This document shows positions 1-64,000 of a DNA stretch of 64,000 nucleotides, piece after piece; position 1 is the first letter of the stretch, and each line of letters opens with the position of its first letter. Below the pieces are notes generated by a model. The model saw only the letters and a program-made list of their open reading frames with translations. It was not told where the DNA came from and did not search any database. The stretch spans positions 21,638,001-21,702,000 of the forward strand of contig NC_135761.1 in assembly GCF_052425735.1 (NCBI RefSeq), written 5' to 3'. The translations under genes were made by a program, and so were the position numbers. The stretch is from Oculina patagonica. Taxonomy: Eukaryota.

Positions 1-726
1 TGTCAAGTGTGAATGGTTTTGATTACTCTGATTGGTTGACAAGTTACACAAACTTGGTAAAAAGAACTGAAAATTTGCTGGCAAAAAGAAACGTTTTGTA
101 ATGTTGAAATTATAGCTTTAATTTGAATTGTGCGTTTTTGATAAGTTAGTCAGTTGGTTAACTTAGCTATTTACATAGTATATGACCTTATGCAAAATTG
201 GTCGTCATTTATTTCTTTTGTTTGGTCGAGTTTCTGAAAATGCTGATGGCGACACTTAAAAATATATGGAATAATATGCTAAACTGAGAGGTTTCAGTGA
301 TTTTAGTTAAAAGGCTGCAGATTTGTGACTCGTTCAATTTTAAAAGATTTGTATGGAAAAAGCCACCATGGCCTGCGTAGCCTCGTTTTCATGTTTTTGG
401 CCGTATAATCGTCCCTGTAACTTCCCATTAGATAAAACTATAGCCTCGAAACTTCATACACTGATTTACTTTGACTTGATCTTTAAATTAAAGAAATGTA
501 ATTTTAATTGATGACTTTCGAGTCGAAAACGTTTTGTTTTTAAGAACTTTATAACTTTTATCTCTTTTTAGCCTTTTTAAAATTATTTTATGAGCAACAT
601 TATGACAACAAATGTAATTTTGTTGACAAATAATTCTTCTAGGAGCCGAGAATTAATTAACGGCAGCCATATTTGCATTGGGTCTTATTCTGATTTAAAA
701 ATTGATTTTGTTAATGTATTATAATA

Positions 727-862
727 CAGTTGAACCCCGGTAACTCGAACTCTGAAGGGAAACAAAAAAATGATTGAAAAGTGGGTCCAATTGAAATAGA
801 AGTTAGTTCGAGTTAGCGGGGTTGTTCGAGTTATCCGAGTTCGTGTTACCAGAGTTCTACTG
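727..862. mobile_element. Tc1/mariner-type MITE
   Basis: TA|CAGTTGAACCCCGGTAAC...GTTACCAGAGTTCTACTG|TA imperfect TIRs with TA TSD. Confidence 0.75.
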
Positions 863-3800
863 TATTGTATCAAGTTTATAAGTGAATGTTCACTTTTATG
901 TGTTACCTTTTTTTTAAAAAAGATTTTTTTCTTCTTCTTTAATGCAGTTGTCGTGTTGGCTCAGAGTAGGATTAACAGTTTAGATTTCGAAGGTGCAGTT
1001 TTTTTGCGATTGTATAAACTTGTTTCAATACCACCGACATGAATTTTTCGCAAAGATCATCAATTTCTTTTTTTTTTCCATCCGTTTAGCTTTTGACAGT
1101 TCTTTTATCCTTCGCTCCACTGTTACTTTAAAATAATTAACGTTGTAGTCTTGGTTAGCCGCAGGAACATTTACAAAAAAATGTAATCCCATTAGGATCC
1201 TATGGGTCGAACCCTCGCTGTAATATATTCAACTTCTCAACTATTTCGGATCATACGGTTAGTCTAAATAATTTGTCATAACTTTTCATGATGAAGTAAA
1301 CTTAAGATGAGATAGAGCGAGGAATATTTACGATATGTAATATTTATTTTCTTTTTTTACTATCGCTTTGTTAAGGGCGAATTGAAATGTTCAGTTCATT
1401 TTTAACAATAAAAGAAATATGAATGCGACAAGTAACTTAACTTAATTGCGCAAATACTCGTGTTAGGGCCTGTTTACATGATTCCGGAATGACTTTCATT
1501 CCGGAACGAAACTCGTTCCGGAATGAAAGTCATTCAACTCGTCCCCAGGTCCTTGCACTGCGTACGTACATAGGGTCGGGCAGTCATGTGATGAACATTT
1601 TTTTCGGCTCGATTATTTTACCAAATTTTCTTTGGTGTGGGACTAATATGGAGAGGGATGAGATGACTCTTCCATACCAGCATAGTTAGGCACTCAAAAC
1701 AAAATTAAATTACGGAAGAAGACCTTATGAAATGAAATATGGCATCTCTTGTCGACTGTGTTTTATCAGAATTGTACCCACCAACTTTTAATAATGGTGT
1801 TAGTCAAACTTGCTACCCATTGATATGTCGGGGACTGTAACTGAGATGCGCAATAAGCATGCTTCCAAGTGCACCTGTAAAAAGCCCGGCTCATTGTAAC
1901 TCGCACTAAGGTGGGGACAGGTTCAATCGGATTCGGTCTTAAGTAGACTCGCCTTAGTCGGATCGACGTAAGATTTACACCAGTTCTTGCTTATTAATGA
2001 AATCAATACTGCCATGACAACCTTAATCAGTAAAATATAATTTGAAGTGATCTAGATTACATCACAGTATTAAAAGAAAAGCCCGTGTTTAGCATTGCTG
2101 TGCTAATGAAGGACACTAAATAAATGGTAGCCTATTTCACGGTTTATTTTTTTTTTTTTCTATTTACATTAGTGGTGATTACTAAATGATCCGCAACTTG
2201 TATGTAAGGCAATTTTAATTGCCTTGCTACCACGTTAATTTTAAAGCAATAGAAATTAGAAAAGGTTACCGTGAAAAGGGCTATTGTAGAGCCACCGTCT
2301 GTTTGCTAACGGAGCATGCTTACCTTTGCATTGTATAACTCCCAAACAAATGCCAGGATTCCCATGTAATTTATTAATTACCTACAACTTCTTAATTTTA
2401 ATACCAGATGGACAGATTATTCCCTCGGATAGACAGATAAATGTTCTCTAGAAGAGTCCCCAGCCATTCTGAATTTTCTCTTCCCACCACAGAGAACAAA
2501 ATGGGACGACTCAGGCGGGGGGGTGGCGGGGGGGGGGGGGGGCTTCATGGCAGAAACTCCTATCTTCCAACCACCCCTACTCCTTTTCTCCTCCCTCGCG
2601 CGCCCATTACAGCAAACTCGCGCGAAAATTTACTCTTGCACGTGCTGTTTGTGCCATAAGGATATTTACCTGGGGATGCGAGTTTTTGTCAGTGGCCAGG
2701 GCTCATTTACCGTTTTGGGGTCCTAGAGGAGGCGTTAAATAGATATGAGGCGTTTATTAAAGAGAGGCGTTTATTTCAATTTAACAGTAACAACGTCAAC
2801 AAACAAATAGGATGGGTAGTTTTCTAGTGGAGTAGTCAAAAACAGAGTTGGTGTGTAGGAGACCAATCTAATCTGCGCTAATGCAAAGATAGACAAGATA
2901 GATAGATAGATAACTTAATTTAAAGAGGGTAGCACGTAACAGAAATTCTGAGAAACCTGTGGCCCTCTATTTTTTTAAAAAAATTACAATTTCTAAACGC
3001 CCGGGGCGTTAAAACCTAGACATGTTGTTCATAGTTCGATATTGACGTTTTTATCGTCATCAGGGTCAACCATGTTGGCGTTGTTGGCCTCTTCGATGTA
3101 CGAGTCAAGCAAAAAAACTAACTTAATTGCGTGATTTTACTCTATGGAGCATTTCCTTGGTTTTTTAGATTATTCTTGGAGGGGGTGTCTATAAGACACG
3201 GGACGTTTATTAAAGAGGGGCGTCTAATACAAACTTTGCACTTCAGTGGAGACGTTTATTAGATACGAAGCCGTTATTTGAGAGTGGACGTTTATTAGAT
3301 CATTTCCGGTACATGGAAAGAGGATGATACCAACACTAGGATCATCCTTTTTCCATGTAAATAGTCCCTATAAAAAAGAGAACTGAAATTCCTTCTTCTA
3401 GGCATTGGCGGATTGAGCTCCTAAAAGTGGCATATTGTGCTACTAGCAGCGCTCGAAATTTGCAAATTATGCCAAAATTATGCCAGAATTCTCAAAGTAT
3501 GCTCCAGATTTCCGAAATTATGCTCACAAAATGACGTAGACTCTGCACATAGAGGCGCGCAATAACGACACCAAATTATGATGTTTTTCAAATATACTGT
3601 TGTGGTTAATTTATTCGTGTGTTTATGACAGTTTGTCACGGCCGTCCGCTGTCAGTACTACTTTTAGCGTAGCTAAAACACGCATTGCAAGAACATACTT
3701 CAGTACCTAAATTTTATTTATTCCTGTATAAAATACACCATATTTACTTAATTTTCGAATCTTTGCTCCAAAAAGTGCATAAATTTGCTAATAATGCCAT

Positions 3801-3879
3801 GGCATTGCTTGGTTAACAAATTATGCGTTTTTGCTCCAATTATGTCAAAAATTATACTAGCACAATCCGCCAAGGCCTT

Positions 3880-4008
3880 CCTTCTTCGCCCCGATGGTGG
3901 TGAGAGGTCTGGGGATGACTTCAGAGGATTCTAGTCACGCGACGATCACGATCACGCACGGCATGCAGCAACGAAATTAACTGAAGGAGGAAGCTACAAA
4001 ATACATTG
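3880..4008 (+). other. Candidate 5' non-coding exon of the NLR-like gene
   Basis: Strong donor TTG|gtaagt at 4009; the coding exon has an acceptor tttcctttgcag ending at 8887, upstream of the ATG. The link and the 5' boundary are inferred. Confidence 0.35.
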
Positions 4009-6646
4009 GTAAGTAAAGCACTATAAGTCTATTTTGTAGCCTTTTTCTTTGGAATGCTACTTCCGAATTAAAGCTTATTCATTTACAATTATACAACATT
4101 ATTTAAGTCGCTAGAGGAGCCAGAACGTACCTGTTGAAATAGACTAAATTTATGTCCGGTACCTATTTAGGTTTCGCTGAATAATTTTCGTTGTTCTGTT
4201 TATTTTGTTCGCTTATTCTTTGATGAAAAAAAGTTCTAATATATTGAACATAAGAAAATAAAGACAATGAAGACAGAACGGCTTTTTAAACCAGGCGCTT
4301 CGGAATCTTTACGAATCGCCTGTTCTTCGCTTTGCATCCGATTGCTCAATATTTCGTAAATATCAAATGTTTACATATGTTTCAGTGTGAAACTCAATTG
4401 TAGTACTATTACCCATTCTGCGATTTTTAAAGAAACTCTAAAGGAAGTTAAAGCAACTTTATTTTGCAGGGCTTGTGTTCCTGAAACTCACAGATTTCTT
4501 ACAGTAATTTCCCGTCAACATGTCGAGTTTCTCTTCCGCTTTCACTTTCATTCGGGGAAATCCCTCTCACGCTCGAAGTTTCCAGAACGTAATGGAACCA
4601 TCAATCACGAAGAGCAAAGTTAATGGCAATAAAACAAGAACTTCTTGAACGTTTTAAACGCGCTTCCAAACAAATTACCGCAATTGTGCCCATATAAAAA
4701 TTCACCAAAAACGTCACGCGATTTGTTAGCATCGCAATTGTTCAATTGTCACGCGATATAGTCTCATAATCCGAAGCTTACGTTGTTGCCGTTCAGATTT
4801 CTGCTAAATCAAAGACTGGCGTCATTTCAGCAGTTAAGATTATTAGAAATATTATAGTTAAATCTAAACAAGCTAAATAAAGACCAAAATATGTTCATAA
4901 AGTTTTCATTGGTAAGAGATTTATAGATTTTCAACATTGCCTGACACATGGTCTGGCCAAGCGAAGAGATAGTTTTGTGAATGACGTAAGCCGAGTGTAT
5001 TTACAAAAATGGCTTGAAGATGTCAAAGCAATTACGGTTTTACAATAGAGCGATTTCACAAACCTCGATTCTTACATGCTATAAATGAGAATCGTTAAAT
5101 GCTAATGAGGAAGAACAAAAGAGATTTCTGATTTGTTTTCATACCAGCATGCATACTACCTATGCCTCACATGCCGACAGCTTACAGAACAGTTATTTTG
5201 ATTTTTGATTTATTTTTAAGCGGTGGTGAACAGTCCCTCAAAAAAGTATGTCTCGCATAATTTTCAAGCCATATTTCAGCCATCTCGTCGTCTCAAATAT
5301 TTCTGGGACGCTTCCTCGGAGTCTTCATTTCTTTTTATAAGGCAAAAATGTCTCGGGCTCGCAGAAAAGATATCAGTTTTGCCATCTTGCAAAGTTGTGA
5401 ATTTACCATTCGACACCCTCACCCTCACAGGGTGAGGGTGCAATCTGATCCTTTGACAGCCCAGTCTATATAGCTAGCTGTTTAAGGACGGTGCCTCCTA
5501 TTGTTACTGCGCACTTGATATTTGGAGGTGGGCCACTATTTTTCAACATGTCAAATAGGGTGGCTCAGGAGAAATAATTCATGAAACAGCAACTATAAAA
5601 GCAAACATTTAATTAGGATGCCTAAAACAGGATTTCTGAGGTGCTAAAAATCTTAATTTTCCCGGGGAACATTCCCCCAGACCCCCTAATTTCCATGTAC
5701 CAAACATCATAAACTCGAAAAAACCACCAACTATTGTTATCTCTTTAAACTGCAGAGACTACATCTTCAGTGGTACAAATATTCTAACAAAATGCCAAAA
5801 ATAGTATTCTGAGTTTCTTAAATCTAAATTTAAATTTTTTCCTGGCAAGCGTGGCATAAAGGCCGGAAAGCCCGGCCAGGCCGGGCTTTGCCAGGCTTAC
5901 CGGGCTTTTGACCGTGCTCCTGATGCAAGGGGGGCTCCTGACTTTGCTTTGTACAAACATAATTAACTCAAAACCACCAACTATTGGTAGATCCCTTTAA
6001 ACTGCAGGGACTATGTACATTTACAACAGTACAAAAATTCTACCAGAATTTCTAAAAATAGCAGTTCAGGATTCTAACACTGATGTGATTCAAACTGTTG
6101 ATCTCGGGGGAGGGGGGAGCAGTAGGTTTTTCTGTGCCACTACAGGAGTGGGCTGCCCCAATTTTGCCAAATAATTTGGGGGTGGGCCACTGAAAATCAG
6201 TACTTAAAACGAAAAAATTCATAGCCCACGGCCCCAGCTGTACTTAATGATGACCAGTCCCTAAAGAGAAAGTAGCAGAGATCCTGACAGGAATCGAACC
6301 CTCCATCTCCATGGTCTTACACTGTGCAGTGGAGTATGTCTGACCACATCCTTCTACCCAGGGTCTTTGTTCCCTTTAACCAGAGAAGGAATGAAGACTC
6401 GAGGTACGAGAATGGTCTGACCAAATTCAAGGTGTCTGAAAATGTTTCGAGTGTTTGACGTATTTTTCATAATCAAAATCGAATGCGTAAAAAGAGCATT
6501 TCAGGGATTTGGACACCGACTTAAACTTTCGATCTCGAAAATTTTTTGGAGATTCTGACTGAAGTGGTAAGCCAATGTCCCCCATTACTTTATAACCGGT
6601 CCCTAAAGAGCAGAGGAATAAAATTGGAGAAATTAATCTATGCTAA

Positions 6647-8650
6647 TTAAGGGAGCAGTCATTAATTACTTGGGGGGAGGGCTGGCAAATTTTTGAAAAA
6701 GTGGGCTCAAAAATTGTGACCCTCTCCCAAATTGGAGCCCAGAAATTTGCAACACACCTCAAATCAGACCAAAAAATCCCCCCCCCCACCCACCTCTGTC
6801 CTTTGAATGAGCACATAAAAGAATAAACACAGTAAGGTGAAAACCATTGAAAGTAGTTCACTAGTTCTTAGGGAAGTTGTCTGCTTTCAGGAGGGGTCTG
6901 GGGGTATGTTCCCCCCCAAAATTTTCAGTTTTTTATCCTCTTAAATCACTTTTCTACGATTCTGAGTAGCAATATGATGGCCCTTTCAGAAAAGCTTCTC
7001 AGATTCCTGTTTTAACTCTTTCAGCTGTCCAAGCTATTCGAAGCAGGTAAAAGAGAAAAAAAGTAGCAAAATAGTGTGTTTCTAAGGGATCGGTCATAAA
7101 GTACAGGTGGGGTGGGGGTGGGGGCTAAGAAAAAATGAGGGTGGGTCACTGTTTTTCAACATGTCAAAACGGGTGGTCAGGAAAAAAATGCACTGCAGTA
7201 GGGGTGGGTCATGGTAAAATTATTTATTAAACAGCAACTATAATATTGCATAAATTCTATCAGAATGCCTAAAACAGCGTTTCTGAGGTTCCAAAAATAT
7301 ACATTTTCCTGGGGGAGCATTCCCCCAGAACCCCCTACTTTGTTATATACCTAACATCATTAACTCAAAACCACCAACTATTAGTATCCCTTTTAAGTGA
7401 CTGTACTACATCTACAATAGTACAAATATTCTGCCATAATGCCTAAAGTAGTATTTCTAAGTTTCTAAAAATCTCAATTTTTCTGTTGTTGCGGACGCAA
7501 ATGTTTCCCAGTTTAGCCACGCCTGAAACATATGTTGCGGAAACAAATTTTGCTTCACGGAAACAAAAAATGCTTGCCCCAAGTCAAAAACATTTTTGCT
7601 TCCCGGACACAAATTGTGCTCCCGAAACATATGTTGCCCAGTTTAGCCACCCAGGAAACAATGCTGAGTAGTTCATGCGCAGGCGTGCCAGTTTGTTCCC
7701 GGAACATTGTTTCCTAGTTTAGCCACCCGGGCAGCAGAACATTTTCCTTGCTTCCCGCTAATTTTGCCACCTAGGAAACATGACAAGGAACTTTCTGCAA
7801 CAATGTTTCCTAGTTTAGCCAGGCCTTGAGGCGAATAATAATGATGTATCATGATATAAATAGATATGATCAAAATAGTTTGTTTGAATTAAAATAATAT
7901 CATGCAAGAAATAATCATTACAGTGTGAGTTTGCAACTGATTGCGCAAGTCTCACGCTCAATGCACGAGGCTTGAGAAGCCTGAACCAAACAGCTGTTGA
8001 TCCTTAACACAAACAAGGCTAGGGGGTCCTGAGGAAAATTTTTATTTTGAGTCTCTGAAATGACTAGAAATGCATCTACGAATGTCAAACATGCTAAGAA
8101 GTAATCAATTTATACCAATGAAAAACAACCGTGATCAAACGTTTAAAGCCTCTTTGACCATTTAACAAGTCACTACTTTATAAGCCAATTGAGCGCCAAC
8201 GGATAGACCAGAAATTATTAAGCTTTTTTTGCCTATTGCTAGCTTGCTAGTAAAATAGTCAAAGCAGCTAACTTGCTAGTAAAATAAGTAAAGAAATGTT
8301 CCTCGCAGGGAACTTGAAGCATAAATGGTTAAAAAGTGGTTCTCATTACAGAAACTGTGCGTTGAAAGAGTTAACCATTCTAGTCATATTTTGAAGCTCG
8401 TGGCTCACTCCAGAAATCTTCACAACGAGTCACGTTCAAGATATATAAGATTCAGCTTGATAAACACGCGCTGTTTGCTGGTTAAGGGGCATTACCAAGA
8501 AGGAGATGGATAGTGGATTGAAGTAGCCTAAAATATTTAAAAAGTTTATTTGTTAAAACAGGTGACAAAAATTTGTGGCCCTCCCCATATCTTAGCTGTC
8601 CCCTCAAATTTGTCGCCCCTCCCCCCAATAATTAACGACCGCTCCCTAAA
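6647..8650. mobile_element. Composite non-autonomous TIR element (Harbinger-like AGGGA ends) with nested repeats
   Basis: TTAAGGGAGCAGTCATTAATTA ... TAATTAACGACCGCTCCCTAA; internal 7140-7480 resembles 5520-5830; nested GGCTAAACT repeats at 7490-7825. Confidence 0.55.
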
Positions 8651-8993
8651 TTCATCGTGGTTACAATTTTCTTCGTTTATTCGTTTTATTTTATAGCGTA
8701 AAAAACAAATGTTACTTTACTAAAAAATACTTTCTTACATTACACTACTTATACTTGTCCTTCCAAATTACACTCAACACTCAAAATCACGTCATCGCCA
8801 CATCCAATAGCAAAGGTCAGCCTATTCCAGCATCACTTTGTAGTTTGCCACTGCAGTAAATTTTGAAAAACACTGTTTCCTTTGCAGATGGTCTGACGTT
8901 TGGTCCAACTAGACTGTTTCAAGAAGGACTACTCGGATTTTACCGTGCTACCAACATTATTGAAGGATCTTGCAGACATTCGAATGCCTGACA

Positions 8994-11900
8994 ATGACAT
9001 TTTCTCCTGAACAACTGAACTTTTTCAAGTTTTCTACTGTTGTTATAGATGAATTCCCAGACGTCTTGCGTAAGGCCTTTGTCTTCATGTGGGACAACCG
9101 TGTCGCTTCCCCACCTGGCGTCCCAAAATGGGACGACTCTGTAACGGTTCAAAGCTTGTTCCTTGCAAAAGAGGGTGGTGTGAAGAAAGTTCCAACTCTG
9201 AATAAATCTTATAAGGAGTGAAACTGTACAGCTTTGTTCAAAGCCACTCTCTTTGCTCAAACCTTTGCCATGCCAGACGGGACTGGAGGTGTTTGCACGT
9301 TGGACAAGCTGTATGTGAGACCACGTGGTTTATCAACCGGGACATTTCACCACTCGGTTATCAGCCCCACTGGCAACACAGCTGAGACGTATGCCTTGGC
9401 GTTGGATCAGCTTCGCTTGCTGCGAAACACGCTTTGCCACCAAATCAGCACCCAAAAGATCGACAAGGCTACCTTTGTTCGTTATATATTGTTGGCAAAG
9501 GATGCCTTCACTGCACTTGGACAAGACACCACAAGGATTGATGACATTGGAAAGCTGGGCGAAGGGGACTTTCCCACAGCAAGGCTTCAGCAAGTTGAGG
9601 ACGAGTTGAAAAGGGAAAAGGATGCTGCCATAAAATTTAAACAGATCGACGATCATCTTATCAACATCGAGTTACAAGTGGAAGATGTCGGGTCTGACGT
9701 GAAAGATGTGAAAACTGACGTAACAGATGTCAAGTCACAAGTGGAACATGTTGGGGCTAACGTGGAAGATGTGAAAACGGAACTAACAGATGTGAAGACA
9801 CAAGTGGAAGATGTCGGGTCTGAAGTAAAGGAATTAAAGGCTGATGTTGTTGACATAAAAATGGCAATGCAAGCGGAAAACTCTAAAGGTGAGCTTTAAT
9901 TTGTAGTCTGGGTGAAGTAGTCTCGTGATCGTCGTGCATGTGTGCTCGAAGTGAGCATCTAATTGTTTCGGGTGTTTCATGGAACTCAGAGTACATACTT
10001 ATTTGCTTAATTTTATCGCCTGAGAAACCTTGTGTGGTCTTGGAAAAATAGTTAATTCTTCCAAATAGATGAGACTCGTACCCTCGGGACCCATTCATTC
10101 ATTGAAACCAGTGTGTGGTGACAGGCAAGTTGCAAGATCGACTGACAAGTATTCACTGTCACAGGGCTGTCTTTCAGACGGCATCGTTTAACCTATTTTC
10201 TTTTATGATTTAAGGTCCATCCGTTCCCGACTCGTGCATACCAGATAAAATACCGCACTTTGTTGGTCGCCAGGAAGAGTGCCTAGCAGTCTTAAATCAT
10301 TTAACAAATGGAGACACTCGACTGGTTGATGTCTGGGGTCCACCGGGATTTGGAAAGACGTCAGTGGCTGTTCAAGTGGCCCATCACTTGAAAGAGATGA
10401 AGATTCCAGTCTACTTTACATCTCTTCGCGGGATGAAAAGTAAAGATGATCTAGTGTCAAAGCTTTTAAGTATATTTACGGATGCTACACAGGCGTTTTA
10501 TGTCTCACCCTCTCATTGGCTCATCCAAAGTTTACAACAACTGGAGTATCCGTTTGTCCTTATTTTGGATAATGCTGACGACTTACTGGAATCTGGAGAT
10601 TCCAAACTGAAAGAAGACGTGCTCGGATTTACGAAGGAGATTCTTGCCCAATGCAGTCAAATCAAGCTTCTTCTCACGACTCGTGAATCTCTAGACTATC
10701 TGAGCCATAAGCTTTACATCCATCAAGAAAGAGTTGGTGTACTGGATGGAGTATCCTCTGTCAGCTTAGTGAAGTCCCAATTGCCCTATGTCTCAGACGA
10801 TGACTGCAGTTCCATAGTAAAGGTATGTGGACAAGTTCCTTTGGCAATGCGATTGATGTGTAGCATCATGATGGAAGAAAATGTTTCAATTACTGGGCTC
10901 TTAGAAGAACTGAAGGTTTCGCCTCTTGTTGAGGTTTTGGACAATGAAAATTTTTCCGATGATGCTCGACTGACAACCATAATCAACAAATCATTTGAAA
11001 GACTTAATTCCCAAGAGAGAGATGCGTTTGTGTCACTGGCTGTTTTTCCTAGCAGCTTTGGAGTGAAAGAGGCTACGGCTGTTTTGGATTTGAAGACAGT
11101 TCGACCGACCAAGAAAGTGATTAGATCGCTGAAACGAAAATCTTTAATAGATTGCAGTGAAGATGTTGAATCCTTCACAATTCATTCACTTTTGCGATCC
11201 TTCATTGACGAAAGAAGAATAGCTAACCAGGCAATTCAAACCATGTTTCATGCAGCACAACGTCGTTTCTACGACTATCAGATCACAAGTTTTGGCGTGG
11301 CTAATGAAAAATTTCTAACGGGTCATTCTACTGACGCATTTCAAGTTTTTCTTGGTCAACGGGAGAGCATCCTGCTGTCCCTTTTAGATGGAGCACAGGA
11401 TGACGCACTCTACCCCAAAGTTGTAGAAGTATTGTCGAAGGCCGAGTTATTTTTTTATGTGGTACTGTCCGATGAAAAGGAGTTATTCGACAGGGTTTAC
11501 TGCACCGCAGTAGAAGAAGCAAAGAAAAGTCAACGTCGCGACGATGAATGCAACTTGCTTGCTGCCAAGTCGTTTGGCTCCTTGGAAAGGTTAACCGTAA
11601 ACCGTCAAAGCTGGGACGAGTCCTTGATAGCTCGTATTCGTGATTCTACTGATAGCTGTCCAGCGAAGCATTTATGCTATCTTGGCGTCCATCAGCTGCT
11701 ATGTGGAAAAATGGACGACGGCATGTCGTCTCTTAGAACTTCTGTAGATCGTCTGAATAGTATTAACTGCGACGAAAAAGTTCTTAAGGTACTTTCCTGT
11801 CATGCACTTGCAGTCTGTTATAGAAAGAAAGGTGACAAGGAAAACGCATCTAAGTTTGAAACTTTCTGCGACAACGAGTGTAAGTCTACATCGTTGAGTC

Positions 11901-13501
11901 CTGTGGTTCGCTATGTCTTCTTACAAGACAGCTCTTCAGCTGATGAACCGACAGATTTCGCCAGTATTGTCGAGCGAGATGTTTTCTTTTTTGTAGTTAT
12001 GGCTAAAACATTATTTGCGCTTTACAGCAAGCTGGAGTTTGGAAAGCAGGCGAAAACTGAACTATCTTTAATGACCCGTCATTTTGTTGGACTGTACAAA
12101 GTTTTTCTTCCATTATCTGGCAAAGGAACGGTCGATGTTTCGATACTAGAGGCTTGTTGCCAGGTGCTATATAGTTTGAGCTGTTTTAAGGAAGCAGCGG
12201 AAGGTTATCAAATAATAACAGACAAACTTGAAAAGACGCCAGGAAACTGGTCTGACATATTCACAGCTCATGCTTACTTATTTTGCGGCTTAGCTCTGAA
12301 AGAACTGAAAGACCATGATGGAGCTTTCTATTGTTTAAAGAAAGCTTTAAATATAAGAAGGCGACTTTTACAAGAAAACAAGGATGGAACGCACGGCAAC
12401 AACATGGTCGGAGAGACTATCAAATCACTTGCGCACTGTTTGGAAATGCAAAAAAAAATCGATTGCGGTACTTTTGGTCACACTAACGATTTCAAAGCCA
12501 TCTGCGAAGAAATTAAAAGCGAACTTAAGACAATGGAAAAGATTTGTGGCGTGAACCTCGCTGAAATCGCAACAAATTACAACCAGCTTGGTTTTTGCTA
12601 TTGGCTTATGGATGACAACAGTGGAGCACTTGAGTCATATCAGCAGGCTCTAAAGATAAGAGAAGAGTACGTGGGCGATTCCGAAGACAAAGTATCATTT
12701 CTACAGAATATTGGAGCTGTGTATTCCAGAATGAATCGGAACAGTGATGCTGGCAAGGCATTGGAAAGTGCATTGGATCTGAGGAAATCGTTGGGGATTG
12801 AAGATCACGCGGATACCGCTTTTATTTACCATGAACTTGGGATGAACCATCTTGAGCTGGGTGAGTTGAGTGAAGCTCTTAATGCACATCGACAGGGCTT
12901 ACAGCTTAGAAAGAAACACTTAGGTGATCACCCCAGTACAGTTCAAAGCCTTACTGAAACAGGATGTGTGTATCTTAGGATGGGCGAGTATCAGGCTGCT
13001 AGAGAACATTGTCAGAAAGCTGCCGATTTATCAAGCACATTGCTTGGTGACCATGAAGATACCGCCTCTTCATTCTATTGCCTAGCTGTAGTGTACCTTA
13101 AAATGGGGAACTACAAGGGAGCTCTTGATGCTTGTCGTGAAGCTAGGAACATAAGATTGAAGCTATTAGGTGAACACGTGGATACAGCTGAAAGCCTTCA
13201 ATGTTTTGGATTCATATGTTTTAAGATGCGTGATTTTAAAAGAGCTGTCAGGTCCCTTGGGAGGGCGTCAGCGTTGAGATCAAAACTTCTTGGTGACCAC
13301 TTAGACACAGCACTGAGCTACCACTGCCTTGGTGAAGCGCAGATGTCTATGGGTGACTTCAGCGGTGCCATGGAATCTTTGAAGAAAGCTTTGAGTATTC
13401 GAGAAAAGGAAAAGCATTCATACGCCGCCGTAACTTCAGAGCTGCTAAACCGCGCCTATTTAGGCTACTTGATTAAATACGAATCAGCGTCTCAGCAATA
13501 G
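8994..13501 (+). CDS. NLR-like HEPN (DZIP3-like)-coiled coil-STAND/NB-ARC NTPase-TPR protein, ~1393 aa, with one in-frame TGA (possible null allele or young pseudogene)
   Basis: Exons 8994-9888 and 10215-13501; GT-AG phase-1 intron (AAAG|gtgagc...tttaag|GTCCA). ORFs 8970-9221 and 9234-9899 are in the same frame, separated by TGA 9219-9221. Motifs: HEPN RNTLCH, heptad repeats, FVGRQEE, Walker A GPPGFGKT, Walker B LILDNADD, LLLTTR, CGQVPLA, IHSLLR, then tandem TPRs (e.g. A..Y..LG....G....AL). Confidence 0.88.
9675..9857 (+). repeat. 63-bp (21-aa, three-heptad) tandem repeat, ~3 copies, encoding a coiled coil
   Basis: CAAGTGGAA recurs at 9675, 9738 and 9801; peptide QVEDVGSDVKDVKTDVTDVKS/QVEHVGANVEDVKTELTDVKT/QVEDVGSEVKELKADVVDIK. 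Confidence 0.9.
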
Positions 13502-13910
13502 ACCTTATTTGTTCAGGACGTTTTTTGCTGCATTTCAGACCATTTATTATGATATTGTTAAGAACTCTTGTTTTTTTTTAAAAAAAAATTTCAAGAGTGA
13601 TTTTTGGATGGGCAAAACCGGAACAATTCTGTAAACTAAGAATATCACTTGGTCTGAAATGGGAAAACAAGCAACTAACGGAGGTCTGTTCAAAAACGCA
13701 CAGAGAGCGGAAAGATCGTTTGAACACTGCGTTGAGTGATCCCAGTAATATGTTCCTCAGCTGTTACTTGGAAGAGTACTCAATTCGGTATGATCTATCC
13801 GAGGCAGCCACAAGTCTGGAAATAAGCTATATATTCTAGTGTAATTTTTAGGGAGGGCCACAGGTTTGTTAGCTTTGCTATTTAGTGTTACCCTCATTTT
13901 AAATAAAGTC

Positions 13911-13950
<40 letters not shown>
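13911..13950. repeat. (TTA)n microsatellite
   Basis: Read directly. Confidence 0.95.
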
Positions 13951-13952
<2 letters not shown>

Positions 13953-14249
13953 ATGCTTTCTGGGCTCTGAAACGTTTCCCAATCGTCAAAAAGGGAGGTT
14001 TTTTAGAAGTTTGTTGCTGTGGTCTAAAACGGAATGTAACTAAAGCGCCAAACGTGCGTAAGCCAATCATGCATAATTGGTTTTGCCTCTAATTAGTCGC
14101 CAAAATAAACAGCGTGATTACGCCGATTGGTTTACAGGTTGCACAAGCTAAAACTGTTTGTTTACGTGGACAACATCTGAAAGTTAACTTATCCAGTTAA
14201 ACGGGCAAAAAGAAACGTTTAGTTCAAATTATAGCTTTATAAGTTAAAC

Positions 14250-14547
14250 CGGGTGTTGCTAGACTGAGGATTCAGCAGACGGCGGAACCTCTGGAACCCA
14301 TAATTTAATTTAAAAAAAATGAAACTAAAAAAACCCTAAAAATCCCTAATATAACACTATTCGCAAATTCGTTTAAGATTACGATAAAAAAAATGTTGGT
14401 GACAAGGATGCTAAACATATATTTTTTTAACGTTATTTTTAGTCTCGTAAACGAATTTTCGAAAAGTGTTAGGGATTTTTTTAGTTTTTTTTTTTACATA
14501 AAATTATGGGTTCCGCGGTCTGCTGATCCTCAGTTTAGTAACACCCG
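14250..14547. mobile_element. MITE with long imperfect TIRs
   Basis: CGGGTGTTGCTAGACTGAGGA...TCCTCAGTTTAGTAACACCCG, flanked by direct GTTAAAC; the TSD/TIR boundary is ambiguous (5-8 bp). Confidence 0.8.
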
Positions 14548-15010
14548 GTTAAACCTAGTTATGACGAAATTAATCATTGATAAAATTACATTACATGTAT
14601 AAGGCAGTTGTCATGTTGGTGTCCATCTCTCGGGCACCGATAGAATTTTACAAGAAATGAAGTAGATTCTACCTTCAATATAATTAGCTTTCATCCCAAA
14701 GCTTTTTGGATATCACTTGTAAATACTGAAATATAAACTTTGAATAGGTTCCGTCGTTCATAAAACGTTCATTTGGGGCAACACAAATTTTAAAACGCGT
14801 TATTTTAGAAACGAAGCAATGAATCTATACCATAACTTGCATTGAGATTGTTTTTTATTATGTCTAAAATTTATAAAAGGATAGCTCAGAGTAGGATTAA
14901 CAGTTTAGATTTTAGAAGGAGGGCAAAAGTTTCAAACTAGCTCAGTAAATATCGGTGACGAAGCGGTAGTTTTTGTGATAGCGGTAGTTTTTGTGATAGC
15001 TCAGTAAATA

Positions 15011-16267
15011 GAGCGGTTTTCACTTGAGTGTCGAAAGTACTTTGCGTTTGCATTGGATTTGCGTTCACTACGCTTAGTGATTGGTTTAAAAATTTCGCGC
15101 CACTTTCTCGGCCAATTAGGAGTAAAACCAAAACCAATCGCGACTAGCCTGCGAATACAGCCGCCTCTCATTCGCGTCCCGCAACGAAGAGCGAAACACG
15201 AAGAGAGACGTCTGCGATTCACGGCCAGAAATTCCATACTGATGACGTAAATCTGTCCAGAATCCGGACAGGAGCGCTGATTGGTCAGCTAGTTAATTTA
15301 CATAATGTATGCGAAATATAACACTTCATTACTCGAACGGTAAAAAACCGGATGTTATTGCGGACTAAAAGTTGACCGGGGGAAGGATCGTAAAACTACA
15401 CCGAAGCTATACTATAATATCTATAATTCATATGTAATTGGGAAACAAAAAGAAACTGCTTTATAACAAGATGAACGACCTCAAAGATGTACAGAAAGGA
15501 CGCGCCACAGCGACCGTTAAAAATAGATCAATTTTGTCACCTAACTTTTATTGTTGACATAAAGGCAGCCAAACAAGCAACAAAAATGTGAAATACAGAT
15601 AACCTGAACGACCTGAACCATCCACAACCAAAGAATAAATGCTACAGAAAAACAGAATTTTAATTTGACAGACAGCGGGAAAGAAGAAACTAACTCAGAA
15701 GAATTGTTATGATCGTTGCGGTATCGGTATTTACGGCCCAACACCTCCGAGAGTTGCGCTCAAGTTCCAAAACAATGTCATCTAGTGATTTCGCAGCTTA
15801 TTTTTCCAAATTTTACTAATGTGCAACTCGTATAGGGATTTCCAATTTTCGCGATGAAGTTGTCCGGTGTAAATGACCCCTAAATGTGTCCTTGACTGCC
15901 TTGAAAGTGTTTGTGATCAAGCAAGTAATGTGCGGCTGAAAACAAAAAATAATTATGCAAGACCAACTGCGTGTGGTGTGGGAAATCTAATTAGTGGTTA
16001 ACGTCATCAGTATGGAATTTCTGGCGGTGAATCGCAGACGTCTCTCTTGGTGTTTCGCTCTTCGTTGCGGGACGCGAATGAGAGGCGGCTGTATTCGCAG
16101 GCTAAATCGCGACTCGCTCGCGCACGTTTTCCCGCGCTTCGTGCCAACTACATGTATTTGCTTCGAGTTTTGATTGGTTCCCTGGATTGTCTGTGTCGTT
16201 TGTGATTGGTCAGAGTAATTACTTTGGTTTTGGTTTTGGTTTTACGACACTCAATTGAAAACTGCTC
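15011..16267. mobile_element. TA-TSD MITE (outer element of a nest)
   Basis: TA|GAGCGGTTTTCACTTGAGTGTCG...CGACACTCAATTGAAAACTGCTC|TA; an empty copy of the target site lies at 14941-14965. Confidence 0.85.
15145..16104. mobile_element. Nested non-autonomous DNA transposon, ~105-bp TIRs, 9-bp TSD
   Basis: TAGCCTGCGAATACAGCCGCC...GGCGGCTGTATTCGCAGGCTA; TSD AATCGCGAC at 15136-15144 and 16105-16113. Confidence 0.88.
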
Positions 16268-16779
16268 TATCGGTGACGAAGCTGTAGTTTTTGACTCCAA
16301 CACCACCGACATATTAATTATCTGCAAAGACCAATCTCTTTCTTTCCATCCATGTAGCTTTTACAATTTCTTTTATCCTTCACTTTCGAGAACTTGATGG
16401 CTATGAGCTCACTTTCATTTCAGCTCATTTAATGTTCTAGTCTTGGTCAGCCGAGCTGCAAGAATGGTAGACAATGCTTAAACTCTCGCTCCTTTTGACT
16501 TGTATACAATGTATCATGTTCAGCTCAGTGCTCTTACAATTTTCCACGACAAGTAACTCTCAACGGGCCGAAAGTGTTCGTGTAGGACTCCGAATCAAGG
16601 GCTCGTCCCAGGGCTTTGTAGTGCGTGCTTACGTACGTACATACGGACAGCCGTGATAACCAAATTTTCGGCTGGATGGTTTTACCAAATTTTCTTAGCT
16701 GTGGGGCTAATATTGAAAGGGATGAGATGAGTCATTCAAGACAATTACTACCGAAACTGGTAGATCGCGAATTTTGACT

Positions 16780-16888
16780 TCGGCGCCAAACGTCAGCGAT
16801 TTTGGTCACGTGACTTTGCTCGTCAAACCAAAAAGGTGAACGCCCATGCAAAGCCACGTGACCAAAATCGTTGACGTTTGGCGCCGAA
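16780..16888. repeat. Short inverted repeat or MITE fragment
   Basis: TTCGGCGCCAAACGTCAGCGATTTTGGTCACGTG ... CACGTGACCAAAATCGTTGACGTTTGGCGCCGAA. Confidence 0.75.
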
Positions 16889-18416
16889 ATCAGTTCTCAC
16901 GCGAAGAACGAAAGGTAATGATACAGTCAAACCTCTCCTTACTAATAACTCTGTAATACGGATCCTTCCCTATCACGAGCAGTCACTTGGTCCAGAGATC
17001 GAAAGTCATAATTATAAACTCTACCTCGAACCTTTATAATACGAACACCTCCATAAAGTCAAACCTCTTTATAACACGGACACGGCCAAAGGTATAGGGA
17101 AGAGTGTCCGTATTATGGAGGTGTTCGTATTATAGAGGTAGAGTTTGTACTGACGAACTATCAATGGTCTCTTTGAGTTAAGTGAACTGTCTGTCTGCAC
17201 TTGTACTCTGATTGAGTACAAGTGCACCTGTCAAAGGGCGGTCCACAGGAAACCGCACTAAGGTGAGGACAGGTTCAGCCGTTTTTTCTGTACAGGAATT
17301 TTTTTGGAAATTGCCCAACACCTCCCCTCCCCCCTCAAAAAAATAATGGTCCGTCCCTAATGATCCTTTTTTTCTTGAAAGGCTCTTTGTTCACATAAAG
17401 CACACTTTAATCTTTTGCAAGAGTTCAGCTGAGTTACGTGCTGCTGTAAAGTCCATTCGCAGAAGTCGCAATAAAGTTTGTCGTTTGCAAATTAAGATTT
17501 GTTTTCGGTGTGTAATAGGAAATTTGAGCACTTTCTTCCTCTTTAGACCCCTAAATGATGAGTAAAACTATTTTCTTTAGTTCATAGTCTATAATTAAGA
17601 TCCACGCGATGTCAGTAGAACGAACAATATAAATAAATAACTAACGATAATTTGCATTGGCATTTCCACAAAGTGGCCCTTCATCCACTGACACTGTAAA
17701 AGGAAACAAATGTTGCAACTCGAACAGAAAACAGTGTTAAAAATCTTAACTAAGCTGTTTACACAAAGTGTGGAGTAGCTAAATTCGGGATCAAAGAAAA
17801 CCAGTCCAGCACCCTAACCACTAGGCCACGCTGCCTCCTTAAAAAATTGACGTATAATGGGTACTGCCGACTATTAAAGCAGTAAACCGGCATTAAAAAC
17901 TACTGTGATCCATGGTCTGGTTGCGATTTTCTTAAAAAAATAACGTTAATCCAGGATTAAAAGTCAATCCAGCTTTTTTAGTCTTCAAGAAAAAACTGTT
18001 ACTGCAAATAAACGTGTTTTATGGACTGGATTACTTCAAAATGAAAAAAAAAAAAGGTAAAAAAAGATCAAATCGTAACCGATTTGATTTCTAAAATGAA
18101 CGCTAATCAAGGATTAGCTTCAATCTTGCTTTGATTAACCAGGTCAAGTACATGAGACTGAAGTAGCCACTTTCCACTTTCCTTGAATATTTTAGGGATG
18201 TAGAAGGACTTCTTGAGACCTGTTGACAATCATTTAAGATTCACGAGACATTCCAAAACTTTCAGAACTTCCCAACAAACATATTCCACGGCTCAGCATA
18301 GCTTGAAATCGAGACGTTTACAAGTTGTTACCCATGAAGGTTTGTCTGTCTCACGTCGTAGTTTTGACATGTAGGTACAAGCACACATTTCGTCCACTCG
18401 TGTTTGGTAAGCAACA

Positions 18417-21400
18417 TTAAAAATCAATCGGCGAGGGTGAGAATTCTGAAGGATGCTCCAGGCGACAGAACACACAGTACTTGTGGTTTATCTCGTCATC
18501 CAATTGAGCAATCGAGAAAGGCTTGCTGCAGTTTTGACACTGAAATACCAAGTGAGGTTAAAACCATTTAAAAGTTATATTTTTTACACTTACAAGCGAA
18601 CTCCACTAACCTATGCCTAAAGTAGTAGCGGGAGAGTTCTCAACATATTCAAAAGCAACATGCCTAAACAATTCTTATTGGTCTATGAGCTCACTTTTTT
18701 TACGGGTAAATGACACAAAGCTAAGATTACTGTTGCTTGTTTGTTTGAGTTCCAGACAAAAGCAGGGGCTGGGGGGGGGAGGGGGGCTTTAGCCAATATT
18801 TCCAAGAAAATAAACAACTACTAAGAGTAGAACTCAGAAGAGTCTCTAAGCCCCCTCCCCCCACTTCAAGTCACTCCCCCTCCCCTAATTGGAAAATGGT
18901 TCGCCGTCCATGAAAAAAGGTAAATTGGATCAAGTCATTTCCTTTTAACTGCACTCATGAAAGTGTACTTCTTTCATGACTCGCCCCATTTCGTCTTCCA
19001 GGTAGTTCTTAAGGTTTACAATCACTTGAAAAAGCACTTGAACTTTAGGTACTTTAACACTAGTACTTTTTTTAAACTTTTAAACTTTTTTTAGCATTAA
19101 TTTTTAGCGGTATCTTTTTAAAGTAGTTTTTATAGATAGATAGATATTTTATACATACTCTTTTTAGTGCAGAATGCACTATTGTGATGGTTTGGTGGGT
19201 TGGCGGTTGCTAAACCCCTAGACCGCTAACGCGGTGTAAACTTTTAATCACCAATTAATTAATTAATATCAATTAATTAATTATTTCTGTGAAGGGGGTG
19301 GGGGTGGGGAGCACCTGACCGTACCCCTAGGTAAAACCTGGAGCACATCTATGTTACTTTCATATGAAGATCTCAAACGTATATATTTGTTTCAGAAAAT
19401 TCTTTGCTCTCCTTGTGGTACTACTCAACGTAATTTACACCAAACGCATGCGCAGATTAGTCTACGTTGTTTTCTGGAATTATCATGAACATCGCTTGTA
19501 TATTGCGTGTTTGCGGTAGGCTTCCTGCAGACTTCTTGGCGCCAAGTAAAAACCGCAAATTAATTAAATTAGATTTTGAGACTTTCACACCGCTTTCGTA
19601 ATTAGGTATGCAAAAACTTGCACCGGGATTTTCGGCGTGAACACCTGATAACCAGGAAACAAATATCCTAGCTGTACTGCGTTTTAAAAAACCTGTCGAA
19701 AAATATGTTTTTTGATTAGATTTGTTTCTTTAGTTTTTGAGAATCGTCTTTCGTGCAGTCTAAACCGTAACTTAATTAAATTAAACAAATGTCATCGATG
19801 CCGCCGTAAAACAAACAAAAAACAAAAGTTTCATGTTATCGCATTTTCAAGGAAGACAAAAGTATTTTGTTACAAACGAAGATTAAAAAAGATTAGCGTA
19901 AGGAACACCTGGGAAAGAATACAAGTAGCCTGTGAACAGTTTTTCCGAAAGTAAAATAAAGCAAATAAACACGAACATATATAAAACATCATACCTTCAA
20001 TTGTTCCATATTGCATTCTGCACTTACCAAATCATCGAGATTTTTTACTTTAAATTTGTTTTATTTTACACAGGGCCCCCGTTGATACCAGTCCTGCGAC
20101 TGAAGGGGTCACCCTGTTAAAATATCGATTATTATTATTATTATTATTAGGTGGCTAAATCAAATCTGTATGGTTAAACCACAATAAATGAGTCCTTTCT
20201 TGTTTAAAACAAACCTGAACAATTCTCAGTCCTATGTTTTTCCTGTGCTCTAACACTACTGGTATATCATCACTTGACTCTATATTCCACATCCGTACAG
20301 TTTTGTCCTAAAATGGAATAAAAAACCAAAAGATTGTAGTTTAAGGAAATGATTTAAACCCTACACTTTGATCTGTACCTAACACGCAATGCTGCTGGAG
20401 TGCATTAATTAACATGGATCAAACCATGAGAAACAAACTGAATTATAAAGACTCCAAATTCCTACCAATATGAATGAGCTTTTAGTGAATAGGAGGCAGC
20501 ATTAATTTAAAAATATCCGAAACAGCATGATAAGACAATTTTGGCTAGAGAAGGCTTATAATCGAGGTATATAAATGTCTTGAGTGAATCATATGTAGTA
20601 TATCAAACACAAGAGACAGTGTTTCATTGGCATATCCAACACCGAGAAGGGAGTTGAAAATATGACGCGCAGCTGAGTCTTTTTAACGAAATTCGAGGTG
20701 TTTGGTCAGCCAGTGAAACAGTGTTTCGAGTGTTTGATATATCTTCTCAATGGAAACAAAAACTAAGGAGTAAACAAAGAAATAAAATCATAAAAATCTA
20801 TGCTAATTAAGACCAGGTATCCAAACTTCCTTCACGGTTATGACTTTATTTGTTTTAACTCGATGAATTATTATTGAGTTTGAGAAATTTATATGAGCTG
20901 CAAATAAAGAAATGTTGATAGGTAAGATTCTTCCCAGTTGAACCCACGGACTCGAACCCTTGCAATTGATAAGTCCAAAGTGAAACCTCCTGCAAATTGG
21001 AACCTTTTTTCGACTCTACATCTACATCTACATCTATTAAGTTGATAACATCGTTTAAGACATCACATCAACTATAAAAAATAGATACAAAATAAAAAAC
21101 AAAATTTACATGTATGCATAAATAAGATATAAACTTAAAATACTTAGTTACAATTTACTTGTTTACATGCTACTCTCCTTAAAAATTCTAGTTATCAGGA
21201 TTAAACAGGTATTTTTAACATGCATTTGAGTGAATTTCTAAACTGTGCACTAACATTTGAGCAGGAGATTATCCATTTTTGGTCAGCACTAAATTTTGCG
21301 TCATTTACCCAGCCTGTGTGACCCTAAAAAACAAAAACCAGTTAATAAGACGTGAAGAGTGTTATTTACATGTAATCAGTAATCACTAATAAATTTGTCC

Positions 21401-24400
21401 ATCCAGCACATTTGTTTGTTGTTGTTACTAAAAAAATAAACATTTTTAATCCATTTAAGAAAAAAGAACCTATTTCCAGATTTTAGGCTGAAGATGCTCT
21501 TATCAAGAGGGTGTCAAACTGGCAAATTTTAGACTAACAGGTTCGTAAAAATTAGGTTCTTACTAACGGTTTTTTACTGTATTTTATTATTAGCAACTGA
21601 ACATTTAAAAGTCCTATACATGTATTTTCTGTGATCCAGCTGATACACTTTTTAAAATTACTGGTAGCCCCTTCCGGCTCTAAGAAGTGTTCCTCCCTAT
21701 AATGGTAATTGATTTTAAATGGTTCTTGTATAGCTCATTAACAAAGCTCAATGTGCTTAACAATCAGTGTTACAGGACAAGATCACACATCAGTATATCA
21801 GGTGTCTTTGGCAGCCGCTATCTGTCCATGTACATGATCTCTCCCCACCATAGCCCCAATCAGTAGGTATTGAGAAGAAAGATACCTTAAGAGCAAACTT
21901 CTGACAGCAGTTTTCAACATCCCAGATGACTAAAGTTTCATCATATGATGACGATACTAACATACCACCTGTAAGAGAGAGAACCACTTATGATTATCAA
22001 AGAGACTGTCAATTTATGATAAACCATATAGAGAAATACAAATGTTATCTGTTACATTGTTTTACTTCTTGCCTCATTTATCTGTTGATTTTGATTAATC
22101 AGTGTATATTGTTTGGGCAAAGTGTTTGGGTAGACTATACAAATTAAGATTTTTACACAGAAGCCGCATCATTTTACGACAATAAAAATGCAGGATTATA
22201 TTGTGTTTGTTCATTATGTTCTAACCATCTTCACTGAAGTTGCAAGCACTAATGGAACCTTCATGTCCTTTGGAAAAGGTAAGTGGGCCATGATTTCTAG
22301 AACAAAAAATAATGATAAAGTTACCGTACAGTATTTGATACTTCACCCCCTTTTCAATTTTTTCAATACCGTAATTCTGAAGTTTCCTGAAAACACCCTT
22401 GCTGTCTGTATCAGGATCCCAGAGGAGGAGAGGGAAGAGGGTGGCCAGAGCCCAGGAGCCTTAATATTCTTGCTGTGGTGACTGGAGTGCCATTGTTTTG
22501 TTACTTGGAACCCTTTGCTGCAGAACATGAAGCCCTGAAAATCTTTTCCACGGAGCCTAGGAATCTGATTCTAATTAGGGGGTCCAGAGCCCTGAAGCTT
22601 GGATATTTTGGGCCTGGAGCCTTAACTCCCTTTGGGAACCTGCTGTCTGCAAATGTTCAAATGGCCTGACCAGTGTGATGATGCTGTGAAGTAAAACATT
22701 TTATAGCTGCAGCACTTTTTGAATTTAGAAGTGGAACATATTGCTGTTTCTGTTACTGGGCTGTTCACAGATCCAGTTAACCAACAAAAACAATTATTAC
22801 CTATAGACACCAGTGGCAATGTCCCATATTTGAATGTTTTTATCCCATGACGCTGTGGCCAATAAGTGTTCATCCCTACTGAAACAACAGCTGGAAATGA
22901 CATTTATATGACCCCTAAAGAAAAACAAGAAAAATATATAGTTGAAATACTATAAATAACTCTGTTTTAGGGTTTGATGAATAATAATAGTCCTGACATT
23001 AGCATGACAGCTTTCCTTTCTCTAGTCAAAGAACCATTCATAACTGAAAAAATCTACTGATGACACTAAACAATGAAGCGTGAAAAATACTTGTATAGGG
23101 TTATTAAAAAAATAATTGAAAAATACTAAAAATAAACAAAGTAGCAAAAGCAAGGTTTTCAACCTGGCCAAATTGCTACCAAAACTAAACCGCAAAATTT
23201 ATACTAAATTTATTTAAATGAAAATTTGATGACTATGGAGGCCTTTCAAATGTGTATGATAGTAAATCCTCACCCTAGAGTAAGTGTGACATTGTAATCC
23301 TCTGTAAAGGTTGACATGTCAGTGATCTTTGTTGTTCTGTCCATGGATGTTGTACAAATCCGGTTTTGCATTGGAGCAAATCGGCAACATGTTACTGTAC
23401 TCTTGTGATCTGTTACACATGAAGGGAACAAAATGTAGGCCTATTAAAAGATTCTTGTTATCACAAAAACCAAAAAGAGCTATAATTGTATTCATTCCCC
23501 AATTAGTCACTTCAAAATTTAATGAGTTTTTATGGACTGTTTCTGTCACTCAATAGAAACATGTACACAAAATGTTATTTAAACATCTTTTTATTCCTCC
23601 ATATATGAACAGTCATCGTGTCTTTGAAAATTTTGGAGCAGGGAATGGGAAAAAATTGGAAAAAAATAATGGGAAAAAATAATGGGAAAAAATTAGACCT
23701 GGAACCCAGGGGGGTACTCTGGGGTCCAAGTGACGGGGATGTGCGAAGGATTTTTTTGGGGTTGAAATTTTCGATTCCGGGATTTTTTTGGGTAGGAGAA
23801 TTTGGCAGGTATTTTTTTGGGTGACTTGATTTAAATAGGGGACTTTTTTGGGTATTAAAAACGAACTAAAGTGCCTTGGCGCGGCCTTGGCAATTTTGGG
23901 GTAATTTGACTAGGGATTTTTTGGGGGTTATTTTTGGTCCAGGGATTTTTTGGGCAATGTCGGAAGACTAAGGGATTTTTTTGGGTCCTGAGTTTTGCCT
24001 CCATATGATCATCCCCGTCACTTTGATCCCGGAGTACCCCCCCCCCCCTGGGACCTGGATTTAAAGATTACACAATGTAATAAATTATGGGCCCCATCTC
24101 AAAGAACCAAAATATTCACACATTTTTTACACTCCTCACGGTCTTCTTATATTTATTTACCCCTGGCTTTCAGAGGATGGGGACATTTTGCTTGACGTTC
24201 AACTGTGGATGAAAACTCTAAAGATTATCAATGAAACTAGACAGCTATAGGTCTAATTACTTGTCAATGAATGTAGCTTACTCACTAAAGAGTTTCTTAA
24301 TAAGAGATCCCTCCCTGACATCCCACACATTGACAGCAAAATCCAGGTCACTGCTGTTGACAAGGTAACGTCCATCATGAGAAAAGTGACATGATGTCAC

Positions 24401-27400
24401 TATTCCCTCATTCATTGCTTCCCACTGAAAAGACAAAAGTTAAGTTTTTTGTTATTAGGCATTTCCTTATCAGCTTTAATTCAGTTTTGTTTAAAAAATA
24501 TTTTATTTCAAGAATCATGTAAGGCATTCTAAAACAAATTCCAAACCCACATCAGACAACTAATATTTTGCAATATTTGATAAAATTAAATTATAAATAT
24601 GATCTTGGCTTAAGTTTACCAATACTGCAAAATATTATTAATTTACTCTAAAAAGAAACAAGTTCAAACAAAAACTACGCATGATTTGCGAAACATAAAT
24701 GTTGAAAAGTGAATTCTGTAGGATAATTTATCCACCAAGTGCAGGGTTGGAAACTAAAATTTCGGAGCACTCGCCATCTGGGCGAGTGACCTTCAAATTG
24801 CACTCGCCCAGATCAGTTTTCACTCGCCCAGGATCCTCCATTAAAAAAGGGAAAATCTAGCCCCCCCCCCCCCCCCCCCCCTCCATCCACTAATAAGATG
24901 TACAACTTTAATTTTTTTAATCACGTTTGATCCTCACCATGCCACCTTGGTGGTCGATCGCGATGCAGACGAAATTTATTTCTCCCATGTAAAATCGGCA
25001 AAAATAAACCCTACTCCACAATAAAAACAACTTACTTTGTACAAGCTTGCCATCATGTAAAAATCACCAAACGGAAGCCATTTTTGTCTGTTTACGAACG
25101 TAAACACAGCCTTGTTGGAGATTTCAAAATGTTGGAAAACTATTGGCTTGTGGATAGTGTAGATTATTTTAAAGTTGAAAGAAAAAGGTAATGCTTATTT
25201 TGAATTTGTTGAAGTCGTACTCGCCAAACCGGGCGAGTGATCCGTGATTTGTACTCCCCCGACAGTTTTCACACTCGCCTGGGCGAGTGGGCGAGCGCTA
25301 ATTTCCAACCCTGAAGTGTCCAAATTTGGAAGTGAAACATTGGGACTGATTTGGAATAATTTATCCTCACTTTGATATCAACCTGGGGTTCAGGACCGTT
25401 TAGAGCTACCTCAAGGTTACTATTTTTAGCTACTACTAATTTAAGCAATTTTTTCTGAGCAAGATTTAGCGACCATTAAATTTAGCGAGTTTCTAAAAAT
25501 TATAAAAAAAAATTTAATATAAATTACTGTAACAGCGAAGATGAAAAAAAAAATGTCTAGTAATTGAACAAAGTCACTTTAAATTGAACATTACCGTTGT
25601 CAGAAAGAACAAAGGGAATTGCAAATGTTAGAAAGTGGGTCTTCGTCAGGGAAATCAGTCATATTCTCCACAATGCCAGCGATCCCAGCTCTCTCCCAAC
25701 CCTTCTTAATTGTTGCCACGGCTACCTTTTGACGTTGTCATATAGTCAAACAGGGCCACTGTATATTTAATTTTTTATTCCACTGGTGGGTGGGGGTATT
25801 AATTTAATGCATATTAAATTTCACCTAAACAAATTTCAGCGAGTACCAAATTTAGCGATTTTGGCCCAACTCGCTAAAATTGCTAAAATTTGTAGCCTGC
25901 ACTAACAATAGTCAACCTTAAGGTAAGACAATCATTACAAATTTCTTGTATACCGGGTAAGTCAACTGAAATTAGTCTTGAAATTAATGACAGAACATTT
26001 TAATTGGGTAATGTTCAAAGGCAGTCATACCAGAATTGTCCCAGTCTGAATATCCCAGACAATAAGCCTTTTATCCCATCCACCAGATGCAATCCTAAAC
26101 AACATAAAAATTGCAAGTTATGGACTGTTTAGTCTGAGATGGAATAAAGTAAGGTCCTTGACAGCCTGTGCAATTGAGAGAGCTAAACCCATCTTCAACA
26201 CTGCTGATTATCTATCCCCTCCCTCTCCCCCCTCACAAATGAATTTGATGTGGGACACATACAACAAGCCTTTAAAGCCAGCCACAGAAAGGAAGGACGC
26301 AATAATGTACGAAACAATGGTGAAAATTCTGTCAAATTGACAAGCAGCTTTATTTCTTTTTCACCAACAACCCCATGTATTCAGAAAAAATGTACTACTC
26401 CTGTAACAAACCTTGCATTGTTAGGATCTGTGTGGCAACAGGTGACATAGGAATTGTGGCCTTTATACACCTTGACTTGTGCTCCAGATGTGGCATCCTG
26501 ATATAGAAAAGCACAAGACATTTTTTAAACAAAAGTACCCATGTATTAACGGAGCATGTATAGTAACCTCAAATTGTGAATTATTAATGGTTCATTTATT
26601 TAAAAGAAACTCCAATTTAAATACTGTTGAGGGATTTTAAAACACATGATCAGGTTCCAAGGCAGGATTTGAAGATGGGCTTCTACAGTATACTTCTTCC
26701 AGACAGTGTGAATAAAAAGAAAGGAACCTACCCAAAGCCTTAGAGTCTTGTCATGTGAAGCAGTGACGATTTTGGAATCATCAAAGGTAAATGAACAGCT
26801 GTTTACAGCATCTTTATGTCCTCTTAATACTTTTATCTTCACCTATGAATTCAAAGCAGTTGGAAGACAAACATGTTAAATCTATTTTTAACTGATTAGT
26901 GTTTAAATTATTCGTAAAGAATCTTTTTCTGAAATTTGGGAAACTGAAATTGTAAAACCAAACTCTCAGTAGCTGCCCAAGGGTAGAAATAGGTTTTATC
27001 AGCAAATTGTTGATAATACATGCAAAAGAAAATTGCTCAAGAAAATAATTATTAATTATAATTATTAGGTGACATTTGCATGATTGAGTCATTTCATGTT
27101 TCTTTTTCTAACTATTGCTGGTAAAGCCAGTGTCTACCACACTTTGCCTCCCCTATCCCAGCCCCCCCCCCCCTTCCTCTCCCGCCCCATAACACTACTA
27201 CTGCACCAATCCCAGGGATACTACAGTTAATGACCAAGGCCCAGTTGTTCAAAGGGTGGATGACGCTATCCACCGGATAAATCAATATCCGGTGGATAGC
27301 GAAGTATGTTTTGTATAAACGTTATCCACTGGATAGCAATTATCTGGTGGATAGTGTTATCCGCCCTTTGAACAACCAGGCCCAGAGTGATCAGGGTGAT

Positions 27401-41000: not shown

Positions 41001-43594
41001 TCCTCCAATCCTGGAGCCTTCTCGTCAGTCGGCGAAGGAATATAATTATTTCTGAGAACACAGTTTTTATAACTGTGGTAATAGTTTTCTAGGTCCTCGT
41101 AATGTCCAGGGTTTTCAAGCTGCCTCCTAAAAAAATAAAAGGTTTCAAATTATAATAATAAATGTAACCAAAAGATTGATGAGCATTAGCAACTTTAAAC
41201 ATCAATTTTTTACTGATGCTGCACATTTCTTAGATCTATGAATTTGTAGTTTAATCTGAATAAATAAAAATTTTAGCTAACCAGAATAAACAAACCTCTT
41301 TCTTTAATTGACGGGCCTTTTGCCATTTGCTCCTGCTACCTACACCCTAGATGACAAAATTCCACTCACTACAAACTTGTACCCTTTACACTCCTGCCCC
41401 ACAGCCACTTTTATCCCCTTTCCCAAGGTTCTCAACCATTAACTTGAAGTAAGAGCTGATGTGGCTTCCTCTCTTTATATAGTACTTAATTTAATATTTA
41501 AGGGTGACCTTACCTGACTTCCTCTTCAAGAAATGACATGTGTTCATGCAGAGATGTGTACTTTGCACAAAGAATCCCCACAGACTTCATTCTGGCACCT
41601 CTCTCTGCCACATTATCAACAGCTATTCTTTCATAACAACTTAGTCCATAGAGACCATCTCTGGTTTTGAAGTATCTAAAAGTAGTAAAAAAGATTAGGT
41701 CAAGTCTGCTTTCGAAACCGGGCTAACATCAGCACCATCAGTGAGCAAATCTCCCGGTGGCGCTGGAAGTTCATCGGCCAAATCCTCAGAATGGATCCAA
41801 GCAAACATCCCAAGACGGTATTAATATGGGCCCCAGAGGGAAGGCGAAGTCGTGACAGACCGAGGGAGACTTGGCGAAGAACTGCCGAAAGAGAAAGAGC
41901 GGCTTTGGGTTTCGGCTCATGGAACGAGGCAGCAGTGGCTGCCCGCGACCGTGCAGCATGGCGGAGGAGAATGGCCGGCCCTTTGCCCACTTAGGGCTTT
42001 GGTCATAAGTCAAGTCAGTAAGTCAAGTCTGCTTTCGAGCCAAGTGGCCTATCAGGCTGGAGCTTATCCTGGTTTCAGTAGCATGAAGCAGCTAAGAGTA
42101 TTTCTTCTCCCCCCTGGATGGGATGCTAGTCCACCCAGTGTCAAACAGTCATAACGTAAATTTATGAGCTAAACCAAAAGCGTTATAGATTTTGAAGATA
42201 CGAGAAAGGAGTAAAGAACAGTTTAAACTTACATGAAGTCTTTTGTGATAGTGTGTGAGCCACTGGCCAGGGCTTTGAATTCCACACCAGTCAAATCCAC
42301 AGATCTTGGGTGCTTCCATTCTATTTCATTTCCTTTAATTAAAAAACAACAACAACATTCAGTTCTATTGATCGGTCGATCAAGCACAACAGAAGTACAG
42401 ATTCAGCCAACCGCCTCATGACATTAAGTGATCCTCCTGGCTTAAAAAAAGTTGTTTGGATGAAATAGGGTCTTAGACAGGGGACTGGAACCTAACTCAA
42501 AAATCAAATGGTGGACTATTTGCTGAACACTATAATTGTTGAGAAAATGCAGAGAAATGATGTTTCACAAACCAAAGTATACCCAGAGATAGTTCTGAGA
42601 GAAAGTATCCTTTATAACTAAATTTTGCGTTGACTCAATTTAAGTTTTAATTGCTAAAAACTTTGAATATGCATTTCTTTATGATAAATTCTGTTGACAG
42701 CTAACCCGGGCAGCTAACCCGCAAGCTACTGAAAGATTGCCAACATATTACTAACTGTTGGCCGACAGTCGGCCAACATATATGTTTACATTCACAGGTG
42801 CAAATTCTGACAGTTGCCTGATTGTCGTCTGACTAGTGACCATTTGTCATCAGACTGTTGGCTGTTTTACATGTACGTGGGCCGGCTGTCTGCCGACAGC
42901 TGGCCAAAAGTAGACTGACAGGTTATTCTGGAAGCTGTTCACTTTTACTGGGAAATTTTATGGCTGGTCACACAAAAGCATCGTATGACTAATTAAGTGT
43001 ACAACAAATAAAACAGTCTGCCTTCTTAATAAAACAGGTCTTTATTTAACATAGGTCATATATTTGTATAAAAGTTTCAGGTCTGAAACTCAGATCACTG
43101 TGAGAATTCCACGAACTTTTCAGAAGGGTTTGATTAATTTATTTTAGCCAAAAAAGGGTTTTCCAAGTAATCTGAGGTTTGAACTTTTGAGCAAAAGGGA
43201 GAAAATATTTTGGTTAGATTAAGATAAGGGAATAACCGAAGCAGCTGAAGAATTGCCCATATTGAAGATAAAGACCCTTACAACCACTGTGAACTGAATC
43301 CACTGAAGACCATGTAGAATTAGGTACAACAGAGATTCATTAAAACTATCATATGCTACCTTGAAAAGTCTTACCTCTCCTAGTATCGAATTGCACGACA
43401 AAAACAGCGATTATGAGATCAGGAACAGCTCTTTCCTGTTCAGACGAGTTCCCTCTGGTGTCCTGAAGAAACGAAAAATTTTCACCAGACGTAATATGGT
43501 CATCTGTTAGTGGTAGGGATGGAAGACCTTGTCTTGGATCGTACGATGTATCAGGAATTTCTTCAAAATCGACAAGACATGAATCGTCCGCCAT
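35074..43594 (-). CDS. DENND11: DENN domain-containing protein 11 (LCHN/KIAA1147-like), 9 exons, 432 aa
   Basis: Exons 43594-43375, 42332-42233, 41675-41514, 41126-40985, 39509-39371, 38918-38793, 37944-37797, 35999-35943, 35278-35074; all GT-AG and in phase. Motifs [65 protein letters not shown]. Confidence 0.9.
36490..36835 (+). mobile_element. 3' fragment of a non-LTR retrotransposon (RTE-like C-terminus)
   Basis: Peptide [11 protein letters not shown]...[22 protein letters not shown]; TA-rich tail. Confidence 0.8.
39655..39880 (+). mobile_element. Degraded RTE-like LINE 3' fragment
   Basis: Remnant peptide RLRWIGHI...[10 protein letters not shown] with stops. Confidence 0.55.
41716..42021 (+). 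mobile_element. 5'-truncated RTE-like LINE with (AAGTC)n tail and 17-bp TSD
   Basis: Peptide [11 protein letters not shown]...[19 protein letters not shown]; TSD GTCAAGTCTGCTTTCGA at 41699-41715 and 42022-42038. Confidence 0.85.
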
Positions 43595-43896
43595 TCCTTC
43601 CCGATCATGACTAAAAGTTCCTTGGTAGGGTAGGGTGAGGAGCGATGACTCGCCACTTTGACTTACCGTCCGAGAGCCTGGGGCGAGGCAGGCTAATATT
43701 TCGCTTCTTCCTTCTATCTTTTCGTTCTTTATTTTTTTTAATCTTCTTTAAACCTTTTTATTCTAAATTCTATTGATCTGACGAATATTTCTTTTCTTTC
43801 TAACCAATAAGTGCATAGTTTGACTAATACCTTGACTTTTGATACTGTTAAAAACGTTGCTCTTTATTTGAGAAATTAATTTTGATGTTGTGGTCG
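43595..43896. promoter_or_regulatory. Short head-to-head interval between DENND11 and SCLY (candidate bidirectional promoter)
   Basis: The two start codons are ~300 bp apart on opposite strands. Confidence 0.6.
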
Positions 43897-46800
43897 ATGG
43901 ATCCAAAGTTTGAAGATGAAAACAAAGAAAATGAGTCTAAAATTTATTTAGACTACAATGCAACGACTCCACTAGAACCATCAGTACTGACAGCAATACA
44001 TGATGCTTTGCGCGATGCCTGGGGAAATCCCAGTAGTTCTTACACTGCGGGCAAGAAAGCAAGTCACGTGATTAAGCAAGCTCGCAGCTCAGTGGCTAAC
44101 ATGATTGGTGCTTTGGAAAGTGATATTATCTTCACATCAGGTGGTACCGAGGCAAACAACATGGTCATTCATTCAGCTTTGGAATATTTCCGTGAATTTC
44201 ACAAGGAAAGAGGAAGTTGTAATGTTGATGTAAAACCTCATGTGATCACATCAAATCTTGAACATGACTCTATTCAGCTTCCACTCCTAAACCTTGAAAA
44301 GCTAGGCAAGGTTGAGGTGACACTTGTTGCTGCCTCGCAGGACTCTGGCGCAGTAACAGCAGAAGCAATATTGCAGGAAGTTAGACCCAGTACATGCCTG
44401 GTCACCGTCATGATGGCCAACAATGAAACAGGGGTAATTCAGGTAACTGAAGGTTTTTCCCCTATTCCTCCAAGCCTCCCTACCCCACCCCACTTGTTTA
44501 AGCCACCTCCAGTAAGCTCTTTTTTATAACCTTTCCCAACCCTCTATTAGGTATTAGAAGGTTGTCGAATGGTTAATGTGTGACTTTGTGAGATGGCGAG
44601 CCTGATGTCTTTTCTGCGAGCGCAAGACCATTTTAGCCTCGCAAAAGAAATGAAGACTCCGAGAAGGCCTCAAATAAAAATTGGAGATGACAAGACTTCT
44701 GAAATTTGGCTAAACTTTTGGGAGACATATTTTTTGAAGGACCATTCACCACCCCTTATTGGCGCCAATACACAGAAAGGGTTTTGTTCCTGGGTTATGC
44801 CCCAGGGGCATGCTGCTGTAGCAAAGCTCCTCTGTGTGTACCAACGATGTCATGATATTATTTAGCCCCGAGAGCAAAATTCCACCCTGCAAAATGGGAA
44901 CATGATCCTAGGACAGATGGAATCCAATTTTATAAACCCTTCAGTTTATTGAACCTCCTGAGAACTCAAACCAAACATCATTTCACTTCTCCCAGTATAA
45001 TAACATTTCTCTAATTCCTCGCTTTCTTAATCCTGCTGGGTTTGAGAAATCTGATTTCCGGTGTATGTATATATCAATTGTAATCTGTTTTTCGTTTTTT
45101 AATCATCAGCCAATTGAAGACATTGCTAAAGCCATAAGAAGCCTAAACAAGAGTCGCTTATCTCAGAAAGTCCCCAGGATTCTTGTCCATACAGATGCAG
45201 CACAAGCTATTGGTAAAATCGAGGTTGACGTGGACGAGCTGGGAGTGGATTACCTCACGGTTGTTGGTCATAAGTTTTATGGACCCCGAATTGGTATGAT
45301 AACAGAGGGATACCTATGGAAAAATCTACATCTACATCCTGGGGGGTTGGAAAGGGAGGCATGCTCCCATCACTGCAAGACATTAAATAAAAAATAAAAT
45401 ACAGGGGGTGGGAGGGGGGGGGGGAGGGTTGTAAAACACCTTAAAAAATATATATAACAAAGTATGATAATATTAACTTGACAAGACGTCAGGCTTCAGT
45501 ATACATCGTTTTATTGCGACAAGTCTGTTTCGTATGGACCTAAATTAATAGGTCCACACTCATCAGGCAACTTCATTAAAGTTGCCTGATGAGTGTGGAC
45601 CTATTAATTTAGTTCCATACGAAACAGACTTGTCGCAATAAAACGATGTATACTGAAGCCTGAGTACCTCTTGTCAAGTTAATATTATTTATGCTCCTCG
45701 ATCAAATGAGTTGAGCGCTCTTCAAAATACATTCTTCTCACGAAAGAAATAATTTATAACAAAGTATGTATATAATTTAAAAAAGAAAATTAAAAAAAAT
45801 TAAAATACCTATGCATCAAGTTAATTTAGATTAAAAAATAATTAGAACCTAATTAAAATGTCATCAGTTGTATAAATGGGTGCTGGTCGTGCCATAATAC
45901 AGAAAATCCCCTCCTCAGACGGAGGAGACCGACTGGCCTACCTGTATATTAAGATCTCCAACAACCCTCCAAGTTAAGACCATTTTAGTCGCCATGGCGA
46001 CTAAATTGGAACCAAAGTCGCCAGCCTGGCGACTAAAATTGAGAAGAAGGATTGAAAGCATGAGCTTAATTTAGCGACTAAAATTTTTCACTGGCGAACA
46101 AACCTGAGCAGTCGGTGGCCAAATGGCCACTAAGGAAAAAAATAAACTTGCAGGGTTGTCCAAATAAGACAAATAAATACCCCATCTATTTCACTGGCAT
46201 AAGAGTGTATATCCTTATTAGAGTATACCTCTAGATCTCTCCCATCCACAATATTTTAACATCTATTCATTCAATAATCTTTTAACAGTATTTTTACTGA
46301 ATATTGTGCATAACAGGAGCCCTGTATGTAAGAAATCCAAGAGCAGATACTCCCCTTCACCCCATGTTTTTTGGAGGAGGTCAAGAGAGAAACTTCAGAC
46401 CAGGAACAGAAAACACTGGTATGATAGCTGGATTAGGACAGGCCTCCCAGTTAGTGGTGGACAACTTGGAACAATATCGTGAAAACATGAAAATGGTTAG
46501 TGACATTAGAGTCTTGGAATGGGCGGAGAAGGACTCCTGTACTTAAACAGATAATGATGCTTGTCATCTTGCTTATGGATGTAAATTTCAGATTTTGGTT
46601 TTCACTTATATAGAGTGGTGTTCAAAGCAAAACAAACAAATTTCTTTTAGCCATCATGCTCTTATCTAGGGTTGCACATGAAGAAATTGGTATACAACAA
46701 ACTTGCGCCATGCCCATATTAGCCTTCTGTAGGTGTTTAATTTAAAACACTAGGTGAGCATCCACAACTTTTTCTTATGGGAGTCCCCACCTCTGACCCA

Positions 46801-47556
46801 GGCAATAGAGAACTTTTTTTAAAGATTGAAATAACTTTTATTAACAATAATTTAGCATAATTTAGAGAAACTCAATTATCGATAATAAGCAGCTGATAAT
46901 TAATGTTAAGAACCCTAGCTGTAAATGCATGTGTGACCAAGGATGTGAATTTCAGGAAAGCAAGAAACTTAAAACCTTATGATTTTTTGCTCAATAAACA
47001 TGGCCATCCACTTAACCTAAAGGACCTTAGTTGCTGTTGAATTAGTCTGGAAAGAGACTATTATTGACTGCATGCATTTCAGTGGTTAAGACATTTTCTG
47101 ATGTGTCAGAAGTATGTAGTTTATTTAGTGGGATTTAATGATGAAAGATTTAAACAAGTGGAGATACCGGTATCTTACATTTTTCCTTTTTCATTTTAGG
47201 CGAGGGACCATCTGGAGTTCAAATTGAAGGAGACCTTTCAAGACAAAATACAATTCAATGGGAAATTTGAGAGCAGCGACCGAATACCCAATACTTGCAA
47301 TGTGTCCTTTATTGGCTCAGGATTAGAAGGACGCAAAATCCTGGCAACTGTCAAAAAGTTCCAAGCCAGTGTAGGAGCTGCATGCCACTCCGATATCATT
47401 TCACGCCCTTCGCCTATCTTAACTGCCATTGGCGTTCCTCGCGACATTGCGATGAATGCTCTGCGGCTTAGTGTGGGACGGTACATGTCCAAAGAAGACA
47501 TTGATCTGGTAGTGGAGGATCTTTGGGCTGCTGTTAATTCACTTAAACAGGAATAA
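43897..47556 (+). CDS. SCLY: Selenocysteine lyase (PLP-dependent class V), 4 exons, ~421 aa
   Basis: Exons 43897-44442 (alternative in-frame ATG at 43885), 45110-45293, 46317-46495, 47200-47556. Motifs [23 protein letters not shown] (Asp typical of SCLY rather than NFS1), [14 protein letters not shown] (PLP lysine), GAACHS (catalytic Cys). Confidence 0.92.
45513..45571 (-). ncRNA. Minimal type I hammerhead ribozyme (antisense twin)
   Basis: Reverse-complement arm with the same core; stem II is fully paired here (GTGTGGACCTA/TAGGTCCATAC). Confidence 0.8.
45581..45639 (+). ncRNA. Minimal type I hammerhead ribozyme
   Basis: GTTGC-CTGATGA-[GTGTGGACCTA..TAGTTCCATAC]-GAAA-CAGACTT-GTC^GCAAT. Stem I is GTTGC/GCAAT; stem II is long with one mismatch; stem III is short; cleavage predicted after C45634. 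Confidence 0.8.
45962..46158. mobile_element. MITE with 5-bp TSD in SCLY intron 2
   Basis: TCCAA|CAACCCTCCAAGTT...AACTTGCAGGGTTG|TCCAA. Confidence 0.75.
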
Positions 47557-47949
47557 ATGATCAGATGTTACTTAACAAGATGCTTAAAATTAAAACCAGT
47601 TTTTTATTATGAAAATGTATGTCATTCAGTATCCAAAACTTTTCAGAATACAAATGAAGTGCAGTATGCGAAGAAATTATCTTAATTCAATCAACGGTTC
47701 TAAATGAAGTTGCAAATGAAATAAATAAGAATAAAGAATAAATCCATTTGTGGCCTAACTTTTAAGAGGGTAGTTAGTGTTTTGGAAAAAAGACTTCATA
47801 TAAGCGGAAATGTGGTTCTTTCTTCTCTGTTTTGTTTTTTGTTTTACTTTCATGGTCTTAAAATTGTTGAGTGTCACTAATTTAATTGAAAATATATAGT
47901 GATCTTAACATTGTTTTCAGCATATATGAGTTACCGGAAGCCTCTCCAT

Positions 47950-48160
47950 CCCTTGTCTTTCCTATCCTATCCTTTTCTTTTCTTCCATTTATTTTATTTT
48001 TTATTTATTTTCTTTTTTTCCCTTTTTATTCTTTTCTGTTTCATTCTTTCCCTTTCCTTTTCTTTTTCCGTTTCTCCCTTTCTTTACATCACTCCTTTCC
48101 CTTTCCTTTCCTTGCTTTTCGATTCCTTTTCTTTGGTTTGCCTTCCTTTTTTTCACCTGA
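47950..48160. repeat. Pyrimidine-rich low-complexity tract
   Basis: T/C-rich; a similar tract at 57533-57660 shares CCTTGCTTTTCGATTCCTTT. Confidence 0.8.
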
Positions 48161-49344
48161 GTAGAATTCCAATCCTGAATTCCGAAAGCAAATGCGTCCT
48201 TGATTCAAACAAAACAAGATGAAATTCGCTTTCATTCATAGAGACCAAACTTACACATTTCTAGCCCGCGCGTGTGCGTGGCGTGATTTGACGTCACTTT
48301 CATGGTCTAAACTCTCATCGACCATAACTTTGGACCAATCAGCGCGCGAGAATTCTCTCGGTTATGGTATAAATGTCTTTAGGCTCTTGGGTTTTTGAAG
48401 TGAAGCTGGTGACAGTGTCCCTTTAACGTATGTGCAGTTAAGGCATTTGAAATTAACGCGACTTTAACTGGAATTTGAAGCAGGAATTCTGTATAATAAA
48501 CCAAAAAAACACCAGAAAGAAACTCTTAAACAGCCTTGAAAATTCCTTTCATCAAAGCGATGTTTCGCAGTTCAAAGTTATTATGTTTCACCGCTCGCCT
48601 ATTATTTTTATCTATCCAATATCATAACAATATGCTGTCCTGATAACGTTGCGAAGTCCGTGAGCTTTGACGGGACAGCAAGCGCAACAACCCTCTTCCG
48701 TAAGAGACGAATACTGACAATCAAAGACCCTTCTTTTAGTTACTGTAGAAGTTTCGTTTAGATTAGATTCTTTGTGGCGTCCAAGTTTTAAATAAGCGCC
48801 GCCCTCAAATAAGCGCCGCTATCGAATAAGCGCCGCACTTGAGGCGCGAAAAATTTAATGAGCGCCACGGCGCTTATTCGAGTAAATACGGTATATGTCC
48901 AAAAACATGAAAACGAGGCTACGCAGGCCAGGGTGTTTTCCATAAAATCTCTTAACATTTAATGAGTCACAAATCTGCAGCCGTCTAACCAAAAACACTG
49001 AAACTTCTTAGTTTAGCATTTTATTTCATATATTTTCAAATCAGCATTTTCAGAAACTTAACCAAACAAAAGAAATAAATGACAACCAATTTATAAGTAA
49101 ACGCTACACGAAATTAACGGCGCGAAAAAAAAAACGTTAACAAAAATTAAAGTGACTTAAGCAATTTCCTTTAATAAGGCAGTCTTAAATAGGTTCGAGT
49201 TCAGCGTCACTCAGGAACGCAAAGTTCAGTCATGATCAGCTGCTATGTAGTATCTACTTGAACGACCATAAACAGGGGTAACTGCCATCACTCGACATCT
49301 CGCATTCACTGCCATTTCACAAGTTTAGTGATTCCGTCCCTAAT

Positions 49345-50280
49345 CTAGGCATTTCCTCTGTAATACAACACGGGGTTTATACCAGAGCAAAGAGTGGCGA
49401 AAACATAGAACATGGGCCTCACAAATAGACTGAGTTTCATACCAAGAATCATCGATAAACCCATTGCAAACGCCAGGGGAATTATTAACAAAACAAGTAA
49501 ACAGACAACATGGCGAGTAGTCGCTGCTAGCTGGCGCTCGATTGCGTTATTAGCGGTAGCAGGATTTACCCGAGCGCTTTCCTCCATTACCTGTGCGACT
49601 GCATTGTTATGCTTACGAAGGGTCACAAGAGTTAATATCTGGACACCTACAACCAGACAAGAGAAGAAGATGATTAGACTCGTTTGAAAGATCTCGAGCG
49701 CTATGGGAGGAAGCACCTCCATTTTCCGTAATATCACCATTAAAACTGATGCCAGCCACACTCCGCTGCAAGCAAAAATAGCATGCTGCATCGTGACGGT
49801 CGCTTTGTACCACATTGGTTTAGCGACTGCTAAGTAGCGATCCACGCTTATCACTCCAAGATTACCCAGCGTAGAAAACAAACTTAAATTGAAAAAAACA
49901 GGCATAAAAGACGACTTCCAATCGCTAGGATTGGTACACGCCTTACCAGAAAGCAAGTCATTGACCCTGTTTCTGACAAACATGGGCGTCACCAGTCCTC
50001 CCCACACGACATCAGTCAGAGTCAAACTACACAGCAACAGAAACCCTGGCCTGATTCGAAGGCCACCCCTGAGAATGGCAATCAGGACTAACCCGTTTGA
50101 CAGGAAACACCACAGACCTAACAATGTGGTGACCGGTACGAGAAAAAAGTTGGAGTAATAAAGAAAGTGAAGCTGGGGAGTATGTGAGATTCCAGAGGAA
50201 AAACACGATCGCTTCGCTTGCTCCGTTGCCAGGTCTGGGAAAGCAATCTGCGTGTCATTTGTAGTCAAGTTCAGCTTCAT
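49345..50280 (-). CDS. Class A (rhodopsin-like) GPCR, copy 1, C-terminally truncated (311 aa)
   Basis: Seven hydrophobic segments; SN, LTLTD, ISVDRY, INPVLY. TAG at 49347-49345 replaces the CAG of the paralogs; the ancestral frame continues to TGA at 49308-49306. Acceptor ttttcacag lies just upstream of the ATG. Confidence 0.88.
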   Translation of the reverse strand: MKLNLTTNDTQIAFPDLATEQAKRSCFSSGISHTPQLHFLYYSNFFLVPVTTLLGLWCFLSNGLVLIAILRGGLRIRPGFLLLCSLTLTDVVWGGLVTPMFVRNRVNDLLSGKACTNPSDWKSSFMPVFFNLSLFSTLGNLGVISVDRYLAVAKPMWYKATVTMQHAIFACSGVWLASVLMVILRKMEVLPPIALEIFQTSLIIFFSCLVVGVQILTLVTLRKHNNAVAQVMEESARVNPATANNAIERQLAATTRHVVCLLVLLIIPLAFAMGLSMILGMKLSLFVRPMFYVFATLCSGINPVLYYRGNA

Positions 50281-51176
50281 GTTCACGCTGTGAAAAGAGT
50301 GAAAAAGTTTTGTTACACAAACACACTAGGGCTCAGGCTTAGAATTTGGAGTCACATCAATGCATTCCATATATTTCATTTCATGCTTTCTTCTAGTGAT
50401 AGATTAATACCACGTCCCTCCCTGCTACTAGATTGGATTTGTGTTTGGTCATCCCGAATTCAACTCCTCCACGCTGTGTAAATAGCTAGCTGGTCAGCCT
50501 TCTGCCAGTTGGGGCTTTAACAAGTTCGTGTTTGATTCTCATTGTTTATTTATTTGTTTATTTTTCACATTTCATTTTTGTTGCTATGCTTTTTCTGCTT
50601 TGGACTTGAGTCGCATCAATATAATCTGCTTAGCTTACATCCTTCCTCAGCAGAGAAGAAAGTTACGAGACTCGCTTATATCATGTCGCACAGATGAATA
50701 TAGGCTTTCTGTGCTCCAAGGCTTCTTAGGTCTTCTTATTGCGCATCTCAATTCTACACTGGTTCGTTTTTACGTTTTTGGACAACTTACCTTTTACATG
50801 GTTAATGGTTATGTGAGCACTAACGAGGGTTTCCAAAAACGTTTACTTCACTCCACTGCAAAATTCTTCAGTGATGCAGTCGAGCTGCAATACCTGATGA
50901 ACATGAAGATTTAGACTATTTGTTTGACCCATGTCTATCAATTTTATGGGAAATATTACGCTTAAATTTGCGTTGAGTTTTGAAAGAAGTTTCACATCAC
51001 GGATACTTTTACAAGACATGACCATGCCGCTATGTACCCAAAAGATTTAAGTCATTTAAATTTTTCAAGACAGTTTGAACGCGCAAATATTCTATATGCA
51101 CTCAACAAAAATCAATTCAACTTTCTTTCGCATTTTCAACATAAAACAGACTAAATTCAAAATGTCTAAACCTTAC

Positions 51177-51286
51177 CGGCTAAGCTGAAGTGTAATCACA
51201 TTGATGAGACGAAAAATCGGTTGACCATCTTTCACGATTAATCACACGAATGAACAGCCTCGGAGTCCTCGCTGGATATCTTTATA
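51177..51286 (-). promoter_or_regulatory. GPCR copy 1 TATA box and short 5' UTR exon
   Basis: TATAAA on the minus strand at 51286-51281; donor CCG|gtaagg at 51176; homologous sequence lies upstream of all three copies. Confidence 0.55.
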
Positions 51287-51419
51287 CGTAGGGCTCAGTT
51301 GCAGCTAAACGAATATTCTCAATTTCTCAAATAAAATCTGATTAAAGTTTGAGGATTGAAAGATTTGTCAATTTCGTGGCGGCATGGAGCAAATGTGTCA
51401 TGTTCATTTCAACGGTTTA

Positions 51420-52267
51420 TTCTAAAAGTAATTTTGCTTTTAATCTGGCCTTCTTACATAATCCTGAACAGAAGAAACTTTAAATAAAATTCCCCGCGAG
51501 TCTTTGGCAAAGAAAGTAGAAGATCTGGTGAAACATGAATTTCTGAATTAAACATTAAAAAGGCGCGCATGCACGACCAAAATTTGCTCAAAATATTTTG
51601 GAAGTTTACTAATATTTCAAGGAAACTCTTTGGGTTATATCCATGTAGCTAGGGGTATACCATCGATCGGTAAATTTAACGGATTGTTTTTGAAGACAAT
51701 GCAATATTCTAAAAGTAATATTTTGATTTTGATTTTAACGTGGCCTTTTTACATAATCTTGAACAGAAGAAACTTTTAATAAAATTCCCCACGAGTCTTT
51801 GGCAAGGAAATTAGAAGATCTGGTAAATCATGAATTTCTGAATTAAACATTAAAAAAGGCGCCCATGCACGATCGAAATTTGTTCAAAATATTTAGGAAG
51901 TTTACTAATATTTCAAAGAAACTCTTTGGGTTATATCCATGTAGCTAGAGGTATACCATCGATCGGTAAATTTAACGGATTGTTTTTGAAGACAATGCAA
52001 TATTCTAAAAGTAATATTTTGATTTTGATTTTAATGTGGCCTTTTTACATAATCTTGAACATACGAGACTTTAAATAAAATTCCCCACGAGTCTTTGGTT
52101 AGGAAATTAGAAGATCTAGTAAAACATGAATTTCTGAATTAAACATTGAAAAAGGCGCGCATGCACGACCAAAATTTGTTCAAAATATTTAGGATGTTCT
52201 ATATTTCAGGGAAACACTTTGGGTTATATCCATGTATCTAGAAGTGAACCATCGATCAGTAAATTTA
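51420..52267. repeat. ~290-bp tandem repeat, ~3 units
   Basis: Units begin ATTCTAAAAGTAAT at 51420, 51706 and 52002. Confidence 0.9.
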
Positions 52268-53501
52268 TTAATTTTAATAGCTATTTTAATTGTACCGAAA
52301 TTTAGATCGTGCAGTTGTTAATTCCTGGCCAACACGGAAATAAAATAAAATGAAATTTTTTAATACACATTTGTAACATCACTAAAAGGTTTACTTTATA
52401 AGCAGTCTTTAAATCGACTTTTTTATCATAATAATAATAAAAAAATATTACGCCCCCAATTTTACTTGGTAAGGTTAATGACCAATGCAATTTGTTCCAT
52501 TCATTCTGAATCAAACAAGTGTGTATTACCACACAAGCGTAACCCCATTGGGCTAATTTGCACGCTACGATTTGTCGGCCAGGATAAATCGGGGCGAAAA
52601 AAAGAAAGAAATTAGCGAGCGAAGCGAGCCGAGCGTTGCCTTTGGGAACCTGTTCACAGACTAGCTCGTTTAAATGTAACCTGGGTCTGCCTTCGTACCT
52701 GGCGCTTTTGTCGTTATCCCTCGTTGGTTGGGGTTAACGCGTACACGAGCAATGGCGCTGTCTTCTCCTCGGGCGCCTTCCGGCATCGCGCGACACTTAT
52801 CCGACAAGTCGGCCGATTTTTAAAAATCTGTGACCACTTCATTAATTTTCGCGTGTCGGGCCCGATATGATAAACAAAAACGCCATCTGCAACCCACCAT
52901 TTTAGTCTTCGAAACGTTTTATAAAAAAGGCTTTGACTAACACAACACATGATATTGTGAAAACATATGCAGTGTTTGCACTGTACATTAACCGATCTAC
53001 CGTAGTCGACAAACAGGAGCGTGTAAATTAGCCTTTTTTCAGCGCACGCATTGCAAGTAAATGTTTTATAAGCAAAACGTTTTTAACAAAACGTGAGGAA
53101 TAAATGGTCGGTAAAATAGATTAGTTAGTTTGTTTTCAGTTGCAGTACTTTTGGAGGTATAATTTGTTTGCGTCAATACTCTTGCAGGTTGCGTTTTCGT
53201 TCATAATATTAGTCCATTAAATCTTAGCGTGTAAATTATCTTTAACGAGTATTAAAGTTGACCGATACAAATTTTAGCGATAATTAATTTAACGATTTTC
53301 GTCTAACTCGCTAAAATCGCTAAAATTAGTAGCCGCTAACAATAGCAACCTTAAAATATCTTCAAAAACAAACCGTTGAAATGAACATGACACATTTGCA
53401 CCATTCCGCCACGAAATTGACAAATCCTTCAATCCTCAAACTTTAATCAGATTTTATTTGAGAAATTGAGAATATTCGTTTAGCTGCAACTGAGCCCTAC
53501 G

Positions 53502-53607
53502 TATAAAGATATCCAGCGAGGAATCTCAGGCTTTCCGTTCGTGTGATTCTGAAAGATTGTTAACCAATATTTCGTCTCATCATTTTGATTACACTTCAGC
53601 TTAGCCG
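53502..53607 (+). promoter_or_regulatory. GPCR copy 2 TATA box and short 5' UTR exon
   Basis: TATAAA at 53502-53507; donor CCG|gtaagg at 53608. Confidence 0.55.
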
Positions 53608-54647
53608 GTAAGGTTTAGACATTTTGAATTTGGCCTTTTTCATATTGAAAATGCGAAAAAAAGTTGAATTGATTTTTAATGCGGTAAAAATAGATAATTT
53701 GCGCGTTCAAACTGCCTTGAAAAATTTAAATCTTTTTGGTCGATAGCGGCATGGTCTTGTCTTGTAAGAGGGGTCCGTGATGTGAAACTTCCTTTAAAAC
53801 CCAACGCAAATTTAAGCGTAATATGTTCCATAAAATTGATATAAAGATGGGTTTTTAAAAACGTCAAACAAATCGTCTAAATCTTTATGTTCATCAGGTA
53901 TTGCAGCTCGACCGCATCACCGAAGAATTTTGCAGTGGAGCGAAGTAAACGTTTTTGGAAAGCCTCTTTGTCGTTAGCGCTCACATATATAAAAGGTAAG
54001 TTGCTAAAGTTGTCCAAAAACGTACGAACGAACCAGTGTAGAATTCAGATGCGCAATAAGAAGACATAAGAAGCCGTGGAGCACAGAAAGCCTATATTCA
54101 TCTGTGCGACATGATATAAGCGAGTCTCGTAACTTAATTCTCTACCGAGTAAGGATGTGAGCTAAGCGAAGATAACAGATTATCTTGATGTGACTCAAGT
54201 CCAAAACTGAAAAAAAGCATAGCAACAAAAAAATGAAATGTGAATATTCTTGCAAAGCCTCTCAATGTTGTCGATAAATAAACAAAATAATAAATAATTA
54301 ATCACTTTATATAAGCGTCGATTTATTTAGCACTGCTGTGCTAATTGAAGACACTGTAAATAAAAAAATAAACAAATAAATAATGAAAATCAAACATGAA
54401 CTTGTTAGAAGCCCCAACTGGCAGAAGGCTGACCAGCTAGTTATTTACACATAGTGGAGGAGTTGAATTCGGGATGACCAAACACAATTCCAATCTAGTA
54501 GCAGGGAGGGATGTGGTATTAATCTATCACTAGAAGAAAGCATGAAAGAAAATGTATTGAATCAGTGAGAAGACTCCAAATTCTAAGCCTGAGCCCTATT
54601 GTGTTTGTGTAAAACAAAACTTTTTCATCTCTTTTCACAGCGTGAAC

Positions 54648-55622
54648 ATGAAGCTGAACTTGGCTACAAATGGCACGCAGATTGCTTTAGAAGACCTGGA
54701 AATGGAGCAAGCGAAGCGACCGTGTTTTTTCACAGGAATCTCACAAACTTTCCAGCTTCAATTCTTTTATTACTCCAGCGTTTTTCTCGTTCCGGTCACC
54801 TCTTTGTTAGGTCTGTGGTGTTTCCTGTCAAACGGGTTAGTCCTGATTGCCATTCTCAGGGGTGGCCTTCGAATCAGGCCAGGGTTTCTGTTGCTGTGTA
54901 GTTTGACTCTGACTGATGTCGTGTTGGGAGGGCTGGTGACGCCCATGTATGTTAGAAACAGTGTCGAGGAGTTGCTTTCTGGTAAGGCGTGTACCATTCC
55001 TAGCGATCGGGACTCGTCTCTTATGCCTGCATTTTTCTTTTTATGTTTTTATTCTACGCTGGGTAATCTTGGAGTGATAAGCGTGGATCGCTACTTAGCA
55101 GTCGCTAAACCAATGTGGTACAAAACGACCGTCACGATGCAGCATGCTATTTTTGCTTGCAGCGGAGTGTGGCTGTCATCAGTTTCAATGGTGATATTAC
55201 GGCATGTTAAGGTGCCTCCTCCCAAAGCGCTCGAGATCTTTCAAACGTGGTTCGTAGTCCTCTTCTCTTGTCTGGTTGTAGCTGTCCAGATATTAACTCT
55301 TGTGACCCTTCGTAAGCATAACAATGCAGTCGCACAGGTAATGGAGGAAAGCGCTCGGGTAAATCCTGCTACCGCTAATAACGCAATTGAGCGCCAGCTA
55401 GCAGCGACTACTCGCCATGTTGTCTGTTTACTTGTTTTGTTAATAGTTCCCCTGACGTTTCTAATCGGTTTATCGCAGATTCTTGGTACAAAAATCAATC
55501 TATTTGTAAGGCCCTTATTCTATCCTACCACCACTCTTTGCTCTGGTATAAACCCCGTGTTGTATTACAGAGGAAATGTCCAGATTAGGGACGGAATCAC
55601 TAAACTTTTGAAATGGCAGTGA
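54648..55622 (+). CDS. Class A GPCR, copy 2 (324 aa)
   Basis: 7TM pattern, DRY, NPVLY, helix-8-like IRDGITKLL; single coding exon after an acceptor ending at 54640. Confidence 0.92.
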   Translation: MKLNLATNGTQIALEDLEMEQAKRPCFFTGISQTFQLQFFYYSSVFLVPVTSLLGLWCFLSNGLVLIAILRGGLRIRPGFLLLCSLTLTDVVLGGLVTPMYVRNSVEELLSGKACTIPSDRDSSLMPAFFFLCFYSTLGNLGVISVDRYLAVAKPMWYKTTVTMQHAIFACSGVWLSSVSMVILRHVKVPPPKALEIFQTWFVVLFSCLVVAVQILTLVTLRKHNNAVAQVMEESARVNPATANNAIERQLAATTRHVVCLLVLLIVPLTFLIGLSQILGTKINLFVRPLFYPTTTLCSGINPVLYYRGNVQIRDGITKLLKWQ

Positions 55623-55740
55623 ATGCGAGATGTCGAGTGATGGCAGTTACTCCTGTTTAAGTGCTCGTTCAAGTAGGTACTTCATGACAGCAGACTGTTC
55701 AACGTTGCGTCCGCTCAGTGAACTCAAACCTGTTAAAGAA

Positions 55741-58506
55741 TAGGATGTTTTTCAGCTTTCAATTTGCTTACTTTGAAACTTAATTCATTACTGCAAAAAG
55801 CCTACGTTGCAGATGAACAAAACCCCGCTATACCGGGTTGAACTGCAAAATGAGTTTTATTACTTAACGCCATAGCTAAACAAAACAAAAAGCTAAAAAA
55901 TCATAACGAAAAATGGAAAGAGCTTCTCCCTGTTTTTCAACAGTAATTAAGAAATGTAGAGTTTATATTTTATATTTTGATGGAACTAATAGTTAGACAC
56001 TTCTTGTATTTTTCGCATTTTCGTGTGTGCGTATGTTTTTCCCTTTTTCTTTGTTTTTTTCTATAGACTAAATGTAAGTAGTGTTAGTTTTCTTTTTCTT
56101 CTATTCAACAAATTATGATTGTATTTTAGTAATGTAAGTAACTGTCCCGTAAGTAGTGTAAGTAATCTTTTTGTAAGTAGTCCTTTTTTCTGTAAGTGAT
56201 GTAAGCAACTGTATCAATTGCTTTGTAAATAAGCTTTTTCCTTTTTGTGTGTTGCAATTAAAAAAAAAAAAAAAAAAAAACTTAACGCGGGGGTAAATGT
56301 GAATTTGAGTGAAACGAGAAAGAAATTGTTTTTGAAACACCACCAGACAGTTGAGCCCCACGCAAGAGCACTCCAGGTTGTCAGGGACTAACTGGTGTCC
56401 GTCTACCCGGCAATTTTAAAGTTCTAATTTTAAAATCACATTAAATCTCCAATATTTCTTATTTCTTTAAATTTTACTAATTCTTTGAGAAAAAATTGTC
56501 TCCTCCCAAAAAATCCCACAAATTCACAAACACCGCAAAACATAGATTTGTGAAATGAGCAGAGGGTTTTTGAATTGCTTAAATCGCTAACGAGATATTC
56601 GCATTCAACCCACATTAAACGGTGGAAAAATGGCTTTCAAGTGAACCCCCGCCTTAAATCAACAACAATATTGTAAAATCAGTATAAAAAATAACTAAAA
56701 GGAATAATGCTATCTTATTAACAAAACATTTTTTCATTTCACTTCATTTATGTATTGTAGTTTCTAACTTTCTTCAAAATATTGGCATAATTCTACAAAC
56801 GCTATAAACTCAATTCATGCAGCCTCGTACGCATAAAATCTAACAGAAAAACGAACAGTATACGAAATTAGCAACAATCCATCACAAGAAGACAGGAAAG
56901 TCACTATTTTATTATAACGCACTATTAAAAGTCCTCATTGACTGTAAAGTTGCTTGACGCAGACATCGAAGAGGCTAAGAAAACGACTAAGAAAATGATT
57001 AAGAAAACGTCGATATCCAAATATGAACGGCATTTCTAGGCTTTGCATCAGAGCAGATTAGATTAGTCTCCTACTTACCAACTCTTTTTGTATCTTACTC
57101 CGCTAGCAAACTACGCATCCTATTTGTTTTATTGACGTTTTTAGAGTAAAAGTGAAATAAACGCCTCTCTCTTATAAACGCCTCATATCTATTTAACCCC
57201 GAATGGCATAACTTCCTTTAACGTTGATGATGTCTTAAATAAACATAGGAACAGTCCTTCCGAATATGTTACCACGGTTCCCAAGAAAGATGTAATCCTT
57301 GTGTTACCTTATCTAGGTTTCCAAACCGAAGCTTCTAAGCGCCGTCGTTAATCTTGTGTTAATAAATTTTATGGTTTCGTGAACCTTTGGTTGATTTTTC
57401 AGAACACTTGCCGGATTAAGTCCTTTTTTCCTTACAAAGATCGTTTCAATCGCTCACAAAAATCGAAGGTTGGCTACAAGGCCAGTTGCTGGGACTGTGA
57501 CGCTTTCTGGCAAAACAAAACGACGACTGCATGCTTTCTTTTCCTTTTCTTTTCTTTCCTCTCCCCCGTTTTCCTTCTCTTTTCATTTTCTTTCTTTTCC
57601 TTTCTTTCACTTGCCTTGCTTTTCGATTCCTTTCCTTTTCTTTCCTTCTTTTCCCCTCTAGGGTAGCACCATTCTCGTTCCATTCTCGTTCCAGCCCTTT
57701 TCGGCTCTCTTAGCCGGCGGAGCCTTGGCTCAAGAAACGAAGGGCTCCGGGGACATCTAGTCCTAGATTCTTTCCAGTCCTAGGTTCTAGGATATCGACG
57801 TTTTCTTAGTCATCTGGGTCAACCATGTTGGCGTTGTTGGCCTCTTCGATGTCCGCGTCAAGCAGGAAAATAAATAAATTGCGTGATTTTACTCCATGGA
57901 GCATTTTCCTGGTTTTTGTGGTGAATTTTAGCCTGCTCGGTAATAAATAATGAAGATAAGTAGTTTTTGTAGCGCGCGTATGGGAGAAACGCGAAAGGCG
58001 CGCGCGCTGAAAACTACACAGACGGTGAATTTTGGAGGGGGCGTCTATAGGATACGAGGCGTTTATTACAGGGGGGCGTCTAATACACTGTACAAACTTT
58101 ACACTTCAGGGGAGGCGTTTATTAGATCATTTAAGGCATGTAAGACAAAACCTAATAATTATTTAACCTGACATTAACCAACTTCACAGTCAATGAGGAC
58201 TTTAAATAGTGTGTTATAATAAAATCGTAACTTTTTTTCTTCTTGCTAATTCGTATACTGTTCGTCGTTCTGTTAGCTTTTATGCATACGAGGCTGCACG
58301 TGTGAGTTTTTTGTATGCCAATATTTTGAAGAAAGTTAGAAACTACAATACATAAATGAAGTGATATGGAAGACATGTTTTGTTAATAAGATGACATTAC
58401 TCCTTTTAGTTTATTTTATATATTAATTTTACAATATTCAAAACTCACTTTGCAGTTATGAATTAAGTTTCAAAGTATGCAAAAAGAAAGCTGAAAAAAC
58501 ATCCTA
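55741..58506. mobile_element. ~2.8-kb TIR-bounded element containing nested fragments
   Basis: ~55-bp imperfect TIRs TAGGATGTTTTTCAGCTTTC..TTTGAAACTTAATTCAT..CTGCAAA at both ends; includes a TTAA-flanked element at ~56282-56656. Confidence 0.65.
57200..57532 (+). mobile_element. Degenerate Penelope-like retroelement fragment (linker plus start of GIY-YIG endonuclease)
   Basis: Peptide LVLPYLG...IKSFFPYKDR...KSKVGYKASCWDCDAF-(frameshift)-GKTKRRLH. Confidence 0.75.
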
Positions 58507-58599
58507 CCTTATTATAGGAAATTAAAGAGACACTATATATATATATATATATGTTTATAGTGGTCATGCACTTATCTTCACATCTCAACGAGATAACTA

Positions 58600-58967
58600 G
58601 TTTACAGGCATGCCACTGAAACAGAGGAAACTAATAATTTATAAATGAACATAACAAGGTTGAAGATCCCGACTGGCAGGAGGCAGACCAGTTGGCTATG
58701 TTGTGGTTCAATTTTTTCCTTGGTTCAAATTTTATTTTCCTTTGTTTTTAACTCATTATCACACATTACCATACCCAAAAACAAAGGAAAATAAAATTTG
58801 AACCAAGGATAAAATTGAACCACAACAGCTATATACAAAGCGTGGTCGAGGATTTGAACTCGGGACAACCGAGAAACAAGTCCAGCTAGTGGCAGGGGCA
58901 GGTCTTGAACCGGGGACCTCCGGATTACAACACAAGCGTCCTAAGCCACTCAGCCACGCTTGCCTCC
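58600..58967 (-). mobile_element. tRNA-derived SINE interrupted by a MITE (~58699-58827)
   Basis: Minus-strand head has A box TGGCTGAGTGG and B box GGTTCAAGACC. The inserted TGTTGTGGTTCAATTTT...AAAATTGAACCACAACA is flanked by GCTA. Related SINE pieces at ~17700-17840, 50430-50560 and 54360-54510. Confidence 0.75.
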
Positions 58968-60025
58968 TTGTATAACACTGTCACGGGGATTTTAATGCTT
59001 TTCGGTAAAACGTACAAAAATAGGCCAATTCCGATATATTAATATTCTAACGTGGCTGCGAGGCTTGGGGGAACCTCGACGTGATATCTTTTGTTTTATT
59101 CCCCCAAACCTCGGAGCCAAGTTAGAATTTAATATATCGGAAATGGCCTATTGGCCAATAGGTCTTCTCGTAATGAAATGCACCTAGTACATCAAGATGG
59201 AGAGCATCCAGTAATACAAGGAGGCAATTGTTGTTGTTAATTTTTAGGTGTTCTTCCACTCCAAAAGGACAAAACTTGAAAAAATCAGCCTGACTTTTTC
59301 AAATTGAGACCCAATTCCTGATGACATCACAAAATACTCACTCGTTTATCGCTTAAGTGCACTCACATGGTGATTTTTAACAAAACTGGATCACTATTCT
59401 TAATTTCCATATGTCTTTAAGCTCTTGAGTTATGAAGTGAAACTGGTGACAGTGTCCCTTAAACGTATGTGTTAGTTAAGGCATTTGAAATTAATGCGAA
59501 TTTGAAGGAAAAATTACTTTCCAACTGAATAAAGAAAAACAACGCGAAAGAGAGGGTAAAATTTTAAAGTGAAGGAAAGTAACGCGACGTATACAAAGAA
59601 AACGCTTGTTAAGACAACAGGAACTGATAAGTTTATTTCATCACTAAGCGAATTATCCTAAACGTAGGGGTTAGAGAAGAAATCTAACCACCTCGAGCGT
59701 TCATCACAGTTTCAGTGATACCAATACTTCCACCTTGATGAAATAATGCCCTTTCCTAGGAGACAAGAACGTCTGGACTGTATCGAGAAATTGGGGCCGA
59801 AATAATGGAAATTAAGTAAACGCTACATGTATTTAACGGCGCGAAAATAAAACGTTAACAAAAATTAACGCGACTTTAGCAATTTCCTTTAATAAGGTAG
59901 TCTTTAATAAGTTCGATTTCAGCGTAACTCAGGGACACAAAGTTCAGTCATGATCAGCTGCCATGAAGTATCTACTTGAACGAGAACTAAAACAAGGGTA
60001 ACTGCTATCACTCGACATCTCGCAT

Positions 60026-61000
60026 TCACTGCCATTTCAAAAGTTTAGTGATTCCGTCCCTAATCTGGACATTTCCTCTGTAATACAACACGGGGTTAAT
60101 ACCAGAGCAAAGAGTGGTGGTAGGATAGAATAAGGGCCTTACAAATAGATCGATTTTTGTACCAAGAATCTGCGATAAACCCACCAGAAACGCCGTGGGA
60201 ATTATCAGCAAAACCAGTAAACAGACAACATGGCGAGTAGTCGCTGCTAGCTGGCGCTCAATTGCGTTATTAGCGGTAGCAGGATTTACCCGAGCGCTTT
60301 CCTCCATTACCTGTGCGACTGCGTTGTTATGCTTACGAAGGGTCACAAGAGTTAATATCTGAACAGCTACAACCAGACAAGAGAAGAGGATAACGAAACA
60401 CGTTCGAAAGATATTGCTCGCTTTGTGAGGAAACACTTCCACTTGCCATGAAATCACCATTGAAATTGATGACAGCCACACTCCGCTGCAAGCAAAAATT
60501 GCGTGCTGTATCGTGACGGTCGTTTTGTACCACATCGGTTTAGCGACTGCTAAGTAGCGATCCACGCTTATCACTCCAAGATTACCCAGCGTAGAATAAA
60601 AACATAAAAAGAAAAATGTAGCCATAAGAGGCGAATCCAAATCGCTAGGATTGGTGCACGCCTTGCCAGAAAGCAACTCCTTGACCCTGAATCTAACATA
60701 CATGGGCGTCACCAGCCCTCCCCACACGACATCAGTCAGAGTCAAACTACACAGCAACAGAAACCCTGGCCTGATTCGAAGGCCACCCCTGAGAATGGCA
60801 ATCAGGACTAACCCGTTTGACAGGAAACACCACAGACCTAACAAAGTGGTGACCGGTACGAGAAAAAAGTTGGAGTAATAAAAGAAGTGAAGCTGGAAAG
60901 TCTGTGAGATTCCTGAGGAAAAACACGGTCGCTTTGCCTGCTCCATTGCCAGGCCTGGAAAAGCAATCTGCGTGTCATTTGTAGTCAGATTCGGGCTCAT
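60026..61000 (-). CDS. Class A GPCR, copy 3 (324 aa)
   Basis: Paralog of copies 1 and 2; ATG at 61000 follows the same ttttcacag|cgtgaacATG acceptor. Confidence 0.92.
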   Translation of the reverse strand: MSPNLTTNDTQIAFPGLAMEQAKRPCFSSGISQTFQLHFFYYSNFFLVPVTTLLGLWCFLSNGLVLIAILRGGLRIRPGFLLLCSLTLTDVVWGGLVTPMYVRFRVKELLSGKACTNPSDLDSPLMATFFFLCFYSTLGNLGVISVDRYLAVAKPMWYKTTVTIQHAIFACSGVWLSSISMVISWQVEVFPHKASNIFRTCFVILFSCLVVAVQILTLVTLRKHNNAVAQVMEESARVNPATANNAIERQLAATTRHVVCLLVLLIIPTAFLVGLSQILGTKIDLFVRPLFYPTTTLCSGINPVLYYRGNVQIRDGITKLLKWQ

Positions 61001-61839
61001 GTTCACGCTGTGAAAAGAGATGAAAAAGGTTTTTTTACATAAACACAGTAGGCAGAGGCGGCGGAGCGTTTTGGAACGTGGCGGGGAAGGGGGGGGGGGG
61101 GAGGGAGGGACTGTCCTAAAAATACTCGGCAGGTGCAACGTTTTTCCGTTCTAGTAACTTTTTGTTTTCCGAACAGTTTCTAGACCGAAATGAGATTTGC
61201 AAAGATTCCCGAATTGTTTTTCGAGGGCATACGAACGTTTCCTATCATTTTCGAACTTTTCCGAAGTTAAAGGAAGTTTCCCGAAGACTTCCAAGAAAGT
61301 TTCAGAGATGTTTGAACCCACTCACGAGACGAAATATCTTGACAAACCAATTTTACGCTGCGCTCGCGATATTTTCGGCACTAATTATAAAACTAATATC
61401 GTTTACTGTAGTTACTATCTTATTTTATCATAGTATCGTGTTAAATTGACATTTTCGTGATGTTTGGCGTTCGGATAATGTAAAAATACTAAGCATTTAT
61501 CGACCGTTCACAAACGTGGAATCACACCACTGTGCTCACCCCTAAATACCTCATTACAGGAAAATTACGCATTTTCAATATGAAAGAGACAAAAGTCGAA
61601 ATGTCTAAACCTTACCGTCTAAGCTAAGATTCGGTTTACAATCTACCACAATCACACCAACGAACTCCTCGAAGTCCTCGCTGGATATCTTCACGCGTAA
61701 GGCTCAGTTGCAGCTAAACGAATATTTCTCAATTTCTCAAATAAAACCTGATTTGTTTCAACGATTTGTCAATTTCGTGGCGGCGTGGAGCAAATGTGTC
61801 ATGTTCATTTCAACGGTTTGTTTTTGACGATAATGCAAT

Positions 61840-62388
61840 ATTCTGAAAGTAATTTTGTCTTTTCATCTGACCGTTTTACATAATCCTGAACAGAAGAAAC
61901 TTAAAATAACATTTCCCGCGAGTCTTTTGCAAAGAAAGTGGAATATCTAGTAAAACATTAATTTCTGAATTTAAAAACATTAGAAAAAAAGGCGCGCATG
62001 CACCGAAATTTGTTTAAAATATTTAGAAAGTTTCCTAACATGCATTTGAAGGAAACACTTTAGGTTATATCCATGTAGCTAGGAGTATACCAACGATCGG
62101 TAAATTTAACGGTTTGTATTTGAAGATAATGCAATATTCTAAAAGTAACTTTTTCTTTTAATCTGGCCTTTTTACATAATCCTGAACAGAAGAAACTTAA
62201 AATAAAATTCCCCACGAGTCTCTGGCAAAGAAATGGTAAAACATTAATTTCTAAATTTAACATTAGAAAAAAGGCGCGCATGCACGACCAAAATTTGTTC
62301 AAAATATTTAGGACGTTTTCTAACATTTAAAGGAAACTATTTGGGTAATATCCATGTAGCTAGCAGTATACCATCAATCAGTAAATTT
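61840..62388. repeat. Same ~290-bp repeat, ~2 units, upstream of GPCR copy 3
   Basis: Units begin at 61840 and 62136; homology to 51160-53020 continues to ~63480. Confidence 0.85.
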
Positions 62389-64000
62389 TAATTGTACCGA
62401 AATTTAGATTGTGCAGTTGTTAATCCTTGGCCAACACGGAAACAAATTCAATGAAATTTTGAAAGCGAACTTACACATTTGTGAAATTTTGGACATAAAG
62501 ATTTCAGTCTAAAGTGCAACAGATTGAAGTCTATTGTAAGGAAACGCTCTTGTAAAAACTAAAAGAATTTTCTGTGAACAAGATAGGGTCGAATTTGTAG
62601 ATGTTGTAATTCAATTTTATCCTTGGTTCAAATTGGATTTTCCTGTGATTCATTATCATACACAAAACATGAGTTTGAAACAAAGAAAAAAAGGAAACAA
62701 AGGGAATTGTAATTTTAGCTTAGGATAAAATTGAACTACAACATTTATGTCCATCAGACAGGTCTACATGCTGCGAGAATCATAGATCGGCAGCCTCGAC
62801 TTTTTTATCACAAAAGTTAAAAAAGATATTACACCCCAAAATATACTTTATAAAATTAATGACCAATGCGATTTGTTCCACTGATTTTCTGAATCAAACT
62901 AATTAGCACGCTACAATTTGTCGGCCACGATAAATCGGGACGAAAATCGGCTCAGGTTTTAACTTGCGAGCACGCTCCCAAGTTGCGACAGGACGAAAAA
63001 AGAAATAAACGAGCGAAGCGAGTCGAGCTTTGCCTTTGGGAGCATGTTCGCAAGCTATCTCGTTTGAATGTAGCCTGGGTAAGCCTACGTAAATGGCGCT
63101 TTTGTTGTTCTACCCCCTTAGTTCGGGTTAACGCGCGGTGGACTAGCCACTCACGGCTATATTGAATGGCGATCCCATACGCGCGCGACTTCTATTCGAC
63201 GAGTTGGCTGATTTTTAAAAATCTGTGACCACTTCACCCATTCTCACTTGTCGAGCCCGATGCGATAAACGAAAACGAAATCTGCAAAAGAATCGATGCA
63301 AAACGAAATATATTTTTTAGTACTTTTAATAAAAACAAACGAAACTAACAAATCTATCACCTGCCATTTTACTTTTTTGTTTTATAAAATAGGCTTTGAC
63401 TAACACAACACATAGGCAGTGTTTGCACTGTACATTCACTGATTTACCGTGGCCGACGAATAGGCGCGTGAAAATTGCCTCACCTCGGTGTAGACGTATG
63501 CAGGAATATTTCCAAGCAATAATTCTCGCGATTTTGACATGTATCTTCGACAGTTATTTTAAATTTTTGCATTTGTTTAGGTTTTCAATATTATGGATTA
63601 ATTAGTAAACAAACACCTTCAGTGGTCGCATTTTGAAAAATTTCTCATGTAAATAATCAACCTTGTTCCTTGGAAGAGAGAGACCCTGGGAATGAGATTG
63701 GAGAATAAATTGTTTCTGATTGACATGTGCTGAATGCGTATAAAGGACCTTTCTGTCACCACGTTTACCGTTTAATGCATAAATTAATTGTGGTTTGATA
63801 TAAGAATGGAGTGAGTGAAGTCAAGTCATCTTAATACCTCATTACAATTAGGTGAAAGGGTGTCTGGAATAGGGTACAGTTTTTTGGTGTCTAGTCTAGT
63901 AGAGGGTTGCAAAATCAGATGAATATGGTCTGGTAAAGGATAGGGGTTTTAAAGTCCCAGCGGCACACCCCACCCAAAAATATACCCGCGGCGCCCACTG

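Follow-up and report, generated by a model that had tools for sequence, protein, structure and literature searches.

Does the stretch at 8994-13501 of the window (the whole 64,000 nucleotides of Oculina patagonica DNA analysed here) encode a working immune receptor? A sequence-only reading had placed it in a cnidarian, and the host is indeed a stony coral. That reading described a ligand-triggered RNase or cell-death receptor of a design unusual for an animal, built like a bacterial Avs antiviral sensor. We think it probable that this copy, broken by a stop codon, likely died recently, and that the intact members of its family are likely one-protein immune sensors.

The reading frame comprises 1393 codons in two exons, the second running from 10215 to 13501, separated by a 326-nt intron. 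Both the public gene model (P0269) and an intact neighbour (P0001) have the identical exon junction, and exon 1 is 94% identical to residues 1-299 of that neighbour. A HEPN-like domain with RNTLCH is followed by a heptad spacer, an NB-ARC (AP-ATPase) STAND module and a TPR array (Table 1).

Table 1. Features of the locus, in positions of the window.
Feature	Position	Strand	Basis
Coding exon 1 (HEPN domain and heptad spacer)	8994..9888	+	ATG at 8994, GT donor at 9889
DZIP3-like HEPN domain, diverged and stop-interrupted, about 209 codons	8994..9620	+	Sub-threshold Pfam, hhalign, AlphaFold model of neighbour
Nonsense codon TGA (codon 76, 9219-9221) and D77N; GG>AA doublet at 9221-9222	9219..9222	+	Paralog comparison
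In-frame ATG, Met93; start of public 1301-aa gene model	9270..9272	+	
RNTLCH, HEPN Rx4H motif, codons 144-149, end of predicted helix 129-149	9423..9440	+	Sequence, model, paralogs
Heptad-repeat coiled-coil spacer from 21-nt unit	9621..9887	+	
Phase-1 GT-AG intron	9889..10214	+	Junction common to P0269 and P0001
NB-ARC / AP-ATPase STAND module	10215..11220	+	
STAND motifs: Walker A; Walker B; sensor-1 Arg; GxP; MHD-like IH	10337-10360; 10559-10579; about 10682; 10829-10840; 11180-11185	+	
Helical arm and degenerate TPR-like solenoid	11221..12568	+	All-helical in model; weak TPR matches
Seven TPR repeats, 41-42 residues each; hypervariable groove positions 2, 5, 6, 9, 12, 13	12569..13411	+	
Normal stop codon TAG	13499..13501	+	

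The claim that the locus itself encodes a working receptor does not hold. An in-frame TGA ends the frame after 75 residues, ahead of the RxxxxH motif and 667 nt upstream of the exon junction, and this codon keeps the frame from staying open between the conserved start and the conserved end. The earlier reading touched on the stop only through the word 'stop-repaired'. The copy reads TGA AAC where nine of nine close paralogs read TGG GAC, the GG>AA doublet also altering the next conserved Asp; Trp at the position of codon 76 is invariant in 37 of 37 paralogs. Readthrough of the TGA as Trp or selenocysteine was rejected because the paralogs have TGG, the adjoining codon is changed as well, and no Rfam family reaches threshold anywhere in the window.

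We identified 52 HEPN matches of the family in the Oculina genome. A STAND module lies downstream of the HEPN in 32 of the 40 paralog loci fetched, and at least 11 of these 32 are visibly broken; dead copies are therefore common in the family. Five of the eight genes in the tandem cluster are intact. The family has undergone tandem expansion with many broken copies; within its 8-gene cluster, the locus most likely represents a young null copy. Its mRNA would be a target of nonsense-mediated decay or would yield a 75-residue stub. The broken copy, being most likely dead, is itself of little importance. (The paralog alignment, A1, omits L046 and two stop-bearing exons, L054 and L061.)

Alternatively, the animal carries an intact gene, an ordinary working family member, and the stop either reflects misassembly or is a change, somatic or heterozygous, of the colony that was sequenced. 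In its favour, the doublet is the sole lesion within the 1393 codons and the remainder is still under constraint, with a dN/dS of 0.028/0.096 between the HEPN of this copy and that of its neighbour giving no sign of relaxed selection so far. Read on the opposite strand, GG>AA becomes CC>TT, the tandem change classically linked to ultraviolet light, so a recent or somatic event is plausible in a coral. However, the public annotations KAL9975971.1 and XP_078365563.1 retain the genomic sequence and begin at Met93, and the frequency of dead copies argues the same way. Contigs of four sequencing runs cover 30 of 30 bins, with paralogs mixed in those contigs, and 9221 is not among the 40 of 298 entries listed from them; no RNA run is listed as containing the locus. 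We regard an intact gene as unlikely, though it deserves some weight, and return to the dead copy and what its intact relatives encode.

The proposed N-terminal HEPN-type domain with RNTLCH, the only Rx4-6H in exon 1, is borne out for the family: Pfam alone is weak, and the assignment is backed by profile comparison, a structural model and motif position. Thirty-five of the 37 paralogs retain RNxxxH, including the polar residue expected after R; the conservation that had been anticipated is present. A search of cluster representatives returned 430 matches, 150 of which were listed, without taxonomy; among 122 representatives covering the motif, R is found in 116, N in 114 and H in 107. Pfam HEPN_DZIP3 (PF18738) gives 14.5-22.3 bits among the matches listed, against a cut-off of 27, and is sub-threshold in 33 of 37 paralogs (best E 2e-5 among the 37 members). 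Nevertheless, hhalign joins the family to the canonical DZIP3 copies in the same genome at E 1.2e-4, and the family profile matches canonical DZIP3-HEPN at E 3e-6. By sequence comparison, the domain is therefore best described as a diverged sister of DZIP3-HEPN, below the Pfam cut-off and carried on its own STAND clade.

The AlphaFold model of the intact neighbour's HEPN (pLDDT 87) has predicted helices at 5-37, 78-85, 129-149 and 158-174, with the motif ending the third long helix. This matches the HEPN layout of PMC3710099, in which the motif lies at the end of helix 3 with an insert before it. A structure search (VIA) with the model placed HEPN structures among its best matches, with Csm6 (Z 6.3, rmsd 4.7, 116 aligned), AbiF (Z 5.7) and Cas13 (Z 5.5), although unrelated helical bundles also reach a Z of about 6 and a non-HEPN adhesin ties with the top score. 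With Foldseek the model had no PDB match at E<=0.001, and a sequence search of the PDB matched neither HEPN nor STAND. Atlas recognition of the HEPN was 2229, below the Atlas mark of 2300. Pattern scans, which are insensitive, confirmed 0 of 23 candidates in prokaryote genomes and 0 of 54 in viral contigs.

Might this domain bind RNA or partner proteins without cutting, and signal through an adaptor? Its far divergence from catalogued HEPN families, below the Pfam cut-off, and the lack of any Rx4-6H in 18 of the 122 representatives by string test would fit. However, few columns are as well conserved as R, N and H, and PMC3710099 reports that KEN and PrrC require the R and H of the motif for RNase activity. 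A non-cutting domain therefore seems to us rather improbable, and we take the HEPN of intact members as a candidate RNase.

The heptad spacer described from the sequence is present, with 21-nt and 63-nt tandem repeats at 9670-9818 and a hydrophobic periodicity of 3.5 residues; the copy number of the 21-nt unit varies among paralogs. Val occupies both core heptad positions, which may favour trimers. So are all core motifs of an NB-ARC-type NTPase (GPPGFGKT, LILDNAD, LLTTRE, GQVPLAM and IHSLL), almost invariant across 72 aligned relatives. The suggested search against DZIP3-like HEPN, NB-ARC and TPR profiles succeeded in part. TPR matched strongly (TPR_12, E 1e-57) and, as expected, forms a C-terminal array of seven repeats; the HEPN remained under its cut-off. 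NB-ARC scored 19.4 bits in this copy, under its cut-off of 23.5, and 23.9 and 31 bits in two paralogs. NACHT reached 22 bits against a cut-off of 26.7, the best NCBIfam model, FxSxx_TPR, 113 against 300, and the profile search of this copy found TPRs and no LRR match. The protein is thus an NLR only in the broad sense, not a canonical NACHT-LRR animal NLR. In the fold search, exon 2 matched best to an archaeal STAND-TPR protein (6MFV, E 3e-12); Avs3, the apoptosome and Avs4 came next among many TPR proteins, and the Avs structures 8DGC and 8DGF were among the matches.

The integrity of exon 2, which is wholly open with all motifs, allows another reading of the broken copy, as a sensor that has shed its effector. 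Translation restarting at Met93, 48 nt past the stop in good context (gccATG), would give 1301 residues without the first HEPN helices, as in the public model. Such a subunit could act as sensor or decoy in mixed oligomers with the intact neighbours, whose STANDs are 90-93% identical to that of this copy. Ribosomes usually restart poorly once they have read a frame of 75 codons, however, and the stop lies well before the exon junction; the public Met93 start may be merely the gene finder's detour round the stop, and nothing points to an old allele or to its retention in other samples. We consider this very unlikely, and a dead copy among intact sensors remains our reading.

Selection differs along the protein. 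Among six copies, pN/pS is 0.32 for the HEPN, 0.32 for the NBD and 0.81 for the TPRs. At the TPR groove positions pN is 0.31 versus 0.088, a contrast attained in 0 of 20000 permutations, although the test was not blind because variable columns had been inspected before the groove set was fixed. The ratio of groove pN to overall pS is 2.2 (1.65-2.9), from pairwise counts of recombining paralogs that are not independent. HEPN and NTPase are thus under purifying selection, with excess amino-acid change on the TPR groove. A second clade, tested after L057 (one of 11 genes) was dropped as having no repeat fitting the pattern, shows groove pN of 0.28 versus 0.12 (p 0.015); here the groove has a pN/pS of about 0.95, which does not exceed 1, and the single position that varies most (24) lies outside the groove set. 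Amino-acid changes piled on a putative ligand groove are as expected of diversifying receptors, and groove variation also occurs in many non-immune TPR families (PMC1261162). The pattern names residues likely to set ligand specificity.

By analogy with related systems, a ligand would bind the TPR groove of an intact member, and the NB-ARC switch would exchange ADP for ATP and then oligomerise, as suggested by what is generally known of STANDs and by PMC13581612. Brought together, the HEPN domains would pair, the coiled coil helping, and could cut RNA, leading to translation arrest or cell death. If intact members are such RNases gated by a ligand, infected coral cells are killed or silenced by one-protein receptors, and Pfam-based HEPN counts miss the whole family. 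More tentatively, and at slightly less than even chances, stony corals might possess a second and as yet unannotated arsenal, with dozens of suicide RNase receptors that each consist of a single chain. These would combine a cryptic HEPN, a length-tunable coiled coil, their own NB-ARC clade and arms-race TPR grooves, following the logic of bacterial abortive-infection STANDs without a downstream adaptor.

The design is less unusual for an animal than had been supposed. HEPN/NB-ARC/TPR proteins are already tabulated for Acropora and Pocillopora (PMC10236652, Additional file 17), where HEPN is frequent on coral NB-ARC-TPR proteins, and the overall design is thus already known in corals. Orthogroup OG0000193 of that study, which matches in architecture, arranges the three parts in this order and comes from the same group of animals; its NB-ARC-TPR orthogroups OG0000334 and OG0000227 ('noneDetectedN') may be the family of this locus. 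The Oculina genome also carries a second, canonical DZIP3 version, whose HEPNs score 141-227 bits for PF18738 compared with 14-22 in the family of this locus; in four examples (L101-L103 and L106) the STANDs are only about 28-37% identical to the one here; the family of this locus differs in its longer insert and variable heptad spacer. New here are the sub-cut-off HEPN sister group, its own STAND clade, the RNxxxH conservation and the TPR groove diversification. As the earlier reading had surmised, the literature searched contained no functional test of this class.

Other systems share parts of the design. HEPN is the commonest NACHT partner in many anthozoans (PMC8260672), and anthozoan and bivalve HEPN-NACHT-LRR/WD40 NLRs (PMC8260672, PMC9646362) likewise have an Rx4H HEPN as N-terminal effector in an expanded invertebrate STAND family, but NACHT takes the place of NB-ARC, the sensors are mostly LRR or WD40, and the HEPN is of the canonical DZIP3 kind. 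RNase L/Ire1 KEN, Csm6, Cas13 and AbiF share Rx4-6H where helix 3 ends, and the last three are among the best structural matches; the similarity is only at fold level, and in place of a STAND, kinases, CARF ligands or guide RNA activate these enzymes.

The special link to Avs was not supported. Avs3, Avs4 and Avs7 resemble P0001 in joining an N-terminal enzymatic effector, a STAND and a TPR sensor in one chain, a shared design only; in Avs the TPR binds ligand, ADP/ATP exchange follows and a tetramer assembles the nuclease (PMC13581612). However, the structurally studied Avs effectors are DNases such as Cap4, the ligands are phage proteins and the STAND belongs to another sequence family. Avs profiles of PADLOC 2.0, a library without Avs families described after 2023, matched none of four proteins, which gave just generic TPR and weak ATPase rows. 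The fungal NB-ARC-TPR NLRs are probably the closer analogue, by likeness of design. In the portion of PMC4986451 drawn on here, they share an enzymatic N-terminal effector, NB-ARC, kinesin-light-chain-type TPRs, internally similar repeats of variable number and variable concave-face sites, with effectors such as HeLo, sesB, PNP_UDP and Goodbye rather than HEPN.

That the family descends directly from an Avs gene or another nuclease-STAND-TPR defence gene of bacteria, acquired whole, is highly improbable. In its favour, fusions of a Swt1-like HEPN with STAND and TPR occur in bacteria (PMC3710099, Table 1), a bacterial Swt1-like HEPN Atlas cluster lies at 0.87 and bacterial NB-ARC clusters at 0.98, but Avs profiles fail to match, the top HEPN Atlas clusters are cnidarian and molluscan, the nearest STAND clusters are basidiomycete as well as bacterial, and the nearest prokaryotic relatives, on a plasmid, are AP-ATPases of regulator/TPR type only 23-33% identical. 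The intron between effector and STAND, together with the same genome's second HEPN family, which is carried on another STAND clade, instead fits repeated exon shuffling in animals. The same HEPN is also fused to TPR only, TPR-CHAT, IIGP GTPase and TRADD-N, a range of immune modules that fits a shuffled effector.

The focal gene comprises 1393 codons over two exons. Exon 1 encodes a helical domain of 209 codons, in which codons 144-149 spell RNTLCH, followed by a spacer of 21-nt repeat units with heptad periodicity. Exon 2 carries the STAND motifs GPPGFGKT, LILDNAD, LLTTRE, GQVPLAM and IHSLL, together with a helical central region and seven TPRs of 41-42 residues. Every part described in the sequence-only reading, from the HEPN-like domain and its motif through the heptad spacer and the complete set of STAND motifs to the TPRs, was located.

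Features of the window, with positions counted within it
Feature	Position	Strand	Remarks
Focal gene, exon 1	8994-9888	+	two-exon gene
Focal gene, intron	between 9888 and 10215	+	326 nt, GT-AG
Focal gene, exon 2	10215-13501	+	single open frame, 1095 residues
Class-V aminotransferase exons	43852-45397	+	Aminotran_5, E 6e-32 and 9e-11
Rhodopsin-family GPCR gene	49345-50325	-	single-exon; 7tm_1
Rhodopsin-family GPCR gene	54561-55622	+	single-exon; 7tm_1
Rhodopsin-family GPCR gene	60026-61150	-	single-exon; 7tm_1

Taken together, Pfam matches, profile comparisons, motif position in a structural model, fold searches, Atlas placement and motif conservation suggest that the N-terminal domain is a diverged sister of DZIP3-HEPN and probably catalytic. 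The Pfam profile HEPN_DZIP3 (PF18738) matches 33 of 37 family copies, below its cut-off wherever a score was printed; at least 150 canonical copies exceed it on many contigs of the same genome (141-227 bits; 150 of 264 candidates scored), a very large expansion that is separate from the focal family. RNTLCH aligned with canonical RNTVYGH plus the next helix (E 1.2e-4, probability 55), and the family profile picked two canonical genes from the frames of six test loci (E 3e-6 and 4e-6), results that support the HEPN homology first proposed from sequence. In the AlphaFold model of the intact neighbouring paralog P0001 (pLDDT 87), the motif closes the third long helix, after which come a loop and one further helix, the fourth; an excerpt of PMC3710099 gives the same position for HEPN domains. 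A wide structural search placed Csm6 at the top (Z 6.3, rmsd 4.7 over 116 residues) and ranked AbiF and Cas13 near it, but unrelated bundles can score as high; Foldseek with the HEPN model found nothing at E<=0.001. The Atlas groups the domain with clusters from cnidarians and molluscs, some of which include DZIP3-HEPN proteins, at a recognition value just under the mark. The RxxxxH motif emphasised earlier is kept, with RNxxxH retained in 35/37 paralogs and the histidine in 107/122 representatives.

The same HEPN occurs in other samples where, among 23 longer proteins scanned, it is joined to TPRs alone, TPR-CHAT, an interferon-inducible-type (IIGP) GTPase or TRADD-N. At two loci on another contig of this genome (L055 and L056, G000:C13), the HEPN exon is followed by TPRs with no STAND match between. 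Such variety is what a portable immune effector would be expected to show.

The putative sensor half combines a conserved switch with a variable groove. All STAND motifs are nearly invariant across 72 aligned sequences, and pN/pS among six cluster copies is 0.32 in HEPN and NBD but 0.81 in the TPRs. TPR positions 2, 5, 6, 9, 12 and 13 are listed as ligand contacts in PMC1261162. At these positions pN in seven copies was 0.31, versus 0.088 elsewhere, and none of 20,000 random six-position sets reached it. The groove pN exceeds the overall pS by a factor of 2.2 (1.65-2.9) and the local pS by a factor of 1.6. This test was not blind, because some variable columns had been seen before the groove set was fixed, and we therefore reran it in a second, distant clade, comparing the repeats inside each gene (10 of its 11 genes could be used). 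There, groove pN was 0.28 versus 0.12 (p 0.015), with pN/pS near 1 and one position outside the groove more variable still. The coral pattern matches the comparable groove variation of fungal NB-ARC-TPR receptors described in an excerpt of PMC4986451.

For intact members, we favour a one-protein switch. A foreign or damage ligand would bind the TPR groove, upon which the NB-ARC would swap ADP for ATP and then oligomerise; the coiled coil would draw HEPN domains together, and RNA cleavage by the paired RNxxxH motifs would stop translation or kill the cell. We infer the steps beyond the anatomy from Avs7 (excerpts of PMC13581612) and known HEPN RNases. The earlier likening to Avs holds as an analogy of design, with a shared outline of working, but a PADLOC search gave no Avs match and the fold search ranked an archaeal STAND-TPR, 6MFV, first, while Avs3 and Avs4 came further down in a list of many TPR proteins. 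The FxSxx_TPR score was far below cut-off, seven plasmid relatives (23-33% identity) were mostly regulators, and the Atlas clusters nearest to the STAND were fungal and bacterial NB-ARC.

This is a coral gene family undergoing birth-and-death evolution, with signs of sequence exchange among copies. Raw counts (52 HEPN matches in the genome; 41 STAND matches above 100 bits, nearly all adjoining this diverged HEPN) are likely inflated, because five copies at G000:C1296:21253-104714 share scores and frame lengths with five copies of the focal cluster and are likely a duplicated haplotig. That cluster, on the same contig as the window, holds eight copies within ~160 kb, five intact and three broken, including the focal one. 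A related STAND lies downstream of the HEPN in 32 of 40 fetched ten-kilobase stretches; of those loci, 11 or more bear stops, frameshifts or an insertion. P0001 is identical to a public 1388-residue Oculina patagonica protein, and relatives labelled Stylophora, Orbicella and Porites turned up as well. The focal gene is a mosaic, likely produced by gene conversion: window 9594-10193 (spacer and intron) differs from paralog locus L031 by 3 and 4 mismatches per 300 nt, versus 10-29 elsewhere, and 12894-13193 (TPRs) has 9 per 300 to locus L034 versus 29 to L031.

The focal frame ends at codon 76 with TGA (9219-9221), reading TGA AAC against TGG GAC in all nine close paralogs compared. The inactivating change consists of two adjacent G>A changes at 9221-9222 (tandem GG>AA; CC>TT on the minus strand), a type typical of ultraviolet damage. 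The lost Trp is invariant (37/37 paralogs) and the altered Asp beside it is present in 214 of 230 aligned relatives. The public model P0269 begins at Met93, downstream of the stop, and restart there may yield an effector-less sensor; the stop may also be an assembly or somatic error. It is the sole lesion of this copy, with a predicted product ending after 75 residues, and lies 667 nt upstream of the exon junction; stops well ahead of a junction usually trigger transcript decay. A young null allele appears the simplest reading, and the receptor interpretation stands for the gene family but not for the focal copy.

The HEPN/NB-ARC/TPR design is already known in corals, since surveys list it and this genome holds canonical examples, on STANDs just ~30% identical to the focal one. 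Coral NB-ARC proteins mostly have C-terminal TPRs and frequently an N-terminal DZIP3-like HEPN (PMC10236652), and the part of its Additional file 17 covering 30/323 HEPN and 30/266 TPR rows includes such genes in OG0000193. Across nine cnidarians, NACHT is joined to HEPN more often than to any other partner (PMC8260672), HEPN-NACHT genes are described in oyster (PMC9646362), and excerpts of PMC8195603 report cnidarian HEPN fusions. According to excerpts of PMC3710099, DZIP3-HEPN is found joined to TPR, NACHT and death domains and is expanded in Nematostella, and bacteria have a Swt1-like HEPN-STAND-TPR design. Searches of the open-access literature found neither a functional study of an animal HEPN-STAND protein nor an account of this diverged HEPN family. 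What appears new is a cryptic HEPN family that is paired with an NB-ARC clade of its own and whose TPR groove is diversifying.

At paralog loci L044 (G000:C9:25749000-25758900) and L047, whose open frames run to 2531 and 1572 aa, 42-residue TPRs that are almost identical to one another (mean repeat identity 0.86-0.89) form very long arrays, reminiscent of fungal NLRs, in which the repeats are also conserved internally. An LTR-retrotransposon frame (RT, RNase H, integrase) adjoins a broken paralog at L062:5035-9900 (-). A relative of this STAND-TPR clusters with P0383, a 1814-aa Stylophora pistillata protein annotated as 'mab-21-like 2', which may reflect proximity to, or fusion with, a cGAS-like gene, or else a merging of genes in the model. 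Elsewhere in the window, the aminotransferase looks like a selenocysteine lyase or cysteine desulfurase. The three GPCR genes are very similar and alternate in orientation (7tm_1 E 1e-15 to 4e-18), with the 49345-50325 gene ending ~19 codons short of the other two.

Follow-up and report, generated by a model that had tools for sequence, protein, structure and literature searches.

Penelope-like elements (PLEs) of the Hydra clade (Craig et al. 2021, PMC8557442) are recognised by a CxCX5C linker, by CxxC and CxH motifs around conserved E and N residues, and by DKT replacing DKG, and inverted 5'-truncated copies and one-sided tails are among their described features (PMC8557442), the tails also in PMC11167929. 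The minimal type I hammerheads of PLE pLTRs (Cervera & de la Pena 2014, PMC4209133) have helix sizes unlike those of the canonical type I motif and are weakly active, dimer-dependent or protein-assisted (PMC4209133, PMC11167929); pairs of such motifs about 100-700 bp apart on opposite strands have been reported (PMC4209133). Two-strand priming and two reverse transcriptase (RT) start sites are known in vitro from PAc, a Poseidon element of Anolis (Frangieh et al. 2024, PMC11167929), in which tailed and tailless insertions are defined by the two sites. Animal non-LTR retrozymes (Cervera & de la Pena 2020, PMC7229834) place type I hammerheads in same-strand tandem repeats that release circular RNAs, and they are abundant in stony corals, with more than 6000 motifs and 16 families in Acropora millepora (PMC7229834); a 2026 preprint (10.64898/2026.07.22.740005) derives animal retrozymes from PLE pLTRs. 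The locus described here, an insertion in a coral intron, shares features with all of these systems and is compared with each of them below.

A mirror-image insertion in a selenocysteine lyase intron

The window, that is, the whole 64-kb stretch of Oculina patagonica DNA that was analysed, contains a 288-bp insert (45467-45754) bounded by exact 14-bp direct repeats that are flush with its edges (Table 1). The insert is organized as inverted arms of 107 and 110 nt around a 5-nt centre, followed on one side by a 66-nt extension; the initial annotation had described inverted arms of about 107 bp within a 14-bp direct repeat. The inverted repeat resolves into an inner block (45489-45573/45579-45663, 85 nt, 99%) and an outer block (45467-45489/45666-45688, 23 nt, 96%), and alignment of arm with arm shows two substitutions and one 3-nt indel. 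Both arms stop at the centre, 7-10 nt upstream of each CUGAUGA. The target site is AT/(TA)n-rich. The only direct repeats are short two-copy matches of 10-26 nt, target duplication included, and a tRNA scan of 45000-46600 found no tRNA genes, which speaks against a tRNA-headed element.

Table 1. Coordinates of the insertion and its parts within the window
Feature	Position	Strand	Remarks
Left target-site duplication, 14 bp (TATAACAAAGTATG)	45453..45466	.	short (TA)n run just before
Inverted 5'-truncated copy of element 3' region	45467..45573	-	outer end (45467) coincides with the short 3' end of the family
Hammerhead motif, perfect 9-bp stem II	45513..45572	-	predicted cut between 45518/45517
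Palindrome centre, 5 nt	45574..45578	.	junction of two 5'-truncated copies
Forward 5'-truncated copy, portion mirrored by left arm	45579..45688	+	
Hammerhead motif, sense to SCLY, C45600 x U45613 mismatch	45580..45639	+	predicted cut 45634/45635
One-sided 66-nt 3' extension (tail)	45689..45754	+	ends at the family's long 3' end (...GAAATAATT)
Right target-site duplication (TATAACAAAGTATG)	45755..45768	.	
Host SCLY intron, GT...AG, 1023 nt, contains the insertion	45294..46316	+	

The host gene codes for selenocysteine lyase (SCLY), and the insert lies within one of its introns, both as first annotated. The best PDB matches of the gene product are rat and human SCLY (E 2e-54 and 2e-51), cysteine desulfurases matching at about 1e-21 to 1e-25, and the match of a contig from RNA run X32 ends at the intron edge at 45294.

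The insertion is apparently recent and still segregating, to judge from assembled reads. In DNA run X1 a search for an empty allele, one of the checks proposed in the initial annotation, found an empty-site contig joining 45445 to 45751 beside a filled-junction contig that spans 45711-45822 with 0 differences, each at about half of exon depth (empty-site joint 12.9, filled junction 15.6, exon 34.9). Over its leftmost 91 nt the empty-site contig shows 4 letter differences and 12 gapped positions relative to the window, the flanks are repetitive, and it could conceivably still come from a close paralogue. In run X2, from a second coral species, the insert is absent at the matching place. In DNA runs of the two species, the contigs over the insert add up to 20-160 times the depth of the exon, suggesting that the element family is multicopy and young.

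Hammerhead motifs on both strands

Each strand of the insert carries a complete type I hammerhead motif with all core positions present (C3-U4-G5-A6-N7-G8-A9, G12-A13-A14, an A15.1-U16.1 pair and an H17 that is not G) and GUC at the cleavage site. The three helices surrounding the core, which is open at helix I, are of 5 bp (I), 9 bp (II) and 3 bp (III). On the + strand, stem I pairs 45581-85 with 45635-39, CUGAUGA is at 45586-92 and GAAA at 45621-24, stem II (45593-601/45612-20) has eight pairs in nine positions, stem III (45624-26/45631-33) closes a GACU loop, and cleavage is predicted after C45634; in the mirror motif, read from 45572 to 45513 on the - strand, stem II is unbroken. A full descriptor, demanding the core, H17 and at least 4, 4 and 3 bp in stems I, II and III, matches only these two sites in the 64-kb window and none in 300 block shuffles, for which even relaxed stems give a mean of 0.007. 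The initial annotation is thus confirmed in its full core on both strands, and the 3-bp stem III with its 4-nt loop agrees with the minimal, weak-stem-III type that it had named. Its stem II mismatch in the sense copy alone also holds, with U45613 private to that copy and G read at 45613 in all family contigs.

The Rfam search that had been proposed as a check gave the right register at scores below the gathering threshold: Hammerhead_1 (RF00163) aligns end to end (model 1-45) with 11.5 bits against a gathering score of 34, RF00008 reaches 15.7 bits against a threshold of 48.5, and nothing in the whole window attains a gathering score. With helix II long and helices I and III short, the motif fits the PLE minimal variants, which in our reading the Rfam models do not cover. 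Scans by E value returned sub-threshold hammerhead matches together with generic long-hairpin matches to miRNA-precursor and snoRNA models; the latter, all below threshold, were rejected as genes and are read as by-products of the palindrome. The motif resembles the minimal hammerheads of pLTRs (PMC4209133) in its full core, 5-bp helix I and weak helix III, and helix II is long in both (9 bp in the window, 7-8 bp in pLTR hammerheads), but the helix III of the window copy, a 3-bp stem with a 4-nt loop, is non-palindromic. Related copies carry the nearly palindromic ACAGAACUGU in helix III.

The same hammerhead is present at 22 coral-metagenome loci with 77-90% identity to 45579-45754 (77-85% in all save one short match), a set chosen by a pattern requiring an intact hammerhead. 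Among 20 distinct family sequences the helices are nearly invariant, with a few changes that keep pairing (C>U, A>G) and four that break it; N17 is C, U or A and never G. The selecting pattern itself fixes core and helix II, and across the stems in general the sequences vary too little for covariation to show. The helix II extension of the window is distinguished from that of the metagenome family by one A-U to U-A swap, and the 13 core bases are free of run-wide variants at 10% or more (chance p about 0.07). The AATAAA reported just after the cut site is where it was placed (45637-42), but nothing points to a special role for it, the hexamer occurring 108 times on the + strand of this AT-rich window; in the family it consists of the 3' strand of stem I plus adjacent bases.

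A probable segment of a Penelope-like element

The insertion is very probably a recent, apparently segregating, 3'-terminal and hammerhead-bearing segment of a PLE whose protein relatives carry motifs of the cnidarian Hydra clade. Several family loci (L002, L008/L017, L011, L014 and L016) have the C-terminal end of an open reading frame (ORF) about 200 nt upstream of the hammerhead and in the same orientation, with a GIY-YIG match of 19.8 bits that is below the Pfam cut-off of 22.6. Relatives of the window copy (the L006 ORF, P0001 and P0104) contain the Hydra-clade motifs as CNCRxxxxxC, CNLC and CPH/CRH. A 696-aa homologue, P0119 (46% identical), has ADKT (the DKT motif) and reverse-transcriptase-like motifs, and RVT_1 and GIY-YIG occur together in its atlas look-alikes; P0119 itself gives no RVT_1 match in Pfam and no RT match in a PDB sequence search, and L023, its only readable contig, has no recognisable hammerhead in the 168 nt before the ORF or the 11 nt after it. 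Related copies extend at most to the endonuclease end, and no RT gene joined to a copy of the exact family was found. The contig L006 joins two differently oriented pieces and may be a nested insertion or an assembly chimera; it was rejected as a case of a hammerhead unit directly before an endonuclease ORF (an N-terminal EN), and its ORF DNA matches no other locus.

The family also displays the insertion signature of PLEs. Its 5' truncation points are variable, it has two classes of 3' end (one at about +97 to +104, the other ...GAAATAATTT), target duplications are 13-15 bp long (L016 and L018), copies lie head to head at L010, L016, L018/L021 and L019, and targets are (TA)n-like at L001 and L013, L004 lying beside a (TATC)n run. 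At the SCLY intron the same signature is seen in the inverted 5'-truncated copy next to the forward one, the one-sided tail, the target duplication, whose length varies within the family, and the AT/(TA)n target, the left arm stopping at the short 3' end and the right arm extending 66 nt further to the long one. Together with the GIY-YIG ORF ends and the Hydra-clade motifs, this supports the Penelope-like origin first proposed from the sequence (PMC8557442, PMC4209133, PMC11167929). The likeness to Hydra-clade PLEs (PMC8557442) extends to the cnidarian host, the C-terminal GIY-YIG with CxCX5C linker and CxxC/CxH (in relatives), DKT in the homologue with RT-like motifs, a hammerhead close to the 3' end, targets of the (TA)n type, extensive 5' truncation, the adjacent inverted truncated copy and the one-end tail. 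Unlike those elements, the SCLY-intron locus consists of about 110 + 176 nt of 3' end only, without an ORF, and its tail is 66 nt against the 30-40 bp quoted for Hydra-clade PLEs (PMC8557442).

A near-perfect palindrome with a target duplication also brings to mind a fold-back or MITE-type DNA transposon containing a hammerhead-like sequence by chance. This is scarcely credible: the ends are asymmetric with an unpaired 66-nt tail at one side only, the duplication length is not fixed (13-15 bp), and the arms correspond to the 3' end of copies that elsewhere have many different 5' truncation points and run upstream into a GIY-YIG ORF. Among the metagenome family loci, no complete copies were seen that share the same symmetric ends and a constant duplication length.

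The mirror-image stub is very probably an ordinary by-product of PLE insertion. By analogy with a single in vitro system, the lizard PLE PAc, the reverse transcriptase/endonuclease would prime cDNA synthesis on both nicked target strands and start at the two alternative internal start sites of the element; each cDNA would then extend to a common 5' end on a short template RNA, a template switch at that point being the alternative, and the two cDNAs would be joined head to head. PAc (PMC11167929) likewise has an AT-rich target and a hammerhead that closely precedes its two alternative internal RT start sites, and its protein nicks and extends both target strands, a mechanism that is inferred for the SCLY-intron locus; it differs in PLE clade and host, and the spacing of the two ends in the coral family is about 66-70 nt. 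The outer ends of the insert coincide with the two 3' end classes of the family and thereby bear on PLE integration.

Where the short copies begin is a further regularity. Of the 11 independent metagenome loci whose 5' end can be placed, seven (L003/22, L005, L010, L013, L015, L018/21 and L019) stop at -7 to -13, and both window arms do likewise. We tentatively suggest that the short family copies, the palindrome included, are full-length cDNAs of a short leader RNA that starts about 13 nt upstream of the hammerhead and whose copying begins at one or the other of two fixed internal RT start sites. If so, twin-hammerhead palindromes would be the in vivo footprint of two-strand priming with run-off at one RNA 5' end, the in vitro result from the lizard PLE would be extended to corals and to genomic insertions, and a hammerhead mini-element midway between PLE pLTRs and retrozymes would be defined.

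The same recurrent 5' end, and the derivation of animal retrozymes from PLE pLTRs argued in the preprint cited above, are also compatible with a discrete non-autonomous hammerhead mini-element, about 115 or 185 nt in length, whose 5' end would always lie 12-13 nt upstream of CUGAUGA and whose 3' end would take one of two fixed positions, a possibility that we regard as doubtful. Such a unit could be a leader-only cDNA from a promoter-proximal RT start site copy or a retrozyme-like PLE passenger, the present locus being a head-to-head dimer of such units. However, other family copies run on upstream, colinear into the endonuclease ORF, the short units are indistinguishable in sequence from PLE 3' ends, and the loci were preselected for an intact hammerhead. 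Like animal non-LTR retrozymes (PMC7229834), the insert holds a type I hammerhead in a small non-coding repeat, but same-strand tandem hammerhead repeats are absent because its copies are mirror images, and neither strand bears two hammerheads; with no tandem same-strand repeat at the locus, no circular RNA monomer is releasable.

The hairpin in the SCLY pre-mRNA and its significance

In the SCLY pre-mRNA, the sense motif is transcribed right after its own complement, with which it can form a nearly perfect 107-bp stem. The computed hairpin has a free energy of -175.5 kcal/mol against -96.0 kcal/mol for the ribozyme-competent fold, which is thus about 79.5 kcal/mol less stable, with a stem II pair probability of 5e-19. 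These predictions favour the proposal that the long hairpin masks the ribozyme fold, and the sense motif would be locked in that hairpin, burdened by its stem II mismatch and lacking a tandem partner.

The initial annotation had also raised a conditional switch, in which the sense hammerhead, complete in its core, cleaves the SCLY pre-mRNA once the hairpin opens and so regulates selenium metabolism. We consider this highly improbable. Against it stand the energy gap and the order of transcription, the private mismatch, and the missing tandem partner in a motif type reported as needing dimer or protein help (PMC4209133, PMC11167929). The insertion is, moreover, one of many copies of a mobile family, apparently polymorphic in one sample, absent in the second coral species and confined to one lineage, and it shows no sign of regulating SCLY.

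The amniote intronic hammerheads HH9 and HH10 are single, efficient and strongly conserved across species. The SCLY-intron motif is similarly on the sense strand of a host intron, but it belongs to an apparently polymorphic transposon copy and is masked by its own complement.

Fates of the hairpin as a substrate for double-stranded RNA (dsRNA) pathways, ADAR or siRNA are physically plausible. A functional dsRNA source, feeding ADAR editing or Dicer/Drosha-like small RNAs and altering SCLY splicing or dosage on the carrier allele, is nonetheless unlikely. The near-perfect stem would suit such a role, it draws only generic long-hairpin matches from the Rfam miRNA-precursor models, and family sequences are found in RNA-run contigs of a related species. 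However, those contigs possibly derive from other copies or from DNA carry-over, the RNA differences seen are few and without A>G enrichment, and the insertion is not fixed and therefore has no conserved role.

On the preferred reading as a PLE segment, the hammerheads belong to the element's own biology and are passengers at this locus, where the motif most likely does nothing beyond adding a long intronic hairpin. For SCLY the insertion, a segregating intronic transposon, is probably without importance. For PLEs the locus, with its apparent empty allele, offers a clean natural instance of a head-to-head, one-tailed insertion product. When hammerhead motifs turn up in coral introns, PLE debris should be the default reading unless their conservation indicates something else, and colonies heterozygous for the insertion would offer a simple setting for the effect of a 107-bp intronic hairpin on cnidarian splicing, editing and small RNAs.

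The hammerhead insert and its host intron

The insert in the SCLY (selenocysteine lyase) intron reads as the initial annotation described it, and the observation of twin hammerheads in a repeat-flanked hairpin is confirmed. The arms are 107 and 110 nt long and show, in an arm-to-arm alignment, two substitutions and a single indel of 3 nt; the left copy of the 14-bp repeat adjoins the left arm, and the right copy adjoins the unpaired extension. The host gene was rightly named as SCLY, with + strand ORFs encoding a NifS-like protein; among solved structures, the selenocysteine lyases of rat (E = 2e-54) and human (E = 2e-51) match it best, ahead of cysteine desulfurases (E about 1e-21 to 1e-25). 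An RNA contig match ends at 45294, and the exon ends together with this stop place the insert 173 nt into a 1023-nt intron, with the + strand hammerhead in sense orientation relative to SCLY.

Features of the insert and its intron
Feature	Position	Strand	Remarks
Upstream SCLY exon end	G45293	+	then GTATGA
Next SCLY exon start	46317	+	preceded by CAG
Direct repeat TATAACAAAGTATG	45453-45466 and 45755-45768		exact, 14 bp; flanks insert
Inverted arms, main part	45489-45573/45579-45663		85 nt, 99% (repeat search)
Inverted arms, outward continuation	45467-45489/45666-45688		23 nt, 96% (repeat search)
Palindrome centre			5 nt between arms (repeat search)
Unpaired extension	45689-45754		66 nt
Helix I	45581-85 with 45635-39	+	
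CUGAUGA	45586-92	+	
Helix II	45593-601 with 45612-20	+	
GAAA	45621-24	+	
Helix III	45624-26 with 45631-33	+	loop GACU
GUC	last base C45634	+	
Mirror-image hammerhead motif	45572-45513	-	

The layout of a type I hammerhead is present on both strands of the insert. The loose pattern CTGATGA...GAAA...GTC has 2 matches against 0.18 expected, and a full descriptor (core, H17, and helices I/II/III of no less than 4/4/3 bp) matches just these two sites in 64 kb and none in 300 block shuffles; with relaxed helices, the mean is 0.007 per block shuffle. An Rfam search at gathering thresholds gives no match; below gathering, Hammerhead_3 scores 15.7 bits, and Hammerhead_1, which aligns over its full length in the originally proposed register, reaches 11.5 of the required 34 bits. 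These low scores fit the literature on hammerheads of Penelope-like elements (PLEs): these motifs are "minimal," helix II being long (7-8 bp), helix I short (4-5 bp), and helix III weak, and are detected with relaxed descriptors, not canonical models (PMC4209133).

Helix II of the sense copy alone has a mismatch (C45600 x U45613), as had been pointed out, the antisense copy having a G-C pair there; the mismatch is private to the window copy, with G at 45613 in all family contigs of four public runs. Helices I and III are nearly invariant among 20 distinct family sequences, and helix II and the core are fixed by the search pattern used to collect the metagenome family; the family is too uniform for a covariation test of the helices, and the motif call is based on the descriptor and family membership, not on covariation. 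In contigs of the public runs, run-wide variants of at least 10% affect loops II and III and the 3' strand of helix II, with four of five helix II changes compatible with pairing, and the 13 core bases are free of such variants (chance p ~0.07). The AATAAA singled out after the cut site is present (45637-42) but is ordinary family sequence, formed in every family copy by the conserved 3' strand of helix I and neighbouring bases, and the hexamer occurs at 1.7 per kb in the window.

A mobile family and its Penelope-like features

Contigs of four public runs were placed on 45200-46000, and depths were summed per position. Over the insert, summed depth is about 700-5700 in run X1, against 35 for the exon, and about 900-17500 in run X8 (a different species label), against 94 for the exon; this shows many near-identical insert copies, summed depth not being a copy number. 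A pattern scan of metagenome contigs finds this hammerhead at 22 coral-metagenome loci, which are 77-90% identical to 45579-45754 (77-85% except for one short match). The family ends, determined by all-against-all comparison and inspection of these loci, vary at the 5' side (-7 to -13, -99, -119, -166, -335, and beyond -500, relative to CUGAUGA) and fall into two 3' classes, "short" at about +97 to +104 (...CTTGTGAAGTT) and "long" at ...GAAATAATTT. (TA)n flanks are frequent (e.g., L001 and L013), a (TATC)n run adjoins L004, target duplications of 13-15 bp are present in L016 and L018, and head-to-head copies occur in L010, L016, L018/L021, and L019. The window copy, whose insertion target is ATATATATAAC..., agrees exactly with this pattern, the left arm stopping at the short 3' site (45467) and the right copy at the long site (45754).

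The 5' end lies at -7 to -13 (TCGTTGAAGTTGC...) in 7 of the 11 independent metagenome loci in which it is determinable (L003/L022, L005, L010, L013, L015, L018/L021, and L019). Both window arms share this cluster, and L019 has an 18-nt mirror arm whose centre is identical to that of the window palindrome; the cluster suggests that a real 5' end of an RNA, or a switch point, lies there. Family sequence is found in contigs from RNA runs of a related species, as a 106-nt stretch across one arm (3 differences) and a 145-nt stretch across the tail; this shows that some family copies are represented in RNA libraries and has no bearing on the window locus.

A Penelope-like origin, as initially proposed, is supported by the family ends, an upstream GIY-YIG ORF, and Hydra-clade motifs. 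The C-terminal part of this ORF shares the strand of the hammerhead and lies ~200 nt upstream of it in L002, L008/L017, L011, L014, and L016, its GIY-YIG match being subthreshold (19.8 bits versus a cut-off of 22.6). The L002 ORF has 6327 relatives by phmmer, most of them short and matching at their C-terminus, as expected of 5'-truncated copies. CxCX5C, CxxC, and CxH motifs are found in the homologues P0001 and P0104 and in the L006 ORF, and the homologue P0119 (696 aa) has ADKT and the reverse transcriptase (RT)-like motifs FDVESFYPSI, MGS, YRDD, and FLDV upstream of the endonuclease. These match traits of the Hydra clade of PLEs, which is mostly cnidarian and noted in Acropora millepora; its elements are short, with a C-terminal endonuclease without CCHH, a CxCX5C linker, DKT replacing DKG, canonical hammerheads, and (TA)n targets (PMC8557442). 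RVT_1, GIY-YIG, and HTH_animal occur together in atlas look-alikes of P0119, and Pfam and PDB sequence searches give no RT match for P0119; the RT link is counted as incomplete because its basis is motifs and look-alikes in this 46%-identical relative.

Locus L006:1-1163 has a forward hammerhead copy cut at +67 and joined to an oppositely oriented piece, which contains a divergent hammerhead unit and then an open frame of 293 codons that includes a GIY-YIG-like domain; the contig reflects either a nested insertion or a chimeric assembly.

Filled and apparently empty sites and neighbouring repeats

X1 contains a right-junction contig (45711-45822, 0 differences, depth 15.6) and a contig joining 45445 to 45751 (depth 12.9), from which the insert is missing along with one copy of the repeat; depth is 34.9 for the exon contig, and a heterozygous insertion would give this pattern. 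The left side of the empty contig differs from the window at 4 letters and 12 gapped positions, and it retains a G-rich segment (to 45445) that the flanking repeat lacks in its other copies, which speaks for an origin at this locus. Run X2, labelled as another species, has a contig in which 45448 and 45792 are linked through 18 other letters, and the insert is therefore absent at this place.

The insert is flanked by a moderately repeated family (45323-45424 and 45785-45866), other copies of which have 45393 joined directly to about 45785-45794; the window copy therefore has about 78 nt of additional G-rich/AT-rich sequence, and this is where the PLE stub is inserted. Positions 45377-45402 and 45783-45808 form an imperfect direct repeat of 26 nt. 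The segment 45956-46140 is a very abundant repeat made of short palindromic TTTAGTCGCC...GGCGACTAAA modules; its summed contig depth is about 1.9e5-7e5, where the single-copy exon has 35-94, and in an RNA run it is about 8e3-1e4. Contig breaks are frequent at 45960-45962. Elsewhere, two closely related 7TM/GPCR-like ORFs of 313 and 326 codons (49345-50286, - strand, and 54642-55622, + strand) are inverted relative to each other about 4.4 kb apart, and short + strand ORFs at 36570-36809 and 41791-41994 resemble the C-terminal tail of LINE-type RTs (...RETWRRT...) and look like fragments of other retroelements.

Predicted masking of the ribozyme and proposed formation of the palindrome

Folding prediction agrees with the proposal that the long hairpin masks the ribozyme fold: the 222-nt palindrome has a predicted fold of -175.5 kcal/mol, against -96.0 kcal/mol for the best structure keeping the sense hammerhead folded, and the helix II pair probability in the ensemble is 5e-19. 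On either strand, the complement of the hammerhead is transcribed before the hammerhead, and a tandem partner is missing on both strands of the insert. Minimal PLE hammerheads are weak and need either a dimer (PMC4209133) or assistance from protein, and in the anole PLE PAc they are dispensable for insertion in vitro (PMC11167929). Because the hairpin is far more stable, the complement comes first, the motif is weak, and there is no tandem partner, cleavage of SCLY pre-mRNA by the sense hammerhead is predicted to be very unlikely, and the conditional switch on SCLY that had been considered is not borne out.

In PAc, both target strands are nicked and extended by the protein, two neighbouring internal sites just downstream of the hammerhead serve as starts of reverse transcription, and the optional tail of PAc is the sequence between these start sites (PMC11167929). 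The window insert would be exactly the product expected from this two-strand, two-start mechanism, with one arm begun at the short site and the other at the long site, with synthesis of both running toward the hammerhead and their junction lying 7-10 nt upstream of it. This arrangement has already been described for PLE hammerheads (PMC4209133) and is drawn in Fig. 2 of PMC8557442, and the insert is a further example of it; of modest interest is the fit of its outer ends, and of the inner end that the arms share, to priming on two strands from two RT start sites.
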